Assembly: GCA_020891255.1 (NCBI GenBank)
Contig: BQFW01000009.1
Location: 186,001 to 250,000 of the forward strand
DNA from: Entomortierella parvispora E1425
Lineage: Eukaryota; Fungi; Mortierellomycota
Reading direction: 5' to 3'
Length of the DNA stretch: 64,000 nt
Shown: positions 1 to 64,000 of the stretch, piece by piece
How positions within the stretch are numbered: the first letter of the stretch is position 1
Layout of the letters: every line of letters starts with the position of its first letter
Notes under the pieces: generated by a model
Seen by the model: only the letters and a program-made list of their open reading frames with translations
What the model was told of the DNA's origin: nothing
The model's database searches: none
Position numbers and translations under genes: made by a program

Positions 1-95
1 TGTGGTCGGGATTCTGCCATCGATTGGATAGCTTGAGTGGTAGGGGTAGGGGTAGCGGTAGGGGCAGCGGTAGGGGCATCACGCACCATCGTCAT
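1..95 (-). CDS. Possible 5' end of a gene running off the window (MTMVRDAPTAAPTATPTPTT...)
   Basis: ATG at 95 on the minus strand with an open frame to base 1; Pro/Thr low-complexity sequence only. Confidence 0.3.
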   Translation of the reverse strand, partial: MTMVRDAPTAAPTATPTPTTQAIQSMAESRP

Positions 96-371
96 TTTTG
101 ACTAAAGGTTTTTCTTTCTCTTTCTCTCTTTATCCTGCAGAAAGAACCTTCATTGGGATTCATGCTCTGTACGGTATACAAATTGGGGTAAATAAGTGCT
201 TTTTTTCTTCAAGAATTCTTGCTCTTACTGCCATAAACTTTGGGCCGGCAGACAGAGTATCTATTTTTCCTAAATTATAGCTTCTTAGTCCTGAAGGCCA
301 TCATCATAGTTTCTCCGGTAAAAAAAATTTATGATATATTTACAGCAGAAATCTAGGGCCATGGCCTAGGC

Positions 372-2288
372 TCAGTCTGAAAACTGTTCGATTTGATCTT
401 CTAGACGGGAGAGTCGAATAGTGGCCTCTGTGCCCGCGCCTGGGGTGGACGTGAATGTGAGATCTCCTCCAAAGAGTTTCGCATACAATTTTGAGGTGGC
501 CAACCCAAATCCAAAGCCGCACAGGGGGAGATTCTCGCCCAAGGCCGATTTCTGAGGCTTGGATTCCACTGCAGAGATGATTGAAGGGAAGTCGATGCAA
601 ACCGTGTTCGAGGCGGTGGTAAACAAGTAGTCGAACGGTTTGGAGATTTGTTCAGGGGACATCCCACCTCCGTGGTCCTTCACCTTGATGTTGAGATCCC
701 CAGAGGGGGTGGAAGATAATTGAATCAGAATATCTACAAAAAAAAAAAAAAAAAAAAAAAACGGGCCGAGACAATGAAGATTAGTATCCCAGGTCCACAA
801 AAAAGGGGTTATCAGACATGGAAAAAGACATTACCTGGGTACGAAGATTTGTCCAGGCCATGGAATTCCGCCGTGGCGCGCATGGAGTTCTTGAGCAACT
901 CGAACAAAATGTGATGCACGAGCGCTGGTACCACTGGAAAACGAATCTTTCGGCCACCTGCCTCCTTGGCATGCTCCACAACCACATTTGGAGGGAATAC
1001 GGTGTTGTAATGTTGAAAGAATACAAACTGAGCCGACTGGGTGGCATTGTTGATTAAAGCCTCGATATCGCAGTCTGGCTCGATAATGCCCACTCGCATC
1101 GAGTGAGCGCTGGTAGGTGTGGACAGATAAGATGAAGGCGAGAGAGATTCTTGAGTAGGGCTCTTGGAACCACTGTCATTTTTGGCTGATGATTGAGCGC
1201 GGTAAAGCTGATCCTGAAGCGCCAAGTGGTGGCCCACCATGATTCGGATACCCAGTCGCCCACAATTGAATGAGTTCAAAAAACTTTGGATCTTTTCAGA
1301 GGGTTTGCTTCTGTGATGCTGGTACCGTTTGAAAAGACTGATGCCATGAGCCATGTAGATCACATCTAGAAAAATTAGATTCAAGGGAAACAGATGTCAG
1401 ACCCTACTGCGAAATCGAGAGGCACGATAGCTCGCACACGCGCTTTGTCTGTACCTTGCTTGTGGCGGTTCGTAATAGCCTGTAGCAGCTCTGCAAACTC
1501 CTTTAGGGCCTCCTGTTCTAGGGATTCGTTGTCATCCAGATCCAGGTCCTCCCGATTGTGCATATTTGTTGACAGGAATCTGATCAAGTTTCGCACGCAT
1601 GTTAGTTGACCCATGCCTCAAAAAAACACCTCAAAATGAAACCGTCTGCCCCATCCAAGAAAAGGTTCTGGCCCCCTTTGGTTCCTTACCTGAGTCGGCT
1701 GTTGTCAGAGTAAGTCTGCAGTTCTTGGAACGAAAGCGAATAGTTCTTGACCAAATTCATGATTGGCTCCGTGGCCCGCAGCTCCCTCGGCAGATGATTC
1801 AACTCCACAATCCGTTTCGAGAACCGTACCGGCAGTTCTCTGTTGAGAAAATTCATATTCCTTCGAAGCGACATTGTACTGAGGGAGCGGCCTAGCTTTA
1901 AGCACTGGGAAATTGACAGCGGGGTCGGCGCTCGACTGGCGGCGAGATTTATCCGCTGCAGGTCGTCGGACGTTGAAGACGTTGCAGCGTCGCCCTCTAG
2001 ATCCTCGTCGTTGTCGCTTTCACTGTCCTGGTCGGAGTTGAGCTGCGTGAGGGACGCATTCACGGTTGAGAGCATGCGCGTTGGAAGCAAAGACGGTGAT
2101 GGCAGGATGCGCTGTTGAGATTGGCATGGACGGCATTGGATTCCATGTTGACTTGATGACCCAGAGGAACGGCATTGCCTTTGAACCTGACGAACTTGCC
2201 GGACTTGAGGAATGCGTCCTGGCCGTAGCAAGCGTGGAGCAAGCGAGCGAAAGAACGCAGGAGGTGGCGAAGGGAGAGAGGGAGGCAT
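372..2288 (-). CDS. Mitochondrial pyruvate dehydrogenase kinase / branched-chain alpha-ketoacid dehydrogenase kinase family protein (multi-exon)
   Basis: Arg/Ser-rich N-terminal presequence; FLNRELPVRFSKRI, ELLKNSMRAT, IKVKDHGGG, YLFTTA and GFGFGL motifs of the GHKL/PDK fold, spread over ORFs 1686-2474, 1381-1614, 812-1384 and 372-800. Confidence 0.9.
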
Positions 2289-2698
2289 GGTGGAGGAAAG
2301 GGAACAAAGGGCACTGTCCCAAGGTATGTATGTATGTATGTGCGTGTGAGTGTGGGCGAGAAGTGTGAGTAACCAAGAGTGAGTGTGCGGTGACGAGGTG
2401 TGAGGTGTGTGATGGCCGTGTGAGAATATGAAAGAGGGAACGAAACAGAGCCGCCCTTTCCCGCGCCTGTGCACGCCCGTCCTTCCTTCTCCACATCCTG
2501 ACTGGTGCTCTCTTCCGGGATGCTCCTACCTTCCTTCTCACCTCCTTCCTTCCCTCCGTCTCTCCTTCCTAGCCTTGCATTCCATCGCGCAGATCAGACG
2601 GGCGAGAGAATATCTTTTTTTTTTTAGGCCGCTGGGTCAATTAATGGAACCCTCACGATTTTTTCTTTATTCTTTCTTTTCCACTGCACCCCTTTTTT

Positions 2699-3619
2699 TT
2701 ACTTCTTGTTCTCAGCCTCCAGCAGGGCCTGCTCCGTGTTGACAAAGGTCCTGAAGGACTCGATCGTTCCCGAAATGTCCTGGGCCTTGAAGATCGACGT
2801 ACCGGCGACAATGACGTTCGCTCCAGCCTTAGCAGCCGCCTCAATGTTCTCCATGGCAATACCGCCATCGACCTCGATATCCAGGTTGGGGTATCTGGCG
2901 CGAAGCTCCTTCACCTTGGGCATGCACTCTGCCATAAACCGCTGTCCTCCGAAACCAGGCTCAACCGTCATGACCAAGCACATATCCATCTTGTCTCCCA
3001 ACTCCATGACAGTCGAGATGGGGGTCTTTGGCTTGACGGCCACACCAGCCTTCATTCCCGCGGCATGGATCTGATCAATCAATGCTGAGGCATCCTGAGT
3101 GGCCTCGATGTGGAAGCAGTACAAAGACGCACCAGCCTTTGCAAAGTCATCGACCCACTTCTCGGGGTGGGAGACCATCATGTGGCAGTCCAAGAAGGCG
3201 TTCAAGTGCTTGGTGAGGCATGAAATGACTGGGGCACCAATCGTGATGTTGGGGACGAAATGTCTGTGAAGGAGATTGAAAGGGCAGGGGGGAGATCAAA
3301 AAGTGGAGATGTCGAGGGGGTGCTGGTCGTTAGCAAGTGCGATTCTGATTCAAACACATTCCTTCGATCAGGTTTGTCTGCCCTTGCAATGTAGTGTAGC
3401 ATACCCATCCATGACATCTATGATTGGTTGATTGACATGTGCGCAGAGAGAGAGAAAAGATTAGATCCTGAATAGTACAGGCACAGTTAACAAAGATCTA
3501 GACACAAACGCACCCATGTGCAGCCAGTCGGCACCGTGGGAAACCATGCGCTTGCATTCAGCAGCGAGGATGCCAAAGTCTCCGGAGAGCAATGAGGGGG
3601 AGATCTTTGCAATGGGCAT
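2699..3619 (-). CDS. RPE1: Ribulose-phosphate 3-epimerase
   Basis: Spliced reading MPIAKISPSLLSGDF...WLHMDVMDGHFVPNITIG...DCHMMV...MTVEPGFGGQ...IEVDGG...VIVAGT. Confidence 0.95.
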
Positions 3620-3879
3620 GGTCGTCAATAAAGATAAAGAGAGAAAGGTGAAGGTGAGAGAAATGCATGCATGGCGTTGGTTGCTTGACCTGAAAAAAGA
3701 AGCGAGCGAAACGGTTGATTAAGGGTGTATGTCGACTCTCTTTCCCTCGAGTGTCTTTGCCTTCTGTCTCGTTTTTTTCATGTCCTCGGTGGCCGTGGGC
3801 GCAGTGTTTCCTTGTCCTTGTCCTCGTCCTCGTCCTTTCTTCTTCTTCTTCACCCGCATCCACTCATTCTCACTACACC

Positions 3880-6875
3880 ATGACTGACGTATGGACACTG
3901 CCTCACGCTGCACCCACGCCGTTATGTTGCGCTCCATTGCAGAAAGTCTCACGCGCATTGTTGATTTATTGATCCGTTTAGGAACAGGATCGTTGCTCTC
4001 TGTGTCCCGAGCAGATCAAGACGGGCGCCGCCATGACGTGGATCTGCTGCGATGTCTGCGAGACCTGGTACCATGTCCGGTGTCTCGGCATGAGTATCGA
4101 GGAGTTTGAGGTCATTGACCGTTACCATTGCCAGTCTTGCATTCCCTCAGCCGGTCCAAGCACATGTAAGACTTTGCCTTTTCAACTTTGTTTCTTTTTT
4201 TTTTTTTTTTTTTCTTTTGCGGTCTTGTGTCTAACATCGAAAAACAACAACAAAAAAATCGCTTTGCTTTGGTCGACTCTTTAGTGCTGCGTAAATCATC
4301 CCGGAAGCAAGGAAAGATCAACTATGCGGATCTGGTGAATGGAGTCGTCAGTCACCAGAGCAAGTGGCGTGTGCTGTTGGAGTCCAATCAGTTTCTGCCA
4401 GACAAATTTGAACGGATCGAGAAGGCCGAGGATTTAACACTGGACTGGCTTCGACAGACGGGATTCAAGGCGCCTATCATTGTCCCTTCTGGAGCATCGC
4501 GGTCGACCATCAAAGGAGAACACTCATCACGCAGCCCATCCTCCATGGAAGGACTCGATATGAAAATGCCACCGAGCTCCTTGACTGTCGACGATGTCCG
4601 AGATTTGGTGGGACCCGAGACGCCTGTGGAAGTGATGGATGTCGCCACTCAGTCGGAACTTCTGGATTGGAATATGCGGGACTGGGCAGACTATTTCAAA
4701 ACGGAACCCAAGGAGAGAGTCTACAATGTCATTAGTTTGGAGATCACAGGGACAGACTTGGCGAAACAAGTCCAGCGTCCAAGAATTGTCAGGTAGGTGT
4801 TGACTGGCTGTTGACTGCAGAACTGGATTTCTTGCCGCCTTCTGCGTATTAATCACTCTTGATACTTCCACGTCCTCTGTTTTTAGAGAGCTGGATTGGG
4901 TTCAAAACTTTTGGCCAGAGAGTCTTTCTCCTACAGAGTTCCCAAAAGTGCAGCTGTACTGCCTCATGAGTGTTAAAGAATCATTCACGGACTTGTAAGT
5001 TTGAGTAGTCTGTATGCTGTGGTCCTTTAATGTCTTAATATCCTCTCATGCATTCTACTTTTATATATACTCCTTAGTCACATCGACTTTGCTGGATCTT
5101 CGGTAAGATCTTGTTCAATGATGACCAACAATCAGTAATACATGAACATTGAAGAGTGGCAATGGACCTAATGCTATATGTGTCTCGGATAGGTCTTTTA
5201 CCATATCTTGTCTGGAGCAAAGACGTTTTATTTCGTGGAACCGACATCAACACATCTTCGAAAGTACGCCAAATGGTCCTCCTCTGCCGATCAATCAACA
5301 ACATTCTTTGGAGACGAAGTAGCGGGCAAGTGCTACAAAGTGGATTTGCAACAAGGGGACACCATGTTTATTCCAGCAGGCTGGATTCACGCCGTCTACA
5401 CTCCCCTCTCGTCCGTAGTGATTGGTGGCAATTTCATCCACTCGTTGCATGTGCCCATGCAGTACCGCGTGGCAACCATTGAGATTGAGACCAACGTCCC
5501 ACCAAAGTTCCGATTCCCATTCTTTGAAAAGTTGAACTGGTTTGTGGCACTGGGCTGCTGGGAGCGCGGTCACCCCTACCTTGCAACACTTTCGAACACG
5601 GAACTGTATGGGATCATGTCTGTGACGATGCATTTGTACACGCGTCAACAACAGTTGACAGGAGGGTCGTCCAAAACCGAATCACGAAAGTCAGCAATGG
5701 CAGCGGGTCCCGTTTCAAAGGAGGAAAGACACCTCATTCGAGCGTCTGTCCCCGCTGAGGTTGCTTCATTCGATCAAGGCGGGCCCCTAGGTTTGCTCCG
5801 CTTGTTGAATTCTGAGGTGAAGTCCATTCTTGAAAGCCGAGCAATGGAAAAAGTAAAACAGGGTGTCAGCAGTGACACTCTGGCTACGTTGCCCGACTCC
5901 TTGAAAAACTTGGTACTTCCTACGCCAGAGCAGGAAATGGCATCCAGAAGCAGCAGCAGAAGCAGCAACAGGAGGGATGGCACAGGGAGTGAGCAGGACA
6001 CGTCTGCGTCAGAGTCGACAGAACTTGCAAAGGAAACCACGCCAAAACTCAAGCTGAAGCTCAATTTGAAATCAAAAGCAATGGCGACAAAACAACCTTC
6101 GTCATCCGGTGATGAAGAAGGCGAGTCGAGTCATGGGGAGCAACAAGTCCCAGGGTCCACAACAAAGAAGATATTAGGCGGAGTCACCGCAATCACGGCA
6201 GAGGAAAAAGGTAGTGCCCCTTCCTTGACGCCCAAACCAAAATTGAAGTTGAAACTGTCGACGGTGATGCCTCCACAAAGTACACAGTCCTCCTCACAGA
6301 GTGCCAATAAGAGGACCCGGAGGGCATCTCAAAAGAAGAAAGCCGCTTTGGAGGATGAACGAGTAAGCGCGGCAGAGATGGACCAGCCCGAGGACTTGAC
6401 TTCGGACGATGAATGGGATGCGTTTGAAAGCCAGCTTGAAAACGATCTCGACAGCGCCGACAGCGATGACGGTGAACTGGAGCCTGGAACGTCGGATTCA
6501 GAATATGAAGGATCTGCACCCAAAAGAGCTTCGAGCAGCAGTGGCTCGAAAGCAAGGAAGAGACTTGGATCCTCTGCAGGTCAGGGAAGTACATCGATGA
6601 CGTACGCTTCAGAGAACCGAGTGAAAGTTGCACCCTCGGAGGTGTTCTTTGACGAAGACGATGACTTCCTGATGGACCAGGATGAATTACAGGAGACCAC
6701 CAAAAAACAAAAGGTAGACCCTGGTGCTCCAGCGACGAAAGAGATTCGCTCACTGGGCGGCCTTGCCGCTTCAACTCCTCTGTCCAGAGCACCATCATCA
6801 AATAGCAACAAAAAAAAGGTGAATGGCTCTACAGCCAAGGATCGGATCAAAAACTTGTTGATGAAGCGAAGATAA
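3880..6875 (+). CDS. JHD1: PHD finger + JmjC histone demethylase (JHD1/KDM2-like)
   Basis: C4HC3 PHD finger (CSLC...CCDVCETWYHVRC...CQSC); JmjC core [25 protein letters not shown]...FIPAGWIHAVYTP with the H-x-D...H iron triad; acidic/basic tail. Confidence 0.9.
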
Positions 6876-7036
6876 GAATATGAAATGACACGTCCTACTC
6901 CCACACCCATTGAGCCATGGAGCTCTGCATTGTACAAATAAATGAAAGGATTGCACATGACCTGAATTGTATTGAGTGACTCTTTGTTTGATCTAAAAGG
7001 TAGAGGTGCATAAATGTTCTCATTGTAGGTCCAGGG

Positions 7037-10000
7037 TCAAACAGGCGCTGCGACCTTAATCATAGTGTCCAAGACGAGGAAACTCTTCCTCAAGTAATCG
7101 CGGGTCAAAGCCCTCGTGAGTGTTGTGAAACATGCTGTCATGTTGCTGAGGTGTATCTCCCAGACGACGGTGATGCTGCTGCTGCTGCTGCTGCTGATGT
7201 TGCTGCTGTTGTGTATAGTACGGCTGCCACGATGGTGTTTGATCCTGTTGAGATTGTTGACGGTAGAGAAATGGTTGATCCGAGTATGCCCTTTGATGCT
7301 GCGTCTGGGGCTGAACGTTCTGCGTCGGCATGGTGTAGTGCTGGCGATGAGAGGTGGGCATATTAAACGGCATCTGAACATTAGTCGGCCCTTCGAAACG
7401 GAAAGGAGGCGATTGGAGCGCTTTTGGCGACGACATCATGCTGCGCGGTGGGCTGGAGCCGCCCTCGCTCCTCTCGTGCTCACGTTGTCCAGCAGCGTTT
7501 ACAGCACACATCCAGATCCGTGTCTTGTACATCTTGAAGAGATCACGGACCAACTCTCGGAAGTCAATTCGACTATCTGAGATAAAATAAAACGTCAATT
7601 TGCGACGATCCCTAGGTTGTCAAGAATGAGAAATAGACATAAGTAATGTGCATTTGGGAAATGAAATGCGTCTTAATTTTATCCTAAACGCCATGTTTAC
7701 CATTGATATTCAGCGTCGACCACCTCCATCTGCAGCTTTTTTTGCCTGACTTTGCTTTGACAAGTGATCAAGGCCTTATTCTCATCGTAGCTCTTGTTTA
7801 CGAGCTGGGCAATCTCTGAAGTATATGCCGTCCTGAAGATGCGCTTTGGATGAATTTCCTTAGGTAAGCGTTGTGTATTCTCCTGTTGTCCAGAGATGGC
7901 TGCCGCGGCAGCAGCCGCAGCATTGGCTGACTCTGCGTACTCCCGCGCCAACGCTTGAACCTGAGTCGGGGTGATCGAGTCGTTGGTGATTTTTCCAAGA
8001 TCTTTTCCTCGATCTGCTTCCACAATGACCAAATCCCCACGTTTCAGAGACAGTCCACTGTTATCGGCGACGTAGAACAGATCTTTGCGGCCAGCTTTGA
8101 ACTCTACTGCGTAGAGGGTGCCATGATGTGAGACTTGACTCAGCGTTAGTCCTTTACCAAGGTCACTGGTGTTTCGACGGTACTCCTCTAGGTCCAGAGG
8201 GTTCATGTGATGATCATTGTTCAACGTCATAGATTCGAGCGAAGCTTCCAAATGGCCGAGAGCAGAGGCTCCATGACGCGCGTATGATCCTGTAGGGACT
8301 GCCACAGAATGTCGTCTCTGAATCTGAGCCTGATCATTCTCTGGGGAGTATCTGCTATGAGGTCAAACAGGGGTAAGATTTAAAGGTTATCAGCATCCTT
8401 ATTGTAGTCACGTTAGCTCTTAATGCGGGGTTTTAACCCTACAACAACTACGAGACATAGAACTTACCTGCCACCATCCTGAAGCGTATGGCCACCAATT
8501 CCTTCTCCGAAAACTCCGAAGCGCTCACTGTCCAAAAGACGGTCGTAGTTCTGATGACCTGAACTGGGTGCAAGGGAGTAGCGTCGTAACACCCGTTGGC
8601 GTTCCATGGCCTCTTGCTCAGACGAGCTGTCTTGAAGATGCTGCAGGTACGCACCCGGCGTCTCCCAGATAGGAGAGATGTGACTTGAGGATGTGAAGGA
8701 TCTCTGGTGGTTTCGAGCCATAGAACCATAGGTTGGTTGAACTTCAGAGGGTGCAGTCCAGACTGCACCAGAGGTCATACTCCCATTTAGCCCTCGGTAT
8801 CTGTCCTGATTTGAAGTACCGTCCAGTGAGGAAGAGAACGACATTGTGGAGCGAATAAAGGGGTCTGTCGCCTCGGCATGCTCAAACGCAGAATCCAGCA
8901 GTCCACCATAGAGCGTGGATCCAAACGTCGCAGAAGTAGAGTGACTCCTCATTCGACTGACGCGTGGCTCAAAGGCATCCACCTCATGCATTGTTTGCAG
9001 GGGCATGCGGAAGCCAGAGACGCCGGTGACACCTACTGTTCCAGATGATGTTGCTGCAAAGTCCAGCCCATAGTCGTTGCTCCCACGGGAAGTTCCCCCT
9101 AGAGAAAAGTTGGTGTCGGGAGGATGGCTTAAAGAGGAGAATTGCTGCGTTGGGAAATGTCCTTGCGATGGCAGAGACCGCGGACCGTCTGAGCGCTCCC
9201 TGGCAGGAATGAAAGGCTCTGCATGGAGTACCGAAGACAGAGAGAAGAGGCCATTCTGCGGGTCTTCGTCTTCATAGAGACCCGCCGACATTCCCCCAAG
9301 TGAACTTCTACGCATTTGGTCTGCTTTCCCAATGGAGTCCTCGGCAACAACTCCGTTCCAAATAAACGACGACAAGCTCAAGGGCGAATCGAGTTCATTG
9401 CCGCTATTTCTAATGGTGCCACTTTGATCTGAAGAAACGGAGCCTTTGTTGTCCAAAGACCCACTAGACAAATTTCCGTTGGGATTCTTTGTGTTATTCA
9501 AGATTTGCAACACAGGCGCTCGCATGCCTTCTGTCAGGGTCCGGGAGGAAGAGGGTGAGGGTGTCGCTGGGGTTGCCTGCTGATCTTGAACAGGGACTAT
9601 GATGGAGAAGAAGAACAGGTTAACTAACGCTCCTTGTCTGAGTATGATACAGGATTCAAAATTGAAAATGGGGGCGTCGCCGGGAATTCGCACGGTCCAT
9701 ATATATGTTGGCAAGTGACCCTCTCCTGCTGTCTCTGGCTCTTTGCCCCCGGGCAAAAGGTCTGGGCAGACTGACAGTCGACACACCCGGGTGATGCCCA
9801 TGGTGTTGATGGTGATGATGATGATCTGCTCGAACCCTGTCCTCCTGCAGCCTCGCTGTCCGTTGGTTGACTGAACGCTGGCGTAGTTCGATGGCTCTCA
9901 CCTTTATTGTCAACGTTAACGCCCTTGGTCTGGCCGTGCTCGGGCGGTGAGAGAAGAGTCTGGCGTGGAGGACTTCCAACAACCTTCCAGCAGCCGTCGC

Positions 10001-10097
10001 TAGAATGAGTGGGTGGGGACATCGATGTCTTGATGGGCAGGGGCGAGACCAAGGCTGGAGGAGTAGCCAGACCTGATAGCTGCTGCTTGACTTCCAT
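7037..10097 (-). CDS. PSP1 C-terminal domain protein
   Basis: [11 protein letters not shown]...[26 protein letters not shown] and [32 protein letters not shown] are PSP1-family motifs; long disordered N-terminal region. Confidence 0.88.
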
Positions 10098-10519
10098 TGT
10101 TACTGCGAAGGTAGGCTCTCTCGCGCGCGTGGTGGTCGTGTGGAGGGTTTAGGCGGAGTATGTTAGCGAAAAAGAAAGGTCAAGTCCAGTTAATGAAGGA
10201 GGGGGAGTGAAGTCAATCAGGGGAGGGGGCTAATGAAGGAAAGAGTAGTAGGAAATGAAGAAAGGTCCAATGACAATGACGATGGAGAGAGAGAGAGGAA
10301 CAATTCAATGAAGACAAAGAGGAGGAAGCTAAAGAATGAGTAGCAGTCAGATAAGCTCTAACTGGCTTGGGTCGTGTGTGCGGTGACAAGCAAAGCGCCT
10401 GTTGGCTGGCTCGTGTTGCAGACAGACGGGCAGACAAAGACAAGAAAAGAGAAACAAGACACACAAGGAATGAGGAATGGAACTGATTGATGCTAACAAC
10501 AAAGAGATGAGCAAGAGTC

Positions 10520-10680
10520 GAGTCTAGGATGAGGATGAGGATGAGGACGAGGATGAGGATGAGATTGGCAACGACAACAACGATGAACATCGACGTCGTG
10601 TTTATCAGAGACGACAAACAGAGACAAACAGACTCTCACGCACGCACGCACGCACGCTTGCAAACACACACACAAACACA
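10520..10680. repeat. Microsatellite cluster (GATGAG)n, (ACGC)n, (AC)n upstream of the PSP1 gene
   Basis: Simple repeats visible directly in the sequence. Confidence 0.8.
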
Positions 10681-11022
10681 CCCGCCTGAACTGCATGCGC
10701 GCCCTCTCCTTTTGTCTCTGTGTGGTTCGCCGTGTCCCTCCCCTTTCCTGCTTTCCTGCTCGTCTGTCTGCAACGGATGGGGCAGGGGGTGGAGCGATGT
10801 TCATTTGGCGTGTGTCTGTGTCTGTCTCTGTGGATGTGGGTGAATGTGCCCTGTGCCCTGCCTTGGCTGTCTGTCTGCTTTTTTCTCACCTCTCTTGACT
10901 TCTTGTCCTTCCTCTCCCCCACAGTCGCACAGGGCAGTTTGCCTTGCACGGGACAGACGATCTTTCTGCTCTTTTTTTTATTGTCGTTTTTGTCAGAATG
11001 AAGTGTGGAGCAAACTCTTGCG

Positions 11023-13966
11023 TTAATACTTGTGCAACGACAGCCACTCTGCCAATCCCTGCTCCTCACGAGCAACCCAGGCAGAGTTCACATTCAAGCC
11101 CTCAATGGCCTGATCCAACGCACGCTGGAAGTCCTTCGTGTCCTTGTCCTTGAAGAACTCCTGCACCTCCTTGATCAAGCTGGCATCCGAGGCCTGGGCC
11201 AAAGGGTACTTCACACACGCTCCCAACAATCCCATCGACGACTTGTAACGGTCAGACAACAACTGCCAGTTGGCCTTGACCCACTCCCACGTGGGCAAAC
11301 GGGCCTTGGCGTTGGCAGAGAGACCTGCCAAAACGTAGAGAATATCCTGGGGACGGACAGATTCCGAGATGGCAAGGGCCTGCACCTCGGCAATCAACTC
11401 TGGCTGCTGAACTGCTCCCAAAGCCAAGAGGGCAACAATCTCCTGATCCTGCTTGGGTGCATTGTGGAAGTACTTGAGCACCTGGCGGAACTCGTCCTCG
11501 CCACCATGCGTGAGCACAATCTCAAACGCCGTCTGGCGGATCGAGGGATGCAAGATAGACTCCTGGTTCGCGTCAGACACAAAAATCGCGAAACGACGCT
11601 TCGCCTCGGCCACTGTAGCCTCATGTCCTGCACGTCCGGCACTTCGGAGAATAACGTTGCGAAGACGGCTAGTCAAGTAATCCTCGCCTTCTGGGAACTC
11701 CCAACCGAGCTTAGTTACCATCCTGTCGACCAAGTTACGCTGGAAATGCTTGATTCCCTCGTTCACACGCTGGTTTCCTGCAAAGATGGAAGCAATCTCT
11801 CCCACACGTCCGTTCAACAACTCCCAGACAACATAAGTCTCCTCGTTCTTGTAGTATTGAACCAAATCCAAGAAGTTGCTAGTGGGGCTGTGTCCGGATT
11901 TGGCCAGGGATGAAATATCGGCAACCAAACCAGCACGATCGCTCAAGCTCAACAAGTCTGAGCCATCCAGAATGGCCTTTCCAATGCGGGTAATGGCGCT
12001 GGCGGGATAGTTGGTTCGGAACACGCCGCTGTAGTCCTTGTTAAACAAGTAGGCGCCCTCGGGTGCCTCGAATTGGAGCGAACGCGACTTGAGCGTCTGG
12101 TTAGGGTCCACGATCGAAGCGGGCTTGGGGTGGACGCCCAAGGGAACCCACCACACGGTTTCGTCATCCTCAGCCTTGACATCGTTGGTAGAAAGGTAGC
12201 GGTGCTGCTCCACGGAGACAACACCGTCGGTCTCGGTCACGTTCAAAATTGGGAGACCGATAACACGAGTCCAGGTGTTCATAAACTCACGAACATCAAT
12301 CTTGGATTCTTCAGAAAGAGCATCCCAGAGGTCATTCGTGGTGGCGTTCTTGTACTGGTGCTTCTGGAGGTAACGGCGGATACCAGCCAAGAACACGTCG
12401 ACTGTCAACCAGGTCGACAACATGCGGATGACGGAAGCACCCTTGGAGTATGAGATAGCATCAAAGATCTGGTGAATCTCATGAGGATCGTTGACAGGTA
12501 CCTCAATGGGATGAGAACTGCGAAGGGAATCCAGAGCGATTCCGCGCTGCATATCGTTGACAAGGAAAGTGGGCCAAGTGTCCCACTTGGGGAAGAGATG
12601 GTCTACAGCCAAAGTTCCGACCCAGGTGGCGAAACCTTCGTTGAGCCACAAATGATCCCACCACTCCATAGTGACCAAGTTTCCAAACCACTGGTGAGCA
12701 AGTTCATGCGCGACAGTTGAGGCAACCTGCTCCTTGAACCTCAAATCCGACGTCTTCTCATCAAAGAGCAAGGCCACGGTGCGGTATGTGACCAGACCCC
12801 AGTTCTCCATAGCACCCATGTCGAAATCTGGGACTGCGATTTGATCCATCTTGGGGAGAGGATAGGCGGTTCCAAAGATCTCTGAGAAATATTCGAGAAT
12901 CTTCGGTGTGATCTCGACAGCGAAGCGGCCCTGCTCCTTAAGACCAGGAAGGGTATATACACGGCAGACGACAGGCTTTTCCAACTTTGTGGTAGTGCTT
13001 TCGACGTACTCAAAATCGCCCACAGCCCAGGCAACGAGCTAGTAGACGAAAACAATACCAGTACAGTTAACATCACCATATTAACAAAATAATGCCCAAC
13101 AAGTCCTTTTGCAATTCTAAGACTGAACATACGTATGTGGACATGATTGGTGTCGTCTCGAAGTGGACGGTCTTCTCCTCAGGCTCCACCTGAGTGATCT
13201 GGGAGACGGGCATGTTCGAGAGAGCCTCCAACTCTACAGGGACGACCAATTTGATGGCAAAGGTTGCCTTTGCTGCAGGCTCATCCCAGCAAGGGAAGGC
13301 ACAACGGGCGTCAGTGGCCTCGAACTGAGTGACACCCATGTACTTTGTGTTGCCTTCACTGTCCTTGTAAGAAGAGCGGTAGAATCCATGCATTTTGTCG
13401 TTCAAAATTCCGTCATAGTTGACGCTGAGAACGGCCTTTCCTTTGGGAAGCTCAGACTCGAATGTAAAGGTCGATGTTTCGCGGTGCTCATCGTAGGCAG
13501 TGTCGACAGCCTCGTGGCTAGTCGGATCAGGAAAAGGGTTTGAAACCAGTTAATTCACTGAGGTGATAGAATTCCTCGAGCAAAACAGTGCAACAGTGCC
13601 TGGGTACAGTTTGGACATCCCAGCTACATAATCCAACAAAAACTTACGTCTTGTCATCAATCTCGACGCGAGCCCACTTCAAGGTCATCTCTTTGGTGTT
13701 GACCTGGATAGTTTTTGTTGGCTCATGGATATCAACACTAAAAGAGACGGTAACGACGGGACGTTAGGTTAAGGGCGACAAGACGACAGGAACAGGAACA
13801 AGAGGCGGAAGGAAAGACCGTGTGCTACGTACTTGATCTCGACATAGCCTCTGAAGGTGAAGGCCTTCAGGTCAGGAGAAATAGTGACGGTATAGTGCGA
13901 AGGAGTGACGTTGCTGGGAAGGACCACGCGGTCGGGATTGGCCGAGGCACCAGATTTGTTGCACAT
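11023..13966 (-). CDS. M1 family alanyl/puromycin-sensitive aminopeptidase (APE2/AAP1-like), paralog 1
   Basis: RVVLPSNVTPSHY N-terminus, TQFEATDAR, GAMENWGL, HELAHQWFGN...LWLNEGFA (HEXXH-18-E) and an ERAP1-like C-terminal domain. Confidence 0.95.
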
Positions 13967-14299
13967 GGTGGATTTTTGGAAAGGGATGAGATGAAGAGAG
14001 AAGCAGGCAAGAGGAGAGAGAGGGAAAAGAAGATGGGATTGGTCAGGAGAAAAGAAATGAATGAAGGAATTGCTTCCAAAAGGGGCATGGATGGCCCCTC
14101 TAAAAAAAAGAAAGTGGCTTCCTGCTCACGTACGCCATCGACTCTCGCGCTCTCTGTTTTCCAATTTCCCACGACGCCCCCCATCGATCCTCCGATCTGT
14201 TGAGGGCACAATTTTTGCCACCAATTTTGAACCTTTTTTTTTGCTTTATTTGTTTGCTCACGCTGAGCAGACACTGCGGAACTACTACACATGCATGCA

Positions 14300-17200
14300 C
14301 TAGTGGCCGTTCTCCACCAACCATTCCTCCAGGGCTGGACCGTCGCGCGAGACCCACTTGCAGCGGATGCGAAGAGCCTCCTTGGCTTGCTCCAGATCAC
14401 GGTCAAACTCCTTGACATCCTTATCCGCAAAGAAGTCCGTCAGGTCCTTGAGGATGGCCTCATCGGCCATGCGGCTGACTGGGATCTTGACCAAAAAGCC
14501 AAGCATACCCATGCTGCCCGTGAACCGCTCGTGCAGCGTTGCCCAGTTGCTCTTGATCCAGCTCCAGGCTGCATGACGGGCCTTAATGTTCATGGACAAA
14601 CCAGAAAGGACGTAGGGCACGTCTTGGGATCGCACCTCGCTCGACAACGCAAACTCAAAGACACGCTGAATCATCTCTTGGCCGTGGACAGAGGCTCCAA
14701 GAGCCACCAAAGTCATTGATTGTTGGTCCTGCTTGGGCGTGGTTCGGTAGTAGTTTAAGACCTGGTCAAATTCTTTGACTCCACCATGGGTCAAGGCGAT
14801 TTCGAAAGCGGTTCGGCGAACTGAGGCGTGCAGGGCAGCATCCTGGTCAGCCCCCTCCTGCATGAACAGCTCAAATCGTCTCAAGCCCTCTTTCACGGTT
14901 GCCTCATGGCCGGCTTTTCCGGCGGCTGAGAGGATGGAACCACGGAGACGGGTGGTGAGGTAATCTTCATTTTCGGGGAACTCCCATCCTAGCTCATGTA
15001 CCAACTTGTCAACCAGTTCGCGTTGGAAGTGCTTAACGCCTTCGTATGTACGGTCATTGACACTAAACAGCTGCGTGATGTTGTCCAACTTTACGAGCAA
15101 GAGGCCCCAAACACTACGAACGAACAAGAAAATAGAAAGGGTTAATACACTCTATTAAACGCCGTTTCAATGGATACTGTCCTGTGCCATAAAAATATAC
15201 TTACACAAAGGTCGTTTCGTTCTTGTAGTATTGAACCAAATCCAACAAACGCTTGACACTGCCATGTCCAGAGGTTGCCAAACTGGACTGATCAGCCAGG
15301 AGACCAGCACGGTCGGAAACTGCCAAATCGGGATGACCGGCCAGGATGGCCTGACCAATCTTGCGGATGGATTCACCCGAGTAGTTAGTGCGGAAAACAC
15401 CTGAAAAGTTCTTGTTGACCAAGAATAAAGAGGGCTCGCCATCCTTTGTCTGTGGGACCTCGAACGTCAAACTGCGAGTGGTCAAGGTCTGATTTGCGTC
15501 TTTGATTGAAGCTGGCTTGGGGTGGATACCCATGGGGATCCACCAAACGGTTTGGTCCTCGTCCTCCGTGACATCGTTTGTGGAGAGGAATCGATGCTGC
15601 TCTACCTTGATCACCCCATCTAATTCCTCGACATTCAGAATAGGGATTCCAATGACGCGTGTCCAAGTGTTCATAAACTCACGAACATCGACCTTGGACT
15701 CTTCCGAAAGTGCGTCCCAGAGATCATTCGTAGTGGCGTTCTTGTACTGGTGCTTTCGAAGGTAACGGCGGATACCAGCCAAGAACACGTCGACTGTCAA
15801 CCAGGTAGAAAGCATGCGGATGACGGAAGCACCCTTGGAGTATGAAATGGCGTCAAAGATCTGATGGATCTCATGGGGATCGGCCACAGGCACTTCAATC
15901 GGATGAGAGCTGCGAAGAGAATCCAGAGACAATCCTTGTTGGTATTCACCCACGACAAAGTTGGACCAGGTGTCCCAGGAAGGGAAGAGATGATCGACAG
16001 CCAAGGTTCCAACCCAGGTGGCAAAGCCCTCGTTAAGCCACAAATGGTCCCACCACTCCATGGTGACTAAGTTTCCAAACCACTGATGAGCAATCTCGTG
16101 CGCAACCACGTAAGCAACCTGCTGTTTGTAGGAGGCCGCTGATGTCTTGGGGTCATAAAGCAATGCTGTGGTGCGGTAGGTAATCAAACCCCAGTTCTCC
16201 ATCGCTCCGGAATCAAAATCAGGGACCGCGATGTGGTCGAGCTTGGCCAGCGGGTACGCGATTCCAAAGATCTCCGCAAAGTATTCCAAGATCTTGGGAG
16301 TAATTTCGAGTGCAAAGCGACCCTGTTCGACCAATCCAGGCACGGTGTAAACTCTGCAAACGACTGGGGTCTCAAGCTTGGTCGTCGTGGTCTCGATGTA
16401 CTCAAAGTCGCCAACAGCAAAGGCGACAAGCTAAAAAAAAAATAAAGAAAAAAAATCCCCAGCCCCAGAAACAAACAGGTTACACATCTTGTGGCGTGAG
16501 AATGGAATTGCAATTGAGCTTTCGTTTTGTGTTCATAGCCGGCAAACAATTGCCCCAGGAAACAAACTTACGTAGGTGGACATGATGGGTGTCTTCTCAA
16601 AGTACACAGTCTTGACGTCCGGTTCCACGGCAGTCATCTCCTTAATGGGTGTATTGGATAAGGCCACCAAATCGAATGGAACGACAAGAGCGACCGAGAA
16701 TGTGGCCTTGCAAGAGGGCTCGTCCCAGCAAGGGAAGGCTTGTCGGGCTGATGTTGCTTCGAACTGCGTCACAGCCATGTATTTGACGTTGCCGTCCTTG
16801 TCCTTGTACTGGGATCTGTAAAAACCATTCATACGGTCGTTCAACTCTCCTGTAAAGTCCAAGTCAAGAATGGCAGAGCCCTTTGGAAGCTCTTGGGGAA
16901 ACGTAAAGGTGACAACCTCCGAGGCAGTAGTCTCAATGCTTGTTGCCTTGTATCTAATGACAAGGAGGAAGAGACGCCGTGATTAATATGTGTCGTGCTA
17001 AGATATTGTTTTTTCGCGCATCATCAAAGGGGCCATCTTACGTTTCTTCGCCAATGATAACGGATGCTCTATCAACGACAAGTGCCTTGGCATTCACTTG
17101 GATGGTAGAGGTCGGTTCATGAATAGCGATGCTAAAATTGTTAAAATAAGGACCGTTGAGAAAACTGTTGCTGAGGACCTTAATAATCCGTTTGAGATTC

Positions 17201-17316
17201 ATTTACGTGATGGCGGCTTCGCCTTTCAAGACAAAGGTTTCCAGGTTTGGAGTCAGCTTCAGTTCATAATGCACAGGGCTGACATTCGTTGGGAGAACGA
17301 CGCGTTCGGGAGACAT
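14300..17316 (-). CDS. M1 family aminopeptidase, tandem paralog 2
   Basis: MSPERVVLPTNVSPVHY, TQFEATSAR, GAMENWGL, HEIAHQWFGN...NEGFA; same orientation as paralog 1 and about 330 bp from it. Confidence 0.95.
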
Positions 17317-17701
17317 GGTGGCGGTGAAGGGGAGGAAGACGTTGTGGAAAGGATAAAGAGTCGGAAAGTGGAAAATAGATGCTTCTTTTTTGCTTCTCGA
17401 AACGTGTGACATCTCAGTCTCAAGTCGCTTGGCACTCGGCAGATGCGGCGAGCCCACGCGGCGTTCTTAAGTTTGTTTGCTGTTAGGCGAGGCGTGTGAA
17501 TTTTGTAACTCGTGTCGTTTCGCGCAGTGTTCAAACCTTCTGGGCTCTTTCTGGACTGCTTTTGGGCCAAACCCCAAACGCCAAGGCCAAGGTCGAGTGG
17601 ACATGATTACAAAAACTCTCGAGAAAAGAGGGCGTTTTATTGGCACAGCATGTGAGCGTGTAGCCACTATGTACACGGATTGGAGTTTCCTGTCTGGGCA
17701 T

Positions 17702-17992
17702 CTACGCGTAGCGGGCGTCGTAGATCCTCTCTGCATTCTGCCTGGCCTGCGTTTGAGCCTTCTCACGATCGACAAAGTTAAGGCCTTTGGTCTCGATCAA
17801 CTTGTCGGCTTCGGCACCTGCCATGGCTGCAAAAACCTCCTTGCTGAACTTGTGGCTGCTATCGGTGCCAGCCTCATGTTTCTTCATGACCTCGTAGGCG
17901 GCAGCACCAGCGATGAGCTCGTGAGACCAAGACGCTTTGTTGGCGCTTGGGTTGTTGTAAACCTCGTCGTGGTGGGAGTCAAATCCAAACAT
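17702..17992 (-). CDS. cipC: CipC-like (DUF3759) small protein
   Basis: HDEVY...KASWSHELIAGAAAYEVMK...KEVFAAMAGAEADKLIETKGLNFVDREKA matches the CipC family pattern; single exon; TATAAA about 65 bp upstream. Confidence 0.85.
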   Translation of the reverse strand: MFGFDSHHDEVYNNPSANKASWSHELIAGAAAYEVMKKHEAGTDSSHKFSKEVFAAMAGAEADKLIETKGLNFVDREKAQTQARQNAERIYDARYA

Positions 17993-18286
17993 GGTGAAGT
18001 GTAGGAGATTATTGTGTGGGTAAGAGTTGCATTTCTTTCGAGAGAGGGCACCCCTTTATATTTGAGAGGCTGACCTTGTCCGCCTAAACATTACCAACAA
18101 CCCTTGCTTTAGTCTGCGATAGAATGAGGGATTTTCGATTTTCCTTGTCCAATCTGAACCTGCATGAAGGGTAGGCCTGAGAAAGACCGAGACCGCAAGA
18201 CGCGCCTTCTGTCCGTCTGACCCACTTTTCTTTGGTAGTCTCCTCCCCACAATTGGTGAGGTTTGAAACACTGAATAAATTTATTT

Positions 18287-18503
18287 GAGTGAACGAATTC
18301 CCACCTCCCCCCGTCAAACATCACTGTGACGGGACGTCAAAATTTATTCTGAGCCCACTTTTGACGGCCCTCTTCCCCCGTCTGAGTTGTCAACTGCGCT
18401 ACTCTGACCCTCTCGCATCCCGTCAGAATGCTTCTCAGCACCTATTCCAACATGCCGTCAACGATTAAATTATCCCTTCATCTTACCACCGGTGAAAAAA
18501 ATC
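18287..18503 (+). repeat. Left TIR of the MULE
   Basis: Exact reverse complement of 27844-28060 when read by eye. Confidence 0.95.
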
Positions 18504-18510
18504 ATCCTTT

Positions 18511-19168
18511 TTATTCGACATTTTTTTCCAAGATAAAAATTGGTGGCAACTCTTCATCATGTTGCCGTTTTTTGGTCATTTGATAGTTTTGCTGTTCTTT
18601 CAGTTCTGATCTGAGATGTCTCAACGCCCATCGATGAACATAACAATGATACACGTCATACAGCATGAGACAGAGAGATTCGACGGAATGAGCAATAGCC
18701 AAGTGTAATACTACTTGAATATGGGCAGGGCAACATTCGAGGGCAGACTGGCCAGAGGCATTGAGGTAACGAAAAAGATCATAGGGGCGGCCATGGTCGA
18801 CTAGGCTATAGGCGAACATGGCTTGGCGTGGAGGGATATTTGTTAGGAGTTGAGGCCTTGGTCCAATTGGCTCTAGGGATGGCCCTAAGCAGAGATACAT
18901 GGGGAAATCGCTTACCGTATGTCAGCCTGCGTTCGTGACAGCACGCGTCTTGTATATCCTGATCTAGAGCCTGACCCGATATCTCACTTTATCACTTTAC
19001 CTCCAGCCTGTAATTCACAACAAGGCATATATTTCCTTCTTTTGTCCAGAGTACATCATACAATGAAAAAGATAAGTCACTAGTAATATCTTTCAGGCGT
19101 CTTATAGTCCAGGATATCTTTTTTTTTTTTTTTTGTAAGGATGACAAAGCCTCATACACAGAACTCAT
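18511..19168 (-). CDS. MULE cargo orfL: small spliced Cys/His-rich hypothetical protein; may have further 5' exons up to about 19993
   Basis: Exons about 19168-19082, 18963-18916 and 18823-18511 join in frame through GT..AG introns; no recognisable domain. Confidence 0.5.
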
Positions 19169-20242
19169 TGCTAATGTAGGAATGGTTGACGACAGGCGGC
19201 GTCTCCATGAAGGAAAAAAAAAAAAACTTAAAAAAAAGAAGAGGCGACGCGTATTGACGCGTGATGCGTGAATTACAAATCTAGGCGACATATGAATTAA
19301 GACAGATCATTGAAGCTGGTTCTACAATAAGAAGATATAATGCTTGCGGCTACTGCACGAGCTATCAATTAATACCTTCAGCAAATAGAAGTATATATAT
19401 CATCATAGGATAAAGATGGAAACAAGATGTAGATTTTTTTCTTTTTTTTTAAAAAAAAAGGCAAAACCCAAGACGAGTCCCCCAAGTACTCTGCGCGCGA
19501 GGGGCTGAAAGCCCCAACTGAGCCTCCGGAGGCCCACCAAAATCACCAGGGAGCTGACTGTTACCCTTATTCATTTTGTGGTGTCCTTTGGGAAGTTTGT
19601 GTGTTTGTGTGAGAGTGAAAGAGCGAATATCAGGTGAGAAACAAAAAAAAAAAAAAAAAAATCGACCGTCGATTTACCTTGCTGCTCTTCCTCCACCCTG
19701 TTTATCTTTCTTCGCTGCCGATCCACTCTTTCCTCGATTCCGGATCTACTGGCACCACAAACCGGGGCGTATACGACGGGTATAACCCCTTCACGGGTTA
19801 GGACTATCTTTTCTGCCAGTCTTTGGCAACGGTCAACTATATGTCGCTCTTGCAGTCTGATCGAGAATAGGAACATCAATATTGCATACGGGTGACTTTT
19901 GACCGAGTAAGACAAAAAAACAACAACTACCCTTCGTGTCTTCCCTGGCAGAGTGGCAGAGTGGCAGAATGCTGTGCCCGGGGTATATGCCACGAGTAGA
20001 CACGCTAGGTGTAGATTTTTTTTCTTTTTTTAAAAAAAAAGGCAAAACCCAAGATCGAACCCGGGTGATAACATACTATAACCCGCAATTATACCGCACT
20101 AAAAAAACCCAAATAAAACATGTGAGGAAAGTAAAAAATATAATTTAAGTACACTTTACGTATACGTATAGATCACGTTATTCACGTGACAATTACCGCA
20201 CATAGTCCTGTTTGATACGCATTTGCACCTCACCATAGCACC

Positions 20243-21609
20243 ATGTCCAACATCAACGCAAACAAGGACATCACCGAACGTCTCGAGCATTTCCGACATA
20301 TTTTCAGGGACCCAGAAGACGTCGAAAAACTTATCAGAACCACAAATTGCCCCAGCGATCACCTGTGTGAAGGTAAATGATAGTGTGTTCATTCCATTAA
20401 AATCATGACCTGTTTCATTAACCTCACCTCGATTTTACTTTGATGTACACAGCTGCACATGCAGTCAAGCATTCTGTCAATGGCAATCACTACTCAGGTC
20501 TTATCCAATCGAGCTGCCCCTCAAATCAGCGGCGAATCTTTTTGACGGTCCAGTTTCTGGTGAGACAGCTATCAGGGACTACACAGGGTGATCAGAAGGA
20601 GACTCTCCAAGGAAGTGGTGAGCTGTATGCTAGGCTTGCATCGGAGCTCGAGGTTGCGGAACCAAGCTTAAGAGGAGTGACGGCCCTAGCTTTATCGACC
20701 ACCGTGGAAAGAATCTCCCAGGATGTTCTCGAGCTTGACTCCTTGGCAGCTTTGGCACCATTCGATTCTATGTTTCAAACTTGTCATTTGAAGTACTGCA
20801 GGATACTCCGTGATATTGAGGCCACTATCCTTAGTGTCAGGCGGGATAAACGTGAGCTCACAGACCAGGAAAAGCAACAATCCCATGCTGCAGAGGTTAC
20901 AACGATCGTCCACCCTCCACTAAAGAGAAGAAGAGCAGTATGCATTGAGGACGATACGGCGGTGGGAAATGTTAGGCATGGCTTGGAGCCGGAGGAATAC
21001 GTGGCTCAACGACCTGATCAAGATAATATCGACAGCCAAGATCATCCGAAAACAGTGGTCTCCTCGGCATCATCATCGGTACGAAACCGACAGCCCACGC
21101 CAATATCAGTACTTATATCTGCGGCGCGACCACCTTCAATTCCAGCAGTCGCTTCTTCATCGACAGGAGCAAAAATGGGGACGGTGCCAGGCACTGAACG
21201 TGATATTCCCTCCAGTGTTTCATCTGAATCGGGCAATAGCTCGAAACAACAGCATCGGGGTGCCAATGGATCGAGGTCTCGAACAATAACTCTAGAGAAG
21301 AGATTGGACGATCTTCTCACTAAACAGCAAGGACAGCAAATGCTACAGGCGCTGCATGTAGTACAGCACGGGCAGCAAATGTCGCAACATAGCCAGCAAG
21401 AGATTTCACGAAAGGTCGATGCCATCCTTCTAAACTTACAACTCTTATCACAGGCGATAATGCAAAGGCTCAACGATGGCCAAGGCCCACACGAGTCTAT
21501 ATGTTGTGCCGAACATGCTACGTCCTCACGGCCACCTATATTTCCCTTACCAACAGTTACTCCGAGGACACCGCAACCTCAAGATCATTCGTTGAGCAGA
21601 CCAGAGTAG
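20243..21609 (+). CDS. MULE cargo orfM: about 430-aa hypothetical protein with an NLS-like motif
   Basis: ATG at 20243; intron about 20373-20451 (GTAAAT..ACAG) joins to the 389-codon ORF; PPLKRRR motif; Ser/Thr- and Gln-rich tail. Confidence 0.7.
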
Positions 21610-22138
21610 ACCTCTCTCTCCTTTGTCCAAGAGAAATTTCTTTATGTGTACATGTACTTGAGTTAGTGCGGAGCATTGAAGAGTCCAGAGTAAATATGTA
21701 CTGTACATAGTTTTTTTGTCACGCAGCCATATTTGGTCTTGCCGGCGACCCATGTGAGTGATTTTTTTTTTTTTTTTTTTTTGACAGAGCACCAATAAAA
21801 CTGGGCAGATTGCTCCAACGTCCTTCAAGTTGAAAGTCGGAGTTGTTCTTTCATCCTCGGAATTCTAACCGTGGACATCAAAGCTTGGGAACATGGCGAA
21901 AACACAGGGTCGTGAAAGAAAAATAAGCGCAAACTCTAATGACACACCATGCAACCATGCATGCGTGAAAATTTTTTTCGGACCTTCATAACGCGTTCCG
22001 ACACTGGGCGTGAAGGTGAAGTGGTGGCTGCTAGATGCATCCACTATGGACTTGGAAGACTTCTAAATCCCTTTTATATGTTGGGCTACATCCTCTTTCT
22101 CACCGCACCTTCTGCTCTTCCCTTCATTTTCTGCCAAT

Positions 22139-23320
22139 ATGCTGGACATTCCCCGCAATTCCACTTCATCTGCCAACCTTGTCCCTATAGACATAGAGAC
22201 CTTCCAACCCGCAGACTGCCCCATCGAATTGGGGCGCGTCTGGGTCCAAGACAAGACTTGCCAGGAGCTACTTGACTGGGCGAGGGTCAACGGTATTCCA
22301 TCAGTCAGTTTGGACGCCTTTTCCGTCGTTTCTCGGCCGCAAGGGGAGGTCTATAATCAGTACGATCTCAGCTCTCTTCGCACTATCCCCGGGAACGGTG
22401 ACCTGACCGATGCAAGAGAGGAGCTGAGAAAGCCCTCCAAAAGCCACTGTCGTCTTGTCATCGACGGCAAAACTCTGACACCTGAAGCGGTCAGATATTT
22501 GCCTCAGGTGATAGATACCGTAAAACGTATTGCCGATATCCGGAGAATGCTTACATGGCTCCAAGATACGGTTTTCCATTTCGATCCCGAGCTTGCAACA
22601 TCATTTGCGGATCTCCTACGCAGAAGCACTCTTGATACTCAGTTTGATCATTTGGGGCAACGCTTAAAGGTCAGGGATATTCTCGAATTCGCTGAGGAGT
22701 CGTGGCTGTCAGAGACTTGCGTGGATGCAATCATCTCATATTTCAAGCATGAGTATGGAGGATGTGACATCCTCTTCATTCCCGCCCGTTTTCTCTGGCA
22801 CCTTGAGCAATATGGGAGGTGCGAGATGGCCTTTGCTGACTGGGGTGGTGACATCACCTGGAAAAAGGAGGATCTTGCGCAAAGACTCTACAGAAGGGCC
22901 TACGGGATAGCCGGTATGGACGCGTGCCATTGGGGGGCTGTACGTATTGATCTCCAAGAGCCTGCCATTAAGTTTGGCGATTCCATGATGCAAGAGATTC
23001 CTACGCCGGCTATTGACGGGATCGTCCAGTGGCTCATTTGCAACATACCAGAGGAGACACAACAGTGGATGGATGCCGAAAGAAATGTCACGAGACTACC
23101 TGTTATTCGCCAAACTGACTTCGGTTCTTGTGGCATCCACGCTGCAGCCGCTATCGAGCAGGATCTGATGCGCGTCCGCAACTGTCCTGACGCAACCGCC
23201 TTTTACGACAATGATCACGGCAGCTGGGAGGGACAGATGGCTCATTACCATCGAGCGCGATACTTGAAGATCATTACGTCGCAATTGAAGGTAATAACAG
23301 TTACTTCTTCAGAGAGATGA
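22139..23320 (+). CDS. Ulp1/SENP-like C48 cysteine protease domain inside the MULE
   Basis: WLSETCVDAIISYF, HWGAVRID (His), GDSM (Asp) and QTDFGSCGIH (Gln oxyanion residue + Cys) give a complete C48 catalytic set. Confidence 0.85.
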   Translation: MLDIPRNSTSSANLVPIDIETFQPADCPIELGRVWVQDKTCQELLDWARVNGIPSVSLDAFSVVSRPQGEVYNQYDLSSLRTIPGNGDLTDAREELRKPSKSHCRLVIDGKTLTPEAVRYLPQVIDTVKRIADIRRMLTWLQDTVFHFDPELATSFADLLRRSTLDTQFDHLGQRLKVRDILEFAEESWLSETCVDAIISYFKHEYGGCDILFIPARFLWHLEQYGRCEMAFADWGGDITWKKEDLAQRLYRRAYGIAGMDACHWGAVRIDLQEPAIKFGDSMMQEIPTPAIDGIVQWLICNIPEETQQWMDAERNVTRLPVIRQTDFGSCGIHAAAAIEQDLMRVRNCPDATAFYDNDHGSWEGQMAHYHRARYLKIITSQLKVITVTSSER

Positions 23321-23740
23321 CCGTTCGACCATGCAAATTCTCCGCAAATGAAAAAAGGGACTTACATTCATATCGACTCTGCTTTTAAATACCCATTAGG
23401 ATGCACTGGATAGCACCCCGATCATGACAGCTTTGTCTCCAGCTCCTCCCGTTAGCATGCCAGCTCGTACGTAAAATAATGATGCCAACCTCATTGTATG
23501 AAGACCCGCAGTTCATTTACCGTTTCGCTCCAATTCGATTGATAGAGTCCGGCAACACCTCCAACATCATCGATTTTGGACCGTACTCCGATCTTAGTGA
23601 TTATGACGAATTGCCGGAAAGGTAATGGATTGTTGGCGATCGATCTTTTGTACCTAGATGCTTGACCTAAAATCGCTCTGAAGAAAGTAAAATAACCGAG
23701 GAAAAAATCTGTGGCCCTGGCCTCTTTCTTCGATCCATAG

Positions 23741-26736
23741 TGATCCTCTGACTAATGTCTCCGCAGACGAGTACCTCGTTGATATCACGACGCAGATGCC
23801 AAGCCAAGGCCAGACATACAGCTCTACTGCAAGCTTCGCTGGAAACGCCCTCAATACTGCCTTGGATGGGGTCCATCGCTCGGACGACATCAATGGCGGA
23901 GCCGAGCCTGCGCTTGGTGAAAGTGACAGCAGTGACAAGGTCATTGATGACTCTGAGGGAGTAGACCAGCCACTCACATTCCAGCAGTATGCATTGGAAA
24001 TGTTTGGCAGAAAGATCGAGGAGCTCGATGGAGAGCCATGGATGCCGAGTATCGATTTTAAGTTCATGGATCTGTCGGCCGCCAAGGAGAATATCAAAGA
24101 ATGGGCTATCCAGTTCGGGTTCAAAACAAGGACAAGAAGATCATCCAAGACCGCTGGTATGTATTCATATCCCATGTTGTAATCAAACTGGCCATTTCAT
24201 TTTTTTTTTCTTTTTCTAATTACTCCAAACATCAATTCTGTAGTTAAAATTGTCTGCAGCCACGAGGGGACACACAAAGCGAAGAAAGTTGATGATCCTG
24301 CCAAACACCGTGCTAGGATGGCCTCTCCACGTTGCGGTTGCGGCTTCTTCATCAACCTCACTTCACCCCGTCAGATGGGAGGTAGCTGGCGGATTAGTTC
24401 CTTCAAACTTCGTCATAACAACCATGAAATGGACGCAACAATGACGAAGTACACGGTTCTTGACAAGACTATGAAGGCTACCATCAAGAAAGGTTTCGAT
24501 CTGGACATGGGCGAAAGAATGACCATCAAGCTCCTCGAGTATGAATTCCCAGGGAATAAGTTCGACAAAAAGAAAAATCCGGAGCTATCTCAGGATGTGC
24601 GAAGCCAAGTTAGACGCGACGGTCACCTCGAGCCAAAGTGAGCGTCTCCTGACACTCCTGAACCAGCAGTCGTTTTCGGCCACTTCCGAGGAATGGTATT
24701 ATCAGGCAGACTACGACGGCTTTACTCTTAGAAGAGTCTTCTGGATGAATCCTACTCAGCGCGCGCTATACAGCCGATATTACGACGTTGTTGTATTGGA
24801 CGCCACTCTACAGACGAACAAACTTGGGATGCCACTAGTACTTATCATCGTCATTGACTGTGAATTCCGATCACGGCTTGTTGCCTGCGCTCTAACCCGC
24901 AGCGAAGCTGAGGAAGACTACAGGTGGATCCTTGAGCAATTGCGATGCGCCAGCGGAGGAGTCGATCCTGGCGTTGTGTTTGTTGATATGGATCCCTCAC
25001 TTGATGCTGCCATTTCACAAGTTTGGGAGCACACTCGCGTTATCAACTGCTTATGGCACCTGCGAAACAACGTTCGTGTGCGTCTTCAACGTGTTTTTGG
25101 TATTCGGAGGTTTGACCAGTTCAGTGTGCTCTTCGAACAAGCACTTGGAGCCCTTACACCAGGGGAATTTGAGAGAGTATGGCGCGATATACTCTCCAAT
25201 TTTGGTGGTGATGGAGATGGTATAGTTGTTCCTGGAAAGGCCCCTATTGACGACAACCCCCTTTATGGAGGAACAGCAGGAAGGTACCTCAAGCGGCTAC
25301 ACAGCAGGCGAGCACACTGGGCAGGACCTTGGATTCGAGCGCCATTTACAGCAGGAGTGCGATCCACGCAGCGTGCCGAAACCACCCACAGTGTCATCAA
25401 GCGATACGAAGTTACCAGCAGCACAACGCTTCCCGAACTCTTTGAAACTATTATGTCAAAGGTCGACAATGAAGTGTCACGGCCCAGACCAGAGGATATT
25501 CGTATTCTGACCGAGACCGAAAATGGAGGCATTGAGAGGACATTCCGTGGTGTTCTTTCGATCAACCGTGATCGCCTAAGCACGTATGCACAAGCCAGGC
25601 TTAAGATAGAGATGGCTGACTCCTTGACCCATATACATCGAGATGAGGATATCGATCGATTTCTCAGAGCACAAGTACCACATGCGGGGAGAAGTACAGT
25701 AAGTTAAGCTCCGCAAAGGAAATGAAGGCCAAAGCTGGAGTTCTACGTTCTAATTGCTCATCTATGTAGGTCACGGTTGATCAGAGGACTGCTGGTTCTG
25801 TTAGCGAGCTCATTGCGCGTGTCGATGTGGACAGCATTGAAAGCGTTTTTTCAGTCTTCGATAACAGTGCAAGAACGGAGATAAGGGACTACGTGATTCT
25901 TTTTCAAGACGGATCGTATTTTTGCACTTGCGTCCTCCTGCAGGGCGAAGGATTTGTGTGCCGGCACGTTTTCCGCCCTCATGCAAGTCGATGGTCGTTT
26001 CAAGTACAAAGTCGGTCTTATCTCTGCGAGGTGGTGTAGGCCTGATTTCGAAAGGGATGCTGCCACTGCTGTGGAGAGTGAATCTACTTCCATTTCAGCC
26101 GATTCAGTCTTGGCTCGGGCAACGGCTCGACCAAGTGCATCTGTCACGAAGCCAAATGATGAATCTATCCAAGCCTCCCAAAGATTTTATTGCCCCGAGC
26201 CAGTCGTCTCTGCCAGCAAGGCTACGAAATCAAAAAAAATCCGGTATTCGAAGGTCATGCAAGCAGCCAAGGGTCTTGTGAGCGATATTCTAATGCCTGG
26301 CGTGTCAGACACAGATTTCAAGCAAGTCATCGAGAACATCAGAGCTGCATCGTCATTTGTTCCACAAGTCACAAATGGGGCTTTACAGCATCCCCAACAA
26401 CAACAGCATGGGGATGGGCATACTGAAAAGAAAGAGGGCGATGCTCAAGACATATTCAAAGGTATCGACCCAGGGATGGTTATCGACGGTGACAAAGTTG
26501 CTACAAAAGGTAGACCGAGAAAACGCAGACTCAAGGCCAGCTACGAGTCCCCATCTCGTCGCCTTCGTTTATCGCGATCGAACAAGACAGAATTGCCGGG
26601 TGTTATCAAGAAAGGGAGAGGAAGGCCCCCTCGGAAAGATGCTGCGGTCCCACCTCGGAAAGGTGCTACAATCCCTCCCCCCGAAGGATGTTCAAGCCCC
26701 CCCGGAAAGTTGCTGCAAATCAAAAGGCTCCGGTGA
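23741..26736 (+). CDS. MULE transposase (FAR1/WRKY-GCM1 DNA-binding domain, DDE core, SWIM finger, AT-hooks) interrupted by two +1 frameshifts
   Basis: WAIQFGF...CSHEG...RCGC...HNNH; VLDATLQTNKLGMPL...FVDMD...CLWHLRNN...QRAETTHS; CTC...CRH SWIM finger; KGRPRK and GRGRPPRK; frame breaks at about 24570 and 25972. Confidence 0.9.
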
Positions 26737-27843
26737 TTCCAAGGCGATCTACACGGCTGACAAAAACTATGCCTTAGTTCACGTTTGGGTGCTCTCTATA
26801 GCCAGAGCACAGAGAGAGAGAGAGAGAAAGAGGGAGAAAGAAGGAGAAAGAAGGAGAGAAATTGCTCGTGTCCAAGGAGGGTTGAGATAATAAAACGAAT
26901 GGTCCTTCGCGCAAGATTCAATTGCATCAAAAAAAAATATCCCGAGGAGTCCAAAAATTTACATCGACCAACGGTGCGATCTGCCTCTCGCCGTTCACCA
27001 TAGTCTTATTGACAAGCAGTGTCTCATTTTCACTGGGAGTCATCCTATCATCCCCATGGCAGACGCAAAGAAAGTACCGCTCAAGAACAAGGGTAAAAAG
27101 AAAATGAAGGAAGGCACTGACGATGCTGGAGGAAAGCCTTTGCAGCTCAGGACTGCCCGTAAAACAGTCTTGGTTGACTACAAGGAGATCCCTGGCACAT
27201 CGAGATCATCGGCCTCTGCCTGGAGTTCTGCTTTGAATCTCTTCATCCAATCAATTTCGTAGTCACGTCGTGCCATCGCTGTTCTTGGAAATGGTGGAAG
27301 GGGGTGCTGGGGGAAAAGAAAGGTGGATAACATGGACGCGCGTTTGTCCAGGTGTGTGCGTATTACAAAAACAGACAATCAGAAAAAAAAAATCCCGCTG
27401 GCCTTCGCCCGAGCGTTGCAAAGTGGGGCAGACAGGCCGCACCTGCATAGTAATTGTCGCACATGGGGTGGTCAACCATGAAGGGGTGGACCAAGAATGC
27501 TCTAGTACATGTAGTTTGTTGCCATAAAACGTTTCATTCCTCTAGTGTGCCTAGACTGTTGTTGAGCAGAAAGCCCACTGAGGGTGAATTACTTTTTCAA
27601 GGTCACGACTGCTTTGAAATAATCATGGTTGAGGATACCGTTCGGTGAGTAGTTTCAGTCTGTCAGGCCCAAGAACAATCTTTAATGGTCTTTCAGAAAC
27701 GCAACTTGTCATCTCCATTTGGCCTGTTTGGCATATCGCCAAGCGTTGGTGAGAGAACAGCAATGACAGAGGGAGGTCATCAGACCTCACTATTTTTATT
27801 CTAGAGTAAGTTTACTTCGATAAAAGTATTCAAGAAAATGATG

Positions 27844-28060
27844 GATTTTTTTCACCGGTGGTAAGATGAAGGGATAATTTAATCGTTGACGGCATGTTGG
27901 AATAGGTGCTGAGAAGCATTCTGACGGGATGCGAGAGGGTCAGAGTAGCGCAGTTGACAACTCAGACGGGGGAAGAGGGCCGTCAAAAGTGGGCTCAGAA
28001 TAAATTTTGACGTCCCGTCACAGTGATGTTTGACGGGGGGAGGTGGGAATTCGTTCACTC
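27844..28060 (-). repeat. Right TIR of the MULE
   Basis: Reverse complement of 18287-18503. Confidence 0.95.
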
Positions 28061-28759
28061 AATTTATTTTAGGCTTTCTATTCTCACAAATGTTGGTGTT
28101 GAACGTTTGGTGGTGCAGATTGGACGCGTTGACCCCCTTGTCTCGGGACAGCCCTAGGCAAAAGCCTCATAACTTCATAATGCTTGTCTCATGGACCCTG
28201 TCTTATAGCTCCTGTCTAGCTGTAGTCTCGGAGTAATACCCTTGACTCTCAACCTGGCTGTTGCACTGGAGTGAAACGCTTTTTTTTTGCCGGATTTGAA
28301 AGCCGCTGCATATATATGTGACTTAAGGGGTACTCTTATTCGAAGATGTCCTCGTACATGTACGTGGACATGATCAGTCGACGCAAAAGTTGGGTTTACG
28401 TGGCTCTAGCACGCCCATGATGCTCGAGATCTTGATCAAGATCCCGGGTTCCTGATGGCATCATCCGAAAGCAGCAACTGGGGACTACTATGAGCCAAGG
28501 TACCAGGGCCCCAGGACCTCACCTTGCCACCGAAAAAGTCCTCCAATGAGACTTAAAATATCAACAAGTCGACCCCACGCCACCAACCTTACAGGGCTTT
28601 AACACGGGGGACCTATTTTAGCGGGTTTACACGGCTCTAGCACGAGGAACTAACTTTGGCGCTATAGTTCTCTGGATCCTGATCAAGGTGCCAGGTCCCA
28701 GAGTCCTTCAAATGATCATTACGCCGCCTTATTGGACCTAATTGACGGTGGCAAGGCGC

Positions 28760-28790
<31 letters not shown>

Positions 28791-29727
28791 AGAGTTTTCC
28801 CGTGTAGTCAGTCCCCCATCATAGCTGAGGCTCAACAACCGAGCGATGGCACATGCTTGTCTTAGTGGTCCCATTGCAAAATAGACAATCAGACTGCTCC
28901 GTCTGTCTGTGTTCAAAACAACAAGAAAAAAGAAGAAAAAGAAAAATTAGCTGCATAAACAATGTCACACGAAGAAAGAAGGCCCATGAGAGCACACAGT
29001 CCTCCCCGGCAGTGAGTGTCTATTTGTCGTCTGGTCCAGGTGCCCCCTCTTTGTCGTCCGCTGCTGTTATTTGCCCTTCAGCTGTGAATGTGTTCGCATT
29101 GCCTTACCCAGAGTTCGAACTTCGAAGTGCCTGATGTCGTTAACTTACCCTCTCTCTACCTCCTTGCCTGAGCGAGCCTCTGAGTTCTGCCCACTACTTG
29201 TCCGCCTCTCTCGGTTCTCATATATCAAAGGGTTTCGGCCGAGCAATCTGATCCTGAGCCTCAACCCGCAAAGGCGCACAAAACGATCAAACTCAGGAAG
29301 TTCGACACGAGAAAACTGCGTTGGTGGATATAAAGATATTGACCAACGGCTTCATAGAACTTCTGAGAGAGATGAAGGGCGTTTCCTGGAGTGGTCTTAT
29401 GATCAAACTCAGTCAATAATCGATCGCGCCAAGGTCATACAAATACTTCCCAAGGTATTTTGCAATGGATAACCAGGGCGCGGTGCATGACCTGGGTGCG
29501 GTCCATGACCAGGGCGCGGTGCGGAAATCCAGACGACAGATAAGAAAGGAACTGTCGGATCGGACGACAAAAAGACACTTCCGTCCTCCTCTCCCCAGTT
29601 TTTTTTCCTTCGTTTGTGTTTCCTTTTCCTCCCTTTCCCACTTACACACGCACTCTCTGTTTTCCCGACCCCTGACCGTTCATCCCAACAATCCCCTCTT
29701 CTCGGACATCTTGCGCACTGTGACGAG

Positions 29728-31589
29728 ATGGCACCTTCAGAACAACGACAATTGCCAATGGTCCTAATCTCAGGAGCTGGACTTGGTGGACTCTTACTCG
29801 GCGCACTCTTAGAGCGAGCCAAGATTCCCTATTACATCTTTGAGCGAGCCGCAAAGGTCAAGCCACTTGGTAATCTAAGAGCTTTTGCCCATTCCTGCTG
29901 TCCCTTCGCCAGCCAGCAAGCTCCACGTGCTTCGTGTCTGACCATTCTTTTTTTTTCACTCGGGCTATCGATTATATTAGGATCAGCCATGGTGTTAGGG
30001 TCAACGGTGCTCTCGGTGTTTGAGCAATTAGGAATCTTGGAAGAGTTTTATAAGTTCTCCTTGCCAACCAAGCAGGTCGATTTCTTTGACGAGAAATTGA
30101 AGAAATTGGCGACTGTAAGCATGGAGAGTGAAGAACCAATGTAAGTAAAACATTAACAGCACATGAAGTGCATGATGTTGGGCTTTCTACCTTGGCAAAG
30201 ATACTGACCTTTTTCTTGATGTAGCGCTGGATACCCAAATCGATTGTTTGCTCGTCCCGATTTGTATGAGCTTCTGCTGCGTCAAGTTCCAAAGGACAGG
30301 ATCTTGTTGAGCAAAAAGATCCTGAAAGTCGAGGAGGAGGATGACAAGGTCTTCATCCATTGCAGTGACAACTCGTCGTATGAAGGAGATGTGCTGGTTG
30401 GAGCCGATGGCGCCTATAGCGCAGTCCGTCAAAGCATTTTCAAAGACATGAATCAGCAGGGAATTTTACCGAAAGAAGATTTAGAGGACCTCATTGCAGG
30501 ATACACGGCGGCGGTGGGCATCACCGAACCCATGGACCCTGAGAAATATCCGCAATTGAAAGACAAGAGCAATTGCCATTTTGAAGTTGTCGTTGATGGA
30601 GCTTCGTACAGTGTGAGTGGCATCTGTGCGCCAATGGTGTAGATCTATCCCATTCCTTCAGAGACTTATTCTTCTACGACATTCTCTTTGTTAGTGGAGT
30701 GTTTATTGTCTCCAAACCAATCAAATCTGTTGGATGCTTGTGAAACAATACCTGAGCGCCGAAGAGGGCAAGAAGGCAATGTTTATGAATTCAGAGTGGG
30801 GCCCTGAAAAGAATGAGTCCTTCCTCAAGGAGTTCCAAGACTGGGCCTGCCCGTATGGCGGTACATTGAAGGATTTGATTGACGCTACACCAAAGGACCT
30901 AATCTCCAAGATCTATCTGGAGCACAAGCTGTTCAAAACCTGGTTTTATAAGCGATCTGTTCTCATTGGAGATGGTATGTGCGACGGATGAATAGATGAT
31001 AGAAGAGTTTGTCTGTTCTGATTCTTACCTCCCTTTTTTTTTTTTATTCCTTCTTATTAGCTTGCCATAAGGTATACACTGGCATCTACCCTATTGGTCA
31101 AACTCCAAGAACAAGATAACACAGAAACTCACATCTTCATCACCCTCCTTAATATTCGGCTACTAGATGCTACCAGCTGCTGGACAGGGGGCCGCCAACG
31201 CTTTCCAAGACTCGGTGATTCTTGCCAACTGTCTCTATGATCTGAAGGACAACTCACAGGCGAGTATCACCGCTGCGTTCAAAAGTTATTACGATCAGCG
31301 CTTTCAGTTTGCCAAAGGAGCCTGTGAGGCCAGCAAAATAGCTAACAAGGTCATGGCCGGATCAACCTGGAGCGATCGTCTCATGCGGACCCTGGTCTTC
31401 AATTATATGCCGCGATTTATGCAACAGAAACACTTCGAAAAGACATACTCGTATAGGCCTCAGGTCACGTTCTTGCCGAGGGCTCCCAATCGCGGCACTG
31501 GATACCTTGTCCCTCAGCCGCCATCCACTCGATACACAGAGGAGCAGCGAGAGCGAGAGCGAAAGGTAGATGGAGCGGCGGTGGTTTAG
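29728..31589 (+). CDS. FAD-dependent monooxygenase (FAD_binding_3, salicylate hydroxylase-like)
   Basis: GAGLGG Rossmann motif, GADGAYS (DG motif) and LIGDACHKMLPAAGQGAN (GD motif, split by an 11-nt micro-exon). Confidence 0.92.
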
Positions 31590-32074
31590 AGCACTGTACT
31601 TCGCGCGGACCTCGAATAATTTCAAGATTGGAACTGTTTTCAATAAAAGCTCTAGGTGTCGAGTCAGCAACGCGTTTTTTTTCTAGGCGTCCCCGATCTT
31701 ATTAGCCGGCTGCCTTAGGGACAAGTTGACGCACGTTGAAAGATGGTAAAAAGATAGATCAAAGACCCCTGGCGCCGTTCATGGTGAAGCTGATGCAGTA
31801 ATAGGGCTATTTAGTGGAGACAAGAAGTGAGGTTTATTCTATTGCTAATGACTATCTTGACTATCTTATTCAGTAGTACAGCTTGGCCATCAGTCATCGA
31901 GCTGTCACCAACCAAGCAAAAAATAAAGAGCCATATGTCTGGTATAGACTCTCTGAGTACAAAGTCCTTGTAAACAAGACGTTCAGGTCTCTTGGAGGCC
32001 ACTGGCCATGAATCTCGGCATATCCAGGGAGCGAACTCCTGTACCTCAGACACTCAGAATAAATCAATCAATCC

Positions 32075-33021
32075 TTGTCCTTGTCCTTGCCCCTGTTCTT
32101 GTTCCCTTCCTCGCCCCAGTTCCTTGTCTCTTCCTCTGGTCGCGTCTTTGACTTGACATATGACATAGCTAGCATATCACTTTTGTTTGTGAACGTGAAG
32201 CTAGAGAGGGCAGAGAATCGTGGCTGGTTCCCCCATTCGCGAGTAAACACGTACAACAGCCGAGGAGGTATGACAGTGGACATTTTCTTGTTCAACCAAG
32301 CCCAGTAAGATCGCTGAAGTGTTGGCAGAGGAATTTTAGTGATGGATCCAAAGTTCTTCTTTGTATTCATCTAGTCTAGTAGAAAATCGATGTCATGAAG
32401 TATGAACATCATGTCCGAGCGAACATGCATCGACTTTCAGATTAATGAGAAAAAGGGGCCGTGATGCGGCTAAGAGATTCACAACAATACCTGACTTCGA
32501 GGAATATCGATGCAACATGTTCTTGGAAAAGTACTTACCTGCCACAGTTGGTAAAAACCAAGCAGAACGTAGATAAGCTTAGGGGTCTCCTTGTTGTGGA
32601 AGTGGAACGTGGAAACCTGAATCAGCCTCGAGACCCTTCCTGTAGTGAGTACAAGGAGCTGGATAGTCTTATTAAAATGTATGTACCCATCGAGATCTCT
32701 TTCTGTCTCTTGGCGTGTTTCACCGGTGGCTCCTTTGAGATATTGATCTTCAACTCTAGCTGTATGTTCATTTCATGGCTGGTTCGAAGAAAGCATGAAT
32801 GCATGAATAATGAGTTCATGCAGTCTGTTGCGTCCTTTCAAGTTGTGCAATTTACACGGACAAGCTACACCGCAGAATTTCTCTTCACTGCACAAAAAAT
32901 CAAGTCGGTTTTATTGATTAGGGTCATGCTACAATCGCATAGGGATATCCTCAAGGCTGAACCTCTTGTCAATCATAAACTCTTTCTTCACGACATGCAG
33001 CGGTTTTTGGCCAGCCGGTGA
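32075..33021 (+). CDS. Possible small spliced hypothetical protein
   Basis: ORFs 32075-32308 and 32461-33021 with plausible GT/AG sites; no recognised domain. Confidence 0.3.
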
Positions 33022-34933
33022 AGAACAGGCACGGTTGTGAGGACCGAGGTGTGGGATATGCTCGATGCCAAAGGCTGGGTATCGTTCGTCATGACGCGAC
33101 TGGGACTGACTGGGACTCTGGTTCGCAATACGACGGTGGGGGAGGGACGCGTTGGATGCAGTGGCAGTCCGAGGGATTTCTTGTGAAATGTGGCTACCAC
33201 TGCGCCTATCCTCTCCAAGGGATGAGGGCGGACGACGTTGCTGTCCTCCAAATCGCACAAACACAGTGTCAGACTCATTGTCAGCGTCACCCGCATCGTC
33301 GCTCTCTTCCCTTTTTACAGGAACAAGGTCATCATCGTCGTAATCTTTTCGGTGGCCGCTCCTATCCTCGCCGCCATCGCTGTCACTATCTTCATCTCCA
33401 TACAGCCTTTGGTATTCCTGTTCGATTTCGGTTTCTGTCCGATGCAGGTTCATCATCTGTCGAATTTTTGTCCACTGTCCACGAAGTCGGAACCGAGTCG
33501 CGGCCAAGAAAAGAGCCTCCTGCTCAGCAGTCGTCCAACGCGTGCTGGTCACCTCTGCGACACCGGGATCCGTTTTGATGGCCTCCTGCAGTTCCACGGA
33601 GGCAGCTTTGGTTTTGGCTGAACCAGAGACTTTTCTCAGCTTGAGAGTCAGCTCGCCCCGTCCATCGTCTTTCTTTTGGAGATTGTCCATGTTGGGTGAG
33701 GAAGGGGACGACTGTGAGGGTGAATTGGGTTTGGTGGTTGGTGGTGATGGATACGAAAATACACATACAATAGGTGCCACCATGGAGGGGATGAACGAAG
33801 GAAGAGCCGCCGACAGGACCTGAGAAGCAGCACTGGAATAGTTGTGATGAGTCGACGCCGCTAGAAATTCGGATGCGCCTGCGCTGGAAAGCGAAACTCC
33901 TCCCCCGGATTGTTGATGGCCAGGGTTCTTGTCTGAGTTGTCATTCTTAGCAGTTGAAGAGTCCATGTTTGCACCAGAGGGGGGTGCCAACGCAATAGTG
34001 CCAAATTCATTGGAGAGATGTAATGACAACCCAGAGTCCTGTTGCGTTTGTTTCATCGATGACATTTGTGAGTCTTCCTCTAGATCGTCGAGCTCATCCT
34101 GTACATCCTCGTCCTCATCGTCCTCGTCGTCCTCATCGAATTCGTCTTCCCCAGCCGCACCACGGAGTGCTGTCAAAGAATTTGTGGTCCGGCTCGCTAC
34201 CGTGTCCGCCACAGCAGAAATCGCAGAGGGTAATATGGTGTTGGACAAGGCCTGGGGCAATTGAGTCAGGAAGGTATGGGTCAAGGCGAAGGCGTATTTG
34301 GATCCAGGCGTGTCTTTGAGTCGACTAAAGACCATGTCGACCTGTTTGTGAACCTGCGCCTCCACTGTCTTGACGCCCTGATGCAAATCAAAAAGAATGG
34401 TCTCTCTAGCACGCGTCCTCCGTTGATGAATCCTTTGTGAAAGCCGTTTCAGGTTCTCCTTCGCAGCCTCGGCAGAAGGTAACGGGGTCTGAGATTCTCG
34501 AGCTCGTGCCATGTTGGATAGCAACCTTGCCCGCTCTCTTTCCTTGACTGTAGTCCACTCTGAAAATTGATTAGGGCGCTGTGGATGGTGCGGGTGTGGA
34601 CTTTGGTGACGATGGTGGTGGTGATGGTGGTGGTGGCTTGAAGAATTGGAGGGCTGCGATTGGGTGCCTGGCGTTGGTGCGTCTGCAGAGGATGCTCTTG
34701 ACATACTTGACAAAGTGGCGTCTGGATATGCCTGTGATGAGATAGCTCCCAGCGAACGCGATTGTGTTTGCGCGCCTAGACTCGACAGACTGTGATGAAC
34801 ATGGTAGTGGTGATGGTGGTGATGATGATGATAATGCAATGGTTGACTGTCGCTTGGAGTTGGTATAGTGGCGGTAGAGAATGCGCGTGCCCATGCTGGA
34901 GAGTGCTCGTGTGAACTATACTGTCGCTGTTGT

Positions 34934-34965
<32 letters not shown>

Positions 34966-35421
34966 CTGCTGTTGCTGTTCCTGGTGAAGCAGACGCTGGC
35001 GATGAAACTCCTGGTGGGCCTCCTGTAACTGTAATTGCTGAGACGCTTTTTGCTGGTCCAATCTATGATGCCCTGAATGCTGGCGCTGCTGGTTGCTATG
35101 ATTGTTCACTGCAGGATCTTGACTAGAGGTATTCTTATGGAACAGGGTGTCCTTGGCATGGCTGTTCGGATGTGAGCGTTGCCTTTGTTCACTCAGTGTC
35201 CTTTGCGGTGAGGCGGTCGGTGCAAAGACTGTGCTGACAATACCCATTGAGGAAGAGTTGAGCCCAAGAGCCGACGTTGACGTCCTGATTCCATGACCCC
35301 TCGGTAGGTCAGATGTGCGATAGGAGGAGGAAGGAGAAGAGAACGGCAACTCGCTGGAAAGCACCGGGCGCCTCTCCTCTGGAGGCATTATCCTAGGTCT
35401 TTTAATGCTAGGAGAGTCCAT
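32929..35421 (-). CDS. Poly-Q/poly-H protein with a C-terminal SANT/Myb-like domain
   Basis: 830-aa single-exon ORF from MDSPSIKR; RWTTAEQEALFLAATRF...QWTKIRQMMNLHRTETEIEQEY resembles a Myb/SANT helix-turn-helix. Confidence 0.75.
34923..34980 (-). repeat. CAG/CAA trinucleotide tract encoding poly-Q
   Basis: Seen directly in the sequence. Confidence 0.9.
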
Positions 35422-37016
35422 TCTACAGCTAAACAAGGCAAAGAGAGTGAGGAGGGAATGTAAGTGAGCTGGATGAATGAGTGAGAGAGGTGGTGGGAAA
35501 GGAAAGAAGAGAGGTCGATGGGCGCAACATGTGCAGCTTATTGACAGCTCTGTCGCACTCGCTTGCTCGGCCTTGACTCCGGTCTGGCTGTTGCTGTCCG
35601 GCTTGCATGTGCTAGCCTGTGCGTTTTTTTTAGCGAGCAAGCTCGTGTTCCTCCAAGCATGACTACAGCAAATGCACGGACAAGGCGAAACGCAATGGCC
35701 ATCCACGAGCAAGCATAGAAGATACATAACACCTTGGGGATGTAGAAAACCAATCCCCCTGCGCTGTCCTGTGCACATGCCGCCAGCTTTTTACCTGTGC
35801 ACCTGAATAAGAACTGAGCTAAGCAATAAACAGCGAAATATACGATTGTGAGACGAATGGGGACAATTAAGGTCGGGCGATGGGAAAGGGATGGGATATA
35901 TGAATGGAAGGAGGAAAGGATGAGGATGGAGAGAACTAGGGATGAATGAAATGCAGGTGCGGTGTAAGGGAATGGGATGCGAGTGAACAGAGGAAAGAAG
36001 GAAGAGGGGCCACCAACAAAGTTAACAGACAAGAAAGGGGACTCAATTGACGGTCCAAAGTAGACATCAAGGACGACGTCGCAGTAGCCGGATGGGCGCC
36101 ATGTGCCCCCGTCGATATGTCGATATTCGTTCAATAACATGGACACAATACAATAGTGAGCAAGCTCTGCTCTTGGTGGGGGGATTATTGAGAGCAGGAC
36201 AGAGCAGACCACGGCCTGAAGTGACGAAGCGAAAGGGACCGCCCGTTCGTCGGCTCGCGCGTGGACGCACAGATCGCCGACAGGTGGGTGAGGTGGGGCG
36301 AGCCGAGGGCCTGGACCGGATTCACGGACTCAGTTTGGGATTGGGACTGACTGACGGAGGGAAGCGAGATTGGTGCTCAGCAAAATGCAGGACAACAGCA
36401 GGCAGGGCACAACCTTGCAAGGAAGGAGTCGGAGAATACAGCAAGAAAGGAAGGGAACAGGGAATGAAAAAAGGCGTGCGGCCCACACCCGGGTTCGAAC
36501 GGCGGTCGCGCCTTTGTTTTCCCTTGTGTCCTCTGTGGAAGAAATACCGCTATGTAAACGAGACGGCACAAATCCCATGTAAAATTTGCCGAACAAATCT
36601 GATGTATTAAATAAATAAAGCCGTGCAAGTTCGCCGTTCCAACGCTCGCAGAGACAGACTGTCTTTGATATTTTTTTTCCCTTTTTTTTTTTTTTTTTTT
36701 TCAACAAAACGCGAACCTGTCCTTCCTCCTAACTATGACCATCAACTGTGCTACGGACACGGCGTTTGCTTGACAGGATACTTATTTGGTTCTTCTAATG
36801 CGGCTGGAGGATTGACACGTAGTTTGTCTATCCTTGTCTCTTTGAGCAGAATGAACCTGTGGTCAATGCAGCAGTAGAAGAGGGCCAGCCAAGTGGACAG
36901 CTAAAAAAAACCACGGATTCCTTACCTCAAAAGAAAAGATCTACGTGTTACCAATGGAACGCGACTTGAAAGCTCCCAACTTGAAGCCTTCTCATAAAAA
37001 AACAAAAAAATGAAAT

Positions 37017-37120
37017 GGGAGAGGGAGGGATTTGAACCCACGCCTACACTGAAGTAGACTGCAGAAAGATATAGTTTGTTTTGGGGGTTGCAGCGCCTTA
37101 GACCACTCGGCCACCTCTCC
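37017..37120 (-). tRNA. tRNA-Leu-like (class II) gene or pseudogene with a non-canonical anticodon loop
   Basis: GGAGAGG/CCTCTCC acceptor stem, TGGCCGAGTGGTCTAAGGCG A-box/D-arm, CTGCA/TGCAG anticodon stem, long variable arm, GGTTCAAATCC B-box, T-run terminator; the 25-nt loop lacks U33. Confidence 0.6.
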
Positions 37121-37229
37121 TTGTTCTTGATGGAGTGTTTCTTTGATACATGGTGCTTGTATCCATCGCAGATCAAGGATCCCCTCACTGCGCCTCCGTA
37201 GAATAAATTTAGAAACAAAAAAAAAAAAA

Positions 37230-40200
37230 GTCCAATACTTGCGTTAAGAGCAATTGGTTGCCATACTCAATGACACCGGTCTGGTGGGAAAAATTGGCAG
37301 AGCACGCCTCATCCAACTCCAGCAACAGTTACAAATGGAAGTCAGCCCCACCAGCGACCCTGAAAGAGTTAAGGACACCCGCCACAACTTTATCTCGGGT
37401 GTCTGCGAGCTAATGGCCGAGAGGGACATCCAGTTCGAAGTGCAGGTAGCGGAAGACTTCGAACTGGCAGCGGACGCGGGCACCATATTGGAGTGGTTCG
37501 AGGGGGCCATCGACGAGGAAATAATCAAGGAATGCCACGATCTCGGGATCTACTTTATCGAACAAGTATTATCAGTCAATAGAACTGAGTTGATTTCTTG
37601 GACCCAGCTGCGTCGAATGGTAGGAAGTAGGCGTGCAAGCAAAGACTCACCCGAATGGTTTCTTCGTCTTCAAAATTTTTGTGCAACTGATAGATTCACG
37701 ACGGTCTTCATAAACAAGTGGTGCGAAGACCGCCGAGCTGCCATGGCGGAGACCCTTGATGAAGAGGAAGAACAAGCGATACAAGAAGCCAATCGTCTCA
37801 GCGAAGTGCCGGAATCATCAACCGAGGAAGAAGAGGAGCCATCAGAAAGCGAGAGTGAGAGGGAAGAGGACGCATCCGCACCTGTAGCACCCACACCAGC
37901 CGCACCAGCACCAATTGCACCCGCACAAACAGACTTTGTTCCCTCGAACCGCCTGATCCTGGCTAGACGCGAAGGCACAGAAGTACGACCACGGCTGAGA
38001 GAAACACGGGACCAAAGAGACGAACGACTAAAAGCATACAAGTTGGAATACTACAACCAACATGGTGGACCCAAGCTACGAACAATGGACGATGCAGAAG
38101 ACGAGTTCAGATCCCAAGAACATAACGCTGACAAGGATTGGCTGAAGGATGAAGTGCGTCGAGTGCGAAACCTGGCCAAGCTAGAGGCAAAGGAACGGGC
38201 CTACCATGCCAAGAGTCAAGAAGAAGCTCGAAGACAACAAGAGGCAGCAGCTCGAAGACAACAAGAGGAAGCCCGAAGACAACAAGAGGAAGCTCGAAGG
38301 CAACAAGAGAAACAAGAGGCAGCTCGGCGGCAGAAAAGACGGCAAGAACGACAAGCGGCGATCAAGAACAAGGCCCTCCGGCGGCGGGTGGCACAAGAGC
38401 GACGGCTCAAAGACGCCCACCGGAGGCGGTCCGAAAGACTCAGGTCTGTCACAAGAACGTTCAAGGCACGAAAAGCAAGGACCCGTAAACTTCAGAGAAA
38501 GTACCTTCAGCCTGAAGGTGGCATCAATGAAGAAAGGCTAGAACAAGACGCGCGGACAGAATTGAGCAAGTCGACAACACCGAGGGAGCGGGACCTACCC
38601 AGGAAAGACAAGTTCAGGGACATTTACGGACTCTTAATCACGACAGTGATAGAAGACGCAATCCTGGAGGCACGAAATAGTCTGGAGGGCCTGGGACCCC
38701 TGGAGTTCTACTCGGATGGATCGTTGAAGGACCATGGACTCACAACAAGCAGCATGGCATTTGGTGTTGTCATTAAGAGGCCAGGAACCGTACGGTACAG
38801 GACAGTCATCTCTGGTAAAGTGTTGGGCTTTGCATCCTCAACAAAAGCTGAGCTAGTAGGACTGTTGGCAACAATCTTGGCATGCCCCAGAGACACACAA
38901 GCGACAGTATTTATTGACAACCAGACAGTGGTTGACAAATTCAAGACGCTTGTGGTGAACAGAAGAACAGCAACGGCGAGAGAACGGCTGCGGTCCTCGT
39001 ACTCCGTATGGTGGGCAGCAGTGGCTAAAGCATTCGAACGGCAAGGTCAAAAGATCAGCGTCAAGTAGGTCAAAGGACATGCTGGGAACACAGGCAACAA
39101 CATGGCAGATATTGCCGCAAAGGCGGCACATACCAAGGACGCTTGGGACATGGACCCCGCGGTGCACACAGACATGAAGTGCCATGCAACTTTCAAGGGA
39201 CGGCTGGTAGAAGACGACCTGCGACAAGTGCTGAAGAAACAGTCAGTGGCAAGGACACACCTCAGATGGGCAAACCAGCGCAGAACAAAGGCAATGATTC
39301 CAGAATGGGGACTTGTTGAGTGGCAAACAACAATTGCTATCGTTCACAACGGCTCCAAGCCGAGAAGCTTGTTTACAAGCAACTCGGACTGCACGAAACG
39401 GGCACACAGGGTAAAGAAACTGCATGGCATGTTGCCTACGCAAAAGTACATGCACAACTGGAGACCGGACCTATATGAGGATGACAACTGCCGAGTATGT
39501 GAATCCAATGTGGAGGACACAAACCACATATGGAGGTGCCCAGAAACGCTGACGAGTCAATGCGAAGGTTGGGAAGAGACAATGGAGTTGGTGACCAACC
39601 TTGGCAAAAAACTGTGGGAGCGAGCAAAGAAAAGCTGGGAAAGCGAGAAGAAGAAAGCAGAGGAAGAAGGCAAGGAATTCAAGAAGAAGGAACCGACGTT
39701 TTCAGACGAGACTATGGACAGCTTTTGGACGATGCTGATGGATTACTTCCGAGGAGCAAGAAACATCAAGGCACAAAACCTATTGGACGACGATATGGAA
39801 AGAGAGGAAGTGGTCGATCTCGGATCACTCGGAGGGCGACCATGGACCGTCATCGACGCCTACCACGGATTGGCGCCACTTTTCCTGAAAGACAAGTTCC
39901 AGACACTGTTCTACACGACCCAAGAGATCGCGAGCATCATGGCGGACAGGTTTATCAAAGGCATCGAGGACTACGGCCGAACAGGGATTTGGAATCCACG
40001 TTGCAAAAAGACTGTGGACTGGGAGAAGTCTATCGGAGTTACTGGTGTGAGCAAACGTACCAGGCCTGAGGAACCGGGTACCCGTGCTGGCGGACACGGA
40101 GGTAGCAACAGTAACTTTGGTAACTTTAACCGGGACAGGTTTGATGTGACAAGGATGAAGAGACTCCACAAGGCTGCGGACAAAGATGTCTTAGATGAAT

Positions 40201-40536
40201 ACCAAGGAAAGGGCGTGTTGAACGTCATGGAAAGAACAGGGGGAGTGAAGTACTTCTTGGAAAAGGATCTCGGAAACTAGTGACGAACGAGCATGAAAGG
40301 CCACAGAGGGGACTGGACCTGGCCTTGCTGTAGCAAGCCAGAAGCTCCCGCCCTTTGGTCGCGGTGTTACGAAACCAGGGTGCATGGGCCGTCATAGACG
40401 GGTTGTGCAATGCAAAAGCATTTTATTTTAGTCCGTTTCCCTTGGGTGGAGCAGGCGCACCTGCGTATGTGTACTTACAATTAACAGACAATAAACCCCG
40501 TACCTGCGAGGGACCCTTTGACAAGAAAAAAAAAAG
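37230..40536 (+). mobile_element. 5'-truncated non-LTR retrotransposon (LINE) retaining the post-RT linker, RNase H, CCHC finger, 3' UTR and A-tail
   Basis: RNase H motifs FYSDGS, SSTKAEL, FIDNQ and VK*VKGHAGNTGNNMAD; KKLHGMLPT...CRVC...HIWRC zinc knuckle; A-run at about 40526-40535; no RT motifs found. Confidence 0.85.
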
Positions 40537-40649
40537 AAGAGTTGGAGGGGAGGAGGAGGAAAGGGTCAGAGTGGTTCGTATCATAATTGATGATCTTTAT
40601 TCACGGGTACCGAATCTGATACTCTAGAAGTACCAAGGTCAGGGTGACA

Positions 40650-42685
40650 TTATGGTATCACGTAACAACTGTGAATAGAGGCGGCACAATAGTTGACTTG
40701 ATTGGGATGTACCATGACTTGTTGGCTTGTGCTATCAAATATTCTTTGATGCGCGTTGGCTTGAGCAAGGGCGACGTACTCTTTATCCATCTCAAGCTGG
40801 CGTTCGTTAAGTTCGTGCTCCTGGTCCGAATTCTTCTCCATCAACCGATCAACTTCCTTTAAAGCAACACTCAAACTGCTAGACGGATATGACGATATTA
40901 ATGGAGCCATTACTAGCAAGTGATGATCCCGACTAACTGCAAAAGTCACTTGAATCTCAAGGGCTCCCCTTGGTGCTAGCGGCGTTCTGTGAAGAGTCAG
41001 AATTACCTAGCGTTTCTCAATTGTGAATGTGAATACATGGTTTTCTGATTCCTGATGCAAACGCAATCCTAAAAGTCTTACCTCGCCCAACAATAGGTTA
41101 TCCTTGGTACGAAGACGCTCTCCTTCAAAGATTCGTAAAAGTACACTCGTTTGGTTATCAGCTACGGTGGTCAAGAGAATGACCTGCGATGCTGGCAAGT
41201 CGGCATTTCTCCATAAAACTGGAGTCATAACCCCCTCTGTTATCTCAAGACCGATCGACCTGGCGAGAGATCTTTCCGGAAAGCAACAAATCCCGGGTGG
41301 ATCGCTCTTGATGTATTGAAAGGCCACCATGGCGGCTCCAAAGGCCGTGACTTCCTGCGGGCTGATAGAGTTGTGAAGAGTTGTATTGTGATCAAAAAAC
41401 TCTGATATCAGTGTTTGAACCTTTGGGATATGGCTTGAACCTCCAGAAAGTATGATATTTCCCACAAGATCTTTGGGAAAGTCGGATCCTTCCCAATATC
41501 CAAGTAGGTTTACTTTCGTCATCGTTGAAGTGGGCAATGTCGGCTTTACCGACATCAATGTAGCCCCATTGATCGCTCACGTTCTTGCCATTGGAACTTT
41601 TCAGGAGGCTATCTAGTTTCCGACGGATATGAGAAAAGACGTCCTGGTTCAAATCCTCAAAAACTGAACGAGAGATCGAGAGGGAAAAATCCATTCCTTC
41701 AAATAAGGATGCAACCTCAATGGAGGCTTGATGAGCACTAGAAAGTACAACTTTGGCCTTTTCACAGGCGGACCACAGTTTCCTGACCGCATTGGAATCG
41801 TTACGGAGATCCTTGTTATACATTCGCTCGAATTCCTTTGCAGAATGCTCCACCAGTCGATCCGTGAAAGTGTCGCCTCCGAAATGACGATCAGAGACCA
41901 TCCCCAAAACATCAAAACGAGACTCGCTCATGATCAAGAGATGAGTGATGGTCAATGCATTTCCACTGAGATGAAAGACTATCGCATATCTGTTCTTGTT
42001 TGGTGGCATTTCGAGCCGATACGCGATCGCTGCGGCCTCTGGCTCACTGACAGAAAACGGGAAATACATACCCCCTCCTTCCTTGTCCATGATATCCATT
42101 TCTTGTTCGATATTCCAGTGATGAGGGAATATAACAGAGCCAACTACAAATAGTGGGCCCAGTAATATCTCTGCATCCATTTTGGCTTGTTCGTAAACCA
42201 AGTATGAGATCGCTTGTGGACTCAGCATTCCACTTGCCAAGTCGTTATCAACCGCCTTGCGAGTCTCCTGGATATACGGCAAAGAGTCCTTGTCAACAAC
42301 GTCAAAAGGCCAACATTGACCTGGAGGGAATTGACTATCCTTATCCTTGTCAAAGATGAGGCCGATCTGTCGCTTGGCATCCATGAAGGGGTGAATGTAA
42401 TTCCGAAGCTTGCTGGCCTCTTCAATGAGATGCGTCGAGTCAGAATAGTAGACATAGCAAGGCATCGTAGTAGCGTTGTGGCACGGTGTGGCTGCTGTGA
42501 CCATACTGTTCTTGATCCGGCAATCAGAACAGTAGCTAAAATATGCCCCGGTGTCTCCCAGATGGATACCGATGCCTGATTAAAAAAAAAAGAAGTTAGA
42601 AAACCAAGAGTGCAAACATATCAATTACAGATGAGAGACGTTGCTGCCGAGGGGACCCACTTAATGAGGATGAATCAATTAGCAT
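40650..42685 (-). CDS. Highly divergent Hsp70-family protein (spliced)
   Basis: IGIHLGDTG, EPEAAAIAY, CEKAKVVLSS, SGGSSHIPKVQ, TTVADNQTSV, FEGER and LAPRGALEIQVTF motifs appear in Hsp70 order; three short introns restore the frame. Confidence 0.8.
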
Positions 42686-43336
42686 GACCGAATGATGCCA
42701 ATGTGATGGCGGGATGGTGTGATGGTTGGGAACAAAGAACAGTGAGGTCCACTCAACGCCCTGATTTCACTTTTTTTTTTTGCGTTTCCCAGTTTTGGGA
42801 CGCGCCCAGCCTGATTGACACGCGCAACCCCAATGGAAACGAGACCGCACAAATTCCATGTAAAAATCCCCGCCCTGCGACTGGTCCGTCGCCCATTTTA
42901 CCCATTCGGGCCGAGGCCGTCTATCCGTCTGTCTGTCTGTGTGTCTGTCTTGTCTCACCACAGCGCAGGGGGCACATGCATGCATCCACTTTCATTCTTC
43001 ATTCATCTCTCTCTCTCTGTGTGTGTGTATGTGTGTGCATCTTGACCCACATCTCATTCATTCATTCTCTTTCCTCTCCTCAATCTCCTTGGCTTGCCCC
43101 CTCCTGCATCCACTCGCACTCACACGCACGCGCCTCCCTCTCACCACTACCAGCAGCGACAACAACAACAACACAAACAACGACAACAACTGCACAATAG
43201 CACATCAACAACCAAACGCTCTCTGTTGGCTCTCGACATCGCCCCTCTGCACAGGGTGTCCATTCCTCTTCTTTCTCTCCGCCGCTTCCCCTCTCCTCAG
43301 TTTTTTCTTTGCCTCGTCCTCTTATATAAGCATATA

Positions 43337-46300
43337 ATGGCCACGGTCGACGAGGAGTCCTATTCCCAAAATACAAACGCAGACACCAACGGCCCTAAGC
43401 CAGGTTTGAAGCGAAAGCAGCCCGAGATTATATATACTCCTGCTGATAGCACAGCTTCATCTCCCTCAGCATCGGCAGCGGCGTCGACTCCGAGAGCAAG
43501 AGCAGGCGCAGGAACGTTTGTCTACCAGCAACCAAAATCACTTCAACACCATCCGTTGCCCTCGCAACCGATTCAGTTTGACCTGACGTCGTCTCGATCT
43601 GAGGTGAGTGCCCTTGTACCTTGATCAGCTGGTTACGTCTGGGTTCTTTTCACAAAGTCCAAGACGAATAGAGAGATGCGCCTTGATTTCTAGTAGAAAA
43701 CAATGGCGAAAAAGATGTGGGGAAGAAGAAAAAGGCGAGAACGACCTGCTCTATCAGACAAATCTGGAACTGAGAGCGGACAAAGCTGGTTTGTGGGGCG
43801 CCATGTGGAGAGATGTTTTCCATTTGGTGGCGCGGAACGCCTCCACACTGTCTTTTGGTCCTTTGCTCAAATACTCACACGCTCTCCCGTCTCTGTCTTT
43901 CTATCCCGAACCCAGACCATTCGACAAGAAGAGTCTGCCAATCCAATAGACAACAGTTTCCTGAACTATCCAATTTCATCAAACTCAAAGGCCGTCAATG
44001 TCGTGGATCGCTCAAGCGCAGAAGACCTGGAGCGGATAGCCAGTGTTTTGACAGAGGCAACACTCAACAATATTGCTTATTATGGCCCCAGTGCTGCCAT
44101 GGTCACCGGTACCTTCAACGACGAGGATCTCTGGGGAGCACAACTAGGCGCAGCCAGCACAGATGGCGATGTTCTTGTGCCTGAGGAAATGCAGATTTTG
44201 CCGGATGAATCCACTCGTCAGTTCTTGGTGTCGTTGTATTACAAGGTAATGTCCTTCCCTTTGCCCATCTATTGTCCCAACTCCAATGCTGCAAGTCTAG
44301 CTCCTTCTTGTCAACTCACTGACTGACATGTATGACGTAAACAGAACCACTACAGATTTTTGCCCATGTTGCAGCGCCAAGTGATACGAGTGTGCGAGGA
44401 AAACATCCATATACCCCACTGTCTATTACTCTGCAATGCAGTGTACTATTGTGGATCCATGTTTTCGACCAACCTGACACTGCGCAAGGATGTGAACGAT
44501 GAAAGTACCCTTGGCGAAGATTTCTTTTCGCGTGGACAAGGTAAGCAACACGTGTTTCTCTCCCCCTTTAACTTTGGTCTCCCCAATAGGAAAACCACTT
44601 TTTTTTAACATGTCCATTTTTTTTTGTAGCACTGTTGGAAAAGAAGTTCTTGACCACCCACATCTGCACTGTGCAGGCCCTTCTTTTCTTTGCCATTGGA
44701 CACAAATCACCCGCACAACGGTCGGCGTTCATCAGTCAGGCCATTACCATGGCACTCGACATGGGACTCCATACACGATTGGACGACACTGTCAACTCAT
44801 TTATGCGATCCTACCGTGCGCGCATCTTTTGGTGCTGCTATCTCTTTGACTCGTCTGCCTCCGCCATTAACGGAAAGCCTGCCCTGATCAGCGACGAGGA
44901 AATCAGTGTCGACATGATTGAGGCAGGAGATCTAGGCCCCGAGAACGAGACCTATTCGGACCGATATTTCGTCCATGTCCTGCATGGCTGGCAGATTTGT
45001 AGGAAGATTCGCAAAAACTCGAAATTGATGGTCCGTCAACCTCCACCCTCTCAAGCATTTCTTTTACAGAATCTGGCTCGCCTGGACAACGAACTAGTGG
45101 ACTGGCAACAACATTTGCCCAAAGTATTCGAGTTCTTCCCTACAGAGGGATCCATGGTCTCGGAACTCTCGTCCCAGTGCGCCAGCACGCAGCTATTATG
45201 CTACGCGTTGATTATCCTTTTGCACCACCCTTATCTTCCAAACCCAAAGAGTCCGGAAGCTTTTAAACCGCCACCTCCAGGGAGCATGCTACCGGATTCA
45301 CAAGGATATTGCACACAGGCTGCTAAGGAAATCACTAAAATCGGCGGCATATTGCTCAAGGAAGCGCCCAAAACCTATGAGCAAAGTACACCCACCCGAT
45401 ACGCCCTGAATTTCGCCATTCGCATCCACCTTCGAAACTCAAAATGCACCATCAACCCAACGCTGGCCAAGGAGTCTCGTCGGGATTTGCAGAAAACCAT
45501 GGATTACATTGAACGAGTTGAAAACCTGCAATTCTTCCGCGTCAATCGAGCCAAGAAATCGGATGTAGCGGATCTTTTGGCGTCATGTCGTGCTGCACTA
45601 GCACAACAAAAGTCAGGACTCGATTTGGCCAAGGAGGCCGCGGCTCTGAAGCACCGCCAGTTTCTCTTGGAAAAGCAGGCCATCCTTGAAAAGCAGCGAC
45701 AAGATCAAGCGCTAGCCCGAGCTCAACAGGAACAAATGGAGAAGAATAAGCAGCAGCAGCAGCAGCAACAGCAGCAAAACATTCATCAGCCCGTGCTTGC
45801 CTCCCAAGCGTTACATGCAGCAGGTGACATGTCTATGGATACCTCCGAAACCCAACCTTCTGAAACGCCCATGAGCCCAAAACAAATCCTCCTTTCTATG
45901 CAATCAACTCAACAACACCCCAATATCCGACAGCAAACCTACCAGCAGCAACAACTCCACCTCCAGATGTATACCCAAGAGCGGACGCAGCACGAACTTG
46001 CTCACTTGAATCGTCTGCAACGACAGGGACAACTGGATGTAGATCATCAACAACACCAACATTTTCAACAACTTGCCATGGCCAAGCACAAGCAGCAGAT
46101 CTTTATGCAGCAACAACAGCAGCACCAGCACCTCCACCAGCACCTCCACCAGCATCATCAACAGCCACATCAGCACCAACATCAGCACCTTCAATCGAAC
46201 TACCAATCGCATGGCCAGCGATCTATGCAGAGTTCTCTCAACCAATATCCAAACATGTCGTCCACGACCCCCAACAGATACCCTCAAACCACTGCACCTT

Positions 46301-47043
46301 ATACTGCACTATCGGAGCCATTTCAGAGTCACAGCCTAGCCTCATCCCAGGTGTTTATCCCAACTACAGACTTTCAGGACCCCTCTGCATTCGCCAGGCT
46401 AACACCGGAACAACAGCAACAACTATTTATTGCGTTCAGTCACAGTCTCAGCAGCCATCATCAGGCAAGTCCCTTCAGCCCAAACCAACCAACACTGCAG
46501 CAAACCGATGGCGGACATGGTGAAAATGGAATGGGAGGAGCAGGTATAGCCTCTTTAAACATGGACTCGGACCCAACCCTGATGGACTTTAGTAGAGCAC
46601 ACTTGCAGGATATCCGGCCAAACTTTACCAACGCCTCCATGGATCGGGGGGATGAATCGACCACGATGTCGAGCTCGTTCTTCAACAATGGCAACCCGGT
46701 GGGGAATATTTTTTCCAGCAGTCCCTCGCACCCAAGGACAGTGTCGACATCTAGTTCTTCCATGGACTTTTCCGCTTCGCCACAACAACAACATCAGCAG
46801 CAGCACCAGCGAACAGGGAGCCGGGTCCAGGGATCCCCCGAGTCTGTAACAGAAGAGTCGATCCTCCAATCCTGGTCCATTTCGACACCATTCGACCAGA
46901 TTTATCTGAACCCAAACCTGGCGCCTGATGACCCCAGGAATGATCTGGGAACATTTACGTACCTTCCCTCTGAATTTGAGTATGGTGATGCCCCTGCGCT
47001 GTCGCCCACATCATCTTCAATAAGTGGTGGTACCGCAGGGTAA
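43337..47043 (+). CDS. Fungal-specific transcription factor (Fungal_trans/MHR domain) with a long Q-rich C-terminus
   Basis: YYKNHYRFLPML, AITMALDMGLH, RARIFWCCYLFD, LDNELVDW and ILLHHPYL motifs. Confidence 0.85.
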
Positions 47044-48025
47044 AGTTCTCTGGCAAAAGATGTCTTTGTGTAATAAAGCCATGCTAGGTTATACAGCTCT
47101 ATTTGCCTAAAGATTTTCGTCCGCCTCACATATCTTCCAGGGTATGATTCTGTTTGGCTTGCTCCTCCGCCACCCGCTTTGTAGGCCCTCGTTTTTTTCC
47201 GTGACGAATCAGGTGCAATGCCTGCATTAAATGCGGAGACTTGGACTTGGGGTGGGAATGGGCGAAGCAGATCCGCTTATCGCCTTGAGTAGATTGTGGC
47301 AGCTGCAGTGGTGTTGGCCTCGCTGCCGGTAGTACCATTGTCACCTTGATTACTTTCAGCCATTATCGCCTCGCCATCATTGGATTCCACGGACCCTCCT
47401 TGTCTCGTGGTCCTCATCATTTGTAACAAGGTTCGTCCTCTGCTCAGAGATTTGTCAGCGGCTGCCTTTGGGAGGGCGACTTCGGCGTTTAGGAGCAGAA
47501 GTTGCTGGCGTTTGGGGGGCCTTTAATGGTTTTGCAAATGCAGCTGAAGAGGTATGGTAATCCCTCTCTTTCGGCAGCAACCACCGGCTCTGGGGTCGTC
47601 AAGGAACTACTGGATGCAGCTCCGGTAGATGGTGGAGTGGAGTTCTTTGATGATTTGGAAGGACTCCTGCTGAGATTCGAAAGGACGTTCTTGTCGATGG
47701 ACCAGGTGCAGAGTTCTCCTTTTCCGTTTGGTCTTCAGGGACAGATGTGGAATGCGGCACGTCGTCGTTTTTATCATTATCATTATCATCATCTGCCTCG
47801 GCATTAGCAGGCGTCGCCCTCCCCATTATTGTCCGTAGGAGATGGTTTTGCTTTTTTTTGTCTTCTTTTTTCTCTCTACCGTCAGAGTCACCTAAACTTC
47901 GTCTCCCCTCGTCTCCATTGCTGCAAGCGTTATTCATAAGATGGAGAGAGGGGAAAGAAGGAAGATGAGAAAACTTTATTTGGGTCGACCAAATAAACAA
48001 GCGAACAAAGCAAAAAAGGAAAGAG

Positions 48026-51000
48026 CTATGGAGGAACTGGAGGACTTGGAAGACTTGGAAAGACCAACAAAGTCTGCCTACTATCCACCTTGGTTGACCC
48101 TTTTTTCGAGGCGGCGCCGCGGGTCGATGCAGCCTTAGAAGCCCCCCTTCCCCGGCCTCGGCCTCGTCCTCGCGTACTTGCGCTCGCAGCCGTTTCGTCT
48201 CTTGTTTTGGGTGGGTCTTTTGGTTTGAGTGGGTCTTTTGGTTTGGGTGAATCTTTTGGTTTGGGTGAATCTTTTGGTTTGGGTGGATCTTTTGGTTTGG
48301 GTGGATCTTTTGGTTTGGGTGGATCCTTTGGTTTGACTGGGTCTTTTGGTTTGGGTGGATCCTTTGGTTTGGCTAGGTCTTTTGGTTTGGCCGGGTCTTT
48401 TGGTTTGGGTGGTCTGCCTATCCTGCCTGTCCGTGGGGCACCACTTGCCGTTGCCTTTTTAAGACGATAAGCCTCCATCTCATACTCCAGCTTGTTATTT
48501 CGTCCGCTCTCACCTCTACGGAGCAAAGTGTTGTCAAGCCTGACTATTCCACCTGCAGACCCAGATGCCAACCATGCTGCTGAATGAAAACAATTGGACC
48601 ATTGAACCTAGCGAGAGGTCGAATACCAGTGAATTGGTCATTAGATTCCTGGCAAAACAAAAAATCGTGCATTCTCTGAAGCATATTAAAGACTCTCACT
48701 CTTTCTTACCTTTTGGATAGCCACATTTGGTGGGAAAAACATGATACTAGAAGATGCCTGGCTTACAAACTCCTGCTTCTCCTCTTCCTTGTATCGGAAT
48801 ACTTGCTCATTTCTTTGTTGAGCCTCATCTTGTATTTCCGAAACGTCATCTCCTGTGGAATCAATCCCTTTGGCGCTTTGCTCCTCCCCTTCTACCTTCT
48901 CAATCTGGTAGAGGTGGTTTTGAACCATTCCCTATAAGAAAAGATATTTATGAAACTCAGATCAATGAGACTCATCTTGCAAAACTTGCAGAAAAACGTC
49001 CATAGTCTTACATATCCACGCCTCGCCTTGTATGCTGGATTGGTCATGATCACCCTGCCATCGGAAACCGCAGCGGCAGCGAAAGGTTGATAATTGGAGT
49101 ACGACATGTCCCAAATAACTCCTTTTGAATTGAATAATTTGAAACTGGCGCTCTCTTGATAAAGCTGGTTAAACTTGAGACCATAATCCACATCTGCATA
49201 GGCCGTGCCCTCAGCCCAAGGTATCGCCATGGTCGACATTGGGACACCAAGAAACGATTTGATATCCAACGGAGCATGCGTGTCGCGCACATCAGTATAA
49301 CGCGTCCTGCCGTCATAACTTCCAGAAACGAGAATCCATGGGACAATGGACGCGTCGTTGTACCGCATCCAGTCAACACACCGAATACTGACATCATGCA
49401 CCTGCGGCGAGTAGATGGGATCAAGACACTCTAATGAATCGACGAAAGCGAGATTAGAGGTGTTTGAAAAGCTAAAAGTCGAGGATGGAACATGTCTGAT
49501 TTCCTTGTCACTGACTAACCTGCATCCTTCTCTGCCAAGCTTTCTTTCGACTGGCTAAGGAGCTCCTGGGTATCCCAAACATAAACGGTTCCGTTGGTGC
49601 CGGCAGCGGCCAGTCTGTCTGCCGAACCCCAGCTAATGCTCATGCAACAAATTTCCCCTACACGCAGCGTGACAAGTGGCTCTTGGTATTGTACTAGTGA
49701 CGCAACGCATTAAAATTAGAATTGACACTCCCAGCCGCAGTCGCCACGTAAAAAAAAAGGGTCACTCCTGCTTACTATAGATCACGTCATCCGCCCCCAT
49801 GGAATTGTCGCGATCGAGCTGGTTTCTTAGGCTGGTGGGGTCTGGGATACTAAAAATTCGGACGGTCCCATCACTAAATGTGGCGGCCAAGATGCCGAGT
49901 CTATCCAACTCCCCTAACCCTTCTCCCTTTGTTCAGAAAAAAGAGGCATCGGTTGAAATGTTAGCAGCTTGACATGCATAATGGCTGATTTACGAGGATA
50001 CAGACTCGACTTACTGCCTTCATCCGGTTTCCGTAAGGACACCATTTCAAGTCAAACACGGCGCCATAAGAGTGCAATATGCAAAGTGCTAAGTATGCGT
50101 CTGGCTTGCCTTGAAGCTCTCCGTCGTTGTTTGTGGTACAATTCATACGCCAGATCTGGATAACGTTGGGATGTGGGTCTTGCTTTCCTAAATAATAGAG
50201 CTGATCTCGCGACTGACAATTTTCATCCGTATCTGGAAATCCTCCAACAGCAATATAATCCATGTTTTCTTGGGGCTTGCCCTTGATGGTAGGCAGCGGG
50301 CACCAATCCAGACCCCAGACTGACAGGCCTGCGTTCAGCATATAAAAACTGTTCACACCAGGTTCTACAAAGAAAATATGGAGGGCAATAAGTCTCGGAT
50401 TTCGTGTATGCACTGCACAACTAGCGGACTCCAGGGAACTTGCTTACTCTCTGTCGTTTCCATGTAGTGTGATTTCAAGGCCTGAATATCCACAATCTGT
50501 TCGCGGGTGTGCGCTTTTGAAGTGGTCAGCAACGGCAGATACTCATCCAAGTCTGCGGGCTCTCTATGGAAGTGTTCATATCAACAAGCATCAGCGCATG
50601 GTCTTATGGTCTTGACTACGCAATCAAGAGGTCATCTTCACAATAAACCCTTACGTGACAACACGAAAATCCTTGATATTGCAATTAACGGTACAATGCA
50701 CGGGCTGTTCCAAAAGACTAGGTTGCATGCTGATACTAACAATATCATCAACAGTGGGTCCCTGATGAGCATCCTTCCAGCCTGCTGGTATAGCTGTCGC
50801 GCTGTTGAGTTCTCCTTTCTTATGAATTGGTTTCTTTTTCTTGAACGGCCTTGGATCGCGAACATAAGGCGAATATGGAGCCAGTTTGTCTTTGAGGGTT
50901 GTAGCAACAATTTCGACTCGATCCTCTGTGATGGGCAATGTAGCCTGCTTCGACCCTGCTCCCAGCGAAGGTGGACCCAACAGCCTGTCGACTTCCTGAC

Positions 51001-51295
51001 CAGAGAGTTGATAAGTCATCACCCTTCTCGCAGGCGTTTTCCTTTTCTTTGGCTTTGACTCTGTATTGTCTTCTGACGCGTATTCGTCCTCGTTCTGATC
51101 TTCCTCTTCCATTTCCAGGTCCGAGTTGTCGTCGTCTTCCTTTTCCTCATCGTGACCATCACCAGCGGGCTCTGAGTATTCGTCCGAATCGTCGTCATTG
51201 GTCCGCGGACTGGAGTCATGATCCCCGTCCTGATTGGTCGCAGCCTTGATCTTGTTCTGGGCTGCTTTGGCAGCACTACGTGAGGGTCGCGTCAT
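48026..51295 (-). CDS. WD40 protein resembling TFIIIC subunit Tfc6/Sfc6/GTF3C2
   Basis: SVWGLDWCP...YIAVGG, GAVFDLKWCP, LGILAATFSDGTVRIFSIP and SIRCVDW motifs; acidic N-terminus; GRPP/GRGR AT-hook-like tail. Confidence 0.75.
48216..48413 (-). repeat. 11 x 18-bp coding tandem repeat (KPKDPP)
   Basis: Seen directly in the DNA and in the translation. Confidence 0.95.
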
Positions 51296-51929
51296 GGTTC
51301 CTGTGTCCTGGTGACAATGACAGTCGTGTTCCCAATCAGTCGGTGTCAGCCACAGTCCAGTCGAATGCACAGCAAAGCAAGCAAAGGCAATAAAGGCAAT
51401 AAAGCAAAGCTTACACCAGCATGCCACGAATCAGGACCAACAAACAGTCCGCATTGCATTCACATCACGCACGTTCAGGAGACACAGGAGACACAGGACA
51501 AACGCGAGGTCAGGCCGGTGGCTCAGCCGCAGGTGATTGGTCTGACCCAGAGGATCAGAGCCAGCCACCTGACCCTGATGGCCTGGCAGAGTCCCCGCGT
51601 GACTCGCTTCCGAGAGTCGACGGCCGCGTCGACTTTGCTCGCCTTGCTGGGTGGACCGACCTGCGCTTGGCAATGCCTGCGACACTGAAGGAAAAGGGTC
51701 CTGTCTGTCCTTTAAATAGCTGCGTGGCCCACTCCTTGTCTTTGCATTCATCCATCCCATCCCATCCTAACCCAACCCAACTCAACTCACTCTGAAACTG
51801 CGGCACCGCTCTTTCTCTCTCTTTGTTTCTTCTCGCCTGCATCTCTAACTCTTTGCTCAACGCCCTCTCGCCCTCACCTGCACCCGCGCCTACTCCTTCC
51901 TTCCTTCACCACTCATACCTTCATACACC

Positions 51930-52520
51930 ATGGTTCGATCCGCATTCCAACAAGAACATGTCTTTGGTATGTCCTACTACTCTTTTTCAATCACCACCAG
52001 ACTCTCTCACCGTCTCCTCAGCTCCTCTAACCGACTTTTCTGTCGACTCTTCACCTCTTCTAGAGAAACGCAAAGCTGAAGCAGAGCGTATTCGCCAAAA
52101 GTACCCCGACCGCATTCCTGTAAGCCAGGCGTGACTGAGGCATTTTTATTCGCCCGTGCATGTAGCACGAAAGACGCAGTGCTAGTCCAGAAGTGCTGAC
52201 ACCATTGATTTTTTTTTTCTTCTCCTCCTTAGGTCATTTGTGAAAAAGTCGACAAGTCAGATATTGCCACCATTGACAAGAAGAAATATCTCGTGCCCGC
52301 AGACTTGACGGTCGGTCAATTTGTCTACGTAATCCGTAAACGTATCAAGCTTTCCCCCGAGAAGGCAATCTTCATTTTCGTCAATGAAGTCCTTCCCCCA
52401 ACAGCCGCCCTCATGTCGTCAATTTATGAAGAACATCAGGATAAGGACGGCTTCCTCTACATCACATATTCGGGCGAGAACACCTTTGGCTCAGAACTCG
52501 AGACAACGGAGACAGACTAG
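51930..52520 (+). CDS. ATG8: Autophagy-related protein 8
   Basis: Three exons: [42 protein letters not shown]...[15 protein letters not shown]...YSGENTFG. Confidence 0.97.
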
Positions 52521-52820
52521 CGAATGAAGATCCCTGTCGACGTCAGTTTCTCCCCTTGCTTTTTTTCATGAATGACTGTTATGTTACCCACCACAGAGGA
52601 TCGTCTTCAGTGTGCCCTCTTCAATGTTTATCTCTGTATCTGTCTCGCACACCCTTGCTATCGCCTCAGTGGGTGAGGGAGGGCCGCAATGGTCTGTCAC
52701 CCGGTCCAAGCTCGCGCCTTCCGTTTGTCGTTCGTTCCTTTTTTTTTCTTTTTTTTTACTTCTACATCAAATAAATAGTTGTCCGCTTGCTGTACATAAA
52801 AAAAAAGAAAATGAAATTGA

Positions 52821-53924
52821 CTATGCATTTTTCTTCTGCTCTGCTGGCACCGACTCGCTTTCGACTTCGTCCGCTACTCGCTCTCCAGTCTTCACAATGG
52901 ATTCGATATACTCATTGGCCTCTTGGATGACCGATTCTACATCAATCCTGCTCATGGCTTGATCCCGAGCCTCCTTGTATTCGAGGTCCGAAAGAAGGAT
53001 CCCATGCTCCACCTCGCGTTTCTTCCAGTACTCCACAAATTGCTTCCTCAACAAAGGGTCTCTGAGCGAAGCGACTCTAGCGAGTTGTAAAGCCCGATGC
53101 CGTCCAATCATGGCCTCCTGTGCTTGACAAAGGTCGCTCAAGATCTCCACCTCATCTCGAGGACCGCTAGCTCCTGCGCGGTTAGATCTCCATAGCATAC
53201 CAATAATAACCAGAGTCATGGTTGCCAGACATCCATGACGAATACGATGGGCTCCTAGAGCTCCTCCTGTGCCATCCAATACCATGTAGGAAGACAATGA
53301 GCCAGCATCGATACCCCTGCTAATGGCCGCATACTCCAACCCTGAAAACACTCCAAGAGCAGCCAACCCCCATGTCCTGTACTTGTTGAGGTGTGATGTA
53401 GCGGTGGTGGCCATTCCAAGGAGAACTGCCGATCCCACGTATGCAGCCATCGCTCCAGGAACAAGGTACAGCAGATAATCGCTTGACTCTGAACAGTGAT
53501 CGCACCCCAGGAAGGTGTCGTGACCAAACACCATGTACAGCCATCGGCTCTCCATTGCCTTGAATCGTTCCCGAAGACTCTCTGGGAATCGAGTCATAAA
53601 AGTCGAGTCTACGGCCGCGCGCTCCCTCCAAGATTGATGCAGAATGAAGTTGGGACAATCGGCAGGCAACCCGAGCGTTTTGAAGATGTCGCGAGGTGTC
53701 TGAAAGGTCAGCGCTGCAAGATGGTACATCAGTGTCAACGTGAGGAGGACGCCCACGAACTTGTTCCATCGGGTCACTGCTACTGGAATTTTCTGGGCGC
53801 CCTGTTTGCCGAGACGCTGGAGTGGAGATGGTGGCGGGGCCTTCGCGGTGAGGGAGCGCAGAGCACTAAAGGCATATGGAAGTCCAATGACCACTAGAAT
53901 TTGAATGATGGAGGAATCAATCAT
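52821..53924 (-). CDS. Multi-pass membrane hypothetical protein
   Basis: 367-aa single-exon ORF with several hydrophobic segments, a CDHC motif and a charged C-terminal helix. Confidence 0.75.
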   Translation of the reverse strand: MIDSSIIQILVVIGLPYAFSALRSLTAKAPPPSPLQRLGKQGAQKIPVAVTRWNKFVGVLLTLTLMYHLAALTFQTPRDIFKTLGLPADCPNFILHQSWRERAAVDSTFMTRFPESLRERFKAMESRWLYMVFGHDTFLGCDHCSESSDYLLYLVPGAMAAYVGSAVLLGMATTATSHLNKYRTWGLAALGVFSGLEYAAISRGIDAGSLSSYMVLDGTGGALGAHRIRHGCLATMTLVIIGMLWRSNRAGASGPRDEVEILSDLCQAQEAMIGRHRALQLARVASLRDPLLRKQFVEYWKKREVEHGILLSDLEYKEARDQAMSRIDVESVIQEANEYIESIVKTGERVADEVESESVPAEQKKNA

Positions 53925-54619
53925 GATACAAAAGAGGCAGTTCTGGCTCGCCGAGGCAGCTCAGAATGGGAGATGAATAGAAAGAAGGATGGAGGAGAAG
54001 GGAGGGAGGGAGAATGAAAGAAAGAGGAATGATGGGATAGTGACCAACTGGAAAAGGGGGTAAGAGGAACCCAGGGGTGAGCAGTCAAGAAATGCTCATT
54101 TTTCACCAGTTCTCGACTTCTACAGGGGCTGCTGGTCCTGGTGTTAGTTCTGGGTGCTGATGCCGATGCTGGTCCCTATGCTGGTCCCTATGCTGATGCT
54201 GATGCTGGCATGGTGCAGCTGGTGCGGTTGGTGGACAACTGCGCGCTGTTATTGTGCTGACAAGGAAGCACATACTCTGGCAAAGCCGAAGAATGCATCG
54301 CGTCCCTTGCCACCAAACTCCTGAAATATTTTTGTGACAGTGCGCTTTTGCCACCCAAAAATGCTTTCGCTCTGCCATTCGCCGCTGCATTTCTTAATGC
54401 CCACCAACTCGCACAACCTCATGCATGGACGGCAGGTTATCCGACGATCCAACCGGACGGGTGTTCGCTTGGCAAAAGCTGTCGCAGGCAGAGCTGGACC
54501 AGATCGCACATGATTCGCGTAAACAGAGACAGGTCAGGCTCATGGTACGTCGCATTTCGACATTGATTGGAATGAAAGGTTTATCGCAAGGCACCGCTGA
54601 CTGACCTCTTAATGAACAT

Positions 54620-55387
54620 TTGTTTTTGCAGCAGGACCCTCCGAAGTGCTCGTATTGTCCGAAGGCTCGCTTCACCTCTCTGACAATGTATACGACACAT
54701 TGTCAGTCGAAGGCCCATCGAATTCGAGTTCGCGAATTCCAAAAAATTCAAAGGAGGGCCTTACACAACAATACCCTGAAGCACACCAGCATAGACATCC
54801 ATGACTCCTCAAGCAGAGATGGGCAGACTTCAGGCGACTCTTTCAATGACGTGGGTGCACGCATACCGATTCGTATGGACATTGTTAAGGAGGCTGATAG
54901 TGCTGAAATCGGGAAATGCAGCTCTGGCTCAGATCTCAATGGACCGCTTAGGGAAACGGGACCAGATTCTGGAAGACTGCTGGTGAAAAAAGTGGGCGCA
55001 GTTTCGGAGGAAAAAGCCAGAGATTCTCAGGGACGAAATTTGAATGTCGCCAGCACCAGTGCGAAGAATAATCCCCGCTGCCCTTTGTGCCGCGGGTCGA
55101 CACTTCGAAAACAATCCTTTAAGAGCCACATTTTGAGCGCCAAACACATGAAAGCTGTATACAAGTTAATGCAGACGTGGTCGGGACCGATTCCACCGAC
55201 TAACGAAATGGACGTGTTATCTGCTATGGACCAGTACTGCTGGGGCGCAGCCGTGGGTGCAGAAGAGGAACATGATGAAGAAGCAGAGGAGGAGGAGCGG
55301 GTGTCGGATGTATTACCGGGTTCTCCTGAAGGAGAAGCATATGATATCCTGAGTGCACAGGAAGTTGACATGGACCTCAGCGAATAA
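54620..55387 (+). CDS. C2H2 zinc-finger protein (U1/matrin-type, two fingers); 5' exons unresolved
   Basis: CSYC...HCQSKAH and CPLC...HILSAKH fingers. Confidence 0.6.
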   Translation: MFLQQDPPKCSYCPKARFTSLTMYTTHCQSKAHRIRVREFQKIQRRALHNNTLKHTSIDIHDSSSRDGQTSGDSFNDVGARIPIRMDIVKEADSAEIGKCSSGSDLNGPLRETGPDSGRLLVKKVGAVSEEKARDSQGRNLNVASTSAKNNPRCPLCRGSTLRKQSFKSHILSAKHMKAVYKLMQTWSGPIPPTNEMDVLSAMDQYCWGAAVGAEEEHDEEAEEEERVSDVLPGSPEGEAYDILSAQEVDMDLSE

Positions 55388-55534
55388 ACAGACACGCCTC
55401 GGCGCTCTCAATCTTGACCCCACTGGGCGCACCCCATCGCCTCCAATGTGTCATGGTGACCAACTCTAAGCCACCTATTATAAAATGTGATTTCCACACT
55501 TGAAATGCATCTTTGTACTCTTTTACGACGCGCC

Positions 55535-56662
55535 ATGTCCCTCAAGAAACTCGGTTAGTGGAACTAATCTTGGAAGTTGTCCACTGCTGAATCGGAATAA
55601 AGGCAATTTGATGGGCTGACATTTCTGCTCCTCATTTCCTCCATTCTCTAGTATTTGTCACAGGTATGCATTTTATTTTATTATTATTTTTCTGTTCGGT
55701 AACGAAAAATTATCCCGTCTTTCCTAAACACGCACTCGCATGGAATGCTCGTTTAGGAAACAAGAACAAGCTGTTGGAGGTGCAACAGATCCTTGGACCT
55801 CATGTTGATCTGCACAATGTCAAGCTTGACTGTAAGTTTTACTTTGTTGATCTGACTCTGATCTGCCTCTCCTCGAAGTACTTGAATCCGTTATTAATGC
55901 GTGCCATTATGTGTCGAACGCTATAGTGCCAGAGTTTCAAGGAACGACACAGGATGTCGCCAGGGAGAAATGCAAGATGGCGGCTGATATTGTAAATTGT
56001 TTTCTCTGGACCAGCTTTTCAGCTTAAATGATGATGTTAGTGGGCCAACGTAGGATGAACAATAACTGATTTGCTAAAACTCTTTAGGTGAAAGGGCCTG
56101 TCATCACCGAGGATACCAGTCTTGGATTCAATGCCTTGAACGGACTTCCTGGCCCTTATATGTAAGAAGATAGAGGTCCAACATGCTATTGAACAGTGTG
56201 GAAGGCGGATGTCTTACTGTACACTTCATATATCATGAATCGATAGTAAGTGGTTCTTGGAGGGTGTCGGTCATACCGGTTTGAACAAGATGCTCGATGG
56301 ATTCGACGATCGATCTGCATTTGCGCTGTGCACTTTTGCTCTCTCAGAAGGCCCAGGCACGGAACCCATTCTGTTCGAAGGCCGCAATGATGTAAGAATA
56401 GTTTGGGTTTGGTTTCTTTTTGGAAGGAGAATGAGTGTTTTGAAACAACGTATATTCACATACTTGCTTTTGTTATGTTTGTTAGGGAACCATTGTCACT
56501 GCTCGTGGACCTACTAATTTTGGCTGGGACCCAGTGTTCCTTCCTAATGGATATGAATCCACATACGCTGAGATGGACAAGGAGACCAAGAACGCCATTT
56601 CGCATCGTTCACGCGCTCTCGCCAAGCTGCGTGCATATCTGGAAAAGGAAGTATCTGCCTAG
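55535..56662 (+). CDS. HAM1: Inosine triphosphate pyrophosphatase
   Basis: Spliced FVTGNKNKL, LPEFQG, EDTSL, GLPGPYIKWF, FGWDPVF and [11 protein letters not shown] motifs. Confidence 0.95.
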
Positions 56663-56748
56663 AACGTCAAAGGGCAGACACTACATTTGCAACACCATGG
56701 CACAAAAAGAGAACTCAGAATAATGTTTAATTAATAAAATGGCATATC

Positions 56749-59651
56749 CTATTCATTTGTATGAGCTTGAGCAGACTCGCCCTCCTCGGGAGCATGTGCC
56801 CCAGGGGCTTCCTCAGTGTTGTTATTCAAGTTTGTTTCAGGCGATGGTGTCTGCACACTAGCCTCTTCCTCCAACAGTTCTCTGTTTGTTGTTGGCACAG
56901 GGATATAGCCCTCAATTTGCCTCAACTCTTGAACTAGCGCGTGCATAGAGAGCACTGTCAAAGCGCAAATTCCAATCGTGCCCAGCAATGCCAACAGGAC
57001 CAGGCAAATCCAGAACCATGCATTGTGTAATGGATCAGAGTCCCCAGGAAGCAAGACTCGGTCAATGACATAGACCACGCCACTGAATTGCTTATTGTCA
57101 TCAACCATCATTGCTAAGGGGGCCTGTCTCCATGATGCACCCTGTCCTCGTACTGGTTGAGCCTGGCGGTCTTCATATTCTCCATCATCCCGCCAGGCAG
57201 GGTGTGCTCTACCATGGTTGACGATAGTGGCTTCCTTGTTGAATGCGGCGCCTTTCACTCGAACACCAAAGGTCTGTCTGATGCGGTGTCTCCTTAAACT
57301 CAGTAGCGCATCACGATTGAGCAGACTAGGCTCTTCTTCGTCATTATCCTTATTGAGCTCCATTAATTTTCCTGGCACCACATGAAGTCGAACCAGCCTG
57401 CTCATAAAGTCAGCATCGTTCAGGGACCCTTGGAGGTTGGCTTCCTCGAAGGCTTGGTCTGTGGGTGCGAAAATAGTGAAGTCCTGATCCCAGTCCGTGA
57501 GTAGTCGACCCAGGTTGGAAGTCTGGATAGAACGAAGAAAATTGGTGGTGTTCGCTCCTTGGAGTACATTGTACAAGGTAATGGAGAGCGATGGAGGCAG
57601 AGACACTGCAGAGACAGTATGGACCACCCCTGATTCAACAAGTAAATCTAAAGTGGAAAGAAGTGTTTTACGGCGATTATCAGCACTAGCATATAAAAAA
57701 GGTATGCCCATGCTCGCTGAATAATGTACCTTTGCCGGTCAGTTGTCCTGAGACCTGGCCTGCTTGCTCCTGTGCTGCTTTCACATATATCGCATCACCT
57801 TTCTTATCTATCACAATATCGTCACCCAGAGATGTTTTGACTACACTCCTTCCAGACGCCATATCGGCAGTGTACAAGACATGATCGTATTGTGCATCCA
57901 CGATTGTATACCGAACAACCGCCTCCAGGGCCTTTAGGGAACCATTATGATCGCTTCGCAGGAAATTATTGACCACCCCTAGATCCTGCCAGGCAGCGTT
58001 GCTAGGTGCAAACACGGTGACACTTCGTGCATCTGATATCCGACGACTCAATCCTGCAATTTTCAGAGCTTGAGTGAACCCTGACAACACATCTTGTTGC
58101 TTTAGTGCATTCATCAAAGACAGAGGTAGCGTCAGTGGTCTAGCGACAGTGTAGATGAGAGACCTCCCCACTTGAACTAGATTCAAGGTGGTAGTTAATA
58201 TAAGGTCAGTAAGTTGTAGAAAGCAAACTCTTTGTCAGCCGGTCGAAAATATATTGCTACCGTACCGGGTGCTCCTTCGATTTCAGCCCCATTGATTGTT
58301 ACCACGCTACTTCGATGGTCTTGTCGAATTGAAACCTTGGACCTCTGAGCGCGGCCGTTCAGCTCTTCCGTAACGAGCTCTGTCTCCAATAGCTGCCCGT
58401 CCTGAAAATTATAGACCTGCTTCCTCCCAGGAACGATGTGATAAAGTAGAGTATCGGCATCGGCATCTTCAAGCATCAAGTCAGACTCTGAATCCCGAGG
58501 CGCAAAAATAGTGTAACTAGCTTCAGGATCGTCAATGTAATGGTTTAAACCAACTTGTCTCAAGCGCTCCACAAATTGGGTGGAGTTGAGCCCAATAAGA
58601 TACTTGGCTGGTGTCCATACAAGACTGGTGGGCAAAAGAGGCCGCGATACCACATGGATGACACCGTTAGAGGCCAAAACATCTGACTGTCGGATCTCAG
58701 AATTATCTACCATCCAGTGCCCATCCTCTAGGCTAGTCGCTAACTCTTGTCCCTCCAGTGTCGAGATACTACTGCTTCCCTGCTGCACATCTTCCTGATA
58801 AAGGGCTCCTTTGTGAATGTGGTGTTGGATCGTAATTCTCAAGTCATCATGTCCTTGAGGGTGACTAAGGTATTGCCGTTGTACCTGACTTAGTTTTTCA
58901 AGAGCATTGGATGAAGGCGCGAAAAGAGTAAAAGTTCGATGGCGTCGAAGAAGAGTATCGAGCCCTGCGGCATGGATGATGTTGTAGAGTTCCTTCAAAT
59001 CGGCATGGGCAAGCATTGTATCCACTAGAAGAAGAAAGGTAAGATAAAATCAGACAGGAGACCTCTTATCGCCACAATGCTGAGAAGAGGTCAAGGGTCA
59101 ATTATTTTACCAAGATCCACTGGTGGCACCATCAGACGACTAACGACATGGACTACACCGTTATCAGCAGCCCAGTCCACTTTGAGCAGCTCCGCATTTC
59201 CAACCAAGATTTTGTTACGACGTCCAGGAATCCAACCAGGTTTGGATACTGCCACTCTCTGACCCTCTTGGTTATCACCCAAATAGCCATCCTTGACGAG
59301 CGCCGTCTCTAACAGCATGGCATTTTTGAAACTATCACTTGGCATTCTCTCTGGCAAGATATGGTACAGTAACATGTCTTTGTCCACAGAGCGATGCTCT
59401 TTGTCCCATTGAAGGAATGCATCATTCGTTGGTGCAAAAAAAGTACATGCTTCGCGGTTGTTCAGGTCAGGAATCAGTCGATGCTTCTGGAGTTCTTTGA
59501 TAAGACGAGAGAACCCTGGGTCAGAAGAAACGACGTCGATAACAGTCTTCGTGGCATCCACACTTGGGGCCAACGAGGAGAACGTAACCAATATGGTAGC
59601 CACTAGGGTCAGCATTACAGGGAATGTGCCATGGGCTCGCGAGCACCGCAT
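56749..59651 (-). CDS. Multi-FAS1 (fasciclin) cell-surface protein with a signal peptide and a C-terminal TM helix
   Basis: Repeated TxFAPT/SNxAF...YH...NGVVHVV/ID FAS1 motifs; hydrophobic N-terminus; WFWICLVLLALLGTIG transmembrane segment. Confidence 0.9.
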
Positions 59652-59853
59652 TATTGGTAATGTGAAATGTAAGAGGAAGAATATACTCAGGCTCAAGAGA
59701 AAATGAATAGAGGGCAAGGTAAAGAAAGGGGAGAATGTTAAGTGTGCATGCATGCACATGCATGTGCACTTTTTATTTCACACGGCTAAACCCTTAATCA
59801 TCCACGAAGGAACGCGTGCTCTGCCTGTACTGAATGAATAGCCTCTTGGCAGA

Positions 59854-62800
59854 CTATATCAGTCCGTTTCGAAGGTCCGCCATAGCAAGGCCAATGGCCA
59901 CCATCTCATCGCCAAAGGATCGCTGCAAATAGATCGAAAGACGGTCTCTATCAACATGAGGTAGCACGTCGCCCAGCCTGTCCAGACTCTGCTCCGTTAC
60001 ATATTCGTTTTTAGAAGACGCGCCAGGAGACACCAGATTGTCAACAGCTGCTGCGGACGAAACGGAATATCTCTGCTGCTTCTGTTGCAACATTTCTTCT
60101 TTTTTCTTATCCTTCTTGCTCAATCGCTTCGGTGTTGTACCGGTCGAGAACGCATCTCTCTTCTGGTATTTCGCGAAAGACGCGAGAGAGGAGAACGATG
60201 ATGTCGCGTGCCTCTGATCTGCCTCCGACCGTATTGGGCCACCCATCACGAGTCCACTCTCGGCTGTAGGAGAGGAAGTATTATAGATTGATTGCGAGCG
60301 ACCTGACTCCCTTGGGGGAGGACTAGGGATAGTGCTTGCAGAGGAGAGTACTGGAGACATGACCAAAGATGCACTTGTGCTGATAGTAGAGGATGAAGAG
60401 GCACCTGCATAGGTTAAGGGCCGTGTCAGACCACGCCCAACCCCCATTTGCGGATTCGACCGTTGATTTTGTCCCTGCTGCTGGAAACCAACGACAGGGA
60501 TCATGATTGGAGAGGTCAGCGGTGAATAAACCTCGTCTTTGCTAGTCGTTTCATCTGCGAACGGCAGACCAGTAGCTGTGTGGACCAAACGCGTACTTCC
60601 ATCGGCCACGTTGTTTTCTGATCCTCCATGCCGCTCTAACAAACCCTGATTTTCCTGGAGTCTCAACTCGGCGATATTTGATTCAGAAGATATCGATCCC
60701 ATAGATGACGACTGTGTACCAAGGGATGTACGGGATTCCAAAGTACTGATAGAGTCGCTAGTGCTTGCTGCTTCAGACTCATCACGGTTGGGGATAATCA
60801 TCATGCTCATTGGCCGGCGTGAGGAACGGCCGGTCAGGCTCTTTCGTATCGGTCGCTCTAGGAACCCTGACCCCGGCGACATTGGAGCTCCAGCGTTCAT
60901 AGGTCTTATTCCACCAGTCGAATCGTAATAAACTGGAACGCCGCCCACATTGGCAGTGTCTTCTGATAGGAGGGAAGTTTTTTTCGGACCACGGACGCTG
61001 CAAGTGCTGTTGCTTCGGCTTGAGGTTGATCCATTACTTGAGAAAGATACCAATGTAGTTGGACTTTCAGACTTAGTATGGGCTCGTAGCGAAGTCGAGA
61101 AAAGATGGCCAGTGTTCCCACTGCCCATTCTTTTTAGAGGCGAGGACCCAGGTGAAACCCCAGGAGGATGAGCCCCGCCACGGGTGCTAGCACTTGAAGA
61201 TGAATCTTGCGCTGTGGAGGCCTTGCTGTCTGACATGGCACGAGAACGAGATGAAGACCATGATTCAAGTTCGACAGCAGACTTTACAATTTTTTGTTTG
61301 TAAAACAAAGACCCGCCTGCCGAAGGAAGGTGTATGGCATGCGCAGGATGCTGATAATGGCTGTAGGCCTCAGAAATATTAGAGCCGTCCGTGACGCTTG
61401 CAGAAATGTCCATCGAGAACCTTTTGCCTGCGTTTTTAATCCTTGCTCCTATACCTCCATGAACGCCACTCGCGGAAGCTCCCAACGGCAATCCAGCTGG
61501 CGTTAACCGTCCAGCCCCATCACTGTTCCCCTTCGAGAATGGCTCCAGGTGGTGCTGGCTTAGAGTCGGGGCCTGTCCTGGGCCATATTTTCCAGCCACA
61601 GCCTTGACAATCGTAGGCGGGTCTACAAAACAAACAAAAGGGATAAGTTTAGATCTCTCATTTCGAATTCTCAAGAGCAGAGTCATTGACTACCTTTCAT
61701 GAGTGCTGGCCGGTCTTGCATCATAGATCGGAGAGCCCAGACATCCAACCCGACCTTTGCGCGAGTGAAGTCTTGGACAGCCTCGGCGTACACCTGGTTT
61801 CGTTCTTTCAAGGTCAGCTTTCGAACACGATAAGCCTTCAAAGGTATTGGGCGTAGGCTTTGATCAGGAAAAGTCTGTCTCTCTGCCGAAACTTCTCCTT
61901 GCTTAAAAGGCGATTCGCCTCTTTGTAGAATTGCCCCGAACACCCCACTACTTGCTACACCAGAGCTAGTGCTGCTGGTAGAAAGAGACGCCTCCTCAGT
62001 GCCAACACTGTCACCTCCCTCTCGGTGGTTGTATTTTGCAGGCTCCGATACTGATGATGTTAGAGATGATGCCGTTGAGGAGGCAGATGTCCCTCTTTTG
62101 ACCCTGCTCTTGTCTGGTGACATTCGGAGTAATGCCTCGCGTCCTGCTAATATTCTTGCCTCACGGGTTGTTAAGGGGGTGGTAGGTGTCATCAGGCTCG
62201 CAGATCCAGGAGATGACACGTTGATGTTGTTCTGGTCTACAGTAGAATGTACGCACCCTTGCTGCTGCTGCTGTGTATCTGCGAACTCTTTGCGGACGGT
62301 CATTGGTGAAGGAACTGCACTTTGAACACTGTTAATTTCCTTGACCTCAATCGGTGGAGACAAAGGTGCTAGATCCCAACTCGGCAAATCCAGACAGCTT
62401 AAGCTTGCGGGCCGTTGAGTGTCCCGACGTGAAGCCGCAGCTGCTTCTGCCGCGGCTGCCAACCCGGAACCAGATGTGACAAGACTGAGTCTCTTCCTGG
62501 GATCAGATGCCCCGATTTGTTCCTTTAACCGTGCCTGCTCCTCATTTGGTTTACCAGGTTGCATTACAAGTCGGACTTCCTGCCCAGTAAATGAATCGTC
62601 ATCGCTGCGATCTGTCGACAAGACCTGCACCATCGTATCCGTGTCCTCGTCAAGAGAAACATCTCTTATTTCAAGCGAAGGTGATCTCTCAAGTATAACT
62701 GCGTTTTGAGGAATAACGTGGCTGGACGCATTAAATTGAGTCGAATCTGAAGAGCTCCTTTCATCAAGCTTTGACAGCCCATTGAAGGTATGAGATCGAA

Positions 62801-63600
62801 TCCTCTTCTCCGCACCCCCTTCACCATTTTGTATGGATGTACCATTACCAAGAGTCCAAAGTGAAGTCAGATCGTTGCTTGAAAATGAGAGCTCTAATAA
62901 CTTCGGAGCGGACTGACCAATTGAGCGCCGAACTCCCAAGTCTGCAGTGGACTCTTCAGGATTAACTTTAAATCCATCAGAGGCACAGGTGTTGCCTGTC
63001 GTCTGATCTCTCTTCAAAGCTCCCCCAAAACTTTCAAAAAGATCTGTCACGTCAACCTTGATGTTGTCATCATATGACACTTCACGTTGGGCGACATTTG
63101 TCTCCACACCTCCCTGAATGTCCGCGACAAGGGTTATGTCTTGGTTCAGTCCTATTTCTTGCTCTTGTAGTTCCTTGGTCGCCGCAGTCCCTTGGCCCGA
63201 TTGTAGGATGTTGTTTTTTGGCACTCCAGGCGAGATCGGCGATGCCACTGTAGATGAGATGTTTTGCGGTGCTCTTAGTGCACCATGACCACCATTAACG
63301 CCGGGCACCATTGCATCTGCACAAGAGGCGCGGCCTGATCTGTATGATCTTCCAAAGATAGCAGAGGTTGCGGATGTTGGGAGGTTGTGCTGTGAATGGC
63401 GCATCGGCTGGTGAGTTGCTGCTGAACCGCCTTTCCCTTCCTCTAATGATATCAAGGAACCTACGAAGAAGTTCCAATCCAGATTAGCTTTGTATCGAAT
63501 GAGCTCCTGACTTCATTCTAGCTCCTACCTTGGCTGGCTGTCCAGCTAGTCAGAGACTGTTCTGATCCGTTTCCCCCAACGGGATTGAAGGTAGACACTA
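59854..63600 (-). CDS. Large Ser-rich disordered hypothetical protein with a C-terminal CUE-like motif
   Basis: ORFs 59854-61686 and 61683-63455 joined by an intron at about 61623-61693; further small exon at about 63529-63597. Confidence 0.7.
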
Positions 63601-64000
63601 TTAAAGTATCCAGAAAGTAACATATTAAAACGTAAACTCGAGCACCTCTCAACGCAAGGCCTGACTCTATCTTCTCCTCATACGTTCACCCTCGATTTGA
63701 TCAATCAACTGCTGAAGGACAGAAGAATCTTCTAAAGGAGTATAAATGGATTTACGTGAGCCGATGCAATAGCATTCCACTCTGGACATTCAAGTCAATG
63801 CTACATTCATACCTTCTGTCGCCATGGGGTTTCTGCGTGAGTTGCTTTGTACTCTGTTTGGAAAGGTGGGAGAATATCAAAAGGCGTGAAAGAGAAAGCG
63901 GCATTTTTTTTTGTTTTACTTGGGCGACATGACACCACGTCGCAAGGCGTCTGACCTGCAGCGCTTCTCCCCCTTTTTCTATATGTGATTCCACCTTCCA

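Follow-up and report, generated by a model that had tools for sequence, protein, structure and literature searches.

A very young Mutator-like element in Entomortierella parvispora E1425 with a predicted Ulp1-like peptidase most likely encoded in its transposase gene

Element boundaries and insertion context

The window, i.e., the 64,000-nucleotide stretch of contig BQFW01000009.1 of Entomortierella parvispora E1425 considered here, contains a segment bounded by long inverted repeats and a short direct repeat, raising the question of whether it represents a recent transposon insertion and which of its reading frames serve transposition itself. The first-pass annotation had proposed a recently inserted Mutator element spanning 18278-28069 and carrying an accessory or counter-defence module of its own. 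Since this span counts both copies of the target site duplication (TSD), the element proper corresponds to 18287-28060 (9774 bp). Its ends are formed by the following features:

18278..18286, no strand: left TSD, AATTTATTT, same letters as 28061-28069
18287..18503, + strand: left terminal inverted repeat (TIR), 217 bp, begins GAGTGAACG
27844..28060, - strand: right TIR, 217 bp, reverse complement of the left TIR
28061..28069, no strand: right TSD, AATTTATTT, same letters as the left TSD

The TIRs, previously judged perfect by eye, are indeed exact reverse complements of each other (0 mismatches in 217 positions) with identity collapsing from position 218, and the 9-bp TSD proved to be perfect as well. 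The left TIR contains five copies of the hexamer TGACGG in both orientations, compared to ~0.12 expected.

Other copies with distinct TSDs had been suggested as a check, and two were found, both on contig BQFW01000003.1 (L001 and L002). Each has the same perfect TIRs and its own TSD (AAAAAAAAA and AAAAAATTA, respectively), and the flanks of the three loci are unrelated. All 27 TSD bases of the three copies are A or T, and the insertions are located 294, 160 and 306 bp from gene starts. Exact-product look-ups of the raw open reading frames of the window yielded no match; the loci were reached via the annotated proteins P0002, P0151 and P0153.

An assembly artefact, which had been named as a possible objection to the TIR/TSD arrangement, or a segmental duplication in place of a transposon insertion could be considered in view of the Nanopore-based assembly and of errors inside this very element. 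This explanation is nevertheless scarcely conceivable: among short-read contigs obtained independently from the same sample (X1), a 1045-nt contig spans the left flank, the TSD and 27 nt of the TIR with 0 differences, and at each of the three unrelated loci a different perfect 9-bp duplication abuts the TIR tips.

Copy number and age

In the short-read contig set, the TIR forms a separate contig of exactly 217 nt at ~8x single-copy depth, while contigs from the element interior are present at ~4x single-copy depth. The contig depth thus indicates a copy number of about 4 in strain E1425. Comparison of the three copies with one another revealed 17 differences, all of which are either homopolymer length differences or located inside poly-A/T runs; elsewhere, the three 9.8-kb copies do not differ by a single substitution. 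The element is real and very young, its copies being almost identical.

A contig of strain X5 matches the left flank precisely up to 18286, the last base of the left TSD, and the element interior is absent from X5. This strain hence appears to have an empty site, as seen from the left side, where the contig match extends up to 18286. With 5-10 % divergence, X5 may represent another species. The presence of copies at unrelated loci together with the candidate empty allele in X5 makes the element a candidate for a mobile one.

Domain organization of the transposase gene

The predicted transposase gene comprises the following parts:

22139..23290, + strand: most likely exon 1, Ulp1/SENP-like C48 peptidase domain with His264, Asp281 and Cys331 (Pfam and profile matches)
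23291..23442, + strand: predicted phase-0 intron after the Ulp1 exon, donor AAG/GTAATA at 23291
23443..24156, + strand: acidic linker exons and first half of the FAR1/WRKY-GCM1 domain, with a further intron at 23621-23740
24157..24243, + strand: intron inside the FAR1 domain, 87 nt, GTATGT...TAG
24244..25698, + strand: second half of the FAR1 domain and MULE DDE catalytic domain (PF10551)
25699..25769, + strand: intron, 71 nt, GTAAGT...TAG
25770..26736, + strand: last exon, SWIM-like CxCx10CxH motif, followed by a C-terminal tail in which two GRP motifs resemble AT-hooks

The catalytic domain is recognized by the MULE family (PF10551: 7e-18, 65 bits, cutoff 27.6) and the FAR1 domain on the spliced sequence (PF03101: 8.2e-8, 33.3 bits, cutoff 28.1). 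The DDE residues D87, D149, C170xxH173 and E280 (numbering of the 388-aa ORF) are present, and among 60 homologues at least 90 % share them. The SWIM-like motif (C-T-C-x10-C-R-H) aligns with homologues; Pfam did not detect its SWIM family, not even when the intact frame of L002 was used. TSD, TIR and DDE features place the element in the Mutator superfamily (MULE), for which TSDs of ~9 bp (8-11) and TIRs often between 100 and 500 bp are typical. The earlier description as a young, multi-copy member of this superfamily with long G-initiated TIRs, 9-bp TSDs and more than a bare transposase is thereby confirmed.

The Ulp1 ORF scores 23.4 bits against Pfam PF02902 (cutoff 20.7). For comparison, five metagenomic or Logan relatives (L005, L006, L008, L009 and L010) were used, two of which (L005 and L006) form alignment A3 with the Ulp1 domain of the window (27-31 % identity). 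H264, D281 and C331 are invariant in all three members of A3 and line up with the SENP1 motifs; the oxyanion glutamine is kept in the window and L006, and is a proline in L005. A profile built from the three sequences matches SENP1 over nearly the whole catalytic domain (2.4e-7) as well as yeast Ulp1 (6e-7). This profile was needed, as a phmmer search of PDB sequences with the single Ulp1 ORF gave no match. A protein search by word index was likewise negative for the Ulp1 ORF (for the MULE ORF, only the protein P0001 matched), and the AlphaFold model of the Ulp1 ORF (mean pLDDT 37.5) was of insufficient quality for comparing folds. Based on the intact catalytic triad, the domain is a predicted C48 peptidase.

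Joining of the Ulp1-like domain to the transposase

Whether the peptidase is an accessory protein or part of the transposase was approached by sequence comparison and third-party gene prediction. In all five relatives, a Ulp1 homologue is encoded upstream of the FAR1-MULE part on the same strand. A GT donor is present at the homologous phase-0 position in the window and the five relatives (six family members), and the in-frame junction could be read in five of these six (window, L005, L006, L008 and L009); L010 shares the position of the GT donor but has a longer intron than the others. Only ~90-100 nt separate Ulp1 and transposase in L005 and L006, and this gap is a canonical GT...AG phase-0 intron, removal of which restores the transposase frame. 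For the acceptor in the window, two positions are in frame, 23399/23400 (chosen by AUGUSTUS) and 23442/23443. The depositors' AUGUSTUS prediction (cDNA input) consists of one 1247-aa gene across window positions 22139-26736, and a sixth relative (P0080) possesses an uninterrupted ORF of 1257 aa with the C48 domain followed by the MULE domain.

Two tandem genes in the manner of MuDR or VANDAL elements, with the peptidase as a stand-alone accessory protein, would agree with (i) the Ulp1 ORF starting at an ATG of its own (22139) and ending in a stop at 23318-23320, 27 nt past the donor, (ii) an in-frame ATG (23796) in the ORF of the FAR1 exon, 476 bp after the Ulp1 stop, and (iii) the separate ORFs listed by gene callers for L005 and L006. 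However, callers of metagenomic ORFs cannot model introns, the gap in L005 and L006 is a canonical phase-0 intron (likewise in L008 and L009, with the GT donor also in L010), alignment A3 places the intron at homologous positions, and P0080 is a single ORF. This arrangement is thus distinctly unlikely, and the Ulp1/C48 ORF most likely represents exon 1 of the transposase gene. The former view of Ulp1 as a separately captured accessory gene is not supported, since the domain lies upstream of the transposase in every relative examined and appears joined to it there, be it by a conserved phase-0 intron or within a single ORF.

Integrity of the transposase reading frame

Taken literally, the transposase frame is broken in every assembled copy, and for each frame-breaking state there is at least one copy without it. 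In the window copy, an A5 run contains one extra A (24573), by which the frame is shifted, as shown by P0001, and the last exon has an extra C at 25976. L001 shares both extra bases; L002 lacks them and carries frame-breaking changes of its own at 23573 and 25161. A C-run at 26696 has three different lengths in the three copies, so that the true C-terminus is uncertain. The assembly was generated from Nanopore reads with SMARTdenovo and polished with Nanopolish and Pilon (PMC8759367). When 31-mers were sampled from 20200-26200, a fraction of 0.98 was recovered in the short-read contigs.

If the frameshifts were real, the copies would be non-autonomous, with a dead transposase, and would lately have been amplified in trans by another MULE. 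The bases shared by the window and L001 could mark such a non-autonomous lineage, and the private changes of L002 as well as the lack of any unbroken assembled copy could be read in the same way. This possibility appears unlikely, because the pattern of 17 homopolymer-type differences versus 0 substitutions outside homopolymer and poly-A/T runs is that of Nanopore errors, the C-run occurs in three lengths, repeats remain poorly polished with this assembly method, the catalytic residues are intact, and the ~2 % of missing 31-mers fits 3-5 assembly errors. The single-base frameshifts are thus probably homopolymer errors of Nanopore sequencing that were left uncorrected in this multi-copy DNA, and the family accordingly looks autonomous. 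Programmed +1 frameshifting at 24573 and 25976 was also considered and was discarded since L002 lacks these bases.

The persistence of homopolymer errors in multi-copy elements of a Nanopore-based assembly also affects the public gene models: GJJ70201.1 and GJJ70186.1 ("zinc finger SWIM domain-containing protein 3") are chimeras of orfM, Ulp1 and transposase with invented introns.

A second gene, orfM

The gene orfM is composed of:

20243..20372, + strand: exon 1; the spliced translation is exactly EMPS_06738
20373..20452, + strand: intron, 80 nt, GTAAAT...CAG
20453..21609, + strand: exon 2 including the stop; the spliced product matches EMPS_06738

That orfM is a real gene, as assumed before, agrees with this two-exon structure (428 aa), the spliced coding sequence corresponding to EMPS_06738. 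Its presence in other copies of the family was also borne out, the coding sequence being identical in all three. The copies are, however, too young for this identity to be informative on selection. The predicted protein consists of a helical N-terminal domain, which is conserved, a disordered middle part with a nuclear-localization-like KRRR motif, and a long, Q-rich C-terminal helix. A homologue (54 % identity) is present in Gryganskiella cystojenkinii. Neither a Pfam family nor a homologue with known function was detected, a metagenome scan for orfM relatives retrieved no further homologue, and the AlphaFold model (mean pLDDT 38.9) did not reach the quality needed to compare folds. The Myb/SANT-like leads from a language-model-based search of a protein atlas scored 0.80-0.84 and stayed under the reliability line of the tool. 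The gene is absent from L005 and L010, although the sequence on the upstream side of Ulp1 extends over several kb in both relatives; the clade therefore does not need orfM. Judging from these searches, orfM is a lineage-specific protein.

By analogy to VANC of VANDAL21, orfM could, with or without the peptidase, act as a transposon-encoded anti-silencing or counter-defence factor. Its intact, intron-bearing gene, identical in the three copies, the KRRR motif, the conserved N-terminal domain and the weak Myb/SANT-like leads under the reliability line would be compatible with such a role. The role is nonetheless very improbable, considering that orfM has been assigned to no family or fold and to no homologue of known function, that it is missing from L005 and L010 and found nowhere else in the metagenome scan, and that the present element has long TIRs, unlike VANDALs.

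Relation to known elements

The element shares features with several groups of transposons and differs from each of them. Elements encoding a Ulp1/C48 domain within a Mutator element include the Arabidopsis KI-MULEs, VANDAL20, melon CUMULE and MuDR-type elements of hydra and lancelet (PMC2836005). Ulp1 domains occur in Mutator transposases of hydra, lancelet and plants, the peptidase being in some cases part of the transposase protein itself (PMC2836005). Compared with the ULP elements as described there (PMC2836005), the present family is distinguished by its Mortierellomycota host, the N-terminal peptidase exon, the conserved phase-0 intron and orfM. The notion that such an element would be unusual in this lineage is weak, since Mortierellomycotina are known to harbour MULEs and fungal DNA transposons have C48 among their recognized accessory domains (PMC5751038; for Ulp1 in Mutator transposases, PMC2836005). 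The family represents a further ULP-carrying MULE, a kind already known.

Similarity to maize MuDR (partly after PMC6446971) concerns the TIRs of ~215-220 bp starting with GAG, the 9-bp TSD, insertion near the 5' ends of genes and the presence of a second gene. In MuDR, however, mudrA and mudrB are convergent and driven from the TIRs, whereas the two genes of the present element have the same direction, orfM starting 1.95 kb inside; moreover, MURA has no Ulp1 domain. MULE-Mucorales and MULE-Ag, MULE groups of Mucoromycota and thus also from early-diverging fungi, encode a SWIM transposase, comparable to the present one with its SWIM-like motif, yet have 10-bp TSDs, 40-bp TIRs and one ORF (PMC6446971), in contrast to the 9-bp TSDs, 217-bp TIRs, peptidase fusion and second gene found here. 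Hydra Ginger1 likewise combines a transposase with a Ulp1 (or OTU) peptidase domain, but belongs to another superfamily with a Gypsy-integrase-like transposase and carries the peptidase C-terminally (PMC2836005).

FAR1/Jittery-type MULE transposases and ZSWIM1-3 (PF03101, PF10551, PF21056 and SWIM) share the FAR1 domain, the MULE DDE domain and the SWIM-like finger; the N-terminal C48 domain, the C-terminal AT-hooks and the nature as a mobile element rather than a domesticated gene set the present protein apart. With Arabidopsis VANDAL21/Hiun (vanA, vanB and vanC), the element has in common that it is a multi-gene MULE, on which the earlier anti-silencing analogy was based. VANDALs lack long TIRs. 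The perfect 217-bp TIRs therefore differ from VANDAL21, as does orfM, for which no similarity was detected and which is missing in related elements.

Proposed mode of transposition and significance

Taken together, the locus likely represents a very recently amplified, probably autonomous cut-and-paste MULE of 9774 bp with two genes on the same strand. The first, orfM (two exons, 428 aa), would encode a lineage-specific protein, and the second, multi-exon gene a predicted protein of ~1,350-1,400 aa comprising the C48 peptidase, an acidic linker, the FAR1/WRKY-GCM1 domain, the MULE DDE domain, the SWIM-like finger and AT-hooks. The FAR1-type domain may recognize the TGACGG motif, present in five copies per TIR, and the DDE domain would excise the element and reinsert it at 9-bp targets that are rich in A/T and located a few hundred bp away from the 5' ends of genes. 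In the course of transposition, the peptidase domain could act on a protein of the host or of the transposon by removing SUMO or a related modifier. Conservation of the triad in relatives with a transposase core only 32-43 % identical to that of the window suggests a functional ULP domain rather than decaying cargo.

One may speculate, as a long shot, that this fungal MULE clade keeps an intact Ulp1 peptidase because transposition cannot proceed until SUMO or NEDD8 has been taken off either the transposase itself or a host protein acting in chromatin, repair or silencing, with orfM of E. parvispora serving as a nuclear partner shielding the element from silencing. If true, this fungus, which can be cultured and carries about four identical copies, would constitute a tractable system to study the role of transposon ULP proteases.

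Mortierellaceae include oleaginous and plant-associated soil fungi, and to our knowledge no endogenous transposon tools exist for them. The near-identical copies and insertions beside gene starts make the element a candidate for a currently active DNA transposon in this family.

Subterminal regions

Between the TIRs and the two genes, the element contains:

18504..20242, no strand: left subterminal non-coding region with poly-A/T runs, formerly the "orfL" area
26737..27843, no strand: right subterminal region, non-coding, containing a GA-rich microsatellite at ~26806-26860

The right region includes an unannotated 68-aa ORF at 27056-27262. As a small basic ORF it was considered as a mudrB-like gene and rejected, being without family match and frame-shifted in L001 and L002.

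For orfL, no gene model exists in any of the three annotated copies, the longest ORF has 140 aa, and no credible Pfam match was obtained in this area rich in low-complexity sequence; a spliced gene on the minus strand was also considered and dropped. The first-pass annotation had counted at least three transcription units. From these, orfM on the + strand stands, orfL on the - strand falls away, and Ulp1 and transposase most likely form one gene.

The left region further harbours a 48-bp direct repeat (19426-19473 and 20013-20060). Rfam and tRNA scans of the element gave no match, although a T-arm-like motif adjoins this repeat. Pack-MULEs carry fragments of host genes; for 19596-19920, a candidate for such a fragment, the searches yielded no identifiable source. 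The piece 19596-19920 is present at about double depth in the short-read contigs and was also found in the element-free strain X5; it thus occurs outside the family.

Ends of the element and reality of the insertion

The terminal inverted repeats (TIRs) at 18287-18503 and 27844-28060 match over 217 nt with 0 mismatches, identity collapsing from position 218, and a 9-bp target-site duplication (TSD; AATTTATTT) lies on either side of the element (18278-18286 and 28061-28069). The perfect 217-bp TIRs and perfect 9-bp TSD claimed in the first-pass annotation are therefore exact; since its coordinates included both TSD copies, the element proper comprises 18287-28060 (9774 bp). Among the long repeats across the window, no other one touches the element region. 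An assembly artefact as source of this TIR/TSD arrangement is ruled out by short-read contigs of the same sample (set X1): a 1045-nt contig with 0 differences from the window runs from the flank through the TSD and 27 nt into the TIR, and the TIR forms a contig of its own of exactly 217 nt (depth 629). Contigs of the element interior have depths of 318-332 versus ~79 in unique flank, and the X1 depths correspond to about four element copies and about eight TIRs.

Each TIR contains five TGACGG motifs in both orientations (~0.12 expected). Plant relatives of the WRKY-type domain bind a TGAC core, and the motifs may represent candidate binding sites for the WRKY-type domain of the transposase.

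Further copies, insertion sites and a possible empty site

Further copies with distinct TSDs, for which the first-pass annotation had suggested looking, exist on BQFW01000003.1, where two full-length copies (L001 and L002) lie ~52 kb apart in the same orientation. Their flanks are unrelated, their TIRs are the same perfect ones, and each copy has a 9-bp TSD of its own (AAAAAAAAA and AAAAAATTA). The spacing of this pair, tens of kb on one contig, hints at local transposition. All 27 TSD bases of the three copies are A or T, at a genome GC content of 49 %. According to the gene tables, the distance to a neighbouring gene start is 294, 160 and 306 bp for the three insertions. Gene 5' regions are a known insertion preference of Mutator elements; the resemblance, based on three sites, is only suggestive.

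Words sampled from 20200-26200 were found in none of nine other runs labelled as the same species. In the element-free strain X5, the flank is present (~90-97 % identity) and the element interior absent; this divergence is large enough for X5 to be another species. The match of a 1220-nt X5 contig ends exactly at 18286, the last TSD base, followed by 777 nt more. An empty site would give such a pattern, although a match of the 777 nt to the right flank was not seen.

The database locus of the window's own copy (BQFW01000009.1) has the same two M1 aminopeptidase genes upstream of the element. These tandem genes (11023-16343, minus strand; annotated as 874 and 873 aa) share 72-79 % DNA identity at a distance of 3392 bp (repeats 12095-12394/15487-15786 and 12749-13041/16141-16433), and go back to an old tandem duplication close to the insertion, on its upstream side. 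Elsewhere in the window, ~11-16 copies of an 18-bp unit (48162-48448) probably code for a hexapeptide repeat.

Peptidase and transposase, probably one gene

When the MULE ORF was compared exhaustively with protein sequences, an annotated protein of 100 % identity (P0002) was retrieved. The spliced transposase contains a FAR1/WRKY-GCM1 domain (8e-8) followed by the MULE DDE domain (7e-18), in which D87, D149, C170xxH173 and E280, each shared by 90 % or more of 60 homologues, are all present. A CxCx10CxH motif aligns with the SWIM region of the homologues (Pfam makes no SWIM call), and the tail beyond it carries two AT-hook-like motifs. Two introns interrupt this part:

24157-24243: intron of 87 nt, splitting the FAR1/WRKY-GCM1 domain
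25699-25769: intron of 71 nt, before the CxCx10CxH motif

The upstream ORF (22139-23320) scores just over the gathering threshold of Peptidase_C48 (Ulp1-like SUMO-protease family). All relatives having upstream sequence, i.e., a soil metagenome contig (L005), a Logan contig (L006) and three metagenome contigs (L008, L009 and L010), carry a homologue of this ORF ahead of the FAR1-MULE part and on its strand. Identities to the window ORF are 27-31 % over nearly the full length for L005 and L006 (E 2e-36 to 2e-38) and 30-38 % for the partial matches of L008-L010. When the three sequences of full length are aligned, His264, Asp281 and Cys331 do not vary, and the profile of this alignment spans nearly the whole catalytic domain of SENP1 (2.4e-7) and yeast Ulp1 (6e-7). 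Thus, the relatives provide a good comparative argument for what may be a functional, transposon-borne ULP domain.

In four of the relatives (L005, L006, L008 and L009), a phase-0 GT donor stands at the homologous position at the end of the peptidase ORF, and the next exon, as read in these four, is brought back into frame by an intron of ~80-90 nt; L010 shares the GT donor but has a longer intron. The corresponding donor in the window is AAG/GTAATA at 23291, with in-frame acceptors at 23399/23400 or 23442/23443. Moreover, a more distant relative (P0080) has one uninterrupted ORF of 1257 aa (C48, then MULE), and the depositors' AUGUSTUS annotation, which used cDNA as input, has a single predicted gene of 1247 aa over 22139-26736. 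Because of gene order and homologous donor in the relatives, the P0080 ORF and the AUGUSTUS gene, the peptidase most likely forms exon 1 of the transposase gene and was present ancestrally in this MULE clade. Capture of the peptidase as cargo was rejected in view of its upstream position in these relatives, the conserved junction and the single-ORF P0080.

In L010 (4460-4680), the intron after the peptidase exon is enlarged by a ~150-bp palindromic insert of MITE-like appearance. L005 contains a second, more divergent C48-like ORF (6650-7372; 25 % identity, E 4e-9) ~1.1 kb upstream of its peptidase-transposase gene, and its complex subterminal inverted repeats (4691-4864 and 14609-15374) suggest an element of ~10.7 kb.

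orfM and the non-coding ends

The first-pass annotation had proposed at least three transcription units (orfL, orfM and Ulp1/transposase). Among these, orfM is a genuine gene:

20243-20372: orfM exon 1
80 nt, GTAAAT...CAG: orfM intron
20453-21609: orfM exon 2

Spliced and translated, it yields exactly the annotated 428-aa protein EMPS_06738, and the coding sequence is identical in all three copies. The searches found a single homologue, a partial protein from another member of the Mortierellaceae, Gryganskiella cystojenkinii (54 % identity over residues 53-172); a metagenome scan yielded no further one, and orfM is absent from L005 and L010, each with several kb upstream of the peptidase. The protein matches no Pfam family, a protein-atlas search gave only sub-threshold Myb/SANT-like leads, and in the poor AlphaFold model the N-terminal domain is helical, the middle is disordered and the C-terminus forms a long helix.

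The phase-0 intron conserved in the relatives speaks against a Ulp1 unit separate from the transposase, and orfL is not supported as a gene. The left 1.95 kb is without gene model in all three annotated copies, and its minus-strand ORFs (at most 140 aa) appear non-coding and have no credible family match. This region includes stretches of poly-A/T, a direct repeat of 48 bp (T-run, A-run, GGCAAAACCCAAGA) at 19426-19473 and 20013-20060, bracketing ~590 bp, and a piece (19596-19920) with double depth in the source strain, which also occurs elsewhere in the genome and in the element-free X5. The latter piece may have been captured as a fragment or may represent a SINE-like repeat nested in the element. 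A tRNA T-arm-like motif (GGGTTCGATC, minus strand; 20055-20110) adjoins the second copy of the 48-bp repeat, near which ARAGORN and Rfam made no tRNA or RNA family calls. In the right subterminal region, an unannotated 68-aa ORF (27056-27262, start MADAKKVPLKNKGKKK) has no family match and is frame-shifted by a homopolymer difference in L001 and L002.

Comparison with other MULEs

Extra ORFs of other MULEs include mudrB, mutB, vanB and vanC. Ulp1 domains occur in Mutator elements or transposases of hydra, lancelet, Arabidopsis, maize, rice and melon, and also in Ginger1 (PMC2836005). C48 counts as a standard accessory domain among the cut-and-paste transposons of fungi, and there are records of MULEs in Mortierellomycotina (PMC5751038). 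A eukaryote-wide survey lists for Mucoromycota only MULEs with one ORF, 40-bp TIRs and 10-bp TSDs, without mention of Ulp (PMC6446971). Since Ulp1/C48 and extra ORFs are thus documented, the family is an addition to the known ULP-carrying MULEs, and nothing in the element is categorically new. The family is marked by TIRs of 217 bp, by the lineage-specific orfM and by a peptidase placed N-terminally, in front of a conserved intron. The analogy to VANDAL fails on the TIRs and has no sequence support. From the earlier interpretation, the young MULE is retained, the three transcription units and the counter-defence module are not; judged from its sequence, the element is probably an active transposon in an understudied fungal lineage.

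Frameshifts and public gene models

Read literally, the transposase frame of the window has two breaks: (i) an extra A at 24573, across which protein P0001 aligns continuously in two frames, and (ii) an extra C at 25976, in the stretch from the SWIM motif to a conserved segment ending in RW, as shown by three matched proteins (P0027, P0053 and P0102). Both extra bases are common to the window and L001 and missing in L002, the frames of which run through there; L002 has its own breaks (extra T at 23573, extra G at 25161). At 22342, L001 and L002 have G5 versus G4 in the window, and G5 breaks the peptidase N-terminus. The three copies show 17 differences, each of them either a change in homopolymer length or located within a poly-A/T run; substitutions elsewhere are absent, and one C-run differs in length in every copy.

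Polishing of Nanopore assemblies with Nanopolish and Pilon leaves multi-copy DNA poorly corrected. The E1425 assembly was generated from Nanopore reads with SMARTdenovo, followed by Nanopolish and then Pilon polishing (PMC8759367). Only 0.98 of the 31-mers sampled from 20200-26200 were found in short-read contigs, i.e., ~3-5 discordant sites. Because of the homopolymer-only differences, the Nanopore assembly and this shortfall, the frameshifts are likely sequencing errors, and the element copies are probably identical and autonomous. Multi-copy DNA in the assembly seems to keep Nanopore errors, so that other findings on this genome may be affected. Consequently, GJJ70201.1 (1320 aa) and GJJ70186.1 (1500 aa), the public models of the L001/L002 copies, are chimeric: orfM is fused to the peptidase and the transposase, and artificial introns bypass homopolymer indels and leave out conserved segments.

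Follow-up and report, generated by a model that had tools for sequence, protein, structure and literature searches.

To our knowledge, Ulp1-type (C48) domains have been acquired repeatedly by DNA transposons, including plant MULEs and CACTAs, animal Ginger and Mutator elements, and fungal Cryptons, and a function has been demonstrated in none of these cases. In the plant ULP-bearing MULEs (the Arabidopsis KI-MULE/VANDAL KIU elements and those of melon, rice and grapevine), the ULP follows the transposase ORF and may point either way; it is frequently a gene of its own or joined to VANC, its elements are often of the non-TIR kind, and it has no established role in transposition or anti-silencing (PMC2528002, PMC13317346). 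Ginger1 combines a Ulp1 (or OTU) domain with a DDE transposase in one polypeptide (PMC2836005), and Ulp1-containing Mutator transposases of hydra and lancelet have been listed alongside it (Bao et al., 2010, PMC2836005). Rice and grapevine CACTA elements (Tnp2 + ULP1) likewise carry C48 on a DNA-transposon protein. Among fungi, C48 is already in use as an accessory domain or marker of DNA transposons and Cryptons (Muszewska et al., 2017, PMC5751038; PMC13465315); as far as consulted, these papers do not describe an N-terminal in-frame fusion to a FAR1–MULE–SWIM transposase or transcript evidence for one.

The element examined here lies in a 64,000-nt stretch of the Entomortierella parvispora E1425 genome (the window). 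Like the plant elements it belongs to the Mutator superfamily and bears a C48/Ulp1 domain, but it is a fungal TIR element whose ULP is upstream and is joined by in-frame splicing to the N-terminal end of the transposase. It differs from Ginger1 in having a MULE-type rather than an integrase-type DDE domain and an N-terminal rather than a C-terminal protease, and from the CACTAs in superfamily and in their plant host; Ginger1 and the hydra and lancelet Mutator cases come from outside the fungi, and both lack the additional N-terminal domain of the protein described here. C48 on transposons is known, and a fungal MULE with a transcript-supported fusion at the N-terminus adds a new member to this set. 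Taken as a whole, the evidence makes it likely that the stretch from 22139 to ~26777 is one gene, encoding the transposase of a 9.8-kb Mutator-like element that is complete and has been active recently, with a putative Ubl protease spliced in frame at its N-terminus, in an ancestral order.

The element and its gene

MULEs are recognized by a MULE-type DDE domain, by 9–11 bp target-site duplications with long TIRs, and by a FAR1/WRKY-type DNA-binding domain before the DDE with a SWIM finger after it. Here we observed a MULE DDE domain (PF10551, E 7e-18) preceded by FAR1 (30.4 bits in the spliced model, cut-off 28.1) and followed by SWIM, along with TIRs ~98% alike, found by self-BLAST, and a 9-bp duplication (Table 1). 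The SWIM match is weak as assembled (E 0.065), with CxC..CxH in frame after the deletion that short reads support at 25976. The Mutator element is complete (9,774 bp) and is present in at least three copies in the genome; among the three compared, the sole differences are homopolymer indels. The element is young and recently active.

Table 1. Features of the Mutator-like element and its transposase gene (positions are those of the window).
Feature	Position	Strand	Details
Left target-site duplication AATTTATTT	18278–18286		identical 9-mer at both flanks
Left terminal inverted repeat, ~225 bp	18287–18511	+	97.9% reverse-complement match to 27835–28060
Exon 1	22139–23290	+	384 codons; N-terminal domain aa ~22–170, then Ulp1-like C48 protease aa ~170–384
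Catalytic codons	H264 at 22928, D281 at 22979, Q325 at 23111, C331 at 23129	+	exon 1
Intron 1	23291–23399	+	109 nt, GTAATA..TTAG, phase 0; short-read joint 23290/23400, depth 4.1
Exon 2	23400–23466	+	67 nt, linker; first 31 nt joined to exon 1, last 15 nt to exon 3 (short reads)
Intron 2	23467–23545	+	79 nt, GTACGT..ATAG, phase 1; short-read loose end before 23546 is the last 15 nt of exon 2
Exon 3	23546–23621	+	76 nt, acidic linker; entire exon inside the short-read contig with the 23621/23741 joint (side 74)
Intron 3	23622–23740	+	119 nt, GTAATG..ATAG, phase 2; short-read joint 23621/23741, depth 2.4
Exon 4	23741–24156	+	remaining linker (INGG-A at 23889–23903) and N-terminal half of FAR1/WRKY-type DNA-binding domain
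Intron 4	24157–24243	+	87 nt, GTATGT..GTAG, phase 1, within FAR1; GenBank model and Dissophora phase-1 intron at homologous position; without short-read cover
Exon 5	24244–25698	+	C-terminal half of FAR1 and MULE DDE/RNase H-like domain; assembled 1-nt frameshift in A5GA5 run 24566–24578
Intron 5	25699–25769	+	71 nt, GTAAGT..GTAG, phase 0; short-read contig match starts at 25770, 6 unmatched letters ahead
Exon 6	25770–26777	+	SWIM zinc finger (CxC..CxH) and basic tail, two AT-hook-like GRP motifs (26509–26526, 26614–26631)
Right terminal inverted repeat	27835–28060	−	self-BLAST, alignment
Right target-site duplication AATTTATTT	28061–28069		identical 9-mer at both flanks

The exon coordinates and the donor and acceptor phases predicted in an earlier, sequence-only reading of this DNA all match the sequence, including the acceptor CCATAG ahead of 23741 that leads into the FAR1 frame. 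The last codon of the exon 1 ORF is AAG, with the GT of GTAATA at 23291 forming the phase-0 donor, and intron 1 holds a stop (23318–23320) which would terminate a protease-only protein. An alternative path proposed in that reading, which skips exon 3 and enters at CCGCAG ahead of 23767, is in frame by arithmetic, but no short-read joint supports the skipping. The product expected there (~1,350 aa) was somewhat short: it comes to ~1,390 aa with the short-read-supported indels applied and X placed at the A-run shift.

The assembly was built from Nanopore reads, and the assembled copy carries 1-nt shifts at the A5GA5 run and at 25976, as well as indels at 26677 and 26696. The sequence-only reading had assumed a single open frame and overlooked these frameshifts. 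Short-read contigs differ from the assembly at 25976 (−1), 26677 (−1) and 26696 (+CC), and the stop, at 26734–26736 as assembled, falls at 26775–26777 in the short-read version; removal of the 25976 shift yields CRHVFRLMQ, to be compared with CRHYFRLMQ in Dissophora. Nanopore homopolymer error is the most likely source of the frameshifts in this copy as assembled. GenBank already annotates 22139–26736 as one gene (GJJ74381.1), in a model whose invented introns at 24537–24639 and 25585–25944 skip the frameshifts. Because it derives from AUGUSTUS with RNA hints and contains these introns, we excluded it as independent evidence for a single gene. GenBank models of this MULE family bridge homopolymer errors by such invented introns, and the SWIM finger is thereby lost.

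Splicing, and an ancestral domain order in a Mortierellaceae MULE family

A search for RNA runs across the whole gene listed none, while a search of any run kind returned two, both automatically labelled 'DNA?', one of them with spliced contigs. The latter is a short-read run from the same sample, judged here from its assembled contigs, and we infer that it is RNA-seq of the strain; its cover is patchy, ending in Illumina adaptors, and the genome paper describes a TruSeq RNA library, prepared from this strain and used for AUGUSTUS hints (PMC8759367). The contigs of this run carry the joints 23290/23400 and 23621/23741, both GT..AG, and in one contig whose match starts at 23546 the letters just ahead are the final 15 nt of exon 2. 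Introns 1–3 are covered by none of its contigs. Since these introns are missing with GT..AG ends, the Ulp1-like ORF is read in frame into the FAR1–MULE–SWIM transposase. The junctions lie on separate short contigs (depth 2.4–4.1), and no single read or contig spans from the protease to the DDE domain. Splicing of protease to transposase is beyond chance.

Relatives were found by exhaustive HMMER search; a word-indexed protein search with the protease ORF returned nothing, and with the spliced models only three models of the same genome. Five relatives share the order protease–FAR1–MULE–SWIM, two of them without any intron between protease and FAR1. Together with the short-read joints, they bear out the proposal of one protein ordered Ulp1, FAR1 DNA-binding domain, DDE, SWIM and AT-hook-like tail. 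In Dissophora globulifera L008, an uninterrupted 750-codon ORF runs from the N-terminal domain through the protease and a long acidic linker to where FAR1 starts, and the rest of FAR1, MULE and SWIM continue in that frame, free of frameshifts; in Gryganskiella cystojenkinii L006, one exon runs from the protease through a long acidic linker into FAR1. The sequence-only reading would have been contradicted had homologous elements never kept the two domains in frame, and these two keep both in one ORF. The calculated chance probability of a stop-free linker of ~330 codons is near 1e-7. A lone phase-0 intron occurs in Podila and in Actinomortierella, at most 1–2 codons from the position of window intron 1. 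In Lobosporangium and Benniella the protease precedes the transposase, both on one strand, with a linker that is stop-broken in all frames. The position of the protease is fixed in elements of nine Mortierellaceae taxa, and the protease–FAR1–MULE–SWIM order is ancestral in this MULE family.

The protease and its N-terminal companion

The protease gives a partial match to Peptidase_C48 (PF02902; 23.4 bits, cut-off 20.7; profile positions 93–180 of 217). The triad and oxyanion Gln that had been read as intact are indeed present, in the order H264, D281, Q325, C331, with the Gln six residues ahead of the Cys as is characteristic of C48. Across 27 relatives with 21–41% identity to the window sequence, at least 90% retain H264, W265, D281 and C331, while at position 325 Gln is the residue of the majority. 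The family profile matches yeast Ulp1 (1EUV, 7e-8) with the catalytic residues aligned. An AF2 model (pLDDT 88) has 1EUV_A as its best Foldseek match (E 1e-8, TM 0.70 by target), and SENPs and NEDP1 rank next; by this prediction, the protease domain has the Ulp1 fold. With yeast Ulp1, human SENP1/2 and NEDP1 it would thus share the fold, and it has the same triad, oxyanion Gln and conserved HW and WL residues of the Gly-Gly tunnel, but it is only ~15% identical to them, is tethered to a transposase and has an extra conserved domain of ~150 residues. It is probably an active ubiquitin-like-protein protease. The extra domain (aa ~22–170) lies ahead of the protease and is conserved in the family; a fold search with it against the PDB gave no match (best E 0.48). 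The linker between protease and FAR1 is acidic, disordered and ~140 residues long. A conserved GG self-cleavage motif in it was considered and rejected, the motif occurring only in the window element and in Podila.

Alternative readings and a possible function

Could the protease and the transposase act as separate proteins? Clan-CE viral proteases process precursors at GG-X, and the fusion might be translated as a polyprotein that the protease cuts within its linker, perhaps after INGG at 23889–23900. The conserved Gly-Gly tunnel residues are compatible with this, as are INGG-A in the window linker and DGG-A in that of Podila, both upstream of FAR1; however, GG is absent from the linkers of Dissophora, Gryganskiella, Mortierella sp. 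GBA30 and Actinomortierella (0 of 4), its occurrence by chance in a linker of this length is not rare, and a Ubl-like fold is missing ahead of the site. We regard the polyprotein as improbable, self-cleavage at a Gly-Gly site appearing weakly disfavoured by the linker sequences. Separate proteins could also arise if intron 1 were retained, giving a protease that ends at the intron 1 stop, with the transposase starting from an in-frame ATG at 23796 and the spliced fusion a minor isoform. That arrangement would suit the low read depth and the annotation of the protease alone in Lobosporangium and Benniella, but not the lack of short-read contigs over introns 1–3 nor the two relatives without any stop between the domains; moreover, the gap in Podila, at just 93 nt, is too short to house a promoter. 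It seems to us less probable still than self-processing.

A different objection takes the A-run frameshift to be genuine in every copy, in which case the product would normally end at 24639–24641 without a DDE domain, a ~700-aa protease–FAR1 DNA-binding protein, and transposase would be made only by rare +1 slippage on AAA-AAT or never. This shift is common to all three assembled copies, short-read cover is zero over 24543–24708, and, from the sequence, a Lys-tRNA could re-pair at +1 on the A-run. Against this, every difference between copies is a homopolymer indel, a typical Nanopore error, and the comparable 25976 shift is missing from short-read contigs; the two frames flanking the A-run, taken together, are colinear residue for residue with intact Dissophora across the site, and identical young copies favour an active transposase. 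A genuine shift is therefore an unlikely explanation. Finally, since MULEs often take up host sequence (PMC13317346), the protease might be a piece of a host gene picked up passively, in the manner of Pack-MULEs, and of no use to the element, but conservation of its catalytic residues and extra N-terminal domain at 21–41% identity, and its fixed position in nine taxa, make this very improbable.

In the single spliced gene that we favour, splicing of five small introns joins, in frame, the N-terminal domain, protease, linker, FAR1, DDE, SWIM and AT-hook-like tail, and the DNA-binding parts of the transposase could carry the protease to the element. The sequence-only reading put forward two hypothetical functions for it, stripping of repressive SUMO at the ends of the element and self-processing. 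In the reading preferred here, the protease at the element may take SUMO or a related modifier off the transposase, off repair factors or off chromatin, and such removal might help transposition or counter silencing. A more specific version, which we offer tentatively and consider doubtful in its particulars, is that the DNA-binding domains and TIRs bring the tethered protease to the element's chromatin or transpososome, that removal of SUMO (or NEDD8) licenses excision or blocks SUMO-dependent silencing, and that the N-terminal domain selects the substrate.

This case unites very young, near-identical copies, transcript-type evidence for the fusion, a protease that is catalytically intact by its residues, and a near-splice-free intact relative (Dissophora), and these four assets make a test of transposition with protease-dead versus wild-type transposase feasible. 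If the proposed role is true, transposon-borne Ulp1 domains, unexplained since 2006, would gain a function that can be demonstrated, in a fungus that grows in culture and whose element is active at present.

A spliced gene joining protease and transposase

A single spliced gene encodes a DNA-binding, DDE-type transposase to which a protease is tethered by an acidic, disordered linker. The Peptidase_C48 match, scoring over the Pfam cut-off, lies in the ORF at 22139-23320 (393 aa), and FAR1, MULE and SWIM matches follow it on the same strand; GenBank also treats the locus as one gene (GJJ74381.1, 22139-26736), named solely for its SWIM domain. The sequence-only reading had proposed that the protease is spliced in frame onto the N-terminus of the transposase, and its splice arithmetic agrees with the sequence throughout: the phase-0 end of exon 1 is at 23290, exons 2 and 3 occupy 23400-23466 (67 nt) and 23546-23621 (76 nt), and the acceptor ahead of 23741 leads into the FAR1 frame.

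For evidence of splicing, both runs of the source sample labelled 'DNA?' were compared with 22100-26800, and one of them, X2, was informative. Its cover is patchy and its contigs end in Illumina adaptor sequence. One joint, 23290/23400, skips 109 nt (GT..AG, depth 4.1); another, 23621/23741, skips 119 nt (GT..AG, depth 2.4), and exon 3 is complete to one side of it. A contig matching from 23546 carries the final 15 nt of exon 2 ahead of its match, and another takes up its match at 25770, where the intron ahead of the SWIM exon has its acceptor. Introns 1-3 (23291-23399, 23467-23545, 23622-23740) were covered by none of the X2 contigs. X2 behaves as cDNA, and from its cover, adaptor ends and joints we infer that it is RNA. 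The joints, the exon 2-exon 3 link and the uncovered introns together indicate that introns 1-3 are removed in transcripts; with X2 taken as RNA, the stop at 23318-23320 is thus removed by splicing. The junctions lie on different short contigs, each at low depth, and none of the molecules reaches from protease to DDE. The genome announcement describes a TruSeq RNA library from the same strain that was mapped and supplied to AUGUSTUS as hints (PMC8759367), which explains the identical small exons of the GenBank model.

The element and its assembled copies

The gene resides in a complete Mutator-like element (see table), whose ends appear in self-BLAST as an inverted match of 237 nt (18276-18511 versus 27835-28071). 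Two other copies in E. parvispora, one on another contig (L002) and one 11 kb upstream of the window (L003), differ from the window copy only in homopolymer lengths plus one change within a poly-A run, and neither carries a substitution in the coding sequence. That all differences among the three copies fall in homopolymers speaks for errors from Nanopore sequencing or from the polishing of multi-copy DNA. A second gene within the element, on the same strand (20243-21609, annotated as 428 aa, without a Pfam domain), had no tBLASTn match in the related loci fetched.

Coordinates of the element, the N-terminal domain and the Dissophora gene (window positions unless stated)
Feature	Position	Remarks
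Mutator-like element, 9,774 bp	18287-28060	TIRs ~225 bp each
Target-site duplication, 9 bp	both flanks of 18287-28060	AATTTATTT
Conserved N-terminal domain	22202-22648 (aa ~22-170 of fusion)	precedes protease
Apparently intact protease-FAR1-MULE-SWIM gene	L008 509-5209 (Dissophora globulifera JAAAIP010000586.1)	one frame, only two introns

As assembled, the transposase frame is broken by a 1-nt shift in an A5GA5 run (24566-24578) and again at 25976. At the latter site X2 lacks one C, restoring CRHVFRLMQ (compare CRHYFRLMQ in the intact Dissophora element), and it further differs from the assembly by -1 at 26677 and +CC at 26696, which shifts the stop to 26775-26777. The A-run shift is common to all three assembled copies and lies outside X2 cover; read together across the run, the two window frames are residue-for-residue colinear with Dissophora. 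Nanopore reads underlie the assembly, which was polished with Pilon (PMC8759367), and Pilon performs poorly on multi-copy repeats; we therefore consider an assembly error the likelier cause of the A-run shift, and quite probably the right one. With the X2-supported indels, and an X placed at the A-run site, the product is ~1,390 aa. GJJ74381.1 instead bridges the frameshifts by invented introns (24537-24639 and 25585-25944), one of which swallows the genuine intron at 25699-25769 together with the SWIM finger. In L002 and L003 an extra G at 22342 breaks the protease ORF, and for this reason their GenBank models join the upstream gene to the protease.

Conservation of the protease and of the fusion

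The catalytic residues of the protease are conserved: among 27 aligned family members (21-41% identity to the window sequence), at least 90% retain H264, W265, G266, D281, S282, S330 and C331; all have G280, and Gln predominates at position 325. The family profile matches yeast Ulp1 (1EUV, E 7e-8) and SENP1 with catalytic residues aligned, and the AlphaFold2 model (pLDDT 88) has 1EUV_A as its top PDB match (E 1e-8, TM 0.70 by target); SENPs and NEDP1 come next. Since residues are conserved and both profile and predicted fold match Ulp1 and the SENPs, the domain is a genuine C48 fold maintained by selection rather than a captured fragment in decay. In 15 relatives the N-terminal domain keeps Trp, Pro, Pro and Trp residues without exception; AF2 predicts it confidently (pLDDT 92), and Foldseek found no fold match for it in the PDB (best E 0.48).

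The protease-transposase architecture is conserved within the family. With the protease ORF as query, exhaustive HMMER searching returned 97 matches, all named ones from Mortierellaceae, and in several predicted proteins the protease runs on into FAR1-like sequence. The sequence-only reading would be refuted if homologous elements never kept the two domains in frame, and some of them do keep them so. In Dissophora globulifera an unbroken 750-codon ORF, all that GenBank annotates (as a hypothetical protein), runs from the N-terminal domain through the protease and ~330 residues of acidic linker into the FAR1 start; past a phase-1 intron of 73 nt, homologous in position to window intron 24157-24243, the rest of FAR1, MULE, SWIM and a GRP-rich tail continue in the same frame with zero frameshifts. 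We calculate the chance of a stop-free ~330-codon linker as near 1e-7. Gryganskiella cystojenkinii (L006) runs from protease to FAR1 start in a single exon, where its contig ends, and Mortierella sp. GBA30 (L005, L007) has fusions as gene models. Podila clonocystis (L001) and Actinomortierella wolfii (L009) each have a single phase-0 intron, of 93 nt in the former and 87 nt in the latter, at most 1-2 codons from window intron 1, immediately past a conserved RYL helix. In Lobosporangium transversale (L010) and Benniella sp. (L011) some ~1.1 kb separates the protease ORF from FAR1-MULE-SWIM, downstream on the same strand; stops interrupt the linker in every frame, and the protease alone is annotated. 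These two loci count neither for nor against the fusion. Two Crinkler-domain genes adjoin the A. wolfii locus (L009 4914-8011), and in L. transversale a second, fragmentary protease copy (L010 50-750) precedes the annotated copy by ~6 kb.

Known systems and possible roles of the protease

C48/Ulp1 domains on plant, animal and fungal DNA transposons are already known. In plant MULEs the domain comes after the transposase and may face either way (PMC2528002, PMC13317346), whereas here it is upstream and N-terminal; plant VANDAL/KI elements join it to VANC, and CACTA elements carry it as Tnp2 plus ULP1. Ginger1 transposases have Ulp1 at the C-terminus, in contrast to the N-terminus here, and the domain also occurs in Mutator transposases of hydra and lancelet (PMC2836005). 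For fungal DNA transposons and Cryptons, passages in PMC5751038 and PMC13465315 treat C48 as an accessory domain. New aspects are where the protease sits (at the N-terminus, ahead of the DBD), the additional N-terminal domain, the lineage of the host and, with X2 read as RNA, support from transcripts in a family that is currently active.

The linker motif INGG/A (23889-23903) resembles clan-CE protease cleavage sites, and the Podila linker has DGG/A; as GG is absent from the linkers of four other relatives, self-release at this site in the window element and Podila seems unlikely. The protease would be active on a modifier ending in Gly-Gly, and the FAR1, SWIM and AT-hook-like parts may carry it to the element, where its targets could be the transposase, repair factors or chromatin.
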